Shown piece after piece: positions 1 through 64,000 of a stretch of 64,000 bases of DNA. The notes under the pieces are model-generated. The model saw only the letters and a program-made list of their open reading frames with translations, ran no database searches and had not been told where the DNA came from. This DNA comes from an uncultured Planctomycetia bacterium (GTDB lineage Bacteria > Omnitrophota > Gorgyraeia > Duberdicusellales > 4484-171). The position numbers and the translations under genes were made by a program. Positions within the stretch are counted from its first letter, which is position 1, and every line of letters starts with the position of its first letter. Location of the stretch: the NCBI GenBank assembly GCA_964489445.1, contig CAZAYU010000005.1:4799-68798 (forward strand), given 5' to 3'.

Positions 1-262
1 GCTCAAAAGAAATATTAACACCTTCTCTTGGAGCACGGGTTGCTGGCGACCAAGTAACTCCCTGAATAATGTACGGCCGCCCATTCGACAACGATCCATC
101 CTCTAATAGCTTCTCAACAATTAGCTCCCGATTATTAAGGTAAACATTATTTGCCAGGCAAGGTGCAAGACAAGCTGTACTGGTATTTAAAATAAAAAAA
201 TATCCAAGCCAGAATCCAACAAGTAAGATTTTTCGAAATGATTGGCTAATAACTAACTGCAC
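1..262 (-). CDS. Partial hypothetical exported protein or lipoprotein; the 3' end runs off the window and there is no ATG (possible GTG start near 262).
   Basis: Open minus-strand frame from the window edge to a stop at 278-280. It reads ...FRKILLVGFWLGYFFILNTSTACLAPC..., a signal-peptide-like hydrophobic stretch followed by Cys. It is not in the supplied ORF track. Confidence 0.25.
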   Translation of the reverse strand, partial: MQLVISQSFRKILLVGFWLGYFFILNTSTACLAPCLANNVYLNNRELIVEKLLEDGSLSNGRPYIIQGVTWSPATRAPREGVNISFE

Positions 263-272
263 GCGCTTCAGA

Positions 273-818
273 TTATTCTATATAAGCTTTAATGATTTTC
301 TGTTCATCTGAAGGGCGGTCTGAAGAACCAGCAGGTGAATTTTCAATTTTTTGAACCACATCATACCCGGAAACAACTTCACCGAAAATAGTGTGTTTTG
401 AGTTTAACCAAGGTGTTGCAGCGGTTGTAATAAAAAATTGGCTGCCATTAGTTCCCGGCCCAGCATTTGCCATCGCCAGGATACCAGGCTTATTAAACTG
501 AGCTTGAGCAGAAACTTCATCTTCAAACGGCGCATTCCAAATTGAAGCGCCACCTCTACCAGTTCCAGTAGGATCTCCACATTGAATCATGAAATTTTTA
601 ATAACCCGATGAAATATTATCCCATCGTAATAACCACTTTCAATTAGCTTGGTAAAATTTTCACAAGCTTTGGGAGCTATCTCCGGTTTTAACTCAATTT
701 TAATTATTCCTTGATTAGTTTCTAATACCGCCATGTTTTTTCCTCCATTATTATTTTGCGCGCATCCATTGATACATAATGCACATAGTATAAATAAAAA
801 TACTAACGTTCTTTTCAT
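273..818 (-). CDS. Cyclophilin-type peptidyl-prolyl cis-trans isomerase, probably exported or a lipoprotein.
   Basis: FHRVIKNFMIQCGDPTGTGRGGASIW and FFITT are cyclophilin signatures. The N-terminal hydrophobic segment ends in a CINGCAQ lipobox-like site. Confidence 0.9.
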   Translation of the reverse strand: MKRTLVFLFILCALCINGCAQNNNGGKNMAVLETNQGIIKIELKPEIAPKACENFTKLIESGYYDGIIFHRVIKNFMIQCGDPTGTGRGGASIWNAPFEDEVSAQAQFNKPGILAMANAGPGTNGSQFFITTAATPWLNSKHTIFGEVVSGYDVVQKIENSPAGSSDRPSDEQKIIKAYIE

Positions 819-821
819 CTT

Positions 822-1016
822 TTACCCCCTCATCTTTTCCCAAACAAAAATAATAAATTTTCCGAGAAACCAAATAGCAAATACACCCAGCACGATCATA
901 ATTATCAGCCGAGCAAAAAAAGCCAACACAATCAATAACGGAAATAATAAAATCCCTACACCGGCTAAAACAAGTACAGCAGCCAAAAATATTAATCCAA
1001 CAAAAAACTCTTTCAT
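822..1016 (-). CDS. Small hydrophobic membrane protein of 64 aa with two predicted TM helices.
   Basis: Almost entirely hydrophobic. It sits 4 bp downstream of the PPIase gene on the same strand. Confidence 0.4.
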   Translation of the reverse strand: MKEFFVGLIFLAAVLVLAGVGILLFPLLIVLAFFARLIIMIVLGVFAIWFLGKFIIFVWEKMRG

Positions 1017-1020
1017 AGTT

Positions 1021-1344
1021 TTAGATTTCAGTTTTATCCACTAGTTTTCGATAGTACACAACACACTCCTCGCAAGTCGGCTCTTTGTCCTGCCAATGTG
1101 AATGATCTTTTCTAATTAAGTTTATTAAATACTCCTCAGCTTTAGCATGCTCTAGTGAATGTTCTTCGTGAATCATCCGTCCACAAATCTGACATTTATA
1201 TTTTCCTTTCGCTGAGCTGTTACATTCCTTATCTTGGCTACTGCACTCTTCAGAAACACTATTATCGCAACATGAAGTTTTATCATTGTTACTACTCGAA
1301 AGAAATTGTTTCATCTTTTTTAAAAATCCTATTTTCTTTTCCAT
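1021..1344 (-). CDS. Cys/His-rich small protein; the C-terminal half looks like a zinc ribbon (CxxC...H...H...CxxC).
   Basis: KYKCQICGRMIHEEHSLEH...EPTCEECVVYY, plus an N-terminal Ser/Cys-rich low-complexity stretch (SCCDNSVSEECSS). Confidence 0.4.
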   Translation of the reverse strand: MEKKIGFLKKMKQFLSSSNNDKTSCCDNSVSEECSSQDKECNSSAKGKYKCQICGRMIHEEHSLEHAKAEEYLINLIRKDHSHWQDKEPTCEECVVYYRKLVDKTEI

Positions 1345-1976
1345 TGTCCTCCTTGGTTAATAACTTATTTTGTGTAATTATACCAAAAAAAGGCTAAATT
1401 ACAATTACCGAATATCTATTACTTTTTCCTTCTACCTAAACCTGCCTAAAAATATATACTTCAGGCAAAAAAATCGCCAATAAAGAAAAACTAAACTAAA
1501 ACTTGTTTGAAACACTACTTTCACCCAACTTAATATTTTTAGAAATAAGCCAAGATGATATTCTTTCGGTACCCACTTGAGAGTAACTACCTAATAATTA
1601 AGGTACGCTAATGGAGGTGCAGCTAAAAATGCCAATATTGTTGCTAAATTAACCGTTGTTTTTATGCCGTTATAAAAACAGACCAACAATTAATAAAGTA
1701 CTGTATTACCAAGATACCAAGAATAAGAAAATAAAGGCGACGATCATTTTTTTTTAGTTACCGAAACTAACAGCTCCAATGAATCCTTCAGCGTGCGAGT
1801 ATACCCACCTAAAACAGCCTGCGAACCGCCAATTGCTGCGCCGGCAAATAACAACCCCAAGCCAAGGGTTTTGATTATTTCATTGAATGCAGAATTAAGA
1901 TTTATCTAATTATATATATAGGTAAGAACAAATGTTTTACACCTTAAGAACACGAGTAAAATTTCATAAGTATAAA

Positions 1977-2717
1977 TTAAATAATGCCACCTAAATATTC
2001 TAGTAAATTTACCTTAATCGGCATAAAATAAACACTACCAGAAAAAGCTTTTACCGCCTCTAACATGTTAATGGCAAACTGACGATTCCAGTCTAGGCTT
2101 GGAAGAAAATCTACAGGAAAGTTTACTTTATTGTTCTTTTCCCAGTATTGCTGAGATTTTTGACTAATAACCGGCGATACACCCCAAAATATTTCTGTGT
2201 TTTTTATTTTCTTAGCATACATTTCCATAAGCTTTAGATCAAAAAACGGCTGAGTAAAAAACCCGCTAGCGCCGACATCAATTTTCTCCTGTGCATAATC
2301 ACACTCCATAGAAAAATCCTGACGATATTGATCTACAGCAGCGTAGACTTTAACATCTGGAATTTCCTGTTTAAATTTCTTGATCAAATCAATTGAGCTA
2401 CAAAACGAAACACCATTCGGCTTTAAGTCAACATGATCACCTAGAACAACCAACACCTCCCGAATATTATTAGCGGCAAGAAAGTCCTTGAAGGGAAGTG
2501 GTTGATTTTTAGGCATTGCGCCAGCACGAATGTGCGGAATCGCCTTAGAAAAAAATCTTCGAACAAACTCGCAACACTCCAAGCTACGCATCTCATAGCG
2601 AAGAATATCCGGAATATTAATTGTCTCAACAGCCGGAAAGTTCTTTCTGACTGATTCCAACTCTTGGAAAAATAATCCCGCTGAACGTGGAACAAGCTCA
2701 ATAGAAATTCTTTTCAT
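1977..2717 (-). CDS. Methylenetetrahydrofolate reductase (MetF)-like protein.
   Basis: ISIELVPRS resembles the MetF N-terminus (SFEFFPP). LVVLGD and VGASGFFTQPFFD match the MTHFR LRGD and AITQ(F/L)FFD motifs. Confidence 0.55.
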   Translation of the reverse strand: MKRISIELVPRSAGLFFQELESVRKNFPAVETINIPDILRYEMRSLECCEFVRRFFSKAIPHIRAGAMPKNQPLPFKDFLAANNIREVLVVLGDHVDLKPNGVSFCSSIDLIKKFKQEIPDVKVYAAVDQYRQDFSMECDYAQEKIDVGASGFFTQPFFDLKLMEMYAKKIKNTEIFWGVSPVISQKSQQYWEKNNKVNFPVDFLPSLDWNRQFAINMLEAVKAFSGSVYFMPIKVNLLEYLGGII

Positions 2718-2946
2718 GCGAACTATTTCTTCACCTCACCCATTAACGCTTTTTCCAAGGCTACCCGCAGGCGGTTAACTTCTGCCCGGGGAAGACGAAA
2801 CTGAGAACGAAGCATTGGCGTTGAAATCGTAAACTCAAATAAATTATTATTTTTCGGAACCCGCTGGATACTGACGTTCATGGAAACTTTTGCCATAGAC
2901 TACCTCCTGAACACAAAATTATTATCATTTTAACCATTATTATCTA

Positions 2947-4068
2947 TTACGAAAATTCACTATAGATCCGTCCGAAATCAATTTGACCGATAATCTTACC
3001 TTTGTACTCAGAAGCAAGATTGCTGCAAGCTTCTTTCAAATCATCGCTTTGAGCACCATTTTTTAACGCAAGATAAGACTCTAGAAAAGCAGCTAACTTA
3101 TCAACCGCTTTAATCATTTTCCCGTCTCTTGAGGGAATATCTCTAAATTCATCTTCAGTAAATTTCTTCATCTGGTTGTGCCAATAATCCGGAATCAATT
3201 TATATATTCTTTTCTCCATTTCCTGTCGCTCGTAACCTTGAATTAGTTCCCGCAAACCTTCTACGGAACCTTTAACCGGGTTGATTACATCACGGGTCAA
3301 AACTTCCGGCAAGTCATGAAACAAGCCGGTAAAGTAATTATTGAATACTCTTTGAGTATCAGCACCAGCTTCCAAAGAAAACAAGTAAGAAAGTATCGCC
3401 ACAATTAGCATATGTCCTAAAACAGAGGTCTTGGGTACACGATGCAGATGGCTCCAACGAATTTGAAACCTCAACTGGCCGCAGATATTCACAAAATCTT
3501 GTAAATTAGAAGAAGAAAGTAGAATCTGCATACTATTTAAATCGTGATATCTTTTTTCTTTAAACTCTAAATCACTGCGAATATCTTCAACTAAATAACC
3601 CTCGGGATTCATCCTTTGAATAATGTTGAACTCCCACTTAGTTGCATAAAAATGTGCAGCACTGATAATTCTTCTGTTTATATTCCGCTTGGGTTCAGAA
3701 AGATAGCTTTTGAAACGTCGACAAAAGTCTTCGCCTAATGGGGCGATAACATTCTTTATTCTTTTGTAAGCCCACTCATTTAAAAGAGAATACTTTTCTT
3801 TGTCTTCTTTTATCCGATGAAACAATGGAGGCTTTAGGTCGGTAAGCACTATCCTTTGCAAAAATTCAAAGAATCCAAATTCAATTACTTCTACCCAATT
3901 AAAGCCTTCTGTTCTAGCATTTTCCTCGCACTTACCCAGACAATAGGCGATTATCATTTTATGCGCCTGTTTATCCAACTCTGTCATCTCGACTACTCGG
4001 ATTTGATCATTCCAACGCTGCATGCTTGCAGCTTCATAAATTTTTAGTAGTAATTCCTTCTTAACCAT
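2947..4068 (-). CDS. HD-domain phosphohydrolase (YfbR-like HD fold) with a roughly 190-aa N-terminal extension of unknown function.
   Basis: RWSHLHRV...LGHMLIVA...LFHDLPEVLTRDVINPVK...DKLAAFLE gives the RW / H...HD...D pattern of HD hydrolases. Confidence 0.6.
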   Translation of the reverse strand: MVKKELLLKIYEAASMQRWNDQIRVVEMTELDKQAHKMIIAYCLGKCEENARTEGFNWVEVIEFGFFEFLQRIVLTDLKPPLFHRIKEDKEKYSLLNEWAYKRIKNVIAPLGEDFCRRFKSYLSEPKRNINRRIISAAHFYATKWEFNIIQRMNPEGYLVEDIRSDLEFKEKRYHDLNSMQILLSSSNLQDFVNICGQLRFQIRWSHLHRVPKTSVLGHMLIVAILSYLFSLEAGADTQRVFNNYFTGLFHDLPEVLTRDVINPVKGSVEGLRELIQGYERQEMEKRIYKLIPDYWHNQMKKFTEDEFRDIPSRDGKMIKAVDKLAAFLESYLALKNGAQSDDLKEACSNLASEYKGKIIGQIDFGRIYSEFS

Positions 4069-4204
4069 TGGACATAATTTTAATTTTGTATCTACTCTTC
4101 GGTATCTAAATTATACCATCTAACTAGATATTTAAAACTACTTCTTAAAATGCGAGTTTTAGTCTTGTTTTAAACAGAATAGTAAAGCGATGATTAATAC
4201 TTTC

Positions 4205-7200
4205 TTAGTTATTATTCTTTTTAACTGTTGAATGTCCAAAAAATTTAATAGCAAAATCATCAATAATCGCATAAATGCAAGGCAATGCGATTAAGGTCAG
4301 TACAGTCGCACATATAATTCCCCAAACAATTGTTAAGGCCATCGGCCGCAAAAAAGGATCACCTCCACCAATACCGTATGCTGTAGGAGTTAGCCCTAAA
4401 GCCGTCGTAATTGTTGTTAGTAACACCGGACGGAGACGTAATCGTCCAGCTTCAACTATTGATTGATGCCTATTAACTCCCTGACGACGAAGATGATTAA
4501 TGAACTCTACCAAAACTATAGAATCGTTCACGACAATTCCTGTTAATCCCACGGCCCCCATAAACATAAAAAATCCAATTGGAAAACCATGAAAAAAAAA
4601 CGCCCAAATAACTCCAATTAACCCAAACGGAATAGCCATCATCACAACCAATGGCTGAACTAACGAATTAAAATTAGCGGCCAGAATTAAAAAAATCATA
4701 AATAGCGCCAAAACAAAAGCGTTCCCAAAACTTTTCATTGACTTAGTATTTTCTTCCTGCTCTCCCCCGTATTTTATACTGTAACCGGGATACTGCTCAG
4801 CAATGTTTTCAAATTTTCCTTCCAAAAGTTTATTGGCTTCCACAGAAGTAATTTGCTGCACATCAACATCAGCCCTAACAGTAATCACTCTCTTTCCGTC
4901 TAGATGTTTAATCCTGGCTAAAGACCTACCATCTTCTAATCTGGCTACATTACCTAACGAAATAAGATTACCAAATTTATTAGGAATTAGTATCTTTTTA
5001 AAAGCTTCTCGTGTTGTACGATAATTTTCCGGAAAACGAACCAAAACATCAATTTCCTCCTCAGCTTTAACTGGCTTGATGGATGTCGCCACGCCACCTC
5101 GAAACGCATTACGAATACTTACAGCTATCTCTTCAACTGTAAGAAAAGCCTGAGCAGCTTTATCGTCATCAATAATCACTCTAATTTCTCCAATGCCTGT
5201 TTCGTAGTCAGAAACAACATCAGAGACACCTTGTAAATTCCTTAAAAATTCAGAAATTTGTTTAGAGATTATCTCCAACACAGAAAATTTTTCTCCTCTT
5301 ATCTGAACAGCAATTGGCTTTCCGACCGGCGGTCCAGCTTGCGGCTTTTCAAAATAAATTTTCTCGAATCCTTTAACGTCCTTTGTTGTTTTTCGAAAAT
5401 CATTAATTATCTGACTAACCTTTTTTTTACGCTTTGAATAAGGAGTAAGGTAAACGACTACTTGAGCGATATGGCTGCCAGACTTTCCGTATGGATCAAA
5501 CTGCCACGTATCTCCTGACGATCCTATTTGAGTGGTATAAGACTCTACTTGATTCTCGGGTAACAAACTTACTTTCTCTTCAATCTGGCCGATTAAATCG
5601 TCAACCGCATATAAATTACTCCCTACTGGAGCTTCAACATGGATACTAAATTCTTCAATGCCCTCTTCTGAACCAAATAATACATGTGGCATGTTAGCGG
5701 CAAGAATAATAGTTGCGATAAATACTAATACCAACCCTAAAAATACCCAATAACGATTGTTTAAGGCTCCTCCGACAATTTTTGTGTACCCACTTATTAC
5801 CTTTTTAAACCAAGGCAAATCTTTACGCGATTTAAAATTCTTATCTGTTCGAATAAAATCAGCAAAATGCGAAGGTAAAATTATCAAAGCTTCAAATAAA
5901 GAACACAATAGAGCAATAATTACCACCAGAGGTATACCCCAGATAAATTTGCCTAGCATCCCCTCCATAAACAAAAGAGGACTAAACGCAGCAATTGTAG
6001 TAATAATGGTAGTAGTAACCGGCTTGACTACTTCTTGCGTTCCAGCGATTGCCGCCTCTTTTGGACTTAACCCTTGCTCTAAATAGCGAGTACAATTCTC
6101 CGCAACTATAATTCCGTCATCAACTAACATTCCCAAGACTATAATCAGCCCGAACATAGTAACTAAATTAATGCTTATACCTAGCAGCCCCATAATCGTG
6201 ATGGTCGCACAAAAAGCAATTGGCAAACCTAACGTCGTCAGTAATGCAACTCGAAACTTTAAAAAAACCATTAACACCACACAAACTAAAAAAATCCCGA
6301 TCATCGCGTTATTTTTTAATACACCCAAACGCCGTTTAATATAGAAGGAAACATCATTTATGTACGACACCTTTAGTTTGCTGTCAGCATTCTTTAAAAA
6401 CTTTTCTGTTTTTTCTTTTACTGCATCCACTATTCCTATCGCATCGCCACTGGATCGCTTTATAACAATCAAATTAATCGAGCGGGTCCCCATACTTTTA
6501 TTTATAGTAGTCTCATCTTCAAAAGAAAACCGCACGTCTGCTACATCCTTAATCCGCAACCAATTGCCCACTTCGTTAGCCCTAATTACCACATTTCCAA
6601 TTTCCTCTGTAGTGTGAAATTCACCACTAGTACGAATATTGAATTCCTCTGGTCCTCTTAATTTCCCTCCGGGTAAATTAGCATTTTTTCTGCTTAAAGC
6701 ATTCATCACCTCTTTCAGGCTCAAGTGTGTCTCAAAAAGCTTATCAGGGTTAACTTCAACCCACACTTCCCGATCACGAAAACCACTACGTGAAATCTTG
6801 GAAACACCAGGAATATCCTCTAACAAATCTTCTAAATTCTCTGCATACCCCTGAAGTTTAATTTCCGTTAAATCTCCGCTTAGCGCAACCTGGACAACCG
6901 GCATCTCTCCTGATGTTATCTCAGTAACCACTGGATCATCTTCTACACCCTTGGGTAAATTTTTGACCCTATCTACAGCTTTTTGAATATCACTGATGAC
7001 TTTTCGTTTATTTTTAGCGTCCTGGCTTAAATCAACAACGATAGTAGAAACACCTTCTAAAGAAGTAGAAACCATTTCTTCTGTTTCATCAACCCCTTTC
7101 AATTCTTTTTCCAAAGGAACAGTAACCAGCTTCTCCATTTCTTCAGGCGAAGCCCCTGGATAAACAGCACTAATAACCACACTGTCATAAGAAACATCGG

Positions 7201-7318
7201 GAAATGCTTCACGACGAATTTTATACACATAAAAGGTAGAAAAGCCAGCAATCAAGATGAACAAGGATATCAAATTTATCAATAACGAATGTTTAACAGA
7301 AAATTCTGAAATTTTCAT
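4205..7318 (-). CDS. RND-superfamily efflux transporter permease (AcrB/HAE1-like), 1037 aa.
   Basis: Twelve-TM architecture with two large periplasmic loops, typical RND length and conserved TM4 region. Its start overlaps the stop of the upstream OMF gene (ATGA). Confidence 0.9.
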   Translation of the reverse strand: MKISEFSVKHSLLINLISLFILIAGFSTFYVYKIRREAFPDVSYDSVVISAVYPGASPEEMEKLVTVPLEKELKGVDETEEMVSTSLEGVSTIVVDLSQDAKNKRKVISDIQKAVDRVKNLPKGVEDDPVVTEITSGEMPVVQVALSGDLTEIKLQGYAENLEDLLEDIPGVSKISRSGFRDREVWVEVNPDKLFETHLSLKEVMNALSRKNANLPGGKLRGPEEFNIRTSGEFHTTEEIGNVVIRANEVGNWLRIKDVADVRFSFEDETTINKSMGTRSINLIVIKRSSGDAIGIVDAVKEKTEKFLKNADSKLKVSYINDVSFYIKRRLGVLKNNAMIGIFLVCVVLMVFLKFRVALLTTLGLPIAFCATITIMGLLGISINLVTMFGLIIVLGMLVDDGIIVAENCTRYLEQGLSPKEAAIAGTQEVVKPVTTTIITTIAAFSPLLFMEGMLGKFIWGIPLVVIIALLCSLFEALIILPSHFADFIRTDKNFKSRKDLPWFKKVISGYTKIVGGALNNRYWVFLGLVLVFIATIILAANMPHVLFGSEEGIEEFSIHVEAPVGSNLYAVDDLIGQIEEKVSLLPENQVESYTTQIGSSGDTWQFDPYGKSGSHIAQVVVYLTPYSKRKKKVSQIINDFRKTTKDVKGFEKIYFEKPQAGPPVGKPIAVQIRGEKFSVLEIISKQISEFLRNLQGVSDVVSDYETGIGEIRVIIDDDKAAQAFLTVEEIAVSIRNAFRGGVATSIKPVKAEEEIDVLVRFPENYRTTREAFKKILIPNKFGNLISLGNVARLEDGRSLARIKHLDGKRVITVRADVDVQQITSVEANKLLEGKFENIAEQYPGYSIKYGGEQEENTKSMKSFGNAFVLALFMIFLILAANFNSLVQPLVVMMAIPFGLIGVIWAFFFHGFPIGFFMFMGAVGLTGIVVNDSIVLVEFINHLRRQGVNRHQSIVEAGRLRLRPVLLTTITTALGLTPTAYGIGGGDPFLRPMALTIVWGIICATVLTLIALPCIYAIIDDFAIKFFGHSTVKKNNN

Positions 7319-8868
7319 AGCGGCAGTGTCCAGTATTTATCTAACAATGAATTTTTAGCTAATTCCAATTCGGCCAAGCTTACCCGATACCGATAGCGAT
7401 AAGTTGCTAATTTAAGCCGAGCATTTAGCAAGTCTTGTTCATAAGTAATCAGCGTATCTGAGTTAGAGCGCCCGTAATTAATTCGTTTTACCTGTTCAGC
7501 TAACTTCTCCGCATGTATCTCAACTGTAGACTGAAACAATTCAACTTGCTTTAACATTGTATTTACTTTGCTAACGCTATTGTTGATTTCTCGTAAAATA
7601 TCCCGTTCAGTTTTTTTTAGCTCCAATAATAATTTTTGTTTGCTTAGACTTTCCTGCTCCAAAACCGATTTGGCCTCTCGGTTTTCCAGCGGGAACTTAA
7701 AACCAACTTTCACCAGAACTTCATCATTGCTGTTTTGGGATATATTTTCCCATGATTTACGGCGATCGCCAGATATATTGTTACGACTATATGTTGCTGT
7801 TAAATCAATCTGTGGCCATAAGGCATTTTTCTTAACAATAATTTCAATACCACTTTTCTTTAAATCATTCTCAATACGTTTATAGTCGCGACGATGGTTG
7901 ATTGCACCTTCTAAAGACTTCGCTAAATTAACACTTTCTAAAACACAGACAAGAGTATCCTCTGCTTTAATATTTTGCGAAAAATATCCATTGTTAATTA
8001 GAAATAATAAATTATTTTTTTCTGTTTCCCGGGCTAACCCTGCTACCTCTACCTCACTTTTTCGGGCATACACCAACGCCTCTACTGCTAAAAAGTCACC
8101 CTTTTCCGCAAGGCCCAATGAATACTTTTCCTTGTAAACATTGTAAAGCTTGTTCGCCTGAATTAACATGTCTTTAGCAACCATAAGCTCCTTTGTTCTC
8201 AAGACGAATCCCCAATAAGCTACCTGGACATCAAACAAAGACTTTTCTATGTCATTTAGGGAAGTCAATTCAGAATTTTCAATATCAATTTTAGTTACTT
8301 TAACTTGAGAACGATCAGCTAAGCCGAAAAAGTTTCTCCCCAGTTCTTGAGTTAAACTTAATCCCGCTGAAGCTTCATTATATGGGCTGTTACTAACTGC
8401 ATTGCTGTTTGTGCTATTGCGAGAATTGGCTATATCTAAGATAACTGTTGTTCCTGTAGAAAGTTTTTTTTCAATGCCCGTAGAATAAAATACTTCTTTT
8501 TCACGACTAGCAGAAGCAACAAGCGGACTCATTTGTTTATTAAGATCATACGAAGCCTCTGCTTTTAAAAAAGTATCAAAGATTGATTCTGCCTCGCCGA
8601 GAGAAGCCCGTTCAATGTAGGTATCAAATTTAGCAATCTGGATATCCAATGAATTGCTTAGCGCTAATTGCATTACTTCATCTAAAGAAAGCCAGATAGC
8701 CGCAATAACCTCACCAACATAATCGCTATCGACTCCAGAGGAACCTTGAAGGCTGTTTTCCTGATAAACATTCTGGGAATATACTAATTCCGGTTGCAGA
8801 ATTATCATCCCTACCACCAAGATTGCTAAAAACATTACTAAACTATTTTTTTTTATTTCGTTCATCAA
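7315..8868 (-). CDS. TolC-family outer membrane efflux protein (OMF).
   Basis: Signal peptide followed by two OEP-type repeats with coiled-coil-like segments. Translationally coupled to the RND gene. The true start is probably an internal Met near 8835. Confidence 0.8.
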   Translation of the reverse strand: MMNEIKKNSLVMFLAILVVGMIILQPELVYSQNVYQENSLQGSSGVDSDYVGEVIAAIWLSLDEVMQLALSNSLDIQIAKFDTYIERASLGEAESIFDTFLKAEASYDLNKQMSPLVASASREKEVFYSTGIEKKLSTGTTVILDIANSRNSTNSNAVSNSPYNEASAGLSLTQELGRNFFGLADRSQVKVTKIDIENSELTSLNDIEKSLFDVQVAYWGFVLRTKELMVAKDMLIQANKLYNVYKEKYSLGLAEKGDFLAVEALVYARKSEVEVAGLARETEKNNLLFLINNGYFSQNIKAEDTLVCVLESVNLAKSLEGAINHRRDYKRIENDLKKSGIEIIVKKNALWPQIDLTATYSRNNISGDRRKSWENISQNSNDEVLVKVGFKFPLENREAKSVLEQESLSKQKLLLELKKTERDILREINNSVSKVNTMLKQVELFQSTVEIHAEKLAEQVKRINYGRSNSDTLITYEQDLLNARLKLATYRYRYRVSLAELELAKNSLLDKYWTLPL

Positions 8869-9310
8869 GAGTCTCTTTAACTTTGTTAATAATTTTTAAA
8901 TAGATCTCCCTCTCCTGACTACTTAACCCCTTAAAGGCTTCTTCGATAAACTTTTTCCGAGTCTCCTTTATTCGGCCGACCGCTTTTACGCCTTGAGAGG
9001 TTATTGCGATATGCACAACCCGTCGATCCATCTTATCATAGGATCTTTTTACCATTTTTATTCCTACTAACCGTCCAACCAAGCCAGTTGCTGCCGGAAG
9101 GCTAACTCCTAAAGCTTTAGCAATCTCCTTCATTTTTAATGAACCGCTTCCTTTGAGTACATCTAAAGCGATATACTGCGGAAAAGTAATCCTGCCCTCA
9201 AGCAAAGCATCCGAATTATTACTAAGCACAGAAAACGAAAGTCGCATAATGTAAGGAATAATTGCCGAAAGCTCTTCAGCGAAGTTTGATACTGACAACT
9301 TCTTAGACAT
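8843..9310 (-). CDS. MarR-family transcriptional regulator.
   Basis: Winged-helix region FPQYIALDVLKGSGSLKMKEIAKALGVSLPAATGLVGRL...DRRVVHIAITSQG. Confidence 0.8.
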   Translation of the reverse strand: MSKKLSVSNFAEELSAIIPYIMRLSFSVLSNNSDALLEGRITFPQYIALDVLKGSGSLKMKEIAKALGVSLPAATGLVGRLVGIKMVKRSYDKMDRRVVHIAITSQGVKAVGRIKETRKKFIEEAFKGLSSQEREIYLKIINKVKETLDERNKKK

Positions 9311-9477
9311 CGTTAACCTCCTTAATACTTAACCATGTTAACCATTAACTACGCAAAGTATACCCCACTCTTACCCAAATGTCAAGTTAGTTGCTAGTTA
9401 AAAAGATACTTACTATCGTGGATATCTTGAGGACATAAAAAAAGACTTTTTGTTAGTCCTGCATCGACAAAATATGT

Positions 9478-11007
9478 TTAAGGGCTATTTCTCCTATTAC
9501 GTCTTATGCGCTGCTCTACTTTCCAGATAACAAAAAGGAAGAAGAAGAACAAAAATAAATATTTAGTGTATGAAAATTTAAATTTAGAATTAACCGGGTT
9601 AGCTGTCGACAAACAAGTAGAATTTAAAAAAATATGGGCAAAGTCATTATGGTAAAGTAGCTTCCAGCCCTTTTCCTTCCACATTATATTTTTCTTGTGA
9701 AAATAGTCATTTAGTAAGATTACAACCTTTGATTTTGCATACCTTGATACACAATCTTCTGTGGCTACCTCCCGAAATACAGAGCTAGAAGAAGGCCTTC
9801 CGGTTACCGCTGAAAAAATCTGGGCAATAAAGTTAGAGTTTGAAGAGATAATATCCATTTGTTGAGTATTCTTTCCGATAACATCTATTATCGGAGAATA
9901 ATACTCTGGGAAAAAAAGGGAATTATAACTAATAGTATCTGCACTTGCTCCTGTTAGAAAATTATAGTATGTCGAATCATCTACACAAAGCTCTCTCTGA
10001 TTTTCCTTAAAGCTGAGAGTCGAATTAAAGATAGATAGGTATCCTATAAAAAATACACATAGATAAAATGAATACTTTATGTTTTTTTTAATTAAAGCAT
10101 CACTTATTTTTAAGAAAAGCAACACCGCAATAAGTGCCAGACCAATAACTCCTTGTCCTGAAAATAAACGGTAAGGATATTTAAAAAAAATAAACACGCT
10201 ACCTGCCGTATACCCCACGCAAAGAGCATATAAAAAATTATTTTTAGTACATAGACAAAATAAGCCCACTATCCCAAATACAATAATAAAAATATTCACT
10301 ACAATAAATTTTGCTCCAATTACTTGGCTGGTATTTACCCAATCTAAATATTTAAAGCAGTGCCAAAAAAAAGGTAATGCTAAACATATCCCCAAAAAGA
10401 TAACTTTTAATGCTGAGCTTCTATACTCCTTATTCACCATGCTCAATGTTAAAAACGAACATAAAAATATCCACGGCATGCCTGCATGAGTATAAAAGGA
10501 AAGCGCCAGCAACAGCCCGGAAATAAAAATATTATTTTTTTTAATTAACATCCAGGAAAACAATCCAAAAATTATTGCTAAGCTAGCCGGAATATTTGCC
10601 GACACCGAAACATAAAAGGAAAAAAAACCGCTTAAAGCAAGAAGCGCAAAAAAAGCAAACTTAGAATTAATTATTCTTCTGGAAACATACCATAACGAGA
10701 AAAAAAATAATGGAATAATTGAAACTTCAGTAATCCTTAATGAATTAATTCCGCTAAGCCCGATTTTTTGCAAACACACTAAAATAAAATGATAAACAGG
10801 TGGATACATGTGCGGTCTACCCGCCGGAGCAAATGACCACCAATCCCATCCTACCCAACCACCAGATTCGATGAATGCATTAGCAACAGATAAATGGTAG
10901 TAAGCATCAATAAACTGAGGAAGGTAACTAAAACGCATTATCGAAAACAGGGAGAATAAAAGCATCAGCCATAGGCTAGATAGATCGAAATATCGGTCTT
11001 TATTCAT
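9478..11007 (-). CDS. Polytopic membrane protein with 11 or more TM helices; possibly a GT-C-fold glycosyltransferase-like protein.
   Basis: The first extracytoplasmic loop reads DAYYHL...GGWVGWDWW, reminiscent of GT-C (STT3/PMT/ArnT-type) loop motifs. It is otherwise unassigned. Confidence 0.35.
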   Translation of the reverse strand: MNKDRYFDLSSLWLMLLFSLFSIMRFSYLPQFIDAYYHLSVANAFIESGGWVGWDWWSFAPAGRPHMYPPVYHFILVCLQKIGLSGINSLRITEVSIIPLFFFSLWYVSRRIINSKFAFFALLALSGFFSFYVSVSANIPASLAIIFGLFSWMLIKKNNIFISGLLLALSFYTHAGMPWIFLCSFLTLSMVNKEYRSSALKVIFLGICLALPFFWHCFKYLDWVNTSQVIGAKFIVVNIFIIVFGIVGLFCLCTKNNFLYALCVGYTAGSVFIFFKYPYRLFSGQGVIGLALIAVLLFLKISDALIKKNIKYSFYLCVFFIGYLSIFNSTLSFKENQRELCVDDSTYYNFLTGASADTISYNSLFFPEYYSPIIDVIGKNTQQMDIISSNSNFIAQIFSAVTGRPSSSSVFREVATEDCVSRYAKSKVVILLNDYFHKKNIMWKEKGWKLLYHNDFAHIFLNSTCLSTANPVNSKFKFSYTKYLFLFFFFLFVIWKVEQRIRRNRRNSP

Positions 11008-11184
11008 TAATGCACTGGGTTTTAAATTGTTTGTTGTAATCTATACTATTTATCATTATACCTTATTGCAAACAACAATGGAACACTGCCTAGGAATAGA
11101 TAGAAGCCACGAAATAATGAAAATTAGAATGGATATCTAAAAAAGATAATTGACAGCAGCTTTAACAAGCTTAAAATATAACCA

Positions 11185-12294
11185 ATGGATAAAAAAATAA
11201 CCACACGCATTGTTTTGTTACTCATCATTAATATTTTTGCCGCAAACTACCTTTACTCATTTGGTCAGCAGAAAAATCAATCTACATCGCAAAAAGCCCT
11301 ACATTGGGAAATATTGGATGATTCGTCTATCCAGTGCACCCTCTGCCCCAGACGTTGTATCATGAACAAGGGGCAAAAAGGATTTTGCCGAGCCAGAAAA
11401 AACGCTGACGGAACGCTTGTGCTGCTAACTTACGCTAAGCCAGTAGCCACACATATTGACCCAATTGAAAAAAAACCGTTATTCCATGTTTTACCAGGAA
11501 CTAAATCCTTTTCAATAGCCACGGCTGGTTGCAATTTAAGATGTAAATTCTGCCAAAATTGGGAGATTTCACAGCTTGATCCAGAAAAAGTAAATATAGC
11601 TTCAGTTTCCCCGCAGGAAATTGTAGATCGCGCGAAAAAAAGTAACACTAAAACAATTGCGTTTACCTATACCGAGCCAACAATATTCTATGAATATATG
11701 TTGGACATCGCAAAGTTAGCAACCACGCAAAAAATTAAGTGTGTAATGCACTCTGCTGGATACATTAACCCTGAGCCATTACGTCAAATCGCTAAGTATT
11801 TGACCGCCTGTAATATTGACCTTAAAGGGTTTAGCGAAGAATATTACGCTCGTTATTGCCAAGGTAGTTTAGCACCTGTATTAAACACCCTGAAGATACT
11901 TAAGGAAGAAAATGTTTGGATAGAAATAACTAACTTAATCGTTCCAGGAGGAAATGATAGTGATAAAAATATAACAGAACTTTGTGAATGGATCAAACAG
12001 AACCTTGGAGTAGATACTCCAATTCACTTTTCGCGATTCTTTCCTATGTACAGGTTAACCAATCTCTCTCCTACCCCTTTAACCAGCCTAACTCGGGCGC
12101 GAGACATTGCCCAAAAAGTCGGATTAAATTTTGTCTATATCGGAAATACTCCAATGCATATCGGTGAAAACACAAGCTGCCCACAATGCAATAAATTGCT
12201 CATAAAACGATTAGGATACACTGTTTTAGAGAATAACATAAAAGAAGGCCGATGCCCATATTGTAATTATAAAATCGCCGGAATCTGGGAATAA
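11185..12294 (+). CDS. AmmeMemoRadiSam-system radical SAM enzyme (PFL-activase-like).
   Basis: N-terminal CTLCPRRC...GFC cysteine motif, then the radical SAM CNLRCKFCQNWEIS (CxxxCxxC) motif. The length and motif order match the AmmeMemoRadiSam rSAM family. An N-terminal hydrophobic anchor (ITTRIVLLLIINIFAANYLY) precedes them. Confidence 0.8.
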   Translation: MDKKITTRIVLLLIINIFAANYLYSFGQQKNQSTSQKALHWEILDDSSIQCTLCPRRCIMNKGQKGFCRARKNADGTLVLLTYAKPVATHIDPIEKKPLFHVLPGTKSFSIATAGCNLRCKFCQNWEISQLDPEKVNIASVSPQEIVDRAKKSNTKTIAFTYTEPTIFYEYMLDIAKLATTQKIKCVMHSAGYINPEPLRQIAKYLTACNIDLKGFSEEYYARYCQGSLAPVLNTLKILKEENVWIEITNLIVPGGNDSDKNITELCEWIKQNLGVDTPIHFSRFFPMYRLTNLSPTPLTSLTRARDIAQKVGLNFVYIGNTPMHIGENTSCPQCNKLLIKRLGYTVLENNIKEGRCPYCNYKIAGIWE

Positions 12295-12343
12295 ATCTAC
12301 CTGTTATCGAGCTGCTTGAGGAATCATAATCTTGCACCACAGA

Positions 12344-14476
12344 CTACTTATCCGTCAATACCACTGCTGTGAATAACAAAATTAAAATCAAAAGCATAAT
12401 TAAACTATTGCAGAGACCAAAAAACGGAATAAGCAGGGCAGAGAAAAAAATTGTTCCCAAGAAAGCTCCTCCGGCATCAGCTGCATATAAAGATGCTGCT
12501 ACAGTTTCTGTTTTGAAATTTCTTCTTATGGCTAATTGTATAAATAGCGGATAGGACGCTCCGGTAAGCGCTCCAGACAGAAACGAATAAGTATAAAAAA
12601 TAAAGTCATAATGAAAGAACTCCTGGAAAAACTTTACGAAAAAAAATAAGCTAGCAGCTAACGCCACCCAGGCCAAATAAAAATATACCTGGTTTTTACT
12701 CTTTACCCAAAACTTATTAGCCGGCAAATTAAACCCCCAGGAACCAGAACCCAGACCCAACATGAATAATCCAATTAACACACCCGCCTTCTGAAAAAGA
12801 GCTCCGGAGTAAAGTTGAAAAAGAATAAAAATAATCGAGCTTAAACCGATAGACATAAACCCCACGAAACTCATTCTACAGATAATTTCTCGTTTTTTTC
12901 CCGAAAAGTTTAAAAGAAAAGCGAAAGATCCCCCTATTACGAAAATCACAATTATTATTGTTTTTATCTGTCGAATATTAATTCTTAAATCCGGATAAAA
13001 TTTTGCTTGCTCTAACAACGAATAATATAAAAACCCCCGGAAATAAAAATCACGATTTATAGCAATTTCTTTATTAATCATTCCCTCAAAATAAACACGT
13101 CGAGAAGGATCAAGAAGATCTTTCAGATGATAGACAGTAAAATAATCAGTAGTAGTGCCAGAACGAATAAAATTTTCCACTAGATAATCTCTTGATAAAG
13201 CTTTTACGTTGTTAGCAATAACTATCATGGAATCTAGGGGCACCAAAAGCCTATATTTAAAAACTTCATCCAGAGTATTTACTATGCAAGAATCAAATTT
13301 CAAAATTCGCGGACCCAAGATATCTCTCTTTGCCGGAATATGAAAGCTAAAAAAGCCTTCAGCTGTTAGAATTTTTTTAACGAGTTCAAAAAATTCTAAG
13401 GAGAAATAACGGTTAAAGGCAAGACTAGAGGGAGGTGGCATATTCATAACTATAAAGTCGTATTTTTTATTTACATTCTTTATGTATTGCCGAGGATCAT
13501 CAACAAGAAATGTAACTCTTGAGTCATCATTCTTGTAGAGCTTTCCTTTGCCTATGGATAAAAACGCTGGATTTATATCTAGACAATCAAGGGTAGATAT
13601 TTTATACTTTAGGATTTCTTCAATCTGTCCACCATAGTAAGGACCGATGAACAAAACATTCTTTATTACAGCAGAAGCTGCAAAAGATGTGTGGATGAAC
13701 TCTTCATTCCAGACATTGTCTTCACTGGAAGATACTAACGAGCCATTAACATATAAGGATTCAGTACCATATTTTTTGGCTAAAATAACCGGCCCGTATT
13801 CTGAGCCAATATTTTTAAGAATATCTGCACTCTGAAATTCTATCTTCGATACAATACGAAAGCTTAGAACAGAAACAATACCGAGTGCAATTAGCACAAA
13901 AACCGGCAATATTTTCTTTGTTTTCCTTAAATCCGAGGTTAAAAAAAGCAAGAGAGGCAAAAAAGTAAAAATAAATGGATTACAGTATCGGGAAAGAAAA
14001 AAAGTAAAAATAACTCCTCCGATAAAAAACCCAGTTGCCTCATAAATAAAAAAATTGGTAAAAATCTTAGGCGTATCAGTAATCTTATTTGAATAACTAC
14101 GACTAATTATACAAAACAAGAAACCAGATAAAAACCCTAGGCCTCCAATAAGTAGTAACGCACTAAAAAGAACAAAGGCCAAACTAGATGCTTCGTAATA
14201 ACTTAGTCCTACTAATGTTTTCCCTAAATGAATCCCAACAACAGAAAAACAAAAAACACCCGCCCAAGCAATCGGCAAAAAACCAGATAATAAAACAGAC
14301 TTTTTCCTGGCAAAGATGCTCCCGAGAAAGCAGAAAGCAAGCCAAATTCCCGCTCCAGCAATGAACGAAAACTCATTTTTGGCGATAGAAAAAGTAAATT
14401 CTCGTAATACTACTAACTGAAATATTGAGCTTACCAGCCCTATAATAAAAAAGATAGACATAGACTTTTTTTGCAC
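12344..14476 (-). CDS. Membrane-embedded spermidine-synthase-like (PABS / SAM-dependent aminopropyl- or methyltransferase fold) fusion protein, 710 aa.
   Basis: About seven N-terminal TM helices. The central PABS-like domain reads GPYYGGQIEEIL...LDCLDINPAF...DFIVMNMPPP. More TM helices follow at the C-terminus. Confidence 0.6.
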   Translation of the reverse strand: MQKKSMSIFFIIGLVSSIFQLVVLREFTFSIAKNEFSFIAGAGIWLAFCFLGSIFARKKSVLLSGFLPIAWAGVFCFSVVGIHLGKTLVGLSYYEASSLAFVLFSALLLIGGLGFLSGFLFCIISRSYSNKITDTPKIFTNFFIYEATGFFIGGVIFTFFLSRYCNPFIFTFLPLLLFLTSDLRKTKKILPVFVLIALGIVSVLSFRIVSKIEFQSADILKNIGSEYGPVILAKKYGTESLYVNGSLVSSSEDNVWNEEFIHTSFAASAVIKNVLFIGPYYGGQIEEILKYKISTLDCLDINPAFLSIGKGKLYKNDDSRVTFLVDDPRQYIKNVNKKYDFIVMNMPPPSSLAFNRYFSLEFFELVKKILTAEGFFSFHIPAKRDILGPRILKFDSCIVNTLDEVFKYRLLVPLDSMIVIANNVKALSRDYLVENFIRSGTTTDYFTVYHLKDLLDPSRRVYFEGMINKEIAINRDFYFRGFLYYSLLEQAKFYPDLRINIRQIKTIIIVIFVIGGSFAFLLNFSGKKREIICRMSFVGFMSIGLSSIIFILFQLYSGALFQKAGVLIGLFMLGLGSGSWGFNLPANKFWVKSKNQVYFYLAWVALAASLFFFVKFFQEFFHYDFIFYTYSFLSGALTGASYPLFIQLAIRRNFKTETVAASLYAADAGGAFLGTIFFSALLIPFFGLCNSLIMLLILILLFTAVVLTDK

Positions 14477-14502
14477 TTGTTTTATACTATTTTATAGTAA
14501 AA

Positions 14503-15150
14503 ATGAAAGAAAATCTATATTATTTATTTGTAAGTGGACTAGTAATGGGAGCAGGGCCCTGTCTTTGCTTATGCGGTCCGTTATTGATAAGCCAAGCGAT
14601 TATCCACGAATCATCCTTACGAAAATCAGTTTTTTCTTATCTTGTTTTTTCCGGATGTAAAATACTTGGCTATTTAATACTATCAATAATCTGCTTCGCC
14701 GGATTCACCACTCTAAATAATATTTTCACCGAAAAGTATTCTCGATTAGTCTACTTAATTATGGGAATCTTTATCTTTCTTACTGGCACAACAGCTTTTA
14801 TCTATTCAAAAAATAAAATTGGAAAATCTTGCCAATGGTTTAGTAAAGGAAGCATCCGAAATCTTGGCATTTTAGGCATACTAGTCGGAATCGCCCCTTG
14901 TTTACCGCTTTTGGGTATTTTAAATTACATACTGCTTGTGTCAGAAACGCTCAGCAGAATGCTCGTATTATCATTTATTTTTGGTTTAGGAACAGTTATC
15001 TCCCCTTTATTTATCATTATTATTGTTGCCGGAAAATTATCTGAGAAAATGACAAAAAATAAAAAAATTCAAACAATAATTAATGTACTTTCTGGAATAA
15101 TTTTACTTATTTTGGGAGGGAAAATTATTCTCCAAACACTAAAGCCGTGA
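14503..15150 (+). CDS. DsbD/CcdA-family transmembrane thiol-disulfide electron-transfer protein (DsbD_2-like).
   Basis: Six-TM protein with two membrane-embedded Pro-Cys motifs, GAGPCLCLCGP and IAPCLPLL. Its 3' end overlaps the convergent Memo-AMMECR1 gene by 26 bp. Confidence 0.45.
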   Translation: MKENLYYLFVSGLVMGAGPCLCLCGPLLISQAIIHESSLRKSVFSYLVFSGCKILGYLILSIICFAGFTTLNNIFTEKYSRLVYLIMGIFIFLTGTTAFIYSKNKIGKSCQWFSKGSIRNLGILGILVGIAPCLPLLGILNYILLVSETLSRMLVLSFIFGLGTVISPLFIIIIVAGKLSEKMTKNKKIQTIINVLSGIILLILGGKIILQTLKP

Positions 15151-16579
15151 ATGTATATGCTTGACAGCTACCATCTTTCCATGAGTCTTCAGAAATTCCT
15201 GCCTTATGTGCGCAGAGGCTATTCAAGAACTCTTCTTTGCTCCAGCCAGTTTCATCGGCCACCTGCGGTAAATACACTCCGCTATGATAACCTTTTTTAA
15301 CTAAAACTCCGTGTTTGCCTAAAATTATCTCTGAGAAATCGTTAACTTTTTGCAACTGAGAAAGAACAGAAATCTCTATATGGATTTTATCCAATTCGTC
15401 TTTCTCTAACGGTAAAAAGCGCGTATCCGCAGTTGCTGCAGCAATTGCCATTTCCTGCACTCCTTCATAAAGCGGTAGCTGACCAACAATATTACCGATA
15501 CACCCTCTAAGACGTCCATTATTACGCAGAGTTACAAAAACACCCAGCACTTCGCTTAATTTTAAATCGTCCGGTTTTCGAGTTAAAGTTTCTCCTTTCT
15601 TTAAATAAAGTGTAATAGTGTCCCGGACTAATTTTAATAGCTGCTGCTTTTGGTTCGCAGATAGCAATTCATCACTTGTTGCTTCTTTAGCCGTCACTCT
15701 TTCTTTCACAAACACAGCGCTTAGGTAACCAACCACTTTCTCATTAATAATTCCTGTTCTTGCTGATGTAGACATTTTCAAGATATCTATCTTGTTAGCA
15801 CCTAGTTTTTTCGACAACATCATTACCGAGGCAACCGCCCCAGGTCCACACATCAAATTTCTATCCATGCAACTATCTAAAAGCAGTTGATAATCCATAG
15901 CCTTCATCATTTGTGCAGTTTGACGGTCAACATCTATTGCCTCGAACAAAGGAAGGTAGTGACTCAAATCAGTGCTGGCAACAATTAGCACGTTCTCTTT
16001 TTTATCTAAAACTGAATAAAGCCCTTCAGAAACAATCTGACAATTGTTTGCACTTTGTTTTCCAATTGCCAACAACAAAACCTTAGGATTACCAAGGGCA
16101 ACCTGGATAAACGGTAAAATCAATTCAACAGAATTTTCTTGATTAAACGCCTCAGGATGGATAATAAACTTTTTGTTTTTGGCAACTAGTTTCTTCACTA
16201 AGAGCTCATCAGAGTAAAGAGCCCCTAATGGTGTTTCAAAACCTTTTCTGGCAAAAACAGCTATCCCATCATAATCTAAACGATGGCTAAAACCCACCAC
16301 AACCACAGTATCTATTTTTTTTCCTTTAAGTGCCTTAAACGCGTAAGCAGCCGTATCTCCAGATGCGCTAACACCGGCATGCGGACAAATCACTGAAACA
16401 ACATCATCCTGGATAGGCAAGACATCAGCGTTATCCAGATAATCATTTATCTGCTGTCTTAGCAATCTTGGATCGTCGGAATACCAACTCCCGCTTAAAT
16501 CAGACTTTTTCATTTCTTGCGTAAAGCCACTGTTTACCATTATTAACAATAAAAAGCATAAAAAAATAACACGGCACAT
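15125..16579 (-). CDS. Memo1-like / AMMECR1 fusion protein (AmmeMemo component of the AmmeMemoRadiSam system).
   Basis: The N-terminal half is Memo-like (SWYSDDP...VICPHAGVSASGDTAAYAFKAL...VVVGFSH). The C-terminal half is AMMECR1 (GVFVTLRNNGRLRGCIGN...ADTRF). The first 20 aa are hydrophobic, and the start may be the downstream MKKSD Met. Confidence 0.8.
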   Translation of the reverse strand: MCRVIFLCFLLLIMVNSGFTQEMKKSDLSGSWYSDDPRLLRQQINDYLDNADVLPIQDDVVSVICPHAGVSASGDTAAYAFKALKGKKIDTVVVVGFSHRLDYDGIAVFARKGFETPLGALYSDELLVKKLVAKNKKFIIHPEAFNQENSVELILPFIQVALGNPKVLLLAIGKQSANNCQIVSEGLYSVLDKKENVLIVASTDLSHYLPLFEAIDVDRQTAQMMKAMDYQLLLDSCMDRNLMCGPGAVASVMMLSKKLGANKIDILKMSTSARTGIINEKVVGYLSAVFVKERVTAKEATSDELLSANQKQQLLKLVRDTITLYLKKGETLTRKPDDLKLSEVLGVFVTLRNNGRLRGCIGNIVGQLPLYEGVQEMAIAAATADTRFLPLEKDELDKIHIEISVLSQLQKVNDFSEIILGKHGVLVKKGYHSGVYLPQVADETGWSKEEFLNSLCAHKAGISEDSWKDGSCQAYTFTALVFGE

Positions 16580-16586
16580 GAGCTTG

Positions 16587-16844
16587 CTAGCTAAAGAAGA
16601 TACTTTCCCCTCTTCTTATGTCATCCTTGGCCAAATATTTAACCGAAATATTTGCCTTATCTCCCTTTATCACCTTTTTTACTTTCACACCCTCTTTTTC
16701 AATTTTTACAACTGTAAAACGTTTACCTCTAGCAGTTACTCCGATTTCACCCTCCCTAACTTCTCCGGACTCAACATCACCAATTAATACAGACCCAGAT
16801 TCTCCCGCGATATAGATTTCCCTAATATTTACTTCAGCGCTCAT
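16587..16844 (-). CDS. Stand-alone EF-Tu domain-2-like beta-barrel small protein, 85 aa.
   Basis: VLIGDVESGEVREGEIGV...VVKIEKEGVKVKKVIKGDKANISVKYLAKDDIRRGESIF follows the GTP_EFTU_D2 consensus (G.V.sG.l..Gd.v...p...V.sIe....v..a.aGd.v...l.....i.rG..l). A strong SD (AAGGAGGGAA) sits 5 nt upstream. The stop is 7 bp before the Memo-AMMECR1 start. Confidence 0.5.
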   Translation of the reverse strand: MSAEVNIREIYIAGESGSVLIGDVESGEVREGEIGVTARGKRFTVVKIEKEGVKVKKVIKGDKANISVKYLAKDDIRRGESIFFS

Positions 16845-16894
16845 ATTCCCTCCTTTATACCTAAAGATTTAAATCCTTTTTGTTGCATGTTACA

Positions 16895-17905
16895 TTAACA
16901 GCGTCTAAGGCCTAGGTCTATTATCTTTTGTATTAATTTATCGTAAGGGATATCACCTTTTTCTGCCGCTTGCCCTACTTCATCATACTGGTCCAAGCAC
17001 GGATTAGCATTCGCCTCAATGATGTATATTTTCGCATTACTGCCAACTCGTATATCAAAACGAGCATAGCACTCCATATTTAAAGCTCGGTAAGCGCGCT
17101 TACAAACATCTTTAATCTGTTCTCCTAGACCATTAGGAAGACGTCCGGCATAAACATTTTTAATCCCCCACTTTTGTCGATAATCATAGTCCCATTTTGC
17201 TTTATACGTAACAATTCGTGGCTCATCTTCACAAAACTTACCAAACTTCATCTCCGTAAACGGTAAAACTTTAACTCGTTTGTTACCAATCACGCTCACG
17301 TAAAGTTCTCGGCCTTCAATATATTCTTCAACAATCGCGTCACTCTTCATACTTTCATGGATGAACTTGACTCTTTCAATGAGCGCATCTTGATTGTCAA
17401 TAATCGAAGCCTGTGATATCCCTCGGGAAGCTTCTTCTGATATGGGTTTAACAACCAAAGGAAGTCGCAATCGTTTAGGGAGCCAAATTTTTCGATTACG
17501 ACAAAAAGTATAAAATCGGGGAACTTTTATTCGATGAAAACTTAAAATTTTCTTAGTTAACGCCTTATCTCCGCAAATAAACAAACTCATTGACGAAGCT
17601 CCAGTGTATGGAATACCTAGCAATTCTAGAACGCCAGCAATATTTTTATCATAAAAAGTTTTCTGTTTGAAAACATCAGCAAGATTAAAAATAATATCCG
17701 GCTTACTCTCACGAACTTCTTCCAATAAAATACCAATATCATTAAATAGCCCCAGCAATCTTACTTCGTGGCCATTTTTCAGTAGCGCCTTATGCACATC
17801 AGACTCCGTACCCCAATTAAGATCGGTAAATTCTTCCTTGTAATTGTAACCACGCGGCTTTGGATAAGGAGAATCAAATAATAAGAGTACTTTTATCTTT
17901 TTCAT
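16895..17905 (-). CDS. ATP-grasp ligase of the D-alanine--D-alanine ligase-like family.
   Basis: N-terminal pre-ATP-grasp domain, central KPISEEASRGISQ, and C-terminal ARFDIRVGSNAKIYIIEANANPCL (the E-x-N metal-binding motif). Confidence 0.7.
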   Translation of the reverse strand: MKKIKVLLLFDSPYPKPRGYNYKEEFTDLNWGTESDVHKALLKNGHEVRLLGLFNDIGILLEEVRESKPDIIFNLADVFKQKTFYDKNIAGVLELLGIPYTGASSMSLFICGDKALTKKILSFHRIKVPRFYTFCRNRKIWLPKRLRLPLVVKPISEEASRGISQASIIDNQDALIERVKFIHESMKSDAIVEEYIEGRELYVSVIGNKRVKVLPFTEMKFGKFCEDEPRIVTYKAKWDYDYRQKWGIKNVYAGRLPNGLGEQIKDVCKRAYRALNMECYARFDIRVGSNAKIYIIEANANPCLDQYDEVGQAAEKGDIPYDKLIQKIIDLGLRRC

Positions 17906-18948
17906 TTTCCCTTACTAAACCACCCAGTATGTAAGTAATTCATCACCAAAGTCGTAACATATGCGGAAATTTCCAACATTACTAACGCCTCATCTTTTTC
18001 GCTTCCCAAAGAAAGCGCTTTGGAGCGACGAATAATATTATCCAGCAAATCGCTAATAGTATATTTTTTTTCTCCAGTCCACTTAGCGATATTATTTAAA
18101 ATATCTTTTTTTCGGCGCTTTAAAATGTCAGCTGCTAAATTCTTGCCTTTATCCTTGTCAGACAAACTTTTTTCCTCTAGAGGGGAAAATATTCTTTTTA
18201 AGTTAGAATCATGAAAATCAGGAAACTCCTCCGCATAAGAACGACGTTTTTTCTTGTAGAAATTATTAAGTGTAGCCTTAATCTGTGACGCCTGCCAGTA
18301 TTTTTTTCCTTTACTTACCATCGGCGGCTTTATTTTTATCTCCTGCATCAATTCATCCACATATTTTAGTTTGTCTATTGCTTTCCAGCCTCGATATTGT
18401 TTTTCCCAATTTAGGCCTGGCGTAAGCCAAACCGAAAATGTTTCGGCAAAGTCTTCATCCGGATGGTATTGTGCGTAATAATCCTCCAAATGTCTGACAA
18501 AGCTTTTGCTGTAAGGCCGAAAGCGATAAGTGTCCTCATATTCCTTCGAAAATTCACCAAAAACACTTTTCCACTTTTTTCTTCGGTAAAATTTGTAGGC
18601 ATAATTTAAAGCGTGCCCAGCTTCATGCCTTAATAGCTTCATGCACCAGGAACGCGTTCCTCCTTCCACTTCCAAAATCATTTTTCTTTCTAATTTCATG
18701 AGCGTCGGGTCAGATAAAAAAAAAGCAATCCCCACAACCGGTTCTTTATCTGGAGTTAGCCACTCATCAGCTAAATAGCACTCTGGTTTAAAATTAATTC
18801 CTTTGCTTTCTAGGTTGTTATACAATTCTTCTACACAGCTTTTTAGCCAACTGCCTTCTATCGATAGCGGTAAATCACAAACTCGTAAGTTCATCAATTC
18901 TTCTTCGGAAAGCTTCGCTAAATCAATTTTTTCCTTAGTTTTAACCAT
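17902..18948 (-). CDS. HExxH zinc metallopeptidase (zincin), possibly MtfA/M90-like.
   Basis: LLRHEAGHALNY supplies the HExxH. A candidate third ligand lies in HPDEDFAETF about 58 aa downstream. There is a Lys/Arg-rich central segment. A 4-bp overlap with the ATP-grasp gene indicates translational coupling. Confidence 0.5.
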   Translation of the reverse strand: MVKTKEKIDLAKLSEEELMNLRVCDLPLSIEGSWLKSCVEELYNNLESKGINFKPECYLADEWLTPDKEPVVGIAFFLSDPTLMKLERKMILEVEGGTRSWCMKLLRHEAGHALNYAYKFYRRKKWKSVFGEFSKEYEDTYRFRPYSKSFVRHLEDYYAQYHPDEDFAETFSVWLTPGLNWEKQYRGWKAIDKLKYVDELMQEIKIKPPMVSKGKKYWQASQIKATLNNFYKKKRRSYAEEFPDFHDSNLKRIFSPLEEKSLSDKDKGKNLAADILKRRKKDILNNIAKWTGEKKYTISDLLDNIIRRSKALSLGSEKDEALVMLEISAYVTTLVMNYLHTGWFSKGK

Positions 18949-19004
18949 TCTGTTGACTGTTTACAAACAATTTTTTATTTTTCCCGGAATAGTAATACGG
19001 AAAT

Positions 19005-19616
19005 CTATTTAGATATTTCACTAGTTAACTCAACACAATCAAAATAATAAACACCTTTTCCCGGAAGCCGAGGCTCAAATTGAAAGCTCAACAGAGGAAA
19101 TTCTAACACTTCATCATTAACTGCTGCCTCCGGCTGCCAATCGTTGCGCGGGAAAAAAAGAGTAAACGGACAAATAATTCTTTTCCATCCTTCAAAATCA
19201 TCATCAAGCAAAAAACGCCATAGCTCTCCTTGATTATCCTTAATATCAAAAGCGATAACACCCCCTGAATTGCTACCATACATCTCCAAGGCAATACTGT
19301 TATATCTTTTCCAGTTGATCTCCTCTGGATTAACTAGCCAAGCAGCAGCACCGGGAATGTCAAGCCCATAACCTCTAGCTACCCACATATATCCTGATGG
19401 TTTAAGGTTGTAATCTAACTTCAAGGATTGGTTTCCACAGAATTTTATAGTACCATCGGCTTTAACTACTAACGATGATCCTCCTCCGGACCCAAAATCA
19501 ACTGTTTCTGGGCTTATTTCCTGTTCAAAACTATCTATCAATAACACTCGAGGAGAGTTACTACATCCGCAAGAGAAAAAAAGACATATCACAATACACA
19601 AATAAGTTCTATTCAT
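19005..19616 (-). CDS. Lipoprotein with a beta-sandwich (CBM11/CIA30-like) domain; hypothetical.
   Basis: Lipobox ...FFSCGC followed by a Trp/Gly-rich region. Function is not assigned. Confidence 0.4.
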   Translation of the reverse strand: MNRTYLCIVICLFFSCGCSNSPRVLLIDSFEQEISPETVDFGSGGGSSLVVKADGTIKFCGNQSLKLDYNLKPSGYMWVARGYGLDIPGAAAWLVNPEEINWKRYNSIALEMYGSNSGGVIAFDIKDNQGELWRFLLDDDFEGWKRIICPFTLFFPRNDWQPEAAVNDEVLEFPLLSFQFEPRLPGKGVYYFDCVELTSEISK

Positions 19617-19728
19617 TTTACTCCTTTTTTTTAAACTTCTTAATGCTTGCCATTACTATACATTCTGGATGATTCAGAAAACATGGAAATAGCATAATAT
19701 CATAAGAGAATCTTTCGGTCAAACAGAC

Positions 19729-20790
19729 TCAATTGGGCTTACAAACAGATGTAACATCCTTCCGAGCAATTATTCCCCCACCCAATAAAAAGTCGCCCAC
19801 ATAAAATGCAGCAATTTGTCCTGGAGTTACCGCCTCTACCATCTTATCTAAAAATACTGCGGTCTGTAGCCCTTCTGCCTTAATCTTGCAGTTGTAAGTT
19901 GAGGAATTATAACGTAACCGCACAGTAATATGATTTGCCTCTGCCGGATCAAAAAACCAGTTAACGGAATTTACTATGAAACTATCAGTATAAAGAAATT
20001 CTCTTTCTCCAACAATAATGACCTTATTTCTTGGGTTAATATCAACAACATAAAGTGGCTTTGGCCAAGAAATTCCTAATCCGGCTCTTTGACCATACGT
20101 GTACCGATAAATTCCCATATGCCTTCCAATTTTCTTCCCGCTAACGTGCAGAATGTCTCCCGTATATTGATAGCTATCTATTACGTTTGCTTCAATAAAT
20201 TCCGAATAACAAGAATTTTTGACAAAGCAAACATCCTGACTTTCTTTTTGGAAACTGCGAAATATTTTCTGTTCAATGCCCATTGTCTTAACTTCCTGCT
20301 TGGTTAATTCGCCCAAAGGAAACACGACATTATTAAACACTTTTTGAGGAACTAGAGCAAAAAAGTATTCTTGTGATTTTTTTTTATCTTTAGCCTGACG
20401 AATAAGAATACTACTATTTTTTTTAACTAACCGAGCATAATGTCCAGTAGCTAGACAATCAATGCCCATCGCTTTTACTTTATCTAACAAAAATCCAAAT
20501 TTTATTCGAAGATTACAGAAAGTACAAGGGTTAGGTGTAAGTCCCTCAAGGTAAGATTTAATGAAATAGTTGACGACCTGCTTTTTAAACAAATCCTGGA
20601 TATCGAGAGTATGGTGATTGATCTTTAAAAAATCACAAATTCTTTTCGCTTGAATTACTCCCTGGTCATTACACCCTGAATACAATTTAAGTGTAAAGCC
20701 AGTAACCTGCCAGCCTTTCTTTTTTAAAATATATGCGGCCAATCCTGAGTCTGCGCCCCCGCTTAATGCCAACGCGATTTTTTTCTTCAT
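19729..20790 (-). CDS. mnmA: tRNA-specific 2-thiouridylase MnmA.
   Basis: PP-loop IALALSGGADS, conserved Cys residues, and MnmA-type length and C-terminal domain. Confidence 0.85.
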   Translation of the reverse strand: MKKKIALALSGGADSGLAAYILKKKGWQVTGFTLKLYSGCNDQGVIQAKRICDFLKINHHTLDIQDLFKKQVVNYFIKSYLEGLTPNPCTFCNLRIKFGFLLDKVKAMGIDCLATGHYARLVKKNSSILIRQAKDKKKSQEYFFALVPQKVFNNVVFPLGELTKQEVKTMGIEQKIFRSFQKESQDVCFVKNSCYSEFIEANVIDSYQYTGDILHVSGKKIGRHMGIYRYTYGQRAGLGISWPKPLYVVDINPRNKVIIVGEREFLYTDSFIVNSVNWFFDPAEANHITVRLRYNSSTYNCKIKAEGLQTAVFLDKMVEAVTPGQIAAFYVGDFLLGGGIIARKDVTSVCKPN

Positions 20791-20842
20791 TTATGAACGT
20801 AAAAAACGATGAAATCGATTTATTTTTTTAAAAAAATCCAAA

Positions 20843-21835
20843 CTAAACATATTTAACCATACGCTCTAAGGCAATCTTCGCTTTTTTACTTACTTCAAGG
20901 TCTACTTCTATTTGGTGAATATCCTTATCTAGCGAATCGTAAAGACTTTCTAACGTAATCTTTTTCATATCCTGGCAAATTTTAGGAAAACCTATGGAGT
21001 AAAACTTCTTCTGAGGATTTTCTTTTTCTAGACGATATATCATCCCTTCTTCCGTTCCCACAATAAACTCTTTAATGTCAGAATCATGAGCGATGTTCAA
21101 CATTCCAGCAGTAGAACAGACATAGTCAGAAACATTTAGCACCTCCATTCTGCACTCAGGATGCACCATTACTTTTGCATGCGAGTATTTTTGTTTCGTT
21201 TGGATTAAATCATCCAGTGAAAAAATATCGTGTACAGGACAAAACCCTGGCCAACGGATTATTTTTTTCTCCGGAACATTACTCTCTACCCAACTAGCTA
21301 AATTGCGATCCGGAACAAAAATTATTTCCTCTTTCGGCGCTTTACGAACCACACTAACAGCATTGCTAGAAGTGCAGCAAACATCGCTCAACGCCTTTAC
21401 ACTTGCAGATGTGTTTACATAGCTAACCACCCAGGAGTCAGGGTATTTTTCCTTTAGCTTAACAAGATCGTCAGGCTCTGCCATGTCAGCTAATGGACAT
21501 CCAGCATCAATTACCGGCAAAATAATTTTTTTATTCGGGGAAAGAATTTTAGCAGTTTCAGCCATAAACTTTACCCCGCAAATAACTATAGTCTCCGCAT
21601 CTAATTCTCTGGATATTTTAGCCAGTTCTAAGGAATCACCCTTGTAGTCCGCTAACTCCTGAACCTCCGGAATCTGGTAATTATGAGCAAGGAATACTGC
21701 TTTGCGTTTTTTCTTTAGATTGATAATGTCTTGGGTTAAATTTATTTTTTCTGTGTTCATTGTGCCCTTTTGTTTATGATGGTTGTAGTTCTTTTTCTTT
21801 CCAAACAAATACTTTATCATTTCGCCGAGCAACAA
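20843..21835 (-). CDS. nadA: Quinolinate synthase NadA.
   Basis: MVHPEC, FCPVHD and the three-repeat NadA architecture. The true start is probably the internal Met (MNTEKIN, near 21760), because the annotated 5' end overlaps the U32 peptidase gene. Confidence 0.85.
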   Translation of the reverse strand: MLLGEMIKYLFGKKKNYNHHKQKGTMNTEKINLTQDIINLKKKRKAVFLAHNYQIPEVQELADYKGDSLELAKISRELDAETIVICGVKFMAETAKILSPNKKIILPVIDAGCPLADMAEPDDLVKLKEKYPDSWVVSYVNTSASVKALSDVCCTSSNAVSVVRKAPKEEIIFVPDRNLASWVESNVPEKKIIRWPGFCPVHDIFSLDDLIQTKQKYSHAKVMVHPECRMEVLNVSDYVCSTAGMLNIAHDSDIKEFIVGTEEGMIYRLEKENPQKKFYSIGFPKICQDMKKITLESLYDSLDKDIHQIEVDLEVSKKAKIALERMVKYV

Positions 21836-23024
21836 ACGGTAGTTTGACTCCTCCTGTATTGCCTCGCTCTAGACTATCAACAAATTTATGTTCTATCTGC
21901 AAATCACTGACAACAGCAAAAGAAGCCGGAGTATTTTTTCCCACACATAAAACTTGATCTCCCTTCTTAAGCCCTCTATTTCTCACTTTAACCTCAGCAA
22001 CATTTATCTTCTTGTAAAACTTCACGACTTCACCGATATATATTTTCTCGTATTCACTTTCTAACCGCCGGCTGATTGCCTTTGTTGGCTTACCTAAAAA
22101 AAACCCGCTGGAAAATCCCCGGTTATACACTGCCTTTAGCCTAGACTTCAATTCTTTTTTCAGTTGGCCATTAAGTGTGCCTTTAAAATAAGCATCAATC
22201 GCATTCCGATACACAGAAGTTACCACTTTTACATATTCCGGAGAACGAATTCTTCCTTCAATTTTAAAAGAAGTTATTTTTGCCTCTATTAGCTTATCAA
22301 TAAAATCAATAGTACATAAATCTTTAGGACTCAAAATATAATCTTCACCCATTATGTATTGGCACTCATCCTCTTTGTCGGAGATAAAGTATTCTCGCCG
22401 ACACGGTTGTAAACACTCACCACGATTGGCTGATTTTGAAAACGAATATTCAGACAAAAAACACCTTCCCGAAATACTTATACACATTGCCCCGTGGATA
22501 AACGTTTCTATCTGACAGCTAGTTCCATCTCTTTCCATCTCTTGAATTAAGGTCTTGATATCGCCAAGACAACACTCCCTTGCTAAAACCACACGTTTTG
22601 CACCTAAGGCTGAGTAGTGTCTTAGCGCTTCAATATTTGCAGTGCTAGCTTGTGTAGAAAGATGAATTTTTAACCCCAGCTCTTTAGCTAGAGAAAAAAC
22701 ACCCATATCCCATAAAATTACTGCGTCCACACCAGCGCATTTAGCTTCATTTAGAATAGTTTTAATCTTTTCTATTTCGTGATTGTAAACAATTACGTTT
22801 AGAGCTAAATAACCCTTTTTCTGATGTTTGTGTAGTGTCTGAATTATTTTTTTTAACTCTAAAATATCAAAATTGACCGCAAAGTTACGCATGCTCAGCC
22901 CTTTCAACCCAAAATAAACACCATCGGCCCCTGCACTTATCGCGCTATGCAATGAGTCCCAATCTCCCGCCGGAGCAATTAACTCTGGTTTTTCCAAGTG
23001 TTGAATATTATTTTCACTAAACAT
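21774..23024 (-). CDS. Peptidase U32 family protein (PrtC-like).
   Basis: PELIAPAGDWDSLHSAISAGADGVYFGLK is an N-terminal U32 signature. The C-terminal domain is conserved. Confidence 0.85.
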   Translation of the reverse strand: MFSENNIQHLEKPELIAPAGDWDSLHSAISAGADGVYFGLKGLSMRNFAVNFDILELKKIIQTLHKHQKKGYLALNVIVYNHEIEKIKTILNEAKCAGVDAVILWDMGVFSLAKELGLKIHLSTQASTANIEALRHYSALGAKRVVLARECCLGDIKTLIQEMERDGTSCQIETFIHGAMCISISGRCFLSEYSFSKSANRGECLQPCRREYFISDKEDECQYIMGEDYILSPKDLCTIDFIDKLIEAKITSFKIEGRIRSPEYVKVVTSVYRNAIDAYFKGTLNGQLKKELKSRLKAVYNRGFSSGFFLGKPTKAISRRLESEYEKIYIGEVVKFYKKINVAEVKVRNRGLKKGDQVLCVGKNTPASFAVVSDLQIEHKFVDSLERGNTGGVKLPFVARRNDKVFVWKEKELQPS

Positions 23025-23042
23025 TAAATAATCGGTTGATTG

Positions 23043-23522
23043 CTAGGATACTTTCTTGATTTCATAGCGTAATGTTCCCGCTGGTACGCTTATCTTGATG
23101 ATATCTTTTTCTTGATGGCCCAATAATGATTTACCTACCGGAGACACCACAGAGATAAGCCCTTTTAAGGCATCTGCCTCATCTTGGCCTACTAATGTGT
23201 ACTCTATTTCATCTTCCGTGTCCAAATCTACCAAAGTTACCTTGGCGCCAATATATGCTTTTCCTTGCTCTGTTTTTACATTTTCAATAATCTCTACCCG
23301 ACTCAATTTATCTTCAAGCTCTCTTATTTTTTTTTCGTTGTACGACATCGCTTCTTTTGCTGCATGATATTCAGCATTCTCCTTCAAATCTCCCAGAGCA
23401 CGAGCACACTCAATAGCTGAAGATATCTCTCTACGCTTTACATTTCTTAGCTGTTCAAGCTCTAGCGTTAAACGCTCATACCCTTTTTGAGTTAAATACA
23501 CCCTATCCATGTTACCTCCCAC
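23043..23522 (-). CDS. greA: Transcription elongation factor GreA.
   Basis: GDLKENAEYHAAKE is the GreA coiled-coil signature, followed by a C-terminal FKBP-like domain. Confidence 0.9.
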   Translation of the reverse strand: MGGNMDRVYLTQKGYERLTLELEQLRNVKRREISSAIECARALGDLKENAEYHAAKEAMSYNEKKIRELEDKLSRVEIIENVKTEQGKAYIGAKVTLVDLDTEDEIEYTLVGQDEADALKGLISVVSPVGKSLLGHQEKDIIKISVPAGTLRYEIKKVS

Positions 23523-23547
23523 TATTTAAATATTTTTTAGAATTACA

Positions 23548-25065
23548 TTACACAACAAAAAGCGACTTCGTAGAGAAACTGGGATCACTGGTAAGATTTA
23601 CCCCTAATTGCCGTAAACCAGACTCATCTCCTGGTGTAGGAATATGGGTCGTGTGCACTTCACATCCTCCCAACTCCTTTAGCTTGTCTAATGCCAACTG
23701 AGCAGTTGGATTAGTGGTTGCACTAATGCTTAAGGCAATCAATGCTTCTTCAAGATTTAAGCTTATTGTTTTAACTCCGGAAAGGCTAGTTTTTAATTTT
23801 CCTATTGAATCAATAATTACCGGCGACAACAAATGAATTTTATCGGGAATTCCCGCTAATTTTTTTATAGCGTTAAGGATTAAGCTAGATATGGCATGCA
23901 TTAGCTTTGAATTTTTTCCGGTAATAACTGTTCCATCCTCTAGCATAATTGCTGCCCCGCAAAATACTCCTTGATTGCCTTTATTCTGTTCTTTGGCCTC
24001 TCTTTGAGCTTTTCTTGCTGGTTCAACAACACCTCTACCCTCTAGATGAAGACCGAGCTCTTCCATAAGTAATTTTGCCCGATCCACCGTATCCTTATCT
24101 GTTAATCCCATCAAATATTCGCATTGATAGCGAAAGCACCTTCGGATAACTTCCTGTTTAGCTTCCTCTCTGACTTTTTCATCGTCAACTATGCCAAAAC
24201 CAGCTCGATTAACACCCATGTCTGTAGGCGATTTATATATTGATTCTGCCTGGGTTATTTTCTCTAATATCCTCTTAAGAACCGGAAATATTTCAACATC
24301 ACGATTATAGTTGATTGTTGCTTTCTGGTATGCTTCCAGATGAAATGGATCGATGAGGTTAAAATCTTTAATGTCCGCAGTTGCTGCTTCGTAAGCCACA
24401 TTTACCGGATGTTTAAGCGGTATACTCCAAATCGGAAATGTCTCAAACTTAGCATACCCACTTTTTTGTCCATTAATGTAATCATGGTACATTTGGGAAA
24501 GACAAGTTGCTAATTTTCCACTTCCCGGGCCAGGACCGGTAACAATAACTAATGGTTTATCAGTTTTTATGTACTTATTCGCACCATACCCTTCTTTACT
24601 GACAATTGTGTCTATGTCTGTAGGGTAGCCTTTGGTAAAATGATGGGTATAAACTAGCACATTGCGACGTTCCAGCTTATTCTTAAAAATTATTGCTGCC
24701 GGCTGGTTTTCAAATCGCGTTATTACAACTGCTCGAACATCAATCCCCCACCCTCTTAAATCATCAATTAATTTTAAGGCATCTACATCATAGGTAATTC
24801 CAAAGTCAGCACGCACTTTTCTTCGTTCAATGTCTCCAGCATAAATACATAGAATTATATCTGCCCGGTCTTTTAGATGCTGAAGAAGGCGCATTTTTAC
24901 ATTCGGATCAAAGCCTGGTAACACCCTTGATGCATGATAATCAAAGAGCAGTTTTCCGCCAAATTCTAAGTATAATTTATTGTTAAATTTTCCTACTCGC
25001 TCTAATATCGCTTGAGTTTGTTCTTTTAGATATTTTTCATTATCAAAGCCTGTTTTTTTTGACAT
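23548..25065 (-). CDS. Conserved ~500-aa protein, probably of the UPF0371/DUF1846 family.
   Basis: Length and the N-terminal [11 protein letters not shown]...ILERV pattern recalled for UPF0371. Not verifiable here. Confidence 0.4.
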
Positions 25066-25109
25066 GTTAACCTCGCTATCTATTTTCTTGCCATAAGTAA
25101 TATTAGCTG

Positions 25110-25814
25110 CTACTTTCGTATTTCACTAGAGAGAATAATTGCTTCAGCAATCTCTTTCATCGGCACCCGTTTATCCATACTAGAGCGTCGTATTAATCTA
25201 TATGCCTCATCTTCAGTGGTCTTTTGCTCTTTCATTAATATTCCTTTGGCCTTTTCAATTTTTTTTCTTGCCTCTAGTTCCTCCTGAATTACCCGGGTTT
25301 TTACTATTAATTCAGTATTTTCGATTGCTACGGCTGCCTGATTAGCCACAGTGCTTAACAGGTCTACGTCACCACTTGTAAAATTGTAAGACTCGGTAGT
25401 ATAACAATTAATTACTCCAATCACTTTTTTTCTAACCATCATTGGCACACTCAACATCGAGGACAAATTTTCTTTTTTTGCTAATTTTTTTTCTTGATAC
25501 CGGCTATCGCTTAAAACATCATCAATGATTATATATTTCTTTTCCTTAGCAACTAACCCAACTATCCCCTCTCCAAGCTTAATACTTCGCTCCTTTAAGT
25601 ATTCACTACTCATTGCCTGAGTAGCTCTTATTTTTAATTCTTTTTTATTAACATCAAGAAGCCATAAGGCGCAGATTTTTGCCTTCATGACATTTGCGGT
25701 AAGCGTGACTATTAGCCTCAGGACATCTTCTAGGTATAGTTCACTAGTTATTGCCTTGCTAATTTTACTTAAAGCACCAATATATGCTTTATACGAAGAC
25801 CTTTTCACAGCCAT
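25110..25814 (-). CDS. GAF-ANTAR RNA-binding antitermination regulator.
   Basis: N-terminal GAF-like domain and C-terminal ANTAR ([50 protein letters not shown]). It lies immediately downstream of glnA. Confidence 0.75.
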
Positions 25815-25827
25815 AAAATAAAAGTGG

Positions 25828-27147
25828 TTAGAGTATTGCTAAATATTTATCTAACTCGTATTTAGTTATCTGCCTCTTATATTCATTCCATTCGGCTTTT
25901 TTATTGCGGATAAAAAACTCAAAAACTTTATTTCCTAAAGCCTTGCGAACCAAACTACTTTTTTCGGTTAGCTTAATAGCTTCCAGCAAATCATCAGGTA
26001 ATGAATCAATACCTGCCTTCTTTCTTTGCTGCTCACTCATCTTGTAAATATTATCAGTTACTTCTGTCGCCAAAGAATATTTATGTTTGATACCTTCTAA
26101 CCCGGCAGCTAACATTACTGAAAAAGCTAAATAAGGATTACACGCCGGATCAGGATTGCGCAGCTCAATTCTTGTTGAATTCTCTTTTCCAGGTTTATAT
26201 CCCGGAACGCGCACAAGGGCTGAACGATTTTTATGTGCCCATGAAATATACACCGGAGCTTCATAACCGGGAACAAGCCGCTTGTAGGAATTAACCCATT
26301 GACAACACACCGAACACATTTCCCGAGCATGTTTTAAAATTCCCGCCATAAAGTATTTGGCAGTTTTTGATAAATGATACTTATCCCGAGCATCAAAAAA
26401 AGAATTCTTCCCTCCGCGAAACAAAGACATATGTACGTGCATCCCACTTCCGTTTATTCCATATACCGGCTTTGGCATAAACGTCGCATAAAGATTATTT
26501 TGCATAGCCACTTCCTTAACTACCATCCGGTAGGTCATAACATTGTCCGCCATAGTCATTGCTTCCTTATATCGTAAATCTATTTCATGTTGGGAGGCAG
26601 CTACCTCATGATGCCAATATTCAACTTGGATACCCATCTTTTCCAACATAATTACTGTCTGCCGGCGCAAATCTTGCCCAATGTCCATGGGCGTTAAGTC
26701 AAAATAACCTCCCCGGTCTAAAATTTCCGTACCACCTTTATTGCGAAAATAAAAATATTCAGGCTCCGGGCCGATGTTAAATGTATAACCCATTTTTTTT
26801 GCTTCTTGCAGATTTCGTTTTAAAACGTAGCGAGGATCACCTTGAAAAGGCTTACCATTAGTATCTAACACCTCGCAAAACATTCTTGCTACAGGTTTGT
26901 CTTCTTTGATCCAAGGTATAATTTGAAAAGTATCAAGGATTGGTTTAACTATCATGTCGGACTCTTCAATGCGTGCAAAACCTTCCACTGAAGAACCATC
27001 AAAACCCATTCCGTCTTTTAAAGCTCCTTTTAATTCTCCAGCAGGAATGTCAAAACTTTTCAAAAATCCTAGAACATCAGTAAACCAAAGCCTAACAAAC
27101 CCTATTTTTTTACTGTTAATTATTTTCAATGCTTCTGTTTTTTTCAT
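25828..27147 (-). CDS. glnA: Glutamine synthetase type I (GSI-alpha-like, 439 aa).
   Basis: GS beta-grasp N-terminal domain (VRLWFTD) and the catalytic domain motifs. A GGAG ribosome-binding site lies upstream. Confidence 0.9.
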   Translation of the reverse strand: MKKTEALKIINSKKIGFVRLWFTDVLGFLKSFDIPAGELKGALKDGMGFDGSSVEGFARIEESDMIVKPILDTFQIIPWIKEDKPVARMFCEVLDTNGKPFQGDPRYVLKRNLQEAKKMGYTFNIGPEPEYFYFRNKGGTEILDRGGYFDLTPMDIGQDLRRQTVIMLEKMGIQVEYWHHEVAASQHEIDLRYKEAMTMADNVMTYRMVVKEVAMQNNLYATFMPKPVYGINGSGMHVHMSLFRGGKNSFFDARDKYHLSKTAKYFMAGILKHAREMCSVCCQWVNSYKRLVPGYEAPVYISWAHKNRSALVRVPGYKPGKENSTRIELRNPDPACNPYLAFSVMLAAGLEGIKHKYSLATEVTDNIYKMSEQQRKKAGIDSLPDDLLEAIKLTEKSSLVRKALGNKVFEFFIRNKKAEWNEYKRQITKYELDKYLAIL

Positions 27148-27365
27148 GTTACTCCTTTCTTGGATATACTGATCTTGGATATCTAAAATTACTAAAGTAG
27201 TATTTTAGCAGGGTCTTTTGTTAAATCAACAAAAACATTAAACTAGTTTTTTGACCTTATTTACACTATGATACTTGTTTTCTACAGAAAATACATCTGG
27301 CCATATATATCATATTGTGCGTTATGTAGATACGAAATATTTGTGGCTAGTAAAATAATAGAAGA

Positions 27366-27986
27366 TTACTGAAAGAAATTGTCAGACAGGTTAGATAACT
27401 TTCCGCTGTTCTTTTTATGAGAGCTTAAGGAAAAAACTCTCTTGTACCCGTACACACTAAAAAGATGCTTCTGCAACTCAGACAGCGATCTGGCTTTAGT
27501 CTTTTTTAATACAGAATTATCAATCCAACAGTACATATCTCTATCTTTGAATATACAAATAGCATGACCGCCATTTGCACCCTGCATAGCAATAATCTCT
27601 GGCTTGTAGCCAAACACGCGAAGCACAGCTTCGTTTAAGAATGCATAATCTTCGCAATCTCCCTGTTTTCGTATTAAGGTTTCCTCGGGAGATAACCACT
27701 CATCGCCATTTTTATCTTTAAAGTAATCAATATTATCAGCAACCCACTTCATGTAATCATTTAAGGAGTGAATATTGTTATTACTTAGTAAGTCCATTAT
27801 TTTCTTATCTATCGGCACAGGACGGCAAACATACACCCCATTATTCTGAAATGTTTCTTGACGAATAACAAATCGTCGGGGTAAATTCTCTAAAGAATAG
27901 CTATCCGGAGATGCCCAACAACTGCTTGAGATTGTCATTCCCCCAAGAAACGCTACAATTACAAGAATTTTTTTCATACTATGCAT
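27366..27986 (-). CDS. Transglutaminase-like cysteine protease superfamily lipoprotein.
   Basis: Signal or lipobox SSC, then QGDCEDYAFL...GGHAICIF...D, a Cys-His-Asp transglutaminase-like core. Confidence 0.6.
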   Translation of the reverse strand: MHSMKKILVIVAFLGGMTISSSCWASPDSYSLENLPRRFVIRQETFQNNGVYVCRPVPIDKKIMDLLSNNNIHSLNDYMKWVADNIDYFKDKNGDEWLSPEETLIRKQGDCEDYAFLNEAVLRVFGYKPEIIAMQGANGGHAICIFKDRDMYCWIDNSVLKKTKARSLSELQKHLFSVYGYKRVFSLSSHKKNSGKLSNLSDNFFQ

Positions 27987-27991
27987 ACCTA

Positions 27992-28111
27992 TAAAAAAAG
28001 CCGAGTTAACCTATTTCTGGTAACTCGGCTATCCTTTAAACCTAATAAATGTTAGCTTAAATCGGATCCGTAGCTTTGCGTCCTCATGTTACCATGAGTT
28101 TGCCTTTTTCG
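27992..28111 (-). ncRNA. Candidate small RNA, unit A: a conserved 48-nt 5' module and a GNRA-capped hairpin, ending in an intrinsic terminator.
   Basis: On the minus strand: CGAAAAAGGCAAA[CUCAUG-GUAA-CAUGAG]GACGCAAAGCUACGGAUCC ... AAGGAUAGCCGAGUUA-loop-UAACUCGGC-UUUUUUUAU. No ORF is present. Confidence 0.35.
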
Positions 28112-28159
28112 AATATATATCTTTTGTCAGAATTATCCCTGACCAAATTAATTTTTAAA

Positions 28160-28353
28160 TAAAAAAGCCGAGCCACCAATCATTGGTAGCTCGGCTATCC
28201 TTGTCCATAATTAGCCTGATTGTCTTTAAGAGGCAACCCGGCTATCCTGTACTAATAAAAACGCCTAATTGCCTCCGATAACAACCGGCTATCCTTAATA
28301 GTTAAGGATCCGTAGCTTTGCGTCCTCATGTTGCCATGAGTTTGCCTTTTTCG
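28160..28353 (-). ncRNA. Candidate small RNA, unit B, paralogous to unit A: the same 48-nt 5' module (loop GCAA), then an 11-bp-stem intrinsic terminator.
   Basis: 5' module 28306-28353 is about 98% identical to 28064-28111. Two extra AGGAUAGCCGG half-sites precede the terminator GCCGAGCUACC...GGUGGCUCGGC-UUUUUUA. Confidence 0.35.
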
Positions 28354-28527
28354 GATAATTCTTAATTTTCCAACCATATAAATATAACATATTTTACCAA
28401 TATTTCCCAATAACCAAGGTAATTAATTGACATCTTTCGAAAAATAACTAATAATAGAAAGCAAAAATACCAACAAACTATGATTTTATTTTTTCATGGT
28501 TCTTCGTTAAATCCTCTGGCCAAAAAA

Positions 28528-28905
28528 CTAACCTCTAAGGATCTTTCTACCACTTCTGCTTTTTGATAAATAATCAACGAGATCTTCAGGGACAGAGAGC
28601 ATAACATCATAAAACTTGCCGAAGCGTTCGCAACCAGGAGGATTGTGCTGGCGACACTTTAGCGGACGGTCAGAATAGATATCACACTTATCCTTACTAT
28701 TCAGATACATACATCGTCCTTCTACCAGCTGATACCAACGGCGATTGCGGATATAAACCTGAACAGTATCAAAATGAAGCTGCCACTTAAGATCCTCCAC
28801 CTCTGCCTGATTCTCGGGTTTACCGATATCCATAGCTAGATTGCGGCAGCATATCGCTGGGCAATCTTTACAGCTGTATTTTGTTTTTTCTTTTGCCTTT
28901 TTCAT
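28528..28905 (-). CDS. YkgJ/UPF0153-family Fe-S or Zn-binding protein (CxxCxxCC).
   Basis: CKDCPAICC at the N-terminus and additional Cys in ...DKCDIYSDRPLKCRQ..., typical of the putative zinc/iron-chelating domain. Confidence 0.65.
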   Translation of the reverse strand: MKKAKEKTKYSCKDCPAICCRNLAMDIGKPENQAEVEDLKWQLHFDTVQVYIRNRRWYQLVEGRCMYLNSKDKCDIYSDRPLKCRQHNPPGCERFGKFYDVMLSVPEDLVDYLSKSRSGRKILRG

Positions 28906-29041
28906 AATTAATTATTAATATTCCTTAAATATTAATAATAAACAAATATTTAGATAAATAAGATGATTAAAGTAATGCGAAAATATTTCAAACAGGAAAA
29001 TACAATCTTTAAAGGATTACCGTGGATTATTATGGTCCAAT

Positions 29042-29239
29042 TTAAGTTTTATTCTCTAGGACTACACCATTAAGGCAATCTAACGATGCATACTGTCTAC
29101 CTATTGCGCTCCTGACATCCCAGCGCCCCTTAGACAGGGTAAGCATTGCAAAATCTTTCAACAAAGATCCAAATCTACTTGCATTATCTTCCTGTTGATA
29201 ATAACTTATTGCTTCACTTAGGGTTGAAGTATTACTCAT
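29042..29239 (-). CDS. Hypothetical small protein, 65 aa.
   Basis: ORF lying 8 bp downstream of eda on the same strand. No recognisable motif. Confidence 0.25.
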   Translation of the reverse strand: MSNTSTLSEAISYYQQEDNASRFGSLLKDFAMLTLSKGRWDVRSAIGRQYASLDCLNGVVLENKT

Positions 29240-29247
29240 TTGTATTT

Positions 29248-29877
29248 TTAAATTCCAGGAACACCTTGAATGAGTTTTTTAATTTCTGATTCAATTTTTG
29301 AAAAATTATTTTCTTCTATCCACTGTTTTTTAAATAAGCTACCGCCAAATGCTACCGCAGAGGCGCCGCAATTAAAAAATTCTTGAATATTTCCGCTATT
29401 TACCCCACCACAAGCAAGCAACTTAATCTTATCAAAGGGCCCCCGTATCTCTTTAAAATATTCAGGACCAAAGAATTTAGCCGGAAACACCTTAACCATT
29501 GAAGCTCCGGCATTCCAGGCATTGTATATTTCTTGAGGTGTAAACGCACCGGGAAATACAGAAATATTATTATCTAAACAAGACTTCATTACCTCGGGTA
29601 TTAATACCGGCATTACAATAAACTCAGCCCCGCTGTCTATTGCTTTTTTAAAATCATTATTGTTCAATACTGTTCCCGCCCCTACACTTAACATTCCACA
29701 GGATTCCTTATTCATCTTTTTAATTAGTAAATCCGCATTAGGAGTATTCATTGTAATCTCTACTGTTTTTAACCCTGAAGAAATTAAAGCTGCAGTAAGC
29801 GGAGCAATAGCTTTTTCTTCTATTCCCCTTAATATTCCCATTAGCGGAAATTGCTTAAAGTCATTTAAATTCATCAT
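29248..29877 (-). CDS. eda: KDPG / KHG aldolase (Eda family).
   Basis: LMGILRGIEEKAIAPLTAALISSGLKTVEITMNTPNA and the (beta/alpha)8 Eda-type layout. Confidence 0.8.
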   Translation of the reverse strand: MMNLNDFKQFPLMGILRGIEEKAIAPLTAALISSGLKTVEITMNTPNADLLIKKMNKESCGMLSVGAGTVLNNNDFKKAIDSGAEFIVMPVLIPEVMKSCLDNNISVFPGAFTPQEIYNAWNAGASMVKVFPAKFFGPEYFKEIRGPFDKIKLLACGGVNSGNIQEFFNCGASAVAFGGSLFKKQWIEENNFSKIESEIKKLIQGVPGI

Positions 29878-29965
29878 TTTTTCTAATTTTTATTATTTTT
29901 TTCCTTATCTTTTTCTTAACCTCAGCCTCATCCTTAACCTTTTTTTTACTTTATCCTTTAACTTT

Positions 29966-30083
29966 GACCTTTCTTCCTTTCTTTATCGTCCCTCTTCCCT
30001 CTTCTATCTTTTTCCTTTAGCCTTGAACCTTTCTTCTTTTCTTTATCGTCCCTCTTCCGTCATCTATCTTCCGTCGCTCTCTC
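29966..30083. repeat. Tandem direct repeat of roughly 59 bp, two copies at about 85% identity, inside a 240-bp polypyrimidine (plus-strand) intergenic tract.
   Basis: tgacctttcttcctttctttatcgtccctcttccctcttctatcttt... and tgaacctttcttcttttctttatcgtccctcttccgtcatctatctt... The mRNA-sense (minus) strand is purine- and GGA-rich. Confidence 0.7.
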
Positions 30084-30118
30084 CACTTACCCCTTAATTC
30101 TTACCCTTTAATCTTAAA

Positions 30119-31069
30119 TTAATCCAGCCCAGTATTAGTCAGGCTTTCGTAAAATTTACGATAGTCTTCTTTACCATTGCTATTTCGTAACGCCATTGCC
30201 GCACGCGGATGTTCATTCATTATTCCGGCTATCGCGTAAGGAATAATGTATCCCCACTCGATTTTGTCTCTCAACGGAATAAATTCCTTTGATATTAAAT
30301 CTAAAATTGGACGGACGTCGAACTTAGGATTTTTTAAAAATCCGATTAATAGCTCTAAAGGACAATTCCCCGCCGCACGGCCAATCCCATAAACTGTTGC
30401 ATCTAAATAGTTGGCGTTGTGAATAATTGCTTCAATAGTGTTGCCAAAGGCTAATTGTTGATTATTGTGCCCATGAAAACCAACTTCTTTTGTTTTCAGA
30501 GCTTTTTTGAATCTGTCTACTAAATCTTCTGTTGTTTCCTGATACAGCGCACCAAAACTATCCACAATATACACTGCTTGAGCACTGCTTTCCGCTTCAA
30601 TTTGTAATAACGCCTCATCAAGCTCCGGCCCATTATCGCGAGATATAGCCATAATATTCATTGTTACTTCGTATCCTTTTTCTTTAAAATGATTAACCAT
30701 GACAATCGCTTTATCAACATCTTTAACGTACGTTGCTACCCGAATCATATCTACTGGACTTTCTGCTGCCGGCTTAACATCATCTAAGTCAACTCTTCCC
30801 ACATCAACCATTACTGATATTTTAGTTTTGGACTCAATACCCGCAATTACTTTTTGAATTTCTCGGTCATCACAAAATTTCCAAAGACCATACTCTTTAG
30901 CTGAAAATAATTTTGGTGAATTTTTATAACCAATCTCCATGTAATCCACCCCAGCATCCGAAACCGCCTTATACACTCCCCGGACAAAATCAATACCAAA
31001 ATCGTGGTTATTAATTAACCCACCATCTCTAACCGTGCAATCTAAAACCTTAATCTTTTCTCTGAACAT
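30119..31069 (-). CDS. HMGL-like (pyruvate carboxyltransferase / DRE-TIM) aldolase or synthase, 316 aa, with no regulatory C-terminal domain.
   Basis: LDCTVRDGG is the DxTxRDG metal-site signature of the HMGL-like family, within a TIM-barrel-length protein. Confidence 0.6.
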   Translation of the reverse strand: MFREKIKVLDCTVRDGGLINNHDFGIDFVRGVYKAVSDAGVDYMEIGYKNSPKLFSAKEYGLWKFCDDREIQKVIAGIESKTKISVMVDVGRVDLDDVKPAAESPVDMIRVATYVKDVDKAIVMVNHFKEKGYEVTMNIMAISRDNGPELDEALLQIEAESSAQAVYIVDSFGALYQETTEDLVDRFKKALKTKEVGFHGHNNQQLAFGNTIEAIIHNANYLDATVYGIGRAAGNCPLELLIGFLKNPKFDVRPILDLISKEFIPLRDKIEWGYIIPYAIAGIMNEHPRAAMALRNSNGKEDYRKFYESLTNTGLD

Positions 31070-31250
31070 ACCTCTCCTTAAGTTAATAAACCTATAAAAT
31101 TACGACAACTCTTCTGTTTGGATATTATAAGGGAATAAATTGATTAGGCAAATAAAATATTTCGCGGAAAGTTCTGCTTTGAGTAAACTAAAATAGAAAA
31201 AATCATGTTCCGAAAACAAAAAAAACTTCTTTTAATGCCAAATAAAAATA

Positions 31251-31296
31251 AAACCAATCTTCCACCTTGTAGGCGGAAGATTGGTTTTATTTTTTT
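31251..31296 (-). terminator. Rho-independent terminator (bidirectional hairpin) downstream of gdhA.
   Basis: aaaccaatcttcc-N11-ggaagattggttt, a 13-bp stem flanked by T/A runs on both sides. Confidence 0.6.
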
Positions 31297-31320
31297 CGTT
31301 TGCTTTTTAGTTAAATCAGT

Positions 31321-34049
<2,729 letters not shown>

Positions 34050-34084
34050 AATTATTCTTGATTAATCTATTTTCCTCGCTAACT

Positions 34085-34939
34085 CTAACTACCGTTTTCA
34101 TTTTTTAATCCAATTCGGCACTTGGTTTTATAGCTATTCAAGGAAGCTGCTTCTTTATCTTTATATCTACCTTGGCGAATGATTAAATCTTCAAAGTCCA
34201 CTAAATGTCCGTCAAATTCCGGACCATCAACGCAAGTAAATTTCTGCTCTCCATTGTACCTCACCCGACAACCACCGCACATACCAGTTCCGTCAATCAT
34301 TATCGCATTCAGAGAAACTAACGTTTTAACTGAATAAAGTTTAGTCATCTCGCAAACCATTTTCATCATGATTATCGGACCAATCGCAAACACTAAATCA
34401 TACTTATCTTTATTTAACAAATCTTTCAAAACATCAGTAACAAATCCTTTCCGCCCCTTGCTCCCATCATCAGTGGTAACATACAACTTATCGCAAAACT
34501 CCTTAATTTCTTCCTCACAAATAACTAAACTCTTGTTCCGAAATCCAATAATTGTTGTTACATCGTTACCCTCTTTTTGTATTGCCCGGGCTATCGGGTA
34601 TGCTTCCGCAGTTCCTACTCCTCCACCAATACAAATTGCCTTTCCAATAGCCCTAGTATTAACAGCATGGCCTAAGGGACCGGCAACATCCAGAATAAAA
34701 TCACCTTGATTTAAAGCGCACAGTTTTTTTGTACTCACCCCGATTGCTTGACACACCACGGTAACTGTACCACTTGTTTGATTAAAATCATAGATGGTCA
34801 ACGGAAACCGTTCACCCTGCTCATCAATGCGTAAAATTAAGAATTGCCCCGGTGAAGCCGCTTGTGCAATATCAAAAGCCTCAATCTCCACAAGACAAAT
34901 TTCCGGATTTAATTGTTTTTTTCTGGTTATTCTATACAT
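34085..34939 (-). CDS. nfnA: NfnA / PyrK-like FAD + [2Fe-2S] electron-transfer subunit (SudB-like).
   Basis: Ferredoxin-NADP reductase-like barrel and a C-terminal CGGCRV...C cluster. It lies directly upstream of nfnB. Confidence 0.7.
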   Translation of the reverse strand: MYRITRKKQLNPEICLVEIEAFDIAQAASPGQFLILRIDEQGERFPLTIYDFNQTSGTVTVVCQAIGVSTKKLCALNQGDFILDVAGPLGHAVNTRAIGKAICIGGGVGTAEAYPIARAIQKEGNDVTTIIGFRNKSLVICEEEIKEFCDKLYVTTDDGSKGRKGFVTDVLKDLLNKDKYDLVFAIGPIIMMKMVCEMTKLYSVKTLVSLNAIMIDGTGMCGGCRVRYNGEQKFTCVDGPEFDGHLVDFEDLIIRQGRYKDKEAASLNSYKTKCRIGLKNENGS

Positions 34940-35184
34940 CTTATTCTCCTACCTCTGGTTTAACTCATCTTTAAAAAAATAGCGCTCTTCTTCCTTATAG
35001 TCCAGAAAAAGAACGCCACTGTTCCTTTTTACGTAAAGATACGATATGTGTATATTATTTGCAATTTTTGAAAAATGTCAAGAATTTTGTGATTTTTTTT
35101 CCAAAACCAATGTCATAGCTTATAACACTTAAGTTAAAGAACTCATCCGAACTGCAAGAATGCATTTAAACATGGCCATTCCCT

Positions 35185-37011
35185 TTATTCAACGGTAACA
35201 CTTTTTGCTAAATTACGCGGTTTATCTACATCATAATCTTTTAGAGCCGCCATATAATAGGCTAACAACTGTAGCGGAATGATAGTAACTAATGGTGAAA
35301 ACAGCTCGGCTATTTCCGGAATAAAAAAAACTTCCCTTACATATTCACTCATCCATTCATTCCCAACGGTCGCTATGGCAATAACTTTACCTTTCCGCGC
35401 TAAAACTTCCTGAATGTTTGAAGCAATTTTACTAAGCACGCAGGAATTATTTGCAATACAAACAACCGCCCGATACTCATCAATTAATGCTATCGGACCA
35501 TGCTTCATCTCTCCCGCAGCATAACCTTCAGCGGGGATATACGAAATTTCTTTCAATTTTAAAGCACCTTCCAAGGCTGTAGGATAGTTAATGTTTCTTC
35601 CCAAATAAAGAAAAGCACCAAAGTGAAGGTGTTTCTTGGCTATCTTTCTAATAATTTTTAAATCTTCTAGAATTTTCTTCTGAACGCACGGAACACTTTG
35701 TAAAGAAGCTGATATTTTTCTCAACTCTTGGGTATTAAGCGTTTTTTTCAAACCCGCAAGATATATCCCAAAAAGATAAATAACCGTAAGTTGAGCTGTG
35801 TAGGCTTTTGTCGAGGCAACACTTATCTCCGATCCGGCATCGATATATAAAACCGCATCCGCTTCCCGTGTCAGCGCAGAATTCAATACATTACATATTG
35901 CCAATACTTTAACTTTACTTTTTTTTGCCTCACGAACTGCTGCTAAAGTATCCGCCGTTTCTCCGGATTGGCTTATCGCAATCACTAAAGTATCATTTTG
36001 AACGACAGATTTTCGGTACCGGAATTCACTGCCTAAATCAACAGATACTGGAATCTTTGTGAGTGTCTCAATCGCATATTTTCCGATTAACCCTGCGTGA
36101 TATGCGGTACCACAAGCAAGAATAAGAATGTTTTTTATTTTTTTAAGAAAAGCATCCCCTATCTCTAAGTTTGTAAATTTAACTTTCCCCGATGAACTTA
36201 AATAGCGTAAAAGAAGCCTGGAAATGACTTTAGGCTGATCATATATCTCCTTAAGCATAAAATGCTTAAACCCTTTTTTTTGGACCGATTGCCTGTTATT
36301 CTTAATAACTTGGACTTTTTTATTGATTTTAACACCATCAACCCCGAAAACATCAACACTATCTTTTCGAACAATCGCCATCTCATTATCCTCAAGGTAA
36401 ATGATGCGTTTGGTATAATTTAAAACTGCCGAGACATCAGACGTGATAAAATTCTCTTTATCTCCCAATCCAATAGCCAAAGACGAATCCTTGCGCACAG
36501 CAATTATCTCGTCCGGATTTTTAAGACTAATAACTCCCAAAGCATAAGACCCTTTTATTTTTCTAATTGCCTCTTTTACCGCCGCTTTCAGTGAATGTTT
36601 ATAAAACTTACTAATTAAGTAAACAATAACTTCACTATCCGTATCAGACTTAAATACATACCCTTCTTTTTTTAAACCCCTTCTTATTTCGCTGAAATTT
36701 TCAATAATCCCGTTATGAACTATAGCGATCGTCTTATTCGAATTAACATGAGGATGAGCATTAATCCGAGAAGGCTTACCGTGAGTTGCCCAGCGAGTAT
36801 GACCCAACCCTGAATTACCATTTAATTTCTTAGAAGCGATTAATTCGGCTGAACACCCGATCCTGCCTTTGTGTTTTGCTAGCTCTAATCTTCCGCCGTT
36901 AAGAGTAGCAATACCAAAAGAGTCGTAACCGCGGTATTCAAGCTTTTTTAAACCGCTTACTATTATCCCTTTGGCTTGCTTTCTCCCAATATATCCGACT
37001 ATTCCACACAT
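35185..37011 (-). CDS. glmS: Glutamine--fructose-6-phosphate aminotransferase.
   Basis: N-terminal MCGIVGY Ntn-amidotransferase nucleophile and two SIS domains. Confidence 0.92.
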   Translation of the reverse strand: MCGIVGYIGRKQAKGIIVSGLKKLEYRGYDSFGIATLNGGRLELAKHKGRIGCSAELIASKKLNGNSGLGHTRWATHGKPSRINAHPHVNSNKTIAIVHNGIIENFSEIRRGLKKEGYVFKSDTDSEVIVYLISKFYKHSLKAAVKEAIRKIKGSYALGVISLKNPDEIIAVRKDSSLAIGLGDKENFITSDVSAVLNYTKRIIYLEDNEMAIVRKDSVDVFGVDGVKINKKVQVIKNNRQSVQKKGFKHFMLKEIYDQPKVISRLLLRYLSSSGKVKFTNLEIGDAFLKKIKNILILACGTAYHAGLIGKYAIETLTKIPVSVDLGSEFRYRKSVVQNDTLVIAISQSGETADTLAAVREAKKSKVKVLAICNVLNSALTREADAVLYIDAGSEISVASTKAYTAQLTVIYLFGIYLAGLKKTLNTQELRKISASLQSVPCVQKKILEDLKIIRKIAKKHLHFGAFLYLGRNINYPTALEGALKLKEISYIPAEGYAAGEMKHGPIALIDEYRAVVCIANNSCVLSKIASNIQEVLARKGKVIAIATVGNEWMSEYVREVFFIPEIAELFSPLVTIIPLQLLAYYMAALKDYDVDKPRNLAKSVTVE

Positions 37012-37244
37012 TATCTTATTGATTGCTTGCTGACTATTTCTGCTTCATTTTGTCTTATCATCTTCCAAAAAAAACATATCTTCGTCCGCATTGTTTAACT
37101 TTGAAAAGGCCTAAAATAAAAAAAAGCGTTCTACGCGAACGCCTTTGCTCCTTGCCGTTAGAATACAAACTTTGTACTCTGTTTAAACCATAGCATTTTG
37201 CTTACTCATTGTCAAGTATTCATCTTGAAAATAAGTAATAATTT

Positions 37245-38654
37245 TTACCCTTCGTTATTGTCGCGTTGTTCAAACGTAGTATACTTTTGATTAAACGGCC
37301 CCGTATACATTGCCCGAGGACGAAAAATACGATTATGCTTAAGATATTCTTCTACCCGTGCTGTCCACCCAGCTACTCGACTTACCGCAAACATGGTAGT
37401 AAAAAATTCTGGAAGAATTCCTAATGCGCTATAAACAATTCCTGAGTAAAAATCAACATTTGGAAATACCCCTTTTTCTACACCTAAAGTTGACACTACT
37501 TCTTCTTCCAAGCTTCGAGAAATATTAAACAGCAATGCTGATTCCTCATTGCTCTTAGAAAGATACTCGGCCAACGGAGACAAAATTCTAGCCCGTGGAT
37601 CATGTGCTTTGTAGACACGATGCCCAAAGCCCATAATTTTTTGCTTCTTTCTTCGTGCTTTTTCATACCAAGACTTTACGTTTTCAACATCTCCTATTCC
37701 TTTCAACATCTGCAACACTCGTTCGTTAGCCCCACCATGTAACGGTCCATTCAGCGCTGCAATCCCTGATCCAACCGAAAGATAAATGTCTGACAATGTC
37801 GAAGCAACCACCATTGACGCAAAAGTGCTAGCATTCATCCCATGATCTGCATGCAAAATTAAGGCAATATCCATTATCCGTTCTTCTTCCGGAGAGGGAA
37901 CTTTCCCAGTCATCATGTAAATCAAATTAGCAGCATGACCCAACCCCGGCTTAGATTCAATAGGAAAATGACCCTGCTGAATTCGAGCAATTGCCGCAGC
38001 AAGCGAAGCTACGCCGGAAATTAAATGATAACAAGAATTCTTTCCAATGGCTGATTCTAAATATTTACTCTTACTTCTATGTTCTCTCTCAAATCTTTTA
38101 TTTTTGAATTCATAAACCGCATGCTTTTCCCCCATTGGTTTTGTTTCCATAGGTATTGAATCTTCATCAGTCCCGATTACCTTCGGCGCTTTCCAATTAT
38201 CCTGATCTGCATAAGTAAACTCCTGCCGCATCAAGTTAACTCCTAGCCGCAACGCCGCCATCGGATTCATCTTTTCCACAGAGAAATTTAACATTAATTT
38301 TATTGTATTTGGAACACTTCGGCAAGCCACAAGTTTCCTTTTAAAATTTTTTAACTGCCCAGAATTTGGAAGGCTACCGCGTAAAAGCAAGTAGCACACT
38401 TCTTCATAAGTTGAATAAGCACACAAATCAAAAATATCATAGCCACTGTATATTAAACACCCTTTAGAACCATTGACATACCCTATTTTGCTTTCACAGG
38501 CAATTGCTCCCTCTAAACCAGGCCCAACAATACATTCTACCGGCCATTTAATTGGTTTAATAAGCTCGCCCTCTGGCTCAAAACTAGTTTCTTTGCGCGC
38601 TTTTTTTGCTGCCTTGACTACCAAGCTGGTAATTTTCTTAGTTTTCTCATGCAT
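37245..38654 (-). CDS. Citrate synthase family protein, 469 aa.
   Basis: GHRVYKAHDPRA, HGGANE and the C-terminal D...R catalytic residues. It appears to carry an internal insertion of about 50 aa relative to typical bacterial enzymes. Confidence 0.8.
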   Translation of the reverse strand: MHEKTKKITSLVVKAAKKARKETSFEPEGELIKPIKWPVECIVGPGLEGAIACESKIGYVNGSKGCLIYSGYDIFDLCAYSTYEEVCYLLLRGSLPNSGQLKNFKRKLVACRSVPNTIKLMLNFSVEKMNPMAALRLGVNLMRQEFTYADQDNWKAPKVIGTDEDSIPMETKPMGEKHAVYEFKNKRFEREHRSKSKYLESAIGKNSCYHLISGVASLAAAIARIQQGHFPIESKPGLGHAANLIYMMTGKVPSPEEERIMDIALILHADHGMNASTFASMVVASTLSDIYLSVGSGIAALNGPLHGGANERVLQMLKGIGDVENVKSWYEKARRKKQKIMGFGHRVYKAHDPRARILSPLAEYLSKSNEESALLFNISRSLEEEVVSTLGVEKGVFPNVDFYSGIVYSALGILPEFFTTMFAVSRVAGWTARVEEYLKHNRIFRPRAMYTGPFNQKYTTFEQRDNNEG

Positions 38655-38820
38655 AAGATAACCTCTCTTTTTTTATATTCCTATTTGTCCCTGAATATGC
38701 TTATTTTTAAAACATAACAATTTTACATTAAATAGTAGTTGTTAATATGTACCACAAAAATCAACTTTTTTCAACACTAAATAACTATTTACACCTTTTA
38801 TAAAAATCCTGTTCTAAGCG

Positions 38821-39210
38821 CTATCTATTCATTTTAGCTAAATTAAATTTTTCTATCGCCTCTTGAACAGTTTTTTTTAACGCTTCATTGTCCCACGGTT
38901 TCTTTACAAAACGAAACACCTCTCCTTTGTTTATCGCCTCTTCAGCTATCTTGATATCCGAATAGCCACTCAATAAAATTCTAACTATTTCAGGATACTG
39001 TTCTTTGACTTTACATAAAAAATCAGTACCACTTATTTTTGGCATTCGGTAGTCACTAATGACCACCTTAATTGGATTACCTTCCAAAACTTTAAACGCC
39101 TCATCATACTTGGCGGCTATTACTCCAAAAGGTTCATCCACAAAAACTCTTCTTAAACAATTTAAAACAAACTGCTCGTCATCCACGACTAATAAGTTAT
39201 TCTGTTTCAT
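38821..39210 (-). CDS. Single-domain response regulator (CheY-like receiver).
   Basis: LVVDDE...D...K receiver residues in a 129-aa protein. Confidence 0.8.
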   Translation of the reverse strand: MKQNNLLVVDDEQFVLNCLRRVFVDEPFGVIAAKYDEAFKVLEGNPIKVVISDYRMPKISGTDFLCKVKEQYPEIVRILLSGYSDIKIAEEAINKGEVFRFVKKPWDNEALKKTVQEAIEKFNLAKMNR

Positions 39211-39282
39211 TTTCTTCCTCCTTTTTCATAAAATTAGCTGATTTGTTTATATTTACTCTATATTATCCACTAAGCCAGCGTC

Positions 39283-41757
39283 CTAACACGGAAAGGTTAC
39301 TGTAAACTTAGCGCCATTACCTTGCCGACTTTCAACGATAATCTCTCCGCCATGCGCTTTTATAATATCATAACTTATGCTCAGGCCCAACCCTGTTCCC
39401 TGGCCAACTTTCTTTGTTGTAAAAAAAGGGTCAAATATTTTGTCAATGATTTCTTCAGGAATACCCTGTCCATCATCAGAAATCTCTACACAAACCCTTT
39501 CGTTTGCAAGATAAGTTTTCACAAGAATAGTTCCCTGTTTACGAATTGCCTGAGAAGCATTAACTAACAAATTAATAAATACTTGCCCCATCTGTTGAGT
39601 GTTCGCGATGATGAGAGGAATATCTCCGTATTCTTTAATAAGTTTAATTTTATATTTTATCTCATTCCAGACAATATTAACAATTCCGTCTATCACCTCA
39701 TTTAGATCGGTGTCACCACGTATATTATCATCCTGATGCGAAAATGTTTTTAAGTCCACTACTATTTTCTTAATCCTGCTAACACCTTCCTGGGATTCCT
39801 CTATAAGCTTAGTCACATCATTTAAAATATATTTAACGCCAAGCTCATTCTCCAAATCTCCGATATTGTTCTGAACATTAACCGCTTTTTTAATATCCTT
39901 TCTCTTTACTGCTGTCTGCAAAGCACTTAGCTGATTTAAAAAATCACAAATCCGGCTAATATATTTCTTAAGCGTTGCAATATTGCTAGTTACAAAGCCC
40001 AATGGATTATTTATTTCATGGGCAACTCCGGCAGCAAGCTGACCAATAGAAGCCATTTTTTCCGCTTGAATAAGTTTTTTTTGTGCACATTTTAATTCAT
40101 TGTGGGCAATATTCAAATCATAAAGCATATTGGTAAGTGCCTTTTCATTTTTCGATAAGCTTAAATTAACTTTTTCCAATTCCTCGCTTGCTTTTTTTCT
40201 ATCAGAAATATTAACCACCGAACAAACTACATACTTAATTGCGTCATCCTTTCCTAACTTACAGGATACAGAAAAATTAACCGGAATATACTTACCCAAG
40301 CTAGAACAAAGTATTGTTTCTCGATTCTTAATATACCCTTTATTATTCCTTATTAATTCTTCCCATTTTGTTTCTTTAAAGTGCTCATCTTCAGCAAAAA
40401 TGCTATTTATCAATTTACCAATTAGTTCCTTTTCTTTACAGTTTAAAAGTTTATTTCCTGCCGGATTTACAGTCAGTATAATTCCAACCGGATCAGTAAC
40501 TATAACCGACTCAACCAATGTGTTTAGAATATTATCTACATAGTCTCGGCTAACAGTCGCTATTGACAGATCCTTAGCCATCTTTTTTAAGGAATCTGCC
40601 AGCTGCCCAATCTCATCGTCAGAATTAATTTTTACCGGAGTATTTAGACGTCCTTTACCGAATTCAACAGCAAGCTTAGAAAGACGAACAACCGGGACAA
40701 TAATAACCCTAGAAACCGCAACCCCTAAGAATACTGCTAGCACAGCAGCTAGAAAAAAAATCATCCGCAAATCATTTCTCAAACGTAATACTGGCGCAAA
40801 TATTTCTGACGTATGATACTCTAATAATAAAACCCATCCTAGCTCTTTAAAACCTCGGTACCCTTCCGAATGTGCATAGCTAAACAGCCTTCCACTCTCG
40901 CTAAAAGCCCCCCCGTCAGCCATAAAATAGCCACTATTGCTGTTTTTAGGAAATAGATGCGCAATTAAATTGGGAGACACTTTAGCAAACAATTGAAAAC
41001 CATCGCTAGCGTAGATAATCCTTCCATTTTCATCCAGTAATTTGAATTCACTAGTCTGATACTGCTTATCTTTTTCGGCATCTTCTAGAATAATAAAAAT
41101 TTCTTTAATATTCAAGACAACTTTCATCACCCCGGCAAATTTTTTGTTTTGTTCGTCAATTCTTATTCCAACGCTTACAGCGTAAGCGCCTAGACTTTCA
41201 TCATACGCAACATCACTTATAGATAAACCATTCTGCTTGGCGTCTATCCACCATTTTTCGTCAGCCTGATAGTAATCAGTAGTTTTTCCGCTAAGCGCAA
41301 CTACCGCTCCATAGCGGTTAGTCACGAAAACTTCAGAAATAACCTTAAATTCGTACATCTGCTGGTCAATATCTACTCGTCGGCGTAAAATCAACGACAC
41401 ATCATTACTCAACAATTCTTGAATAAACGGAGTTATTTCACTCTTAAAGGCAGAGATCCATTCTTTATCTTTTTCCTGAATATATTCTAGAGAATCATTG
41501 ATTAGCGAAAACTGTTGATTACTCTTTAAGACTTGCTCTTGAATGGTTAGATCTTTGCAAAGAATTTGGAATTCTTGAACCCGGAAGTATAAATTCAAAT
41601 CAATTTTATCTATCAAACCTTCTGCTAAGGATACTGAACTTTTTCCAATAGCGCTCTCTAACGCTTCACGACTAGCGCGGACAGCAATATAACCAACAGC
41701 CAGGATAAAAAGAGAAATCACCAGAAAACTAAAAACTAGTTTATGTGTTATTTTCAT
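39283..41757 (-). CDS. Sensor histidine kinase: TM, periplasmic Cache-like sensor, TM, HAMP, PAS, HisKA, HATPase_c.
   Basis: H-box AAGVAHEINNPLG, G-boxes GTGLGLSISYDIIKAHGG, and two TM segments flanking a roughly 300-aa periplasmic domain. Confidence 0.85.
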   Translation of the reverse strand: MKITHKLVFSFLVISLFILAVGYIAVRASREALESAIGKSSVSLAEGLIDKIDLNLYFRVQEFQILCKDLTIQEQVLKSNQQFSLINDSLEYIQEKDKEWISAFKSEITPFIQELLSNDVSLILRRRVDIDQQMYEFKVISEVFVTNRYGAVVALSGKTTDYYQADEKWWIDAKQNGLSISDVAYDESLGAYAVSVGIRIDEQNKKFAGVMKVVLNIKEIFIILEDAEKDKQYQTSEFKLLDENGRIIYASDGFQLFAKVSPNLIAHLFPKNSNSGYFMADGGAFSESGRLFSYAHSEGYRGFKELGWVLLLEYHTSEIFAPVLRLRNDLRMIFFLAAVLAVFLGVAVSRVIIVPVVRLSKLAVEFGKGRLNTPVKINSDDEIGQLADSLKKMAKDLSIATVSRDYVDNILNTLVESVIVTDPVGIILTVNPAGNKLLNCKEKELIGKLINSIFAEDEHFKETKWEELIRNNKGYIKNRETILCSSLGKYIPVNFSVSCKLGKDDAIKYVVCSVVNISDRKKASEELEKVNLSLSKNEKALTNMLYDLNIAHNELKCAQKKLIQAEKMASIGQLAAGVAHEINNPLGFVTSNIATLKKYISRICDFLNQLSALQTAVKRKDIKKAVNVQNNIGDLENELGVKYILNDVTKLIEESQEGVSRIKKIVVDLKTFSHQDDNIRGDTDLNEVIDGIVNIVWNEIKYKIKLIKEYGDIPLIIANTQQMGQVFINLLVNASQAIRKQGTILVKTYLANERVCVEISDDGQGIPEEIIDKIFDPFFTTKKVGQGTGLGLSISYDIIKAHGGEIIVESRQGNGAKFTVTFPC

Positions 41758-41777
41758 CCAAGGTATATCGTTACATT

Positions 41778-42164
41778 TTAATCTGTTAACAGCTCGGAAA
41801 TCTTTTTCTTAAATTTTTCATTATCAAACGGTTTTTCAAAATAGCAGTTAGCTCCTAAGACATCCATAAAGGCAGCTCCTACCCTTCCCGAAACTCCGGA
41901 GATGCCCACAATCTTTATATGTTTCATTCCTAGAGAATCCCGAATATGCATGCACGTCGCATAACCGTCTTTTCCCGGCATCTTAACATCTAAAACAATA
42001 AGATCTGGCGCAAACTCTTTAATTTTATCTTCTACTTCATTGCCGTCTCCAACTTCATCTATCTGGCAATTAAACTCTGTCACCAATAGTCTTCTTATAG
42101 ACTGACGCATTTCGTAATCATCATCAACTATCAGCACCTTTTTTTTCGACATTTCCGCCATCAT
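41778..42164 (-). CDS. Single-domain response regulator (receiver).
   Basis: VLIVDDD...DLIVLDVKMPGKDG receiver signature. Confidence 0.8.
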   Translation of the reverse strand: MMAEMSKKKVLIVDDDYEMRQSIRRLLVTEFNCQIDEVGDGNEVEDKIKEFAPDLIVLDVKMPGKDGYATCMHIRDSLGMKHIKIVGISGVSGRVGAAFMDVLGANCYFEKPFDNEKFKKKISELLTD

Positions 42165-42200
42165 AATACCCCCTCTATTTTTATTACGATGATTACCTAT

Positions 42201-42938
42201 CTATTCCGCAAACTGCACATCATAAGGCTCATCTCTTCCTAGCTCTCTAGACAAACTATTGATTTCTTTTTTTAACTCAATCATTTTAATCTCTCGACCA
42301 ATAGTTATCTCTTTAAACCGCTCTGAATCTTTTAGCTTCTCTTTAAGTTCTCTTTCAATTTCTTTTTGCTGGCTGATATTTAAAAAAAGACTAACCACAA
42401 TATCTTTCACCACCACCGTGTTGATTAAAACCGGAACCAAACCCCCATCTTTATATTGCAGGATTCCTTCGTAACCAGCAACGCATCCTTGTTGGATAAT
42501 CTGATTAAACTTGCCAATACTTTTTTTCTTCTCATGCGAAGGGTATAGGTCAGTTTGATGCATTCCAATAATCTCTTCTTTTGAACATCCAATAATTTTC
42601 TCCGCATAAATATTACAGTCAATTATTTTACCTGTTGATAACTCCGCAATAAATATTGCCCCCCCAGAATTGTTAAATATTATTTTTAGTTTAGCTTCTG
42701 ATTCTTGTAGTTCTTTCTCCATTTTAACGCGTTCAGCAATTTCCAGAGACAATTTCTTATTAGTACTTATAAATTCTTCAGAACTTACATCGAAAGAATG
42801 CTCTATGAGCTTACGATCCGTATCAAAAGAGTCATAAGCATCACTAATTGCTCTCAATAACGATTCCATTCCTTCAGGTATAGAATTTAAATTCCCAAAA
42901 ATTTTTCTGATTTGACGTTCTAACAGTTTATTAAACAT
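42201..42938 (-). CDS. PAS-domain protein with an N-terminal coiled-coil region.
   Basis: C-terminal PAS fold (IFNNSGGAIFIAE...DCNIYAEKIIGCSKEEIIGMHQTDL). Confidence 0.55.
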   Translation of the reverse strand: MFNKLLERQIRKIFGNLNSIPEGMESLLRAISDAYDSFDTDRKLIEHSFDVSSEEFISTNKKLSLEIAERVKMEKELQESEAKLKIIFNNSGGAIFIAELSTGKIIDCNIYAEKIIGCSKEEIIGMHQTDLYPSHEKKKSIGKFNQIIQQGCVAGYEGILQYKDGGLVPVLINTVVVKDIVVSLFLNISQQKEIERELKEKLKDSERFKEITIGREIKMIELKKEINSLSRELGRDEPYDVQFAE

Positions 42939-42947
42939 CGCAACCTC

Positions 42948-44093
42948 TTATTCTGATTCAGAAAAAACAGTGACTGTCATTGTCTGGTTATGTAGCTTAC
43001 ATTGCTTTTCTAAAGGAGTAGCCGGACATATTTCGCCATAGGAATAAAAACCAGCCATAGCCACATTTTCCCCTAACACTTGCCGAACACATTCCAGTTC
43101 TTCTTCTACTCTTTGCTTTAAAACTAGTTTACGGCCCACACAACTGACTAATATCGCTAAATCTGGCACGCAAGATCCAAATAACTGGCAACTCATTTTG
43201 GCTGCTTCGAAGGCCCCATCAACCAATCGCTCAGGATTAGCTTTCATCAAACGTACATAGCTTCCTTCCGGAATATCACCGGCGAATGTAACACTCATGT
43301 CTTGTTCATTAACTGCAAGCATAGTTCGAACAAGGTTAGTACTATTTCCTTCTAGACGAAGATTAAGCGGAAAAAAAAGCCCGGTAGCCGGCAACCCATG
43401 AGACTGACTACCTAAATATTTCTTGTATAAATCCAAAGCTGGCTCACCATCTAATTCATACAAAACATTTCCCTCAGAACGAGTCACCATTCTGTCGGAG
43501 CCAAAAGAATCCCATCCGCCCATAGATCCATATCCAATTTTAATTTTGTTTCCATAAAACCCAATTGCTCCCACCATATTTCTATCAGGAGGACTATTAG
43601 AAAATATTAGCGTTTCCCTAAAGCGATCTTGATCGCCAGCTAAACCTCCAGTAACCGCGACCCCTTCCGGAAGCCCGCTCATTAATCCTCGCGCTAGTTC
43701 ACTTCCGTTTACATTTAACCCGTCAGAAAGTATAAAAACATGCGCTAACCCTTCTTTTTTTAAACAATCGGCTAATTCTTTTCCAGATGAAATGCTATCC
43801 TGCATCTTTTCTACTCTTACCCGTGCAAATTGCACAGTAGTACGTTTAAAAGATACTGCTGTAGCAACTAAAGCGTCATTAAATAATTCTGTACCTATAA
43901 TTTCGCCAGCCGTCGAGCAACCGATAATCCCAGCATTCGGATACAAGGTCTTTATCTCCTGAAAGCGCTCATGACTCTTTAAAAGTTCTAGTTCACCGAA
44001 TAGAAACACTAAACTAGCTGATTCTTGGAGATCACAAGAAGAAATAACCTCCCACCCAGAACTTTCCTTCCATATTTTTTGCTCTGTATTCAT
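42948..44093 (-). CDS. FIST-domain signal-transduction sensor protein (FIST_N + FIST_C).
   Basis: The domain order and GIIGCSTAGEI / GFYSYGEI-type motifs are characteristic of FIST proteins. Confidence 0.65.
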   Translation of the reverse strand: MNTEQKIWKESSGWEVISSCDLQESASLVFLFGELELLKSHERFQEIKTLYPNAGIIGCSTAGEIIGTELFNDALVATAVSFKRTTVQFARVRVEKMQDSISSGKELADCLKKEGLAHVFILSDGLNVNGSELARGLMSGLPEGVAVTGGLAGDQDRFRETLIFSNSPPDRNMVGAIGFYGNKIKIGYGSMGGWDSFGSDRMVTRSEGNVLYELDGEPALDLYKKYLGSQSHGLPATGLFFPLNLRLEGNSTNLVRTMLAVNEQDMSVTFAGDIPEGSYVRLMKANPERLVDGAFEAAKMSCQLFGSCVPDLAILVSCVGRKLVLKQRVEEELECVRQVLGENVAMAGFYSYGEICPATPLEKQCKLHNQTMTVTVFSESE

Positions 44094-44201
44094 TTATTAC
44101 CCTCCAAGGCCTGACCTATATTATAACAATTATGCCGCAATAAGCAATTATTCTGTAAGATGCCCCTGCCATCCAATTACGTAGAAAAATTCCTTTTTTA
44201 T

Positions 44202-44612
44202 TTACTCTTGGGAAGGAACTTTGCGAAGTTCTTTTTTTTCTGAATTAATCTTTTTATTTCTAAGAACCTTTTCTTTAGCTTTACGAGAACGCCGGCGTTT
44301 TTGACGTCGGATTTTTTCTACTTCTTGACTCTTCTTGGCCTGCTTACCTAAAACAAGCGATTCAATTTTATCAACTAATATCCTTCGCGCCAAAAAACGA
44401 TTTAAATTCTGTGATCTCTCTTTTTGACACTTAACCTCAATTTTAGTAGGCCTATGTTTTAAATAAACACAAACTGAAGTTTTGTTAACCTTCTGTCCAC
44501 CTTTTTTGCTGGCCCGAATGAATTTTTCATCTATATCTACCTCTCTTACCCCGAGCGAATCCATTCTTTTGAGCAATAACTCTTCTTTTTCTTTTTTTAC
44601 TTTAAATCTCAT
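44202..44612 (-). CDS. arfB: Alternative ribosome-rescue factor ArfB (peptidyl-tRNA hydrolase with GGQ motif).
   Basis: GGQKVNKTSV GGQ motif, RSQ..NR, and a basic C-terminal tail, in an ArfB-length 136-aa protein. Confidence 0.7.
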   Translation of the reverse strand: MRFKVKKEKEELLLKRMDSLGVREVDIDEKFIRASKKGGQKVNKTSVCVYLKHRPTKIEVKCQKERSQNLNRFLARRILVDKIESLVLGKQAKKSQEVEKIRRQKRRRSRKAKEKVLRNKKINSEKKELRKVPSQE

Positions 44613-44636
44613 CCCGGTTTTTAACCTAACATAATT

Positions 44637-44672
44637 AAAGGCTCTCCAAACAAATTACCTGGAGAGCCTTTT
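44637..44672 (-). terminator. Hairpin, probably an intrinsic terminator, between the lipoprotein gene and arfB.
   Basis: aaaggctctcc-N13-ggagagccttt, an 11-bp GC-containing stem with moderate flanking T-runs. Confidence 0.4.
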
Positions 44673-44686
44673 AAGCAAATAACTTA

Positions 44687-45061
44687 TTACAAATAACCTT
44701 TAATTGTCTCTAGCAAATTTCTTGCCGGTATTTCTTCACCAAACCCATAGCGAACTTCGATTCTTACATTATTGGGTCCCTTATCCAAGACATCTACCGA
44801 AACTTTTTTATTTAATTGATCTTCACCCCGAAGTTGCGTTACTTTGTTTTTGACTACTTTGTCGGTTAAAGTTATTTTTTCAGCACTAAATGCTTTCTCA
44901 GTGGCCAAAGCTCCTCTTGCCATTGATACTGATTCCTCAGAAATAACTTTTCCCGCCTGCCAAAGTGCTGTTCCTCCAGCACCAGCCAGCAAAGCCAAGC
45001 ATCCTGAAGAAAAAATCAGCACCCCGAATAAAAAACACACACCTATAGCTCTTCTACCCAT
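44687..45061 (-). CDS. Hypothetical lipoprotein, 124 aa.
   Basis: Signal peptide plus SSGC lipobox. No other motif. Confidence 0.4.
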   Translation of the reverse strand: MGRRAIGVCFLFGVLIFSSGCLALLAGAGGTALWQAGKVISEESVSMARGALATEKAFSAEKITLTDKVVKNKVTQLRGEDQLNKKVSVDVLDKGPNNVRIEVRYGFGEEIPARNLLETIKGYL

Positions 45062-45128
45062 TCTTTCCCTCCTTTTTTGCAGTTATTTTCGTTTATTTTC
45101 GAAGCATTCTTTCCTTGGATCCCAAAAT

Positions 45129-45377
45129 TTAGAGCACTTTTTTGATTGCCGAATCCTCACTAAAACGCACATATATCTGGTTACGTTCTACTTCACTTGC
45201 AACAGTTGCCTGGACACTCAAGGAAATATATTTTCCACTTTTGCTTTTATTCGATATGAAAATGCTGTACTGTTTGTCTTTCAGGATAATTTTTACCACT
45301 TCTCGTAACTCTTTTTCGCTTGCACCTATAACCAGATACGACCACAGGCATGGATATATTATTTTGCTTTTTTCCAT
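45129..45377 (-). CDS. YbeD/UPF0250 (DUF493) family protein.
   Basis: YPCLWSYLVIG...KSGKYISLSV...VL matches the YbeD pattern (FP..Y.V.G...SSKG.Y.S..V). Confidence 0.6.
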   Translation of the reverse strand: MEKSKIIYPCLWSYLVIGASEKELREVVKIILKDKQYSIFISNKSKSGKYISLSVQATVASEVERNQIYVRFSEDSAIKKVL

Positions 45378-45422
45378 ATTTAATCACCGAACAAAACACT
45401 ACAACCCATCACTTACGTTAAC

Positions 45423-46472
45423 TTAAAGTAAATCTTTATTAATTCTTAGGATAAATTGTTTTACCAGTTTTATAGTATTCTCCAAATCCTTAAGACTGAC
45501 CACTTCTACTGGTGTATGCATATACCTTAATGGAATGCCTACCAATCCAGTAGCTACTCCTGTTTTAGTGAGCTGAATAACATTAGCATCTGTTCCGGTA
45601 GGTCGAGGTATTGCCTCTATCTGGTAAGGAATATCTTGCTCCCTTGCCACACATACTAACAAATCAAATATTTTAGAATTAATGTTCGGACCCCTGGCAA
45701 TTACCGGGCCTGCACCAATTTTAATATCCCCTGTCTTTTTTTTATCCATTGTTGGAAAGTCAGTAGCAAAAGCTACATCAATGGCAATTCCAATATCCGG
45801 AGAAATCCCATAAGCACTCGTTTTTGCACCTCTTAACCCAATCTCTTCCTGCACTGTGGCAACGCCGGATAAACAGGCATCAAAGTTTTCCGTAGAAAGC
45901 AATTTTAGAACTTCCGCAACAACAAATGCTCCAGCTTTATCGTCTAATCCTCTACCGACTATTCGATCAGAACATAAAACATTAAAACCTACGTCAATAA
46001 CCGCTACATCCCCGATGTCAACCTTAGATTTAGTTTCATTTTCATTCTCTGCCCCGATATCAATCCACAAATCAGAAATCTTATCTACTTTTTTCCTCTC
46101 CTCTGGTTCTAATAAATGAATCGGCTTTTTTCCAATTACTCCTAAAACATTCCCATTTTTTGTCTTGATTCTGACTCGCTGCCCAGAGACTAAACGTGAA
46201 TCAACCCCACCAACTGCCGAAAAATAAATAAACCCCTCTTTGTCAATATACTTTACCATAAACCCAATCTCATCAACATGCGCAGCAATCATTACCTTAG
46301 GAGTCTTTTCTTCATTCAAAATCGCAATGCTGTTTCCGTGAATATCACTTTTTACTTTTTCTACGCTCTTGCCCACCTCTTCCTTCCAGATGAGGCTAGT
46401 CTCCTCTTCAGACCCCGAAGGGCTAGCTGCGTTAATTAATTTCTTTAAAAACTCTAATGATTTTTCTTCCAT
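45423..46472 (-). CDS. M42-family metallo-aminopeptidase (FrvX / glutamyl aminopeptidase-like).
   Basis: HVDEIGFMV, DDKAG and EEIG metal-ligand motifs. Confidence 0.85.
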   Translation of the reverse strand: MEEKSLEFLKKLINAASPSGSEEETSLIWKEEVGKSVEKVKSDIHGNSIAILNEEKTPKVMIAAHVDEIGFMVKYIDKEGFIYFSAVGGVDSRLVSGQRVRIKTKNGNVLGVIGKKPIHLLEPEERKKVDKISDLWIDIGAENENETKSKVDIGDVAVIDVGFNVLCSDRIVGRGLDDKAGAFVVAEVLKLLSTENFDACLSGVATVQEEIGLRGAKTSAYGISPDIGIAIDVAFATDFPTMDKKKTGDIKIGAGPVIARGPNINSKIFDLLVCVAREQDIPYQIEAIPRPTGTDANVIQLTKTGVATGLVGIPLRYMHTPVEVVSLKDLENTIKLVKQFILRINKDLL

Positions 46473-46589
46473 TTTAAACCTCCCTTAAAATAAATGCTTT
46501 ACTAATTACTTGTTATCTAAGTTGCAATTTCTAATCATTGTATCTCTGCTTAAACGCAATAACAAGAAATAAAATGGTTTAGGTCTTTC

Positions 46590-48017
46590 TTATGTTTCAT
46601 GGAAACCATCTATCAGGGTTATTTTATTCGCTTCATCCACCACTTTAATATTCTGCCATCTTCCGGACGCATACCGAAGATAAATCAATAACGCTCCTAA
46701 GAAAAACGAAATAATCATCACAAACCATGTTTTCTCGACTGAAAAATTAAAAATCTTCAAACAGATAAACTCAACTAATACTACTGATATATGCAATCCT
46801 ACTGTTAAACACATTGCCCAAAAAGTGTCACCAGCCCCCCTTAAAGCCCCAACGAGCGAACAGATTACTGTTTCCAATAAAACATACAGGCAGGCAATTC
46901 TAAGCATGGATACCGCAATTGGAAATGCTTTTTGATAGATATCATTTGCAATATCCGGCCTAAATAAATTAACCAGCTGCTCCGGGAAAAACATAAACAG
47001 AATAAACACAAATATTGAATAAACACTCCCTATTTTTAAACCAGATAACGTTGATCGACGAGCAACGCTTGGTTTTCCCGCCCCCATGTATCTACCCACT
47101 AAACTCATCACCCCGATTTCCACGCCCAACAGAGGAACAAAGGAAACCATATCCCAATTAATCATGATTGTTGATGCAGTCGCTACAACAGCATTTTGAG
47201 CATGGAATAAAAACATCATACCCGTAAACGCAGAAAAATTTATAAACAGTTCTACACCTGACGGGTAACCGAATCTTAGCAGCTTACCCATAACCTGCTT
47301 ATTAAAAATAAAAGAACTCAACAGCCTAAACTCTTGCACATTTTTTTTCTTAAGATACGCAACAAACAATATTAAAACCCCGACAAAGCTACCAACTACA
47401 GTCCCGATGGCTGCTCCCTTTATTCCTAGCGCTGGAAATTGGAACTTGCCGAAAATCAACAAGTAATTTAAAATAATATTAACAACCATGGATATGCCTG
47501 CAGAAAACATCACAACCTTAGTTTTTCCGATTCCACAAAAAAATCCACTTAAAGAACTCCTAAGGAGCATAAAAATCGCTGAAAAAACAATAATATTAAA
47601 ATAAACACACTGATATTCCAATTGTCGTGGATCAATCCCAGAATGTTGGAATAAAATCAAAATCAGCGGCTTACAGCATAGAATTAGCGGATAAGCAGCC
47701 AGAGAAATCAACAGCCCTTGAGTTACAACTATTGCGCATTTGTTTTTCTGTTTTGACCCAAAATACTGCGCAACTAAAACAGTGGAATACCCAACAAGCC
47801 CCAGAAAAAAGGTTCCTAACAAAAATGACGCCATTCCTCCACCCAAAGCCGCATTCATCCGCAAAGAGCCCAACTTTGATAAAAATATTCTATCAACAAA
47901 GATCATCGCCATATCGCAAGCGTACGAAACAATCATTGGGAAGGCTATTAAGGTCATTTCCTTAACGCTACCGGAATATTCCTTATTTTTTTGAACCTTT
48001 AAACTGCTATCATGCAT
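46590..48017 (-). CDS. MATE-family efflux transporter.
   Basis: Twelve-TM layout and conserved MATE N- and C-lobe motifs. Confidence 0.8.
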   Translation of the reverse strand: MHDSSLKVQKNKEYSGSVKEMTLIAFPMIVSYACDMAMIFVDRIFLSKLGSLRMNAALGGGMASFLLGTFFLGLVGYSTVLVAQYFGSKQKNKCAIVVTQGLLISLAAYPLILCCKPLILILFQHSGIDPRQLEYQCVYFNIIVFSAIFMLLRSSLSGFFCGIGKTKVVMFSAGISMVVNIILNYLLIFGKFQFPALGIKGAAIGTVVGSFVGVLILFVAYLKKKNVQEFRLLSSFIFNKQVMGKLLRFGYPSGVELFINFSAFTGMMFLFHAQNAVVATASTIMINWDMVSFVPLLGVEIGVMSLVGRYMGAGKPSVARRSTLSGLKIGSVYSIFVFILFMFFPEQLVNLFRPDIANDIYQKAFPIAVSMLRIACLYVLLETVICSLVGALRGAGDTFWAMCLTVGLHISVVLVEFICLKIFNFSVEKTWFVMIISFFLGALLIYLRYASGRWQNIKVVDEANKITLIDGFHET

Positions 48018-48172
48018 ATTAGGTATAGATTATTCTTGCTTTATTGTTTGCCATTTAACCACCATTATCTATCTATGATTTGTATTCTGCCGACGGCAAT
48101 AAAAAAATGGACCTCTTTCTTTATTAGGCGCAAGATAATTGTAAAACAAAAAATTACTTTTTTTGCAGACTC

Positions 48173-49822
48173 TTACTCCTGAGCAGGCACACTATATATG
48201 TAAGGAGTTCTGATTTTGAATTTTTTCGACAAGCTTCTTATTTCTCTGGCAGTATCCTCACTATACTCTCCATAATTTAACAAACCAATAAGATAATATA
48301 TTTTGTTCAATGCCCACTCTTTAGCTATCTCCTTGTTTCCCTCGTCCGAGTCATTTAGTGATCCTACCACAATAAATTCATTTGCTGAATCCTTAGAGTC
48401 TCCTAAAAGCTGCATCACAAAATCCTCTTTATCATTACACTTTCCATACAACGCAAATTCCGCATCGCGATAAATAGGGGGCAAGGATTTCGGGAATACG
48501 CTATCAGGGTCAATTCCTTTTATATTAAACCGAACATTCATTAAAACTGGATCTTTAATTTTGTTATACATCTCCCCAACTCGTCCTTCTATCGAGTCTA
48601 AACTATAGGCATACTCTGTCCATCCTTTATTTTTATACGAAATAAAATCTAGTAAATACCTATTCACCTCTTCTCCGGAACTGAAAGCAAAAATTGACTT
48701 TCGTCCGTTATTCTTTTGAGATATATCGCTGATTATCTTAGCTGGATTTGTTACTCCTTCTGTTGGGTACCCATCGCTAAACAATACAACACATGAAAGC
48801 TCTGCACTGCTCTTCATTCTAATACTCTCATAAAGGGCATTATACACATCTGTCCTTCTTGTCGCAATGAGCCCTTTTAAAAAAACATTGACCTTGCCCA
48901 TGTTGACTTCAGTCGGCGCTACTGACACAGTATTAAATTTATTTACTGTATCGCGAAACGCAATTATATTAAACCTGTCATTCTCATTAAGATTTTTCAA
49001 GCAATACAGGATTCCTTTTTCTATCTTTAGCAAACGCTCAGAGCGTACGCTCAAAGAGCTGTCAATTAAAAAGATTACATCTTTGGAAAACGTGCCTAGC
49101 GACTCTGCTGCTGTTCCGGTTCGAATAACAAGCTTAAAGTACCGCTGCTTATCTTCGGGGTCCTTGTAGGTAGAAAGATACGAGATAAGATATCCATCTA
49201 AATTAGATAGCTTTGTATCTTGAGACACAAATGGTTTATACCCTTTAGAAAACCTGTCAAAAATTTTATGCTTAAGCGAATTTAAAAAACCACTTCCGGA
49301 TGGAGTAAACCCCGGCATTTTTTCCTTAAACTCTTCAGGAAGCTCTGTTTTCCTTAGAAATTCTTTTTCCCTATTTGCGCTTAAAGTTCCTGCATCATTT
49401 TGGGAAAATCTAACCAGTTCCTTTCGTGTTTTCCTAGTCCTTTTTTCTTCTCGAAAAATATGAGGCTTCTCCACTGTATTAAACTCATTCTCCAAAACAG
49501 AAAAAGGTTTCAGCGTTTTGGTTTTCTCTGCCTCTACAGTAGGACTTATCTTTTTCCGGACAAGCTCTTCTTCGAAGCCAATGATTTTTGAGTAAGAAGG
49601 CTGCTGAAATTTTAAAGCCTGAGTATAAGTTACGCCTCTTTTAACGAATGGCTTACTCTCGGGAATCTCAAAATCTATTGATTTAAGCTTGAATATTTGG
49701 TTTGCACTTTTTACCAGCGGCTGAACAACATTTAATTTTATTTTAGTACTGCCTGCTAATAAAATCAAATGCACAATTAAAGACACCCCTACAGAATAAA
49801 AAAATAGTTTTTTAGTCCGCAT
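48173..49822 (-). CDS. Membrane-anchored von Willebrand factor A (VWA) domain protein.
   Basis: N-terminal TM helix and a C-terminal VWA with MIDAS-like DVIFLIDSSLSV...FAFSSGE. The start overlaps the upstream TPR gene stop. Confidence 0.7.
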   Translation of the reverse strand: MRTKKLFFYSVGVSLIVHLILLAGSTKIKLNVVQPLVKSANQIFKLKSIDFEIPESKPFVKRGVTYTQALKFQQPSYSKIIGFEEELVRKKISPTVEAEKTKTLKPFSVLENEFNTVEKPHIFREEKRTRKTRKELVRFSQNDAGTLSANREKEFLRKTELPEEFKEKMPGFTPSGSGFLNSLKHKIFDRFSKGYKPFVSQDTKLSNLDGYLISYLSTYKDPEDKQRYFKLVIRTGTAAESLGTFSKDVIFLIDSSLSVRSERLLKIEKGILYCLKNLNENDRFNIIAFRDTVNKFNTVSVAPTEVNMGKVNVFLKGLIATRRTDVYNALYESIRMKSSAELSCVVLFSDGYPTEGVTNPAKIISDISQKNNGRKSIFAFSSGEEVNRYLLDFISYKNKGWTEYAYSLDSIEGRVGEMYNKIKDPVLMNVRFNIKGIDPDSVFPKSLPPIYRDAEFALYGKCNDKEDFVMQLLGDSKDSANEFIVVGSLNDSDEGNKEIAKEWALNKIYYLIGLLNYGEYSEDTAREIRSLSKKFKIRTPYIYSVPAQE

Positions 49823-52169
49823 TTATTTTTTCAAGCTGTGCTTTAGCTATCTCCGCCATCTGGTTTTCCGGATAATCTTTTAATATTTCCTGATAAGCAT
49901 AAAGTGCTTTTTCCTTTTGGTTTAGCTCTGCAAAAATTTTTCCGGCATTATTAAGAGCTAAGGGAACGTACTTCTGGTCATCATACAAAACAGCAATAAG
50001 CATATAGAGTTTTGCGGCTTTACTTTTATTACCCTGCAAACACTCTATCCCTGCTATTTCATAGCGTGAACGCATAGCAATAGTATGGTCATTAGGACTT
50101 TCAGTGATTGCCAATTCAAACTCCCGCTTTGCTTTATTATCTTGTTTTACTGCTTTAAGGCATAGCCCTTTACCAATACGTGACGCAGGCACAAATCGTT
50201 TATTTTTATCAGGTCCAGCCAAAACTAAGTCATAATACTCAATAGCTTTTTGATAGTTGCCCAGCCCCCTGTTGATTTCGCCTTTCAGATATGAAATTTC
50301 TGCTAAATGCTGAGAAATTTCTGCTTTTTTATCAATTTTTTCACTAATTTCTAAAGCTTCTTGGAACTCTTCAGCATCTAAGTAATATTGAATTAGCCAA
50401 AAATAAGTTTCTACGCCTATGTCTCTCTCTTTAAAATCATCTATTATCTTTTGAAATATTTGTACAGTCTTTTTCTCTTTACCTTTTTTTAAATAAATAA
50501 AAGCAGAATTTTTTAATGATAGATAAAGGATATCTCTTCCGCTATTACTAGAGCTAACTGCTCTTTTATAGTATTTTAAGGCCCTGTCGTACTCTTCTAT
50601 CAACTGCAAATTATAGGCAAGCAGAAAATAAGCTTCGGGAAGTTTAAGGCTTTTATCACGTAGATTTATAAATTGAATAAATAATTCTATTGCTTTTTTT
50701 CTTTGATCTAAATCAGAATAAAAAACTCCCAGCTGAAAAAGTATATCTTCTCGCACTTTTCCTTCGCTGAACTCTCGGAGATACTCTTCGCTATGCTCTA
50801 TTGCCCTTTTAATGAGTTTGTGTTTTTTTTCAATAATAATGACGTTATACAGTGCATCCTGTCTCTTTTCGTTATTTTTTCCCTGCTGAAAATACTTAAA
50901 AAATGATTTTCGCGCTTCTTCATCTTTCTTCATTGAAAGCCAGCAATACGCTAGGCTATACAGCGACTCATCACTGAATTTGGAATCTGAGAATTTATCC
51001 TCAATCTCCCGATAATGATTGTAAGCAATTCCAAATTTACCCAACTCATAATATGCTTCTGCGGTAATAAATAGTGCCTCGGGAGAATTATTAATATTCT
51101 CTTTAAAATATTCCTCAACTATCTTAATTGCAGCTTGATAGTCTTTACTACTTAACAAAATATTTGCTTTTTGAAAAAATACCTCATCTCGATATTCTTG
51201 ATCGAGTTCAGTTCTAGACAGCAGTTTATCCAAGATGCTGGCAGCCTCTTTAAAACGAAAAAGCTCTTGATAGGACGAAGAAACTATTTTATAAATATCA
51301 GAAAAATCATCCTGACTATTGATTGCCTTGGCATTCCTTTCATATTCCTCTATTACTTTTTCATATTCTTTAAGATTGTAGAAGGCGTTAACGAGATAGG
51401 TAAGCGAATATCGATATATCTCGTCTTTCTTAGGTGTATTTATAATTTCCCGGAAAACAACGATTGCTTGTCTATTGCGTTTATTAAAAAACTCCATCTG
51501 TCCTTTTTCGAATAGTATCAAACGCTTTAGATTTTCCGTATCAGCACTTTCATAAGCTTTCTGATAATACGCATAAGCTTCCGAAAACATTTGCCCAGAT
51601 GATGAAATCTTAGCTGCCTCTAAAAAAGATAGTGCTTTGAATTTTTTCGCAGTTTTTATCTCACCAGCTTTAACGAATACTGCTAAAGCTTTTTGTTCTT
51701 TTCCTTGTTTCTTGAAGACCAGACCTTTATAATGAAGCAACCCTTGCCTTACATTATCATTAGTCACACTTGAAATAAGATCAAGCGCCACAAGAGTTTC
51801 ATCTAAACGATCTAGCTTAAAATACGATTGAGCTATTCGCAATTGCGCAGCAGATACTTCTTTACTATCCAAATAGTTTTTAATAAAATTCTGATAATTG
51901 GATAGAGCTTTCTCGTACATTCTTAAATAGAAAAAACTCTCCGCCAAGCCAAAACAGGCTTCTTCCAAATATTCGCTATCTGGAAAACTTCGGATAAAAG
52001 ACTGATATTCTTCTTTGGCCATATCATAAAAACCTCTTTGTAGGAGACCGTTAGCAAAATCAATCTGTTCTAGTTGTTTTGAATCTTCAGCAAATAAAAG
52101 GGAAGAGGAAAAACAGGCAAACAGAATAAAAAGCAGGAAAAGAATATTTTGCGAACGCATTATCCTCAT
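49812..52169 (-). CDS. Large secreted tetratricopeptide-repeat protein, 785 aa.
   Basis: Signal peptide followed by 15 or more TPR-like helical repeats. Confidence 0.75.
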   Translation of the reverse strand: MRIMRSQNILFLLFILFACFSSSLLFAEDSKQLEQIDFANGLLQRGFYDMAKEEYQSFIRSFPDSEYLEEACFGLAESFFYLRMYEKALSNYQNFIKNYLDSKEVSAAQLRIAQSYFKLDRLDETLVALDLISSVTNDNVRQGLLHYKGLVFKKQGKEQKALAVFVKAGEIKTAKKFKALSFLEAAKISSSGQMFSEAYAYYQKAYESADTENLKRLILFEKGQMEFFNKRNRQAIVVFREIINTPKKDEIYRYSLTYLVNAFYNLKEYEKVIEEYERNAKAINSQDDFSDIYKIVSSSYQELFRFKEAASILDKLLSRTELDQEYRDEVFFQKANILLSSKDYQAAIKIVEEYFKENINNSPEALFITAEAYYELGKFGIAYNHYREIEDKFSDSKFSDESLYSLAYCWLSMKKDEEARKSFFKYFQQGKNNEKRQDALYNVIIIEKKHKLIKRAIEHSEEYLREFSEGKVREDILFQLGVFYSDLDQRKKAIELFIQFINLRDKSLKLPEAYFLLAYNLQLIEEYDRALKYYKRAVSSSNSGRDILYLSLKNSAFIYLKKGKEKKTVQIFQKIIDDFKERDIGVETYFWLIQYYLDAEEFQEALEISEKIDKKAEISQHLAEISYLKGEINRGLGNYQKAIEYYDLVLAGPDKNKRFVPASRIGKGLCLKAVKQDNKAKREFELAITESPNDHTIAMRSRYEIAGIECLQGNKSKAAKLYMLIAVLYDDQKYVPLALNNAGKIFAELNQKEKALYAYQEILKDYPENQMAEIAKAQLEKINAD

Positions 52170-52175
52170 CTATGG

Positions 52176-52595
52176 TTACTCTTCTTTTATTGTCGAAAAA
52201 GCTACATTCCATATATCCGCGGCCGCACAAGCATCAAGAACGCTTACCACGTTTTTATGATAAGTCTTCTCGTCAGCTCTTATAATTACCGGCTGGTTAG
52301 GAAAAAGCTCGGCTATCTCCATAAGCATTACTTTTAACTCTTCCTTATCAAGCTTTTTCCCGTTAACCACTACTTTTCCGCTTCTATCAATATTAACTAT
52401 CACCTCGCCAGGACTGCGAACAGCTTCTTTAGATTCTTTAGACTTAGGAACGCTTATGTTTAGTTCTGATTCAAGCTGGCTAAACACCGAAAGAGCCATA
52501 AAAAAAACAAGAGTAAGAAAAACTATATCGACAAGTGGAGCCATTTGAACTAGTGGCCCTCTTTTAAAGTGCTCCGGAATATCGTATTTAAACAT
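52176..52595 (-). CDS. exbD: ExbD/TolR-family biopolymer transport protein.
   Basis: Single N-terminal TM (VDIVFLTLVFFMA) plus periplasmic domain, in an ExbD-length 139-aa protein. Confidence 0.85.
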   Translation of the reverse strand: MFKYDIPEHFKRGPLVQMAPLVDIVFLTLVFFMALSVFSQLESELNISVPKSKESKEAVRSPGEVIVNIDRSGKVVVNGKKLDKEELKVMLMEIAELFPNQPVIIRADEKTYHKNVVSVLDACAAADIWNVAFSTIKEE

Positions 52596-52599
52596 TCTC

Positions 52600-53415
52600 C
52601 TACCTTTTTGAGTTTGTTTTTTCTTCTAAAATTTTAATAATATCAGTGCTATAGTTTTCAATAACACCAGATACATCCTGTATCTTACCCTTAAAATAAG
52701 TATAAAAAATCATAGCCGGAATAGCCACAATAAGACCAGCAGCAGTAGTTACCATCGCCTGTGAGACTCCGCCAGCAATAAGAATCGGCTTGACAACTGC
52801 GCTTTGAAAAGCAATAGCGTTAAACGCTCTGATCATCCCTAAAACTGTCCCCAACAAACCAATAAGCGGAGATATGCTGGCAATATCGGCTAAATACCCA
52901 ACATTCTTCCAAAGACTCCCTATCTCTACTCGCAACACACCCTCCATAGACTCCCGAATTAAATGAGCTCCTTTTGACTGTTTTTCAAGGCCAATGTCGG
53001 TAATTTTAGCAATAATATTTGTTTTGCTGCTACACATTTTTCTAGCTGACTTACTCTTCCCTGTCTCCAGATTCTTTATGATTTTTTCAGCAAACGGCTT
53101 TGGACATAGTTTATCACTGTTTAGCGTTAAGAAATTATACGTAATTACCGCAACTGTAAACACAGAAAGCAAGAACAAGACAACCATCACGAATCCTCCG
53201 GCCTTAAGCATTTGCCAGAGAGTCATCCCCTGTCTGGTTTCTTCCACAGACTTAATATATGTTTTAACATTAGAGTTTGTGTCCTTACTAGCTAAAGCAA
53301 GGGAAAAAAACGAAACACAAAATAATATAAGAACCATAATAATATATCTTTTTTTCATTAAAAGACTCCTTTTTTTATAATTTTTAGTACTTATCTCTTT
53401 GCATGCTAGTTGCAC
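52600..53415 (-). CDS. exbB: MotA/TolQ/ExbB proton-channel family protein with an N-terminal signal sequence.
   Basis: Conserved TM2-TM3 region (GLLGTVLGMIRAF...AGGVSQAMVTTAAGLIVAIP). Translationally coupled to exbD. Confidence 0.8.
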   Translation of the reverse strand: MQLACKEISTKNYKKRSLLMKKRYIIMVLILFCVSFFSLALASKDTNSNVKTYIKSVEETRQGMTLWQMLKAGGFVMVVLFLLSVFTVAVITYNFLTLNSDKLCPKPFAEKIIKNLETGKSKSARKMCSSKTNIIAKITDIGLEKQSKGAHLIRESMEGVLRVEIGSLWKNVGYLADIASISPLIGLLGTVLGMIRAFNAIAFQSAVVKPILIAGGVSQAMVTTAAGLIVAIPAMIFYTYFKGKIQDVSGVIENYSTDIIKILEEKTNSKR

Positions 53416-53465
53416 TGAAAACTATTTTAACTCCTTTAAATTAATTACACAAGGCTGTTTTTATC

Positions 53466-54080
53466 TTAATGTAAAGACTCCCTTTCGTCTTTTAACTTTT
53501 GCAAGCGGCTGATTTCAAAATTAATCTGCTTCCTAATATGCTTAAAAGGATAGTCTATTAAATCTAGGGCTTTACAGTAAGCAACAACCGCTAAATTAAT
53601 ATCTCCTAGATTTTCATAAACATTAGCAATATTTTCGTAAGTAACCGCTCGATCAGAATTAATTTCTAATGCTTTTTCCAAAAACACCAACGCTTCTCTA
53701 TGTTGACCAAGCTTATTTAGGAACCAACCCTTATTATGATAGACCGTATCATAACCGGGCTCAACCTCAATGCCTTTGTTAAAATACTTCATCGGCCCCT
53801 CAATAATTCCTAATTCAATCATGCACAATGCCCGGTCATTATACGCTGCTGCGTCTTTTGGGTTGTACTTTATCGCTTTGTCTAAATACTCAATTGCCTT
53901 TTCAAAACATTCATTGATTATCTCTTTTTGAGCATAAAAAAACATCTGTTCACTCAAGATTTCCTTTTCTTTTGCCATCTTTAGCCCCTGAGATATTAGC
54001 CGTCTAGCAGCTTTTAAATCATTAAATGTGATCGCCGAGTCAACAAGACACCTTAATTGCGTGAAATCCGGATGGTTCAT
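53466..54080 (-). CDS. Tetratricopeptide-repeat protein, 204 aa.
   Basis: Four to five TPR motifs (AAYNDRALC..., YHNKGWFLNKLGQHREAL...). Confidence 0.7.
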   Translation of the reverse strand: MNHPDFTQLRCLVDSAITFNDLKAARRLISQGLKMAKEKEILSEQMFFYAQKEIINECFEKAIEYLDKAIKYNPKDAAAYNDRALCMIELGIIEGPMKYFNKGIEVEPGYDTVYHNKGWFLNKLGQHREALVFLEKALEINSDRAVTYENIANVYENLGDINLAVVAYCKALDLIDYPFKHIRKQINFEISRLQKLKDERESLH

Positions 54081-54328
54081 TTATCCCTTTGTTTAAGTGG
54101 CTCCAATAAATATTCTAGACCATTTATTTTAATCTCATAAACAGACTCAATCATCTCTCCCAGGCTGTCTTTGGGAAACCCTTTTCGCGCAAACCAAACA
54201 ATATAATCTTCCGGTAAATCAATCAATAACCGGCCTTTATATTTTCCAAAAGGCATTTTAGTCATTACTAACTCAGACAAATTATCTTGAGAAGTTTTCT
54301 CTTCTCTATAAAATCTGTTGTTGTTCAT
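54077..54328 (-). CDS. DUF3820-like small protein.
   Basis: MPFGKYKGRLLIDLPEDYIVWFARKGFPK motif. The 4-bp overlap with the downstream TPR gene indicates translational coupling. Confidence 0.4.
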   Translation of the reverse strand: MNNNRFYREEKTSQDNLSELVMTKMPFGKYKGRLLIDLPEDYIVWFARKGFPKDSLGEMIESVYEIKINGLEYLLEPLKQRDK

Positions 54329-54407
54329 CTATCTATTATTTTTTTTCAGAGCATAAGACAGTACTGGCTAATTCGCTTGTACACGAGAATTGCAGTATTT
54401 TTAGGAG

Positions 54408-55691
54408 CTATTTTCTGAATTTTGCAACAGCCATGCTCTTTACTTTTTTCGCCTGAATAAGCGCATTATCAGCACAATCCACTAGCACATCAGCATCCCT
54501 GGAATCGTCAGGAAAAGATGATAGTCCGGTACTAAATTTTATTTTTATATGAATACTTTCTCTTGCATAAGAAGAAGCTACTTTTGTCTGAAGTAGCTTT
54601 GATTTTACACGCTCTAAAACACAATTCGTTTGTTCTATTGATGACTCGGGAAAAATTATTACAAACGCATCCCCTCCATATCGACCCATGGTATCTTCTT
54701 CTCTTGTGGTGTTTTTTATAGTTTGAGCCACACTTTTTAGAATATCATTTCCTACAAGATACCCATAGCAACTATTTAATTGCTTAAAATTATCTATGTC
54801 TAGAATAACAATGGTTACATTTCTTTGGTAACGTATACTGCGCCTTAATTCCTTCTTTAAAGAAAACATTATAAATTTAAAATTTAAACAATCTGTGATG
54901 TTGTCAAATCCGGCTAATTGCTCTAATTTCTTTCTTAAGCTTTGTTCAACGCTGGAAAAACATCCGAAAATACCCCCTGCTAAAAAATACACAGATAGCC
55001 TCAAAACAGTTCCTTTAACTACAGCCTCCCTTGCCATCCAGGAAGTAAATAAGCTACTCTCCCCAAAAAATATTATTGATGCAATAGAGGCAGCAACAAT
55101 GCCTCCACTTACGCCAAACCAAAACCCGGATAAGGATATAAGGACTACATAGATATAGCCCAAAGAAATACCAAATTCTTTCATTAGAAGTCTGGCAACA
55201 ACAAGGCATATAAAGCCAATACAAACAACAGCAAAGCGAAAACTTCGAAAAGAATAAACAGTGGCAACTTTTATTTTGGTAATTTTAAGGAAAGCAAAAA
55301 GTTTATCTTTCCATCCTGTAGTACCGCTTATAATTAGATGCTGCTTTGCCTCATTAAATGTTTTATAAATTTGTATTTTTACATTTTTAGAATAATGAAA
55401 AGTAGACATTATGCCAAAACCAATATCCTTACTCGAATCAGGAATAATGCGAATGATTCTTGATACCCCACGAGAATTGCATGCCTTCATTATCTTTTCA
55501 ATATAAGGGGCCGCGTTAATATCCATTGTATCTAAACCGGATAAATCTGTTAAGATACGAAAACCTTTTCTTAAATTTGGCAGCATATTTTCAAGTTCTT
55601 TATATAGCTTTTGACTCTGATGGGCATCAAAATCTCCCCAAAAGGAAACCATTAGAATATCATTCTTTTTATCAAATTTTACCGAAAACAT
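54408..55691 (-). CDS. Membrane GGDEF-domain protein with an N-terminal STAS-like cytoplasmic domain; the signature motif is degenerate (GGDAF).
   Basis: C-terminal diguanylate-cyclase fold with RYGGDAFVIIF, that is E to A at the fourth signature position. A central four-TM region and an N-terminal anti-sigma-antagonist-like domain are also present. Confidence 0.7.
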   Translation of the reverse strand: MFSVKFDKKNDILMVSFWGDFDAHQSQKLYKELENMLPNLRKGFRILTDLSGLDTMDINAAPYIEKIMKACNSRGVSRIIRIIPDSSKDIGFGIMSTFHYSKNVKIQIYKTFNEAKQHLIISGTTGWKDKLFAFLKITKIKVATVYSFRSFRFAVVCIGFICLVVARLLMKEFGISLGYIYVVLISLSGFWFGVSGGIVAASIASIIFFGESSLFTSWMAREAVVKGTVLRLSVYFLAGGIFGCFSSVEQSLRKKLEQLAGFDNITDCLNFKFIMFSLKKELRRSIRYQRNVTIVILDIDNFKQLNSCYGYLVGNDILKSVAQTIKNTTREEDTMGRYGGDAFVIIFPESSIEQTNCVLERVKSKLLQTKVASSYARESIHIKIKFSTGLSSFPDDSRDADVLVDCADNALIQAKKVKSMAVAKFRK

Positions 55692-55722
55692 ATTTGCTCT
55701 TGTTTTTTAAAGTTTCCCCTAA

Positions 55723-56544
55723 TCAAATAATCTCGCCTCGATAAGAAATCGTATGAACTTCGATAGGTATACTTTTCCCTGATTTCTTAAGCGCTGCCTC
55801 AGCTAACTTTAACGTTGCGCTGCAACAAGGAACTTCCATTTTTACTACAGTAACTGACTTTATATTATTGTCCCGAATAATAGATGTGAGTTTTTCTAGA
55901 TAAGCATCCATTGTCGCATCTAGTTTTGGGCAAAACATTATCAATGTTTTTCCTTTCAAGAACCGCCTATGAAAATCAGCATAAGCAAACGGAACACAAT
56001 CTGCAGCCACCAGTAGCTCGCAATTTTGAAAGTAAGACGCAGTGGAGCTTAAAAGCTGTAACTGCGTCGGCCACTGACGTAATTCTGACTTCACTGTTCC
56101 TTCGCAGGCTGAATTACTTTCCAGTGCCGGATCATCCCTAAAGTCATGTTCCATTGTTCCTGGGCAACCACAGGCAAGAGAAGCCTCACTACTGTCATCT
56201 ACATCAATATTATTTGCCTTTAAGCATCTTATGGCTATTTCTAAGTATTCCTCTTGCTTATGTTTTCTTAAATGTTTTAGGTGGACATCTATCGCGCCCT
56301 TTCCAAGCTTAATAATATTCTTCATAGCTTCCTTTTCATTATAGGCTTGGACTTCAGATTCCTCAATGGTAATTGCACCTTCAGGGCAATTTCCAATACA
56401 TTCGCCCAACCCATCACACAGCAATTCTCCAACAAGCTGGGCCTTGCCGTTAATTATCTTTAACGCTCCTTCCGGGCAATTCGGAATGCAAAGTCCGCAT
56501 CCATTACATTTTTGTTCGTCAATTTTAATTATTTTTCTTTTCAT
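55723..56544 (-). CDS. 4Fe-4S dicluster ferredoxin-domain protein with a Cys-rich C-terminal domain.
   Basis: CNGCGLCIPNCP and CDGLGECIGNCP, plus C-terminal CGCPG, ADCVP and VPCC motifs. Confidence 0.65.
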   Translation of the reverse strand: MKRKIIKIDEQKCNGCGLCIPNCPEGALKIINGKAQLVGELLCDGLGECIGNCPEGAITIEESEVQAYNEKEAMKNIIKLGKGAIDVHLKHLRKHKQEEYLEIAIRCLKANNIDVDDSSEASLACGCPGTMEHDFRDDPALESNSACEGTVKSELRQWPTQLQLLSSTASYFQNCELLVAADCVPFAYADFHRRFLKGKTLIMFCPKLDATMDAYLEKLTSIIRDNNIKSVTVVKMEVPCCSATLKLAEAALKKSGKSIPIEVHTISYRGEII

Positions 56545-56643
56545 GCTCCTCCATTTTCATACTTATCTATCTCTAAATATACGTAACCATTTTTCCGCAC
56601 TAACTTTTTAAATTTAATTGTAGTTTTCCGAATCTTGCTCCCG

Positions 56644-58026
56644 CTAACATTCTCCGACAGAGTCTCTTTCTTTTTTGATTGATTTGCGAAAAAATATCCA
56701 CCAAACAACAGTCCACGCTAAAACCGCCCCTAAACTAATAAAAAATACAACTCTTGGGCCAGAGATAATAACTAGGGGCACAGCTATTGAAGTCCATATT
56801 CCTCCTCCCAAGAAAGGCTCATGGAGAAGCTGCTTATACCCAAAAGCGTAATACGCCGGGGTTTCACTGTCAGGGTCAACAACCCTCAGTAACAAAATAC
56901 CAGTTGCAGTTACTCCCATCGATTGACCCAACTCAACGATAGCCCTTTCAAACCAGGCATCAGGAAGAAAACGTCTTGCCAGATAAACCACACAAAAAAC
57001 ATTCCAAAGAATAGCAGCAATAATAATAATGCTAAACGGTAAGATTAACTTCATTATCACCGGTAAATTGATCATCGCAATTGCCGCCACCACCAAAAAG
57101 TCTAAAGCAGCTCCGGAAATTCTCTGGATAAGCATCCGGTCAATAACATCTCTTTTTATGATCCGGGAAAAAAATAATTCAATAATAACCCCGCCAACCA
57201 TACAAAGAGGAAAAACCGGAAAAGCTTGAAGAATTTTTTTTTCAGCTAACAAAGGGAAAAAAGGCTCCATATTAACCAGTAAGCACTTAAGAAAGTAACC
57301 GACAAAAACAGCCAAGCCAATAATTGCTATATGAAAACTCAAACTATCTAGAGAACTAGGCAAAACAGTTTGATATCCAGCCGGTGGCCGCTGATCAACC
57401 TTATAGATACCATCTAGATTTTTACCGGATGAATATTCTTCCTTCTTTAATTTCTGAGTAAAATTGTTACGCACTGCCCAGTTAATTAGAACCATTCCCA
57501 CTACAATAGCAGAAATAATACCAGCAGTAGCTGCAGCCAAGCTATAATCAACGCCCTGGGGCCAACCGAGTAAATCAAATGTTGCTTTCAGGCCCGCGGC
57601 AGTTCCGTGACCTCCTTCAAACCCAACTGGAATTATTACCCCAAAAAAAGACGGAACTAAAAATAACGGAGTTAAGATCAACATCGTAACCCCTAAGCCA
57701 ACAACATATTGCCCCCAGGCAACAATTTGTCCATAAGCGAGCTGCGGTCCGGCTTTTTTCCATATTGTAGGAACCGAAGGAATATTTACTCCCAGAAAAA
57801 GCGCAGCAAAGACAATATTGATTAAAAAACCCGGAAGCTTACTCCAGCCAGCAGTACAGCTTGAAGGAATAAAGCCACTGGAGGTTTGTAGAATTAGCAA
57901 CCCTAAAAGACCACCGATAACAGCAGCCGGAAGATAAAGCCTTCTAAGGAACCCAACTTTAACCCGCAACGCTTTTCCGGCAAGCAAAAGTATACACAAT
58001 GAAGAAAAAGAAAGTATTATTTCCAT
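56644..58026 (-). CDS. gltS: Sodium/glutamate symporter (GltS / ESS family).
   Basis: GFEGGHGTAAG matches the GltS GGHGTGAA reentrant-loop motif. Polytopic, with N-terminal similarity to GltS. Confidence 0.65.
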   Translation of the reverse strand: MEIILSFSSLCILLLAGKALRVKVGFLRRLYLPAAVIGGLLGLLILQTSSGFIPSSCTAGWSKLPGFLINIVFAALFLGVNIPSVPTIWKKAGPQLAYGQIVAWGQYVVGLGVTMLILTPLFLVPSFFGVIIPVGFEGGHGTAAGLKATFDLLGWPQGVDYSLAAATAGIISAIVVGMVLINWAVRNNFTQKLKKEEYSSGKNLDGIYKVDQRPPAGYQTVLPSSLDSLSFHIAIIGLAVFVGYFLKCLLVNMEPFFPLLAEKKILQAFPVFPLCMVGGVIIELFFSRIIKRDVIDRMLIQRISGAALDFLVVAAIAMINLPVIMKLILPFSIIIIAAILWNVFCVVYLARRFLPDAWFERAIVELGQSMGVTATGILLLRVVDPDSETPAYYAFGYKQLLHEPFLGGGIWTSIAVPLVIISGPRVVFFISLGAVLAWTVVWWIFFRKSIKKERDSVGEC

Positions 58027-58208
58027 TCAATTAAAGCTTATAGATAGTTTTTTTACTCTCCAACACACAACATTTAATACATATTATAGCACATAAATGC
58101 TTCCAACCGGAAAGGTTCATTAAGGTAAGCGCAAATAAGCCTTGAACCTCTTTATTCCTAACGGTATACTTTAAGCTAATAATATTTAAAAATCAATACA
58201 TCTAAATT

Positions 58209-59618
58209 ATGCGCAAGGAAAGACTACGTAAAACTAACACTCAAATAACCGATGGCGGTTTAAAATCTTCCTTCTGGAAATTAGCAATACCGATGATAAT
58301 CGGAGCCTTACTCCAAGATCTCTTTACTTTTGTTGATCTTTTATTTATCGGAAGGTTAGGGTCCACTCAGCTAGCCGCTTTATCTATCGCCGGAGCAATC
58401 TTGGCAATTATTCTAATGGCAGCAATGGGCATTTCTTCCGGAACCACAGCATTAATTTCTCACTTTATTGGAAAGAAAGATTACGATTCAGCTGATAATG
58501 TACTCTTCCAAACAATTATTATTAGCATTGTCTGCTCAGTACTAATGGCTTTAGTGGGAATTTTCGGTACTACCGGCTTGTTAAAAGTGTTTGGCGCTCC
58601 AGAAAATATAATCCCGGCCGCTTCTGAATATTTAAAAATAAACTTTATCTGGTCAATAGTTATCTTTCTTTCACTTGCTTTCAATCAGGCCTTGCGCGGT
58701 TCCGGTGATACTCAAATGCCGCTAAAAGTATTGGTGATCGCAAATGTAATTAATATTATCCTAGACCCTCTATTTATCTTCGGCTGGGGCATATTTCCCA
58801 GAATGGAAATTGCCGGATCTGCAACAGCAACCATTATTAGCAGAAGCATTGCAATAATAATTTTACTTAACCACTTTATCTGTGGACACTCAACCCTGCA
58901 CTTCAGAAAAAAAGCTTTTAAAATTAATTTTGTTACTATTGGGCGAATGCTAAAAATTGGCTTTTTCGCTTCTCTAGAAGTGCTTCTCCGCCAAATATCA
59001 TTACTTTTGCTAATGAGGCTAGTAGCCTCTTTTGGCATAGCCTGTATTGCTGCTTACGGTATAGCAATTCGATTAAGAATGGCAATTATGATGTTTGGCT
59101 TTGGAATGGGAATAGCTGCTTCGATATTAATTGGCCAAAACATGGGAGCCGGACAACCCAGACGAGCTGAAAAATCCGGATGGAAGGCTTTGCAATACTA
59201 CGAATTCATGGTTATTCCCTTAGCCATAATATTTTTTATATTTGCGCCAAGAATAATCAGCATTTTTAGCAACGAAGCTGAAGTAATAAAAATCGGAAGC
59301 AGCCTTTTAAGATTTGTTGCCTTAACTATGCCTTTTTTGGCCTCACCTCTTGTTTTAGGTCGAGGAATCAGCGGTGCCGGAGACACTATTGCCCCGGCAA
59401 TAATGACTGGCATTTTTCAACTTGGCGTACGTATTATTCTTGCTTACAGCTTGGTGCTCGTATTTCGGTTAGGGTACATTGGTATCTGGATGGGAATTAA
59501 CGCTTCCGACATCTGCCAAGGCTTAGTAATGGTTTGGTATTATAAGCGTGGCTTCTGGCAAAAACAATACCTCAAACACCGTAACATACTTGATCAAGAA
59601 GATAGTATGTTGGCTTAA
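58209..59618 (+). CDS. MATE-family efflux transporter.
   Basis: Twelve-TM protein with MATE motifs. It is one of only four substantial plus-strand genes in the window. Confidence 0.85.
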   Translation: MRKERLRKTNTQITDGGLKSSFWKLAIPMIIGALLQDLFTFVDLLFIGRLGSTQLAALSIAGAILAIILMAAMGISSGTTALISHFIGKKDYDSADNVLFQTIIISIVCSVLMALVGIFGTTGLLKVFGAPENIIPAASEYLKINFIWSIVIFLSLAFNQALRGSGDTQMPLKVLVIANVINIILDPLFIFGWGIFPRMEIAGSATATIISRSIAIIILLNHFICGHSTLHFRKKAFKINFVTIGRMLKIGFFASLEVLLRQISLLLLMRLVASFGIACIAAYGIAIRLRMAIMMFGFGMGIAASILIGQNMGAGQPRRAEKSGWKALQYYEFMVIPLAIIFFIFAPRIISIFSNEAEVIKIGSSLLRFVALTMPFLASPLVLGRGISGAGDTIAPAIMTGIFQLGVRIILAYSLVLVFRLGYIGIWMGINASDICQGLVMVWYYKRGFWQKQYLKHRNILDQEDSMLA

Positions 59619-59654
59619 GAAATATTTTTTTTATTACTGCTTAATTAGATTTAC

Positions 59655-60611
59655 CTAAAATGTTGACTGAAAAAAATTAAATATATACCCAGTAATAACT
59701 ATCGCTACTGTTGTTACCCCAAAAAAAATAGCAATTAGCCTTAACTTCATTGCCCGACGCAATATTACTGCCTCCGGAAAACTTAATGCCACTGTAGCCA
59801 TCATGAACGCTAAAGCTGTGCCTAGCGGAACCCCTTTGCGAAATAAAACCACGGTTATCGGTACAATTGCTGCACAACTCCCATACATTGGAACCCCTAA
59901 GAGAACAGCAAGCGGAACCGAAAACGGTCCGGTTTTACTGATTATCGAATGAATTGTTTCTCGAGGAATATAATTATGGATAAATGCGCCTATCCCTACG
60001 CCCACTAATATCCAAATCCATAATCTTTTGATTATCACAATTGATTCATTAACCCCAAAAATTATCCTCTCTTTTAAATTTTTATATACCTTCTCTTTAA
60101 GTTCGCTACGGTCAGACGCCCCTATTCCCCCGTCAAGATATTTCTCTAAATTCATCCTACCTAAGATACCTCCCGCAATAACTCCAATAGAGATACCACT
60201 TAATACATAAAGCAGTGTAATCTTCCAGCCAAAAAATCCCAGCATCACTACTACTACATACTCATTAATTAGCGGAGAAGTTATTAAAAAGGAGAAGGTA
60301 ACACCTAGAGGAACCCCAATTTCAACAAAACTTAAAAAGATTGGTATTGATGAGCAAGAACAAAATGGAGTTATCGCCCCAAACAAGGAAGCAAATAAAT
60401 TTCCGAATATCTTTTTACCAATAATCCACCGTTTAATCTTGTGCTCAGATATATAGCTACGGAGAAGGCCAACAATCGATATCATAAAAAATAATAGTAA
60501 AAGTATCTTTACCGAATCATAAATGAAAAAATTAATAGCCTCCCCCCATCTCGATTCCGGATTCAAGCTAAGCACTGAATAGACTAGCCAGTTAACTATT
60601 TGCTGCAACAT
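59655..60611 (-). CDS. DUF318/UPF0718 permease (YraQ-like).
   Basis: Polytopic protein with the family's membrane-embedded PFCSCSSIP Cys motif. Confidence 0.7.
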   Translation of the reverse strand: MLQQIVNWLVYSVLSLNPESRWGEAINFFIYDSVKILLLLFFMISIVGLLRSYISEHKIKRWIIGKKIFGNLFASLFGAITPFCSCSSIPIFLSFVEIGVPLGVTFSFLITSPLINEYVVVVMLGFFGWKITLLYVLSGISIGVIAGGILGRMNLEKYLDGGIGASDRSELKEKVYKNLKERIIFGVNESIVIIKRLWIWILVGVGIGAFIHNYIPRETIHSIISKTGPFSVPLAVLLGVPMYGSCAAIVPITVVLFRKGVPLGTALAFMMATVALSFPEAVILRRAMKLRLIAIFFGVTTVAIVITGYIFNFFQSTF

Positions 60612-60742
60612 GATTTCTTTTCTTGTTTATGTTGGCCGCTGCAACACGATTTATTATTAGCACATTCTTTCATTTTCTTATCCATTTTTTCCAAAAATCT
60701 AGCCCAAAACCCTTTCTTTGTCTCTCTCTTTTTCTCCTCCAT
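60596..60742 (-). CDS. Unannotated 48-aa Lys/Cys-rich micro-ORF with a duplicated KSCCS motif; its stop overlaps the DUF318 permease start.
   Basis: MEEKKRETKKGFWARFLEKMDKKMKECANNKSCCSGQHKQEKKSCCSK. An AGGAG ribosome-binding site lies 6 nt upstream of the ATG. Too short for the supplied ORF track. Confidence 0.35.
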   Translation of the reverse strand: MEEKKRETKKGFWARFLEKMDKKMKECANNKSCCSGQHKQEKKSCCSK

Positions 60743-60769
60743 ATTCATCTCCTTTTAGTTTTTCAGTAG

Positions 60770-60973
60770 CTATTTGCTACCACAGCTTCTAGAAGCTTTT
60801 CTAACTATACCCAGTGCAATAAAGCAAGCAATACCTAGGAACACAAGCAGATTATCCAATTTAGGTATTAAATCAAACGCGGAAGCAAGCAATAACAATA
60901 TGCCAGCGCCGTTTAGGATCAACAGAAGAAGATTTGTATATTTATTGTTCATAATGCCTCCCTTTTGGTGCAA
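60770..60973 (-). CDS. Small hydrophobic protein, 67 aa.
   Basis: Two predicted TM helices, upstream of the permease on the same strand. Confidence 0.3.
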   Translation of the reverse strand: MHQKGGIMNNKYTNLLLLILNGAGILLLLASAFDLIPKLDNLLVFLGIACFIALGIVRKASRSCGSK

Positions 60974-61100
60974 TTATACCTTTAAGGCAAAATTATCACA
61001 AGACTTATCTAGATAAGATCATTCCGATAAGAATATCACTAATTGCCCTAATCCAGAAATAAATCTTGAGACAAATTATTCTTAGCGTTAATATATAGGT

Positions 61101-61907
61101 ATGAAAAAAATCACCACTTATCTGTTCCTAACGCTACTCTTTAGCTCTGGAGGGTACTACATATTAATCCATCACAATAATTTAAATATAAATCCGTTTC
61201 TGGCCATGTTTTACTTGATGTGGTGCCCCGGGCTTTCCGGCATAATCACTTCTCTCATTTACGAGAAAAATCTTACTAGTCTAGGCCTCAAGCTGAATAA
61301 ACTAAGATGGCTGGGGATAGGATATTCTTTACCAATTTTCTACGCAAGTTTTGCCTACGCAATTATCTGGCTACTAGGCTTTGGCCGAATAAATCCTGGC
61401 TATCAATTCAATACTGTTCGCCTGATAGGATTAGGTACTTTATTTAATATAGCTTTTGCCAGCGGAGAAGAAATTGGCTGGCGTGGTTTTTTAGTGCCCC
61501 AATTATACAAGCTAACCAGTTTTACTAAAACTTGTCTAATCACCGGCTTAATTTGGTCAGCCTGGCACTTCCCGCTGATTATTTCCGGAATATACCTGGC
61601 CAGTATGCCAACAGCGCCTCAACTTCTTCTTTTGGTAATCACCGTAACGGCAATGACTTTTCCAATTAGCTGGTTGAGATTAAAATCTAAGAGTGTCTGG
61701 CCGGCAATTTTACTACATGCCAGTCATAATCTTTACATCCAAAGACTTTTTGATCCGTTAACTGCCAAAACCGGACCACTTTCCAAATACATGATTGGTG
61801 AATCAGGAATCATAATGGCTGTTGTCCTTATCAGCTTAGCAATCATTTCCTGGAGCTTAAGAAAAAGTCTCCCGAACTACACCCAAGAAAAGCTTTTGCT
61901 TTGTTAA
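61101..61907 (+). CDS. CPBP-family intramembrane glutamic endopeptidase (CAAX protease / Abi).
   Basis: EEIGWRGFL (the EExxxR motif) and downstream His motifs (SAWHFPL, HASHNL). Confidence 0.8.
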   Translation: MKKITTYLFLTLLFSSGGYYILIHHNNLNINPFLAMFYLMWCPGLSGIITSLIYEKNLTSLGLKLNKLRWLGIGYSLPIFYASFAYAIIWLLGFGRINPGYQFNTVRLIGLGTLFNIAFASGEEIGWRGFLVPQLYKLTSFTKTCLITGLIWSAWHFPLIISGIYLASMPTAPQLLLLVITVTAMTFPISWLRLKSKSVWPAILLHASHNLYIQRLFDPLTAKTGPLSKYMIGESGIIMAVVLISLAIISWSLRKSLPNYTQEKLLLC

Positions 61908-61938
61908 TTACTCTTTTTAAAAAAATAATTAAATAATA

Positions 61939-63819
61939 TTATTTTTTTCTTTTTCGCATGTAACTGTCTCTTTCTTTTAAATCTTTATGCTGCAAGCTGG
62001 ATACAGGAAATTTTTTTAAAAGATGCAGCGCACTGAGTTTTTTTAGTGCTTCTATAATTAATTTTCTGTTGCCGGGATTACTATACTGAATAAGTGCTCT
62101 CTGCATTTTCCGCTCCCGAAAAGTTTGAGGGACATATATTTTTTCCCCGGTAAAAGGATTTGTTTGTGTCCAGTACATACACGTCGCCAGAGTTATCGGA
62201 GAAGGAATAAAATCCTGTATTTGCTGAGGTTTTATTCTTCTTTTTGCAAGATATAGCGCAAGCTTTAACGCTTCAGATAAAGATGATCCCGGATGAGATG
62301 AAATAAAGTAGTTCACAATAAAAATATTTTTCTTCAAGTTGGATACTGTTTTCTTGAAAAGCTCAACAAACTTTTCGTATACATAAAAATCAGGTTTATT
62401 CATTAGTTGCAAAATATTATCCGAATTGTGTTCCGGTGCAACTTTAATCAACCCACTTATGTTATTTAAGCATATTTCCTTTAAATACTTGCGGGCATAA
62501 TTATCAATAAGCAAGTCATAGCGAAGTCCACTTGCGATAAATACATGCTTTACATTGGGTATTTCTTTAATTTTTCTATATACACGAAGACACTCATCAT
62601 ATCCTAGGTTAAGATTTTTACATTTAGCCGGCAAAAGGCACTTACGTTCTACACAAGAACCTTTCTCTTTCCATCTCTTGCAATAAGCAGCATATAAATT
62701 TGCGGTTGGTCCCCCTACATCGGTGATTGTTCCCCGAAAATCTTTTTGCCCGGCAATTATCTTAGCCTCCCGAATAATCGACCGGTTACTTCTACTCTGT
62801 ATTATTCTTCCCTGATGAAAGTATAGTGAACAAAAAGAACACTCACCGCAACATCCCCGATGGGAAGTAAGAGAAAATTTAACTGTCTCAAACCCGTTTA
62901 CTCTGTCTTGACTATTGTAGCCCGGATGACAATTGCGCGCATACGGCAGTTCATATATCGCATCAAGATCGCTGGCAGAAAGTGGCATTGCCGGAGGAAA
63001 CTGAATAAGATAACGGCTACTATACCGTTGGACAATTGCCTTTGCCGAGTAAGGATTCATCTGCTCATACATCATTGTGAATGCTAAGCTAAACTTTTGC
63101 TTATCGCTTGCTGTTTCCTCAAAACAAGGAATCTCAATGTAATCCTTCTCCGCAGAGTTGACTTCTTTATTTATTATAACTGTCCCTCGAATACCATATA
63201 ATGATTGCACGCCTTTTCCTTTATCTAAGATATTCGCAATCTTCACTATTTGCTGTTCCCCCATGCCATACACAATAATATCCGCCCTGCTGTCAAAAAG
63301 AATGGATCTTCGTACGCAATTATCCCAATAGTCATAGTGGCTTAAACGTCGAAGGCTAGCTTCAATTCCTCCCAATACAATAGGAACACCGCTAAAAGCT
63401 TCTCTTATTCTATTAGCGTAAACAATAGTTGCTCTATCCGGGCGTAATCCTGTTTTTCCGGCAGGTGAATAATCGTCAGTAGTGCGTGGCTTTTTATTTG
63501 CAGTATAATTTGCAATCATTGAATCGGTGTTTCCCGCAGTTATTCCGAAAAACAATCTTGGCTTGCCTAAGCACGTAAAATCGTACGTATTTCGCCAGTC
63601 AGGCTGGGCAATAATCCCCACCTTAAATCCATTGCTTTCAAGAACTCGTCCAATTACAGCAACACCGTAAGAAGGGTGATCAATATAAGCATCGCCGCTA
63701 ATTAAAATGATATCTAACTCATTCCAAGCGCGGCTTTCCATATCCTTCCGTGAAACAGGAAGAAAATTTCTTCTTTCGGCCTCTCTACTCATACAATAAA
63801 TTATACAGCAAAAGAACAA
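61939..63819 (-). CDS. ygiQ: YgiQ-family radical SAM protein (UPF0313).
   Basis: N-terminus FLPVSRKDMESRAWNELDIILISGDAYIDHPSYGVAVIGR matches the YgiQ N-terminal domain. A radical-SAM Cys cluster and a C-terminal DUF3362-like region follow. The likely start is the internal Met (MSREAERRNF). Confidence 0.8.
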   Translation of the reverse strand: MFFCCIIYCMSREAERRNFLPVSRKDMESRAWNELDIILISGDAYIDHPSYGVAVIGRVLESNGFKVGIIAQPDWRNTYDFTCLGKPRLFFGITAGNTDSMIANYTANKKPRTTDDYSPAGKTGLRPDRATIVYANRIREAFSGVPIVLGGIEASLRRLSHYDYWDNCVRRSILFDSRADIIVYGMGEQQIVKIANILDKGKGVQSLYGIRGTVIINKEVNSAEKDYIEIPCFEETASDKQKFSLAFTMMYEQMNPYSAKAIVQRYSSRYLIQFPPAMPLSASDLDAIYELPYARNCHPGYNSQDRVNGFETVKFSLTSHRGCCGECSFCSLYFHQGRIIQSRSNRSIIREAKIIAGQKDFRGTITDVGGPTANLYAAYCKRWKEKGSCVERKCLLPAKCKNLNLGYDECLRVYRKIKEIPNVKHVFIASGLRYDLLIDNYARKYLKEICLNNISGLIKVAPEHNSDNILQLMNKPDFYVYEKFVELFKKTVSNLKKNIFIVNYFISSHPGSSLSEALKLALYLAKRRIKPQQIQDFIPSPITLATCMYWTQTNPFTGEKIYVPQTFRERKMQRALIQYSNPGNRKLIIEALKKLSALHLLKKFPVSSLQHKDLKERDSYMRKRKK

Positions 63820-63933
63820 ATAATATAACGAATTTTAAAAAAAGCGAAAGATATACGCTTAATTAAAAACCTTGATTTCCGTTCCCTTAAATTAAATATT
63901 TTTGCAGAAAAGATTGCAGTTTACCGGTGGGAC

Positions 63934-63970
63934 GAAATTGAGGTTATTAGATAAACCTCAATTTCATTTT
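63934..63970 (+). terminator. Perfect 12-bp inverted repeat with an 8-nt loop and a 3' T-run; a hairpin, terminator-like or operator-like.
   Basis: gaaattgaggtt-attagata-aacctcaatttc-atttt, about 115 bp upstream of ygiQ at the window edge. Confidence 0.3.
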
Positions 63971-64000
63971 ATAACTAAAAGATATATTACATTTAATCTC

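What the first reader, a model, noticed from the sequence alone, without database searches (positions are those of the whole stretch)
16587..16844. Orphan 85-aa protein made only of an EF-Tu domain-2-like beta-barrel
Read by eye, the sequence follows the translation-factor domain-2 consensus (GDVESGEV.EGE...V.KIE..G..V..V..GD...I.V......DI.RGE.IF), but no G domain or domain 3 is present. It has the strongest ribosome-binding site in the region (AAGGAGGGAA) and sits between the ATP-grasp and Memo-AMMECR1 genes. Stand-alone copies of this barrel are unusual. In this context it could be a substrate, carrier or adaptor.
Basis: partly seen in the sequence, partly recalled or inferred. Interest (0 to 1): 0.6.

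Follow-up and report, generated by a model that had tools for sequence, protein, structure and literature searches.

The report
Stand-alone EF-Tu domain-2 barrel protein
This is a real, conserved 85-residue protein of Omnitrophota bacteria made only of the beta-barrel found as domain 2 of translation elongation factors; it is an optional add-on to a conserved peptidase/ATP-grasp operon, not a core part of it, and an archaeal stand-alone barrel of this kind (Pbp11) is already known.

Summary
ORF 16587-16844(-) encodes 85 aa behind the strongest Shine-Dalgarno site among 14 neighbouring genes. It has 34 distinct full-length relatives and dN/dS of 0.09-0.28. The AlphaFold model (pLDDT 92.6) superposes on domain 2 of eEF1A, aEF1A and EF-Tu (TM 0.91, rmsd 1.1-1.4 A). 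There is no G domain or domain 3.

Stand-alone barrels of this fold are known: Pbp11 of Thermococcales (TM 0.8, 27% identity). This protein is not a Pbp11 member (17 bits against a cutoff of 100, and no N-terminal tail).

The gene sits directly after the ATP-grasp gene in most barrel loci examined (window, 12 genome and 5 metagenome loci). But the Peptidase_Mx/ATP-grasp pair is adjacent in every genome locus long enough to show both genes (79 of 80) and has the barrel in only 12 of 72 assessable ones. Nine close relatives have ATP-grasp followed directly by Memo-AMMECR1, with no remnant. Two genomes carry the barrel after an EF-G-like gene instead. No conserved C-terminal tail suggests covalent modification.

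Best reading: a non-catalytic, lineage-restricted accessory binding module. Its conserved K41/K47/E49/K69 residues include the equivalent of EF-Tu Glu259, which contacts the tRNA acceptor end. The ligand is unproven. This is a new variant of a known kind, of modest interest.

The parts
16587..16844 (-). CDS of the 85-aa stand-alone EF-1alpha/EF-Tu-type domain-2 beta-barrel (stop codon included)
   Evidence: ORF. AF2 model pLDDT 92.6. Foldseek matches eEF1A and EF-Tu domain 2 at TMq 0.91. Homologues. dN/dS 0.09-0.28.
16846..16855 (-). Shine-Dalgarno site AAGGAGGGAA, ending 1 nt before the ATG (GGAGG core ends 4 nt before it)
   Evidence: Sequence. Duplex energy -12.1 kcal/mol, the strongest of 14 neighbouring genes. 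An SD is present upstream in most homologous loci.
16895..17905 (-). Upstream operon partner: Ddl-family ATP-grasp ligase (336 aa). It is not a bona fide Ddl by NCBIfam cutoffs. The gap to the barrel gene is 50 nt, with no terminator.
   Evidence: Pfam Dala_Dala_lig_C 4.5e-23. NCBIfam Ddl 130.6 bits against a cutoff of 243. PDB Ddl 3.3e-25. No terminator found. It is directly upstream of the barrel in the window and in all 12 genome and 5 metagenome loci that hold both genes.
17902..18948 (-). Peptidase_Mx-type HExxH protein (348 aa). It overlaps the ATP-grasp start by 4 nt and is the conserved partner of the ATP-grasp.
   Evidence: Pfam PF15887 5.3e-6, 26.5 bits against a cutoff of 27. Adjacent to the ATP-grasp in 79 of 80 genome loci; the remaining contig ends within Mx. 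More than 7162 clusters. No PDB fold neighbour.
15125..16579 (-). Downstream neighbour: Memo-AMMECR1 fusion (AmmeMemoRadiSam proteins B and A). It starts 7 nt after the barrel stop codon. It is context only and not functionally tied to the barrel by the evidence.
   Evidence: Pfam and NCBIfam hits. It follows the ATP-grasp directly in barrel-less relatives.

Best explanation
The ORF encodes a genuine small protein that is one translation-factor domain-2 beta-barrel and nothing else. It descends from the aminoacyl-tRNA-binding branch of translational GTPases (EF-1alpha, EF-Tu, SelB, eRF3) rather than from EF-G or IF2. It defines a small, fast-evolving family found mainly in one part of the phylum Omnitrophota.

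In the window it is the third gene of a likely Mx / ATP-grasp / barrel / Memo-AMMECR1 transcription unit, and it is translated from an unusually strong SD. It is an optional passenger of that operon, not a core subunit and not a covalent substrate.

Most likely mechanism (inferred, about 0.3-0.4): it is a non-catalytic binding module. Its conserved surface residues [KR]39, K41, [RK]42, K47, E49 and K69 include the equivalent of EF-Tu Glu259, on the strand that receives the tRNA CCA end. On that basis the ligand would be an RNA or tRNA 3' end, or a nucleotide-like moiety, as in Pbp11 and the isolated IF2 C2 domain.

Shown here: the gene is real, its fold, its ancestry, its optional status and the conserved residues. 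Inferred: the ligand and any link to translation.
For: Gene and fold.

Ancestry: the family profile hits aEF1A (1.6e-8), eRF3, GTPBP1 and EF-Tu, and no EF-G or IF2 among the 60 listed hits. NCBIfam gives EF-1alpha in 13 of 22 members, SelB in 7 and Pbp11 in 8.

Conserved residues across 34 sequences: K41 33/34, K47 32/34, E49 32/34, K69 33/34; median pI 9.0. E49 aligns with E. coli EF-Tu Glu259, one of the two tRNA-end contact residues cited for EF-Tu and Pbp11 in PMC9540759.

Precedent: Pbp11, a stand-alone barrel of this fold, binds tRNA.

Optional status: the barrel is present in 12 of 72 assessable Mx/ATP-grasp loci. Barrel-less loci are interspersed in the same ATP-grasp clade and carry no remnants. 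The same protein database holds 13 barrel clusters against more than 7162 Mx clusters.

Other translation-related neighbours: an EF-G-like GTPase directly upstream in two genomes and YqeY directly downstream in two lineages.

Expression: an SD is present upstream in most homologues and there is no terminator between the genes.
Against: - Only one of the two EF-Tu tRNA-end contacts is conserved. The Arg288 equivalent is Arg in 2 of 34 sequences.
- The aminoacyl-pocket positions (E215, D216, T228 equivalents) are variable. In EF-Tu that pocket also needs domain 1.
- Pbp11 needs its flexible N-terminal tail to bind tRNA. This protein has no tail; strand 1 starts at residue 3.
- Net charge is only about +2.
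- The conserved residues were placed relative to EF-Tu only through a sequence alignment.
- In most loci the only constant neighbour is the ATP-grasp gene, which favours a role with that enzyme.
Confidence: 0.4

Rival explanations
1. It is an accessory protein-protein adaptor or regulatory subunit of the Mx/ATP-grasp pair. The barrel would bind the ligase or the peptidase and tune its substrate choice or activity in the lineages that carry it, with no RNA involved.
For: Where both genes are on the same contig (window, 12 genome and 5 metagenome loci), the barrel starts between -3 and 86 nt after the ATP-grasp stop, on the same strand. This holds while the downstream gene varies: Memo-AMMECR1, AMMECR1 alone, YqeY or a response regulator. 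No terminator lies between them.
Against: - The pair is far more widespread and more conserved (about 65-70% identity where the barrel shows 33-35%) and works without the barrel in most genomes.
- Two genomes keep the pair and the barrel on different contigs.
- No ATP-grasp or Mx residue or indel tracks barrel presence within the clade.
- The upstream side (MnmA, CBM11, Mx, ATP-grasp) is itself a rigid syntenic block, so constant adjacency may be historical.
Confidence: 0.25
2. It is a covalent substrate or carrier protein of the ATP-grasp ligase, like ribosomal protein S6 for RimK or LysW for LysX. Mx would act as the trimming or removing peptidase.
For: ATP-grasp plus peptidase pairs are a recurrent theme in peptide-tagging systems (general knowledge; Iyer et al. 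2009, not read here). The gene order of ligase then small protein is compatible. About half the members end in an acidic residue.
Against: - There is no flexible tail; the chain ends with the last barrel strand.
- The C-terminal residue is not conserved: F, D, E, S, G, K, R, N or V.
- The ligase is Ddl-like rather than RimK- or LysX-like.
- Most ligase genes have no barrel nearby.
Confidence: 0.07
3. It is a substrate or partner of the AmmeMemoRadiSam system (Memo-AMMECR1 plus radical SAM enzyme).
For: An AMMECR1-containing gene directly follows the barrel in the window and most relatives. The substrate of that system is unknown; a literature search found no functional study.
Against: - AMMECR1 follows the ATP-grasp directly in nine barrel-less relatives.
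- In the YqeY, response-regulator and EF-G-like contexts no AMMECR1 gene adjoins the barrel.
- NCBIfam models this three-gene system as a widely distributed family set (my knowledge of the TIGR04335-04337 models), whereas the barrel family has about 17 clusters in 1.84 billion representatives.
Confidence: 0.05
4. It mimics a translation factor on the ribosome. As a free domain 2 it would dock on the 30S shoulder, where domain 2 of all translational GTPases binds, and modulate factor access.
For: The fold match to domain 2 is very close. An EF-G-like GTPase is the upstream gene in two genomes. The strong SD suggests abundance.
Against: There is no direct evidence. The loop equivalent to EF-Tu residues 219-226 is only weakly conserved. 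The family is rare and dispensable.
Confidence: 0.1
5. It is not a real gene, only a chance ORF between two genes.
For: The protein is short, and automated annotation gives it no name or 'hypothetical protein'.
Against: There are 34 homologues with purifying selection, an SD upstream in most of them, and a confident fold.
Confidence: 0.01

Closest known systems
Domain 2 of EF-1alpha/EF-Tu-type translational GTPases (Pfam PF03144 GTP_EFTU_D2; SCOP 'translation proteins' beta-barrel)
   Same: The fold is the same over the whole chain: TMq 0.91, rmsd 1.1-1.4 A, 25-31% identity to eEF1A and aEF1A. The structural glycines and the Glu259 equivalent are conserved.
   Different: There is no G domain and no domain 3, so there is no GTPase cycle and no complete aminoacyl pocket. 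The sequence scores below the Pfam gathering threshold (20.6 against 30.3 bits). The family-specific motif G-x-T-x-[KR]-G-K-[RK]-x-x-[VIL]-[VI]-K-I-E replaces the EF-Tu loop.
Pbp11 (Q9UZY3) of Thermococcales, a stand-alone tRNA-binding and proteasome-binding barrel (NCBIfam NF041207; PDB 7ANU, 1XE1, 4PGO)
   Same: It is a stand-alone protein of about 10 kDa with the same barrel (TMq 0.82, TMt 0.80, 27% identity). The Glu259 equivalent is conserved.
   Different: - It is bacterial (Omnitrophota), not archaeal.
- It scores 16.9 bits against the family cutoff of 100.
- It lacks the N-terminal tail that Pbp11 needs for tRNA binding.
- The Arg288 equivalent is not conserved.
- The genomic context is different, and these bacteria have no PAN proteasome partner.
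C-terminal barrel of IF2/aIF5B (Pfam PF14578 GTP_EFTU_D4; IF2 C2 domain)
   Same: It is the best Pfam hit by E-value (3.7e-4; 9 of 22 members match). From my own knowledge, the isolated IF2 C2 barrel binds the fMet-tRNA acceptor end by itself, so such a barrel can bind a ligand without other domains.
   Different: The hit is below the gathering score (20.8 against 23.8 bits). The family profile prefers EF-1alpha and EF-Tu domain 2 over IF2 in the PDB. There is no evidence for initiator-tRNA specificity.
Small substrates and carriers of ATP-grasp ligases (ribosomal protein S6/RimK; LysW/LysX)
   Same: A small protein is encoded next to an ATP-grasp ligase.
   Different: There is no conserved acidic C-terminal tail. 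The ligase is Ddl-like. The association is optional.

Membership tests
Pfam PF03144 GTP_EFTU_D2 (translation-factor domain 2) | Sequence score at or above the gathering threshold (30.3 bits) | tested here: not met
   20.6 bits, E = 5.9e-4. Seven of 22 family members match at E <= 0.01, best 4e-7.
Pfam PF03144 GTP_EFTU_D2 (translation-factor domain 2) | Six-stranded 'translation protein' beta-barrel fold superposable on EF-Tu/EF-1alpha domain 2 | tested here: met
   AF2 pLDDT 92.6. Foldseek TMq 0.91, rmsd 1.1-1.4 A, probability 1.00 to eEF1A, aEF1A and EF-Tu. Family profile against PDB gives aEF1A at 1.6e-8.
Translational GTPase (EF-Tu/EF-1alpha/SelB) | N-terminal G domain and C-terminal domain 3 | tested here: not met
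   The 85 aa are covered end to end by the barrel. The flanking genes are an ATP-grasp and Memo-AMMECR1.
Pbp11 (NCBIfam NF041207, equivalog) | Score at or above the curated cutoff (100 bits) | tested here: not met
   16.9 bits, E = 4.4e-3. Eight of 22 members match weakly, best 8.4e-6. PDB phmmer against 7anu gives E = 0.79.
Pbp11 (NCBIfam NF041207, equivalog) | Flexible N-terminal tail required for tRNA binding | tested here: not met
   Strand 1 begins at residue 3 of the model. The requirement is described in PMC9540759.
Pbp11 (NCBIfam NF041207, equivalog) | Conservation of the EF-Tu tRNA-end contacts Glu259 and Arg288 | tested here: inconclusive
   The Glu259 equivalent (E49) is conserved in 32 of 34 sequences. 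The Arg288 equivalent (R78) is Arg in only 2 of 34.
Pbp11 (NCBIfam NF041207, equivalog) | tRNA binding and PAN-proteasome binding | not testable with these tools
   This needs EMSA and pull-down experiments.
Component of the Peptidase_Mx/ATP-grasp operon | Consistent co-occurrence with the pair | tested here: not met
   The barrel is present in 12 of 72 assessable loci. The same database holds 13 barrel clusters against more than 7162 Mx clusters. The barrel is on another contig in genomes JAFGQU01 and CAZABB01.
Component of the Peptidase_Mx/ATP-grasp operon | Same-strand adjacency with short gaps when present | tested here: met
   Gaps of -3 to 86 nt after the ATP-grasp stop in the window and all 12 genome and 5 metagenome loci that hold both genes. 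No terminator.
ATP-grasp substrate/carrier proteins (S6/RimK, LysW/LysX type) | Conserved, exposed C-terminal acidic acceptor tail | tested here: not met
   The C-terminus is the last barrel strand and its final residue varies.
AmmeMemoRadiSam system (TIGR04335/04336/04337) | Membership in the three defined families, or obligate linkage to them | tested here: not met
   The barrel matches none of the three models. AMMECR1 follows the ATP-grasp directly in barrel-less relatives. The barrel occurs without an adjacent AMMECR1 gene in the YqeY, response-regulator and EF-G-like contexts.

The most novel reading that the evidence does not exclude
A free-standing mimic of translation-factor domain 2 that, in some Omnitrophota, captures tRNA acceptor ends or occupies the factor-binding site on the 30S shoulder. 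It would link translation status to the neighbouring, still uncharacterised Mx/ATP-grasp peptide-ligase module. That would be a bacterial counterpart of archaeal Pbp11 with a different partner system.
Probability: 0.15. Interest if true: 0.6.

Novelty: new variant of a known kind. Interest (0 to 1): 0.3.

Why it matters
If the barrel binds tRNA ends or ribosomes, it would be the first bacterial example of a translation-factor domain released as an independent small protein. It would extend the single archaeal precedent, Pbp11.

It could also give a first experimental handle on the Mx/ATP-grasp pair. That pair is conserved across Omnitrophota (more than 7000 protein clusters, all unnamed) and has no solved structural relative.

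As it stands, the result mainly adds a well-defined small-protein family: an HMM-ready alignment, a confident model and a set of conserved residues. It also shows that the tempting 'substrate/carrier' reading from gene order is not backed by comparative genomics.

Tried and rejected
- **Genome scan with the barrel.** The search for related loci with the full barrel alignment failed for lack of a conserved 7-mer. I therefore spent the single genome scan on the Mx protein and looked for barrels in its flanks.
- **Metagenome scan.** The scan with a narrower barrel alignment gave only six true loci, all from the subgroup that supplied the search motif and all next to or consistent with the ATP-grasp operon. 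It also gave three false positives, L107-L109.
- **Co-adaptation signature.** I searched the ATP-grasp and Mx proteins for residues or indels that track barrel presence within the clade. Nothing convincing appeared; the best column separates 58-61%.
- **Barrel remnants.** tblastn found none in barrel-less loci.
- **Defence and phage libraries.** PADLOC and PHROGs gave no hits. Composition matches the neighbours, so a mobile or defence origin is rejected.
- **Mx protein.** The AF2 model (pLDDT 79.7) has no Foldseek neighbour in the PDB at E <= 0.001. PDB sequence search gave only a spurious gasdermin match. Mx therefore gave no clue to the operon's chemistry.
- **Literature.** Searches for Peptidase_Mx with ATP-grasp, for AmmeMemoRadiSam, and for stand-alone EF-Tu domain 2 returned nothing functional apart from the Pbp11 paper.
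- **Antisense ORFs.** The ORFs at 16578-16787(+) and 16618-16815(+) were not pursued. They overlap a CDS under purifying selection and look low in complexity.

Full report
**1. The observation**

The minus strand carries an ATG-to-stop ORF at 16587..16844 that encodes 85 aa.

The sequence AAGGAGGGAA lies at 16846-16855(-), immediately upstream of the ATG. Its predicted pairing with a generic anti-SD is -12.1 kcal/mol. That is the strongest of the 14 genes between 9.4 and 25 kb, and most of those genes have no recognisable SD.

The upstream gene (16895-17905) is a Ddl-family ATP-grasp. The downstream gene (15125-16579) is a Memo-AMMECR1 fusion, that is, AmmeMemoRadiSam proteins B and A.

No terminator-like hairpin separates the three genes. 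The gaps are 50 nt and 7 nt. GC content matches the neighbours.

**2. It is a real gene**

- The word-indexed search found four close homologues.
- An exhaustive phmmer scan of 1.84 billion representatives found 17 stand-alone proteins of 52-87 aa, a few of them truncated, besides eEF1A itself and two repeat-protein artefacts.
- Adding genes recovered from fetched loci gives 34 distinct full-length sequences.
- Nei-Gojobori dN/dS is 0.09-0.28 for pairs with dS below 1.2.
- An AGGAG- or GGAGG-type SD precedes the start codon in most homologous loci.

**3. Fold and ancestry**

With a 14-sequence alignment, AlphaFold2 gives an all-beta model with mean pLDDT 92.6.

Foldseek against the PDB returns domain 2 of yeast eEF1A, Sulfolobus aEF1A and bacterial EF-Tu. 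The values are TMq 0.85-0.91, rmsd 1.1-1.9 A and 24-31% identity over 81-88 columns.

Sequence methods agree, although single-sequence Pfam scores fall below the gathering thresholds:
- GTP_EFTU_D2 scores 20.6 bits against 30.3, and GTP_EFTU_D4 scores 20.8 against 23.8.
- NCBIfam EF-1alpha gives 8.6e-7.
- The family profile gives aEF1A at 1.6e-8, followed by eRF3, GTPBP1, EF-Tu and SelB, and no EF-G or IF2 among the 60 listed hits.

The barrel therefore descends from the aminoacyl-tRNA-binding branch of translational GTPases. The 85 residues are fully used by the barrel, so there is no G domain or domain 3.

**4. Is a stand-alone copy unusual?**

Pbp11 of Pyrococcus (PDB 7ANU) matches at TMq 0.82, TMt 0.80 and 27% identity. 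It is a characterised stand-alone barrel of this fold. It binds tRNA and the PAN-proteasome, and its authors note that EF-Tu Glu259 and Arg288, two tRNA-end contacts, are conserved (PMC9540759).

The present family is not Pbp11:
- It scores 16.9 bits against a cutoff of 100.
- It has no N-terminal tail, and Pbp11 needs that tail for tRNA binding.
- It is bacterial.

An archaeon-like contig (L015) carries two further stand-alone barrels. One of them (P0022) is the most divergent member of the present family.

**5. Genomic context**

Close relatives show full synteny with the window. That is uninformative on its own.

More distant members give other arrangements:
- Mx / ATP-grasp / barrel / YqeY.
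- Mx / ATP-grasp / barrel / AMMECR1 alone, or a response regulator.
- EF-G-like (about 1056-1074 aa) / barrel / shikimate kinase, in Omnitrophota genomes JAFGQU01 and CAZABB01.
- Band_7 / barrel, in the archaeon-like contig.

To test whether the barrel belongs to the Mx/ATP-grasp module, I scanned one genome per species with the Mx protein. This gave at least 389 confirmed loci, of which 80 were fetched. The titles name nearly all as Omnitrophota, or carry automated 'Planctomycetia' labels. Candidatus Susulua is classified in Omnitrophota.

HMM searches of all ORFs in those loci gave these results:
- Mx and the ATP-grasp are adjacent in every locus long enough to show both genes (79 of 80; the remaining contig ends within Mx).
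- A barrel follows in only 12 of the 72 loci with enough downstream sequence.
- In a neighbour-joining tree of the ATP-grasp proteins, the barrel-bearing loci fall in one clade. They are interspersed with nine barrel-less loci.
- In several of those nine, Memo-AMMECR1 follows the ATP-grasp within 50 nt. tblastn finds no barrel remnant.
- JAFGQU01 and CAZABB01 carry Mx/ATP-grasp without a barrel on one contig (L053, L039) and the barrel on another (L013, L018).
- In the same 5.8-billion-protein database, Mx has more than 7162 clusters and the barrel has 13.
- No residue or indel in the ATP-grasp or Mx tracks barrel presence.
- The barrel evolves much faster than its neighbours. It is 33-35% identical between the window and L011/L017, against about 65% for Mx and a similarly high level for the ATP-grasp.

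The barrel is therefore an optional accessory gene. It is not a core subunit of the Mx/ATP-grasp pair or of the AmmeMemoRadiSam system.

One point still favours some tie to the ATP-grasp operon. Where both genes are on the same contig, the barrel always sits directly after the ATP-grasp gene (gaps of -3 to 86 nt), whatever gene follows.

**6. Substrate or carrier?**

The chain ends with the last barrel strand. The terminal residue varies across the family: F, D, E, S, G, K, R, N or V. The ligase is Ddl-like rather than RimK- or LysX-like. A conserved acceptor tail of the S6 or LysW type is absent.

**7. What the conserved residues suggest**

Beyond the structural glycines, the family conserves E31, T37, [KR]39, K41 (33/34), [RK]42, K47 (32/34), E49 (32/34), K69 (33/34) and D75.

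Aligning the family HMM to E. coli EF-Tu places E49 on Glu259. In EF-Tu, Glu259 stacks on A76 of the tRNA (my knowledge of the Nissen 1995 ternary complex; the residue is also cited).

By the alignment these residues lie on the strands that receive the tRNA CCA end in EF-Tu.

The Arg288 equivalent is not conserved (Arg in 2 of 34). The aminoacyl-pocket positions are variable. The proteins are only mildly basic (median net charge +2, pI 9.0).

**8. Verdict on mechanism**

My best reading is a non-catalytic binding module that uses those conserved residues. The most likely ligand is an RNA or tRNA 3' end, by analogy with EF-Tu domain 2, the isolated IF2 C2 domain (my knowledge) and Pbp11. The neighbouring EF-G-like and YqeY genes in other lineages are consistent with this.

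I put this at about 0.3-0.4. An optional protein-protein adaptor for the Mx/ATP-grasp pair comes next at about 0.25. The remaining readings are minor: ribosomal factor-site mimic about 0.1, covalent substrate about 0.07, and AmmeMemoRadiSam partner about 0.05.

**9. The operon's chemistry stays unknown**

The Mx protein has an HExxH motif and borderline PF15887 similarity. Its AF2 model (pLDDT 79.7) has no significant PDB neighbour. Sources name its relatives only 'hypothetical' or 'putative zinc-binding metallopeptidase'. PADLOC and PHROGs give nothing for any of the three proteins.

**10. Novelty and score**

The fold is known, and a stand-alone archaeal precedent is known. What is new is a bacterial, Omnitrophota-restricted family with its own motif (G-x-T-x-[KR]-G-K-[RK]-x-x-[VIL]-[VI]-K-I-E), no N-terminal tail and a different genomic setting.

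I rate it a new variant of a known kind, with interest 0.3. It is solid and well delimited, but rare, dispensable and without a demonstrated function.

Noticed in passing
window 28015-28113(-) and 28276-28355(-): Two c-di-GMP-I riboswitch variant aptamers lie in tandem upstream of the 206-aa ORF 27366-27986(-): RF03167 (GGC type, 68.8 bits) and RF03168 (UAU type, 70 bits). Both score above their gathering scores.
   Followed up: no
window 17902-18948(-) and 16895-17905(-); loci L021-L100: The Peptidase_Mx-like HExxH protein and the Ddl-like ATP-grasp overlap by 4 nt. They are adjacent in every genome locus long enough to show both genes (79 of 80). Mx has more than 7162 protein clusters, all unnamed. 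Its AF2 model has no significant Foldseek neighbour in the PDB. This is a widespread, conserved and uncharacterised two-gene module of Omnitrophota and the PVC group.
   Followed up: partly
window 15125-16579(-) and 11185-12294(+): The Memo-AMMECR1 fusion begins with a hydrophobic, signal-peptide-like segment (MCRVIFLCFLLLIMVNSGF). The AmmeMemoRadiSam radical SAM enzyme also has a hydrophobic N-terminus (MDKKITTRIVLLLIINIFAANYLY). A membrane-anchored or exported location would be unexpected for this system.
   Followed up: no
L013 4740-7910(+); L018 1638-4862(+): These loci encode an EF-G-like GTPase of about 1056-1074 aa whose EF-G domains are preceded by an N-terminal extension of about 360 aa with no Pfam match. 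In these two Omnitrophota genomes the barrel gene lies about 90-100 nt downstream of it.
   Followed up: partly
window 9400-25100: Most genes in this stretch have no detectable Shine-Dalgarno sequence. The barrel gene has a very strong one, and an SD is also present upstream in most homologues. This suggests high or specially controlled translation of the small protein.
   Followed up: partly
L015 8001-8249(+) and 2337-2606(-): A contig with archaeal-type genes (RtcB, Archease, signal peptide peptidase, MJ0043_C) carries two stand-alone domain-2-like barrels. One overlaps the end of a Band_7/SPFH gene. The other is 89 aa and matches GTP_EFTU_D2 and Peptidase_U32_C weakly.
   Followed up: no
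window 12344-14476(-): A 710-aa polytopic membrane protein with a central spermine/spermidine-synthase domain is conserved next to the DsbD_2-like gene and the AmmeMemoRadiSam genes in the window's close relatives.
   Followed up: no

Follow-up and report, generated by a model that had tools for sequence, protein, structure and literature searches.

Between two genes of the window, by which we mean the whole 64,000-nucleotide stretch of DNA that was analysed, lies a 540-bp region (positions 27987-28527) that carries repeats and hairpins, and the question it raises is what such a region does, and for which gene. An earlier note on this DNA saw no ORF in it. Indeed, nothing supports a gene here, although a 52-aa ORF with a TTG start can be read at 28252-28410. 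The note also described the neighbours as convergently placed, but the upstream gene (28528-28905) and the downstream one (27366-27986) are both minus-strand genes, and the region is therefore the 5' leader, on the minus strand, of the gene at 27366-27986, a protease-like gene described below. Among named organisms, the closest relatives of the neighbouring proteins belong to Candidatus Omnitrophota, and the source is probably an uncultivated member of that phylum.

The repeats themselves were confirmed. Two copies of a 48-nt module, at 28064-28111 and 28306-28353, differ at a single position; with a repeat finder the match grows to 52 nt (96% identical). Their shared 41-nt core is found only twice in the whole 64 kb, where shuffles give an expectation of zero. 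As the note had observed, the mismatch falls in the GNRA loop of a 6-bp minus-strand hairpin (CUCAUG/CAUGAG), where it changes GUAA to GCAA. This had been taken for a covariation-like signal, but the change is neutral within the tetraloop class and involves no base-pair covariation. The motif GGATAGCC, said to occur four times, does have four copies, all on the minus strand and all within the region, where ~1.1 would be expected per 64-kb window. Folding, a check that the note had suggested for the units, gave for the 401-nt leader a structure far more stable than those of dinucleotide-preserving shuffles (z = -9.7; 0 of 100 shuffles equally stable). The fold is specific to one strand, as the G-U pairs of helix P1b and terminator T1 (see below) are A-C mismatches on the opposite strand.

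Infernal and Rfam had been proposed as a means of identifying the two repeat units, and a scan of the whole 64-kb window returned exactly two matches, both in the region, on the minus strand, of full length and in the c-di-GMP-I clan (CL00126). The first, at 28355-28276, is to RF03168 (70.0 bits, gathering score 65.9, E 4e-13) and the second, at 28113-28015, to RF03167 (68.8 bits, gathering score 59, E 3.5e-14); three other models of the clan also score above their thresholds at these sites. The leader contains two complete class-I c-di-GMP (GEMM-I) riboswitches in series, referred to here as unit 1 and unit 2. Together with the stability of the fold, these matches bear out the idea of a structured, duplicated, minus-strand RNA. 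They do not bear out its interpretation as a duplicated small regulatory RNA or a protein-binding repeat array: the units are best read as cis riboswitches of the c-di-GMP-I class, sense with respect to the gene that they directly precede.

The 48-nt module is the 5' half of each aptamer, and contains J1 (AAAAAG), the GC...GC clamp, the P1a hairpin capped by a GYAA tetraloop, GGACGCAAAG and, from P1b, the 5' strand (AGCUACGGAUCC). The 3' strand of P1b opens with GGAUAGCC, and GGAUAGCCG is its start, including the conserved AG bulge. With the canonical c-di-GMP-I/GEMM-I aptamer (Vc2, RF01051), the two units share both hairpins, the GNRA-capped P1a, the AG bulge of P1b (GGAU-AG-CC) and the core GGCAAAC...GGACGCAAAGC. 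The nucleotides that contact the ligand in this class we take to be G20, A47 and C92 (Vc2 numbering). G20 and A47 are present in both aptamers. C92 is present in unit 2, in an AC junction, whereas unit 1 can be closed by three alternative 3' strands, a, b and c, of which b and c supply the C and a supplies U; all three canonical nucleotides are thus shared with Vc2 by unit 2, and by unit 1 when closed through module b or c. Unlike Vc2, the nearest closure of unit 1 has GUUA in place of A91-C92, and P1b has a long loop, of 29 nt in unit 2 and, via module c, of ~105 nt in unit 1. The ligand of both aptamers is presumably c-di-GMP.

Unit 2 shows how such an aptamer could control transcription. 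Aptamer 2 (28015-28113, minus strand), with its canonical G20/A47/C92 and a P1a hairpin at 28098-28083 with a GUAA loop, has a single copy of the P1b 3' strand, at 28034. This copy opens module d, which is terminator T2 (27992-28034, minus strand), a stem at 28030-27999 (inverted repeat I7, 10/10) followed by U7. T2 folds alone at -17.3 kcal/mol and ends 6-15 nt from the start codon. One segment, GGAUAGCCGAGUUACC, has a dual role: in aptamer 2 it makes up the P1b 3' strand, the junction and P1, and in T2 it supplies the 5' arm. As this segment is common to aptamer and terminator, ligand binding would prevent termination at T2, making unit 2 an ON switch. The aptamer-closed state is computed to lie 5.4 kcal/mol above the terminator state. 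Unit 2 lies in the 5' UTR, sense with the downstream gene, and its expression platform and aptamer compete for the shared strand.

The same overlap is found in unit 1. Here the terminator, T1, is module c (28157-28200, minus strand), detected by a terminator scan; it opens with the strand copy GGAUAGCCGAGCUACC and a canonical AC junction (C92). The stem of T1 (28196-28166) has 14 bp, 8 of them G-C, with GCCGAGCUACC as its 5' arm, and the U-tract UUUUUAUUU comes next. T1 folds alone at -24.8 kcal/mol, so that a strong minus-strand terminator after each 48-nt copy, as first described, is real. A single strand acts both as aptamer 3' strand and as terminator 5' arm in each of the two units (in unit 1 through module c) and in the leaders of two related genes (L007 and L009, see below), and between T1, T2 and L007 compensatory C-G to U-A changes keep the terminator stems paired.

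In the mechanism that we propose, the P1b 3' strand, junction and P1 of each unit (GGAUAGCCGAG(C/U)UACC), being the same nucleotides as the terminator 5' arm, would be contested by the two structures. Without ligand, the more stable terminator hairpin would form and transcription would stop at T1 (~210 nt) or T2 (~380 nt). With c-di-GMP bound, the aptamer would keep the strand, the terminator would be blocked and the polymerase would read through. The gene would then be made only with both switches open, which would give a steeper, AND-like response to rising c-di-GMP. We are confident, short of certainty, that this is a tandem c-di-GMP-class riboswitch leader working through transcription termination; that both units act in the ON direction we consider likely, at a lower level of confidence.

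The order of elements, aptamer 1, T1, aptamer 2, T2 and gene, is that of known tandem riboswitches such as Bc3-5 of Bacillus thuringiensis (Zhou et al. 2016), a triple-tandem c-di-GMP-I riboswitch whose terminator is built with the binding-site C, with P1 and with a portion of P3 (PMC4759541). Bc3-5 is predicted to turn transcription ON, and its control of a reporter was more stringent and digital than that of a single unit (PMC4759541). Both leaders string near-identical complete riboswitches along a single 5' UTR; every unit ends in a rho-independent terminator of its own, and the 5' arm of that terminator draws on the binding-site C, on P1 and on some of the second aptamer helix. Both leaders are predicted to be ON switches. 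In contrast to Bc3-5, the present leader has two units rather than three, belongs to another phylum and precedes another gene, and its unit 1 contains two extra copies of the switching strand, which are not described for Bc3-5.

The regulated gene (27366-27977 or 27366-27986, minus strand; 203 or 206 aa) was characterized by Pfam, profile and predicted-fold searches as encoding a secreted protein with a transglutaminase-like cysteine-protease fold; the ATG at 27977 is the likelier start. The protein has a signal peptide and matches PF04473 and PF01841, and its match to PF06035 (BTLCP/LapG) is sub-threshold (19.7 vs 27 bits). The Cys (GDCEDYA) and His (HAIC) are invariant among homologues; at the third triad position (WIDN) conservation is only partial, and the Asp varies. 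In a PDB profile search, LapG was nearest by sequence (4u65_E, E 4e-6; 4fgo). The predicted fold (pLDDT 77) is nearest the CPR-C4 protease 7ob6 (TM 0.52), and is also near a Cytophaga putative cysteine protease, with LapG also matched at a TM of ~0.41-0.45 (4fgo at 0.41). A specific annotation, predicted c-di-GMP control of the production of a secreted protease-like enzyme, takes the place of the guess at a small RNA or repeat.

A link between c-di-GMP and such proteases has precedents. In the Lap system (LapD-LapG, in Pseudomonas and Legionella), c-di-GMP acts post-translationally through LapD and inhibits LapG. There, as is proposed here, c-di-GMP governs a transglutaminase-fold cysteine protease, which in Lap is periplasmic; in our case, however, control would act on the RNA and is predicted to activate, and, its BTLCP match being sub-threshold, the protein is at most a putative LapG orthologue. 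Another parallel comes from Bacillota, where tandem c-di-GMP-I riboswitches, which are statistically enriched, are found ahead of COG1305 (yebA) transglutaminase-like putative cysteine proteases (PMC12452182). Riboswitch class, tandem layout and broad protein superfamily are the same, whereas the phylum differs and our gene encodes a small secreted domain of the DUF553 type (~200 aa); the locus would thus add a non-Firmicutes case to this pairing. Overall, what is found is a known class in a known tandem layout, in a new lineage and ahead of a kind of gene in keeping with earlier reports. Among the ORFs of the window, a search for GGDEF, EAL and HD-GYP signature motifs gave nothing convincing. 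To our knowledge, second-messenger signalling in such Omnitrophota lineages is essentially unstudied.

We also looked at relatives of the leader and of its gene. Within the species the leader sequence is identical in 11 full-length independent metagenome contigs, and two more contigs begin inside it. A single SNP, in one contig, falls in the apical part of P1b (28296); as the leader-spanning contigs are otherwise identical, they contain no covariation within the species. The protein family is rare (7 clusters). A c-di-GMP-I aptamer, or its 3' part, was found upstream of homologues in L007/L008 (57% protein identity), L009 (46%) and L014 (38%); the last, an Omnitrophota MAG found through a protein scan of a genome collection whose species representatives do not include the source genome, has an aptamer matching RF01051 at 54.3 bits. 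The pairing of riboswitch and gene thus extends to at least three other lineages, which are probably Omnitrophota. The distant homologues L011-L013, L033 and L034 have no riboswitch upstream, and the association is therefore limited to one subclade.

What has no precedent in this leader is the set of repeated closing-strand modules in unit 1. Aptamer 1 (28274-28355, minus strand; RF03168 match and pairing table) is closed by module a. Its P1 pairs UCCGA (28355-28351) with UCGGA (28278-28274) over 5 bp, P1a spans 28340-28325 with a GCAA loop, and P1b pairs 28317-28306 with 28294-28283. Between P1b and P1, closure a has the junction GUUA, which offers no C in any register. When 84-92 nt of RNA have been made, this closure is the fold of lowest predicted energy. 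Copies of the P1b 3' strand begin at 28294, 28247 and 28200 (modules a, b and c), a spacing of exactly 47 nt rather than the 45-46 nt first reported for the AGGAUAGCCGG half-sites. These half-sites are indeed present, but they are copies of the P1b 3' strand, which is also the terminator 5' arm. All four modules, a to d, can pair with the single 5' strand, and the differences between them amount to Watson-Crick or wobble changes only. The C92-bearing junction is canonical in b, c and d, and not in a. Tandem Repeats Finder did not report the 47-nt modules, which are too diverged for it; their homology rests on the repeat families D2, D4 and D6 and on alignment by eye.

Besides its 3' strand, each 47-nt module holds a sequence complementary to that strand, and by itself each forms a hairpin. 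Module a (28248-28294, minus strand) consists of GGAUAGCC-GGUUG, the partial complement GGCAAUUAGGC and then GUUUUUAUU, and folds at -8.8 kcal/mol. In the tail of module a, AATAAAAACGCC matches the T1 tail at 92%, and GGCGUUUUUAUU is a diverged copy of that tail (both D6), so that module a looks like a decayed terminator module. Module b (28201-28247, minus strand), made up of the strand copy GGAUAGCCGGGUUGCC, a canonical GC junction and the complement GACAAUCAGGCU, folds at -11.9 kcal/mol. Since the modules carry their own complements and fold as hairpins, and since the tail of a resembles that of T1, they are, on the evidence of their sequences, paralogous terminator modules in which terminator strength has been lost in a and b.

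Two of these modules recur in a relative. In L007, whose protein is 57% identical and whose spacers differ, the module b strand GGAUAGCCGGGUUGCCUC is identical (18/18), as is AAAGACAAUCAGG (13/13), and module c is also conserved. Retention of b, c and the relay strand against this background suggests that they are under selection rather than debris. The comparative set is small, and the L007 contigs break inside the leader, at module a. A search by synteny for the missing 5' part of this leader found homologues of the upstream YkgJ-type gene in three contigs, none of them preceding the protease gene. Similarly, a metagenome scan with GGATAGCCGGGTTGCCTC gave 29 loci, each of them some other GEMM-I aptamer, in some cases in a long array, or a chance match in coding sequence; among them was no orthologous leader and no second case of extra 3' modules.

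With two extra 47-nt modules, a and b, standing between the aptamer 5' half and the terminator-linked copy c, unit 1 would have to settle which strand closes its aptamer. Minimum-energy and centroid folds of the ligand-free RNA predict a long hairpin, H2 (28213-28290, minus strand), in which AGCCGGUUGUU (28290-28280) pairs with GACAAUCAGGCU (28224-28213) and GGAGGCAAUU (28276-28267) with GGUUGCCUCU (28238-28229). In folds of successively longer prefixes, H2 appears at 148-164 nt and takes module a from the aptamer. At 178-190 nt the aptamer 5' strand, now free, is paired with module c; the result is a canonical aptamer whose P1b loop contains H2 as an insert, and from 196 nt onwards (>=196 nt) T1 wins unless the aptamer is stabilised. 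This order suggests a hand-over in which module a would close the aptamer first, with a pocket that lacks C92; H2 would then remove a, and the 5' half would pass to c, ending with a canonical pocket on module c that competes with T1.

Which closure would then regulate the gene? The best-formed aptamer of unit 1, with closure a, its 5-bp P1 and 70 bits, does not overlap T1, and in a constrained fold with closure a locked T1 still forms. A ligand-locked closure a would thus leave T1 able to form and give no ON response. For this reason we prefer to read closure c as the regulatory closure, which would act ON like unit 2, with a and b serving as a scaffold or timer. The aptamer closed by module c is computed to lie 13 kcal/mol above the T1 state, so that switching would have to rest on ligand energy and kinetics. 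A relay in which a freed strand 3b blocks T1 directly was rejected, as manual checks and constrained folds gave only 4-6 bp with T1.

A broader proposal is that unit 1 represents a new expression platform, with one 5' half and three interchangeable closing strands spaced by 47 nt, each with its complement, in which the helix is passed from a low-affinity, C92-less closure to a canonical, terminator-coupled one. We put this forward tentatively and think it rather unlikely. If true, the strand relay could be a kinetic timer or a three-state, band-pass c-di-GMP sensor, and the closing-strand modules, if functional, would offer a compact natural system for the study of co-transcriptional strand exchange.

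A sharper version would make unit 1 a three-state switch, in which early binding by the C92-less closure a leads to a stop at T1 and late binding by module c to read-through, so that with unit 2 the response would be band-pass or timed. It would account for closure a having both the best P1 and the highest Rfam score, for the formation of T1 with that closure enforced, for the predicted order of a-closure, H2, c-closure and T1, and for the retention of modules b and c and of the strand GACAAUCAGG in L007. Binding without C92 is also plausible, as the C92U mutant of Vc2 has reduced yet retained affinity for c-di-GMP (bioRxiv 10.1101/617340). However, the scheme rests on nearest-neighbour energies, and the resemblance of module a to a decaying terminator copy means that a and b may be tolerated debris. 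We judge it unlikely, and keep regulation through closure c as the preferred reading of unit 1.

The terminated transcripts could have a use of their own. A candidate sigma-70-like promoter (28381-28410, minus strand; TTGGGA, an 18-nt spacer and (TG)TATATT, from a consensus scan) is a weak candidate for the leader promoter and would put the transcript start ~20 nt ahead of aptamer 1. It has 9 of 12 consensus matches in AT-rich DNA, and the promoters of this phylum are uncharacterised. A weak promoter-like site also lies between T1 and aptamer 2 (28159-28132), ahead of unit 2. Leaders that stop at T1 (~210 nt) or T2 (~380 nt), or a unit 2 with transcription of its own, might thus regulate other targets in trans: strong terminators would let short transcripts accumulate at low ligand, and a riboswitch-containing short RNA is known for Vc2 (bioRxiv 10.1101/617340). 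Yet promoter-like matches are abundant in this AT-rich DNA (14 vs 6 expected), both units are sense and directly upstream of the gene, and riboswitches of this class accompany homologues of the gene in at least three further lineages. We therefore regard trans action as improbable, and continue to read the leader as a pair of cis-acting switches.

The two Rfam matches carry the names of variant classes, and these raise the question of whether the ligand is the canonical one. The GGC and UAU variants were reportedly defined by Weinberg et al. in 2017; we took their defining positions from the Rfam consensus lines. RF03167 (c-di-GMP-I-GGC) has G at 47 in its consensus (GACGCGAA), whereas unit 2 reads GACGCAAAG, with A at 47 and a blank match line there. 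RF03168 (c-di-GMP-I-UAU) has U at both 20 and 92, whereas unit 1 has G at 20 (AAAAAGGCAAAC vs aaUgCAAAc in the model) and shares U92 with that class in closure a only. The 3',3'-cGAMP riboswitch (GEMM-Ib) is reported to have A at position 20 (Kellenberger 2015; Nelson 2015), and both aptamers have G20. Two aptamers from other metagenomes with a canonical A47 (L050 and L040) are also assigned to RF03167, and a published pipeline notes that related Rfam models recognise the same sequences (PMC9943018). Given these assignments and the overlap of the models, the "-GGC" and "-UAU" labels are best read as artefacts of model competition, and neither unit belongs, by its binding-site nucleotides, to those variant classes. 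The case is a warning that such labels can fall on aptamers with canonical binding sites.

These details also bear on the possibility that the leader is a two-input gate, in which unit 1, with a G20/A47/U92-type pocket, would sense another cyclic dinucleotide (e.g. 3',3'-cGAMP, with an A:U pair at 92). The GUUA junction of closure a and the U92-bearing UAU model as the nearest Rfam match would fit this, and an engineered G20A/C92U aptamer does bind c-di-AMP (PMC7288161). Against it, both G20 and A47 have their canonical identity, C92 returns when the same 5' half pairs with strand b or c, the UAU class also needs the U20 that is absent here, and the model assignments are of the overlapping kind seen in L050 and L040. 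A second ligand is thus very improbable, and c-di-GMP is kept as the presumed ligand of both units.

Finally, a REP/BIME-type extragenic repeat or protein-binding array with no RNA function, which short intergenic repeats with dyad symmetry might call to mind, is almost certainly not what this region is, given that the module (two cores) and GGATAGCC occur nowhere else in the 64-kb window, with all copies on one strand, that the covariance-model E is ~1e-13 and that the terminator stems show compensatory changes.

Between the two units of the tandem riboswitch leader lies a spacer hairpin (28124-28146, minus strand), detected as inverted repeat I8 and present as a hairpin in the fold. The loop of this hairpin, GGAUAAUUCU (28138-28129), is complementary over 10 nt, without a mismatch, to AGAAUUAUCC (28362-28353). 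The latter sits at the 5' edge of aptamer 1, and its pairing with the spacer loop is a candidate interaction only.

Within the minus-strand leader of the protease-like gene, which holds the two c-di-GMP-I riboswitch units, our repeat search detected an inverted repeat (I8). On the minus-strand RNA, AGAAUUAUCC, located on the 5' boundary of aptamer 1 (window 28353-28362), forms a perfect 10-nt complement with GGAUAAUUCU (28129-28138), which occupies the loop of a small hairpin in the interval between T1, the terminator of the upstream unit 1, and aptamer 2. Pairing of these two segments after read-through of T1 could lock unit 1 in a closed form and prevent mispairing between its repeats and the downstream unit 2. 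The complementarity could also have arisen by chance in AT-rich sequence.

Among the contigs of this population, the leader was polymorphic at one position only, matching window 28296, where contig L031 carries an A-to-U change (RNA strand) in an apical, non-conserved extension of hairpin P1b of aptamer 1. In locus L009, a single c-di-GMP-I aptamer (L009 47-180) resides upstream of the 46%-identical homologue of the regulated protein. It carries two additional hairpins, about 70 nt in total, between P1a and P1b, exactly at the junction of the ligand-contacting position A47, and it scores only 37.8-39.8 bits. Insertions seem to be tolerated by aptamers of this lineage.

Contig ends from independent assemblies fall inside the leader. 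The contigs of L007 and L008, which encode 57%-identical homologues, both end at the identical base, 81 nt upstream of the gene; those of L028 and L029 end approximately 339 nt upstream of it. Such breaks are the expected effect of near-identical tandem modules, and leaders with this organization are probably under-represented in assembled metagenomes.

Other metagenome contigs (L036, L037, L044, L047, L055, L060, L062, and L063) contain arrays in which two to six GEMM-I-like aptamers follow one another directly, in the pattern GCCAAACC...GGGACGGAAAGCC...GGAUAGCCGGGUUGCC, with no terminators between the aptamers. Some of these arrays precede genes encoding signal-peptide proteins.

A consensus scan placed the region's best sigma-70-like match (11/12; TTGACA, a 17-nt spacer, and AATAAT) on the plus strand at 28427-28455; it faces away from the riboswitches and reads into the upstream YkgJ-type gene in antisense. 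On the minus strand, this segment repeats the beginning of the aptamer module as a 70% copy (repeat family D3).

Downstream of the protease-like gene, L007 retains the gene order protease-like gene, glnA (glutamine synthetase), GAF-ANTAR, DUF1846, and greA. The order protease-like gene, glnA, GAF-ANTAR is mostly kept in L009, with a DeoC-like gene inserted before glnA, a comparison that extends as far as the GAF-ANTAR gene, after which the L009 contig stops. In the window, glnA is followed by the gene for a GAF-ANTAR RNA-binding antiterminator-type regulator (25110-25814, minus strand). The glnA leader itself (27148-27365, minus strand) contains two direct copies of AUAUCCAAGA immediately 5' of the ribosome-binding site, and this repeat may be an ANTAR target.
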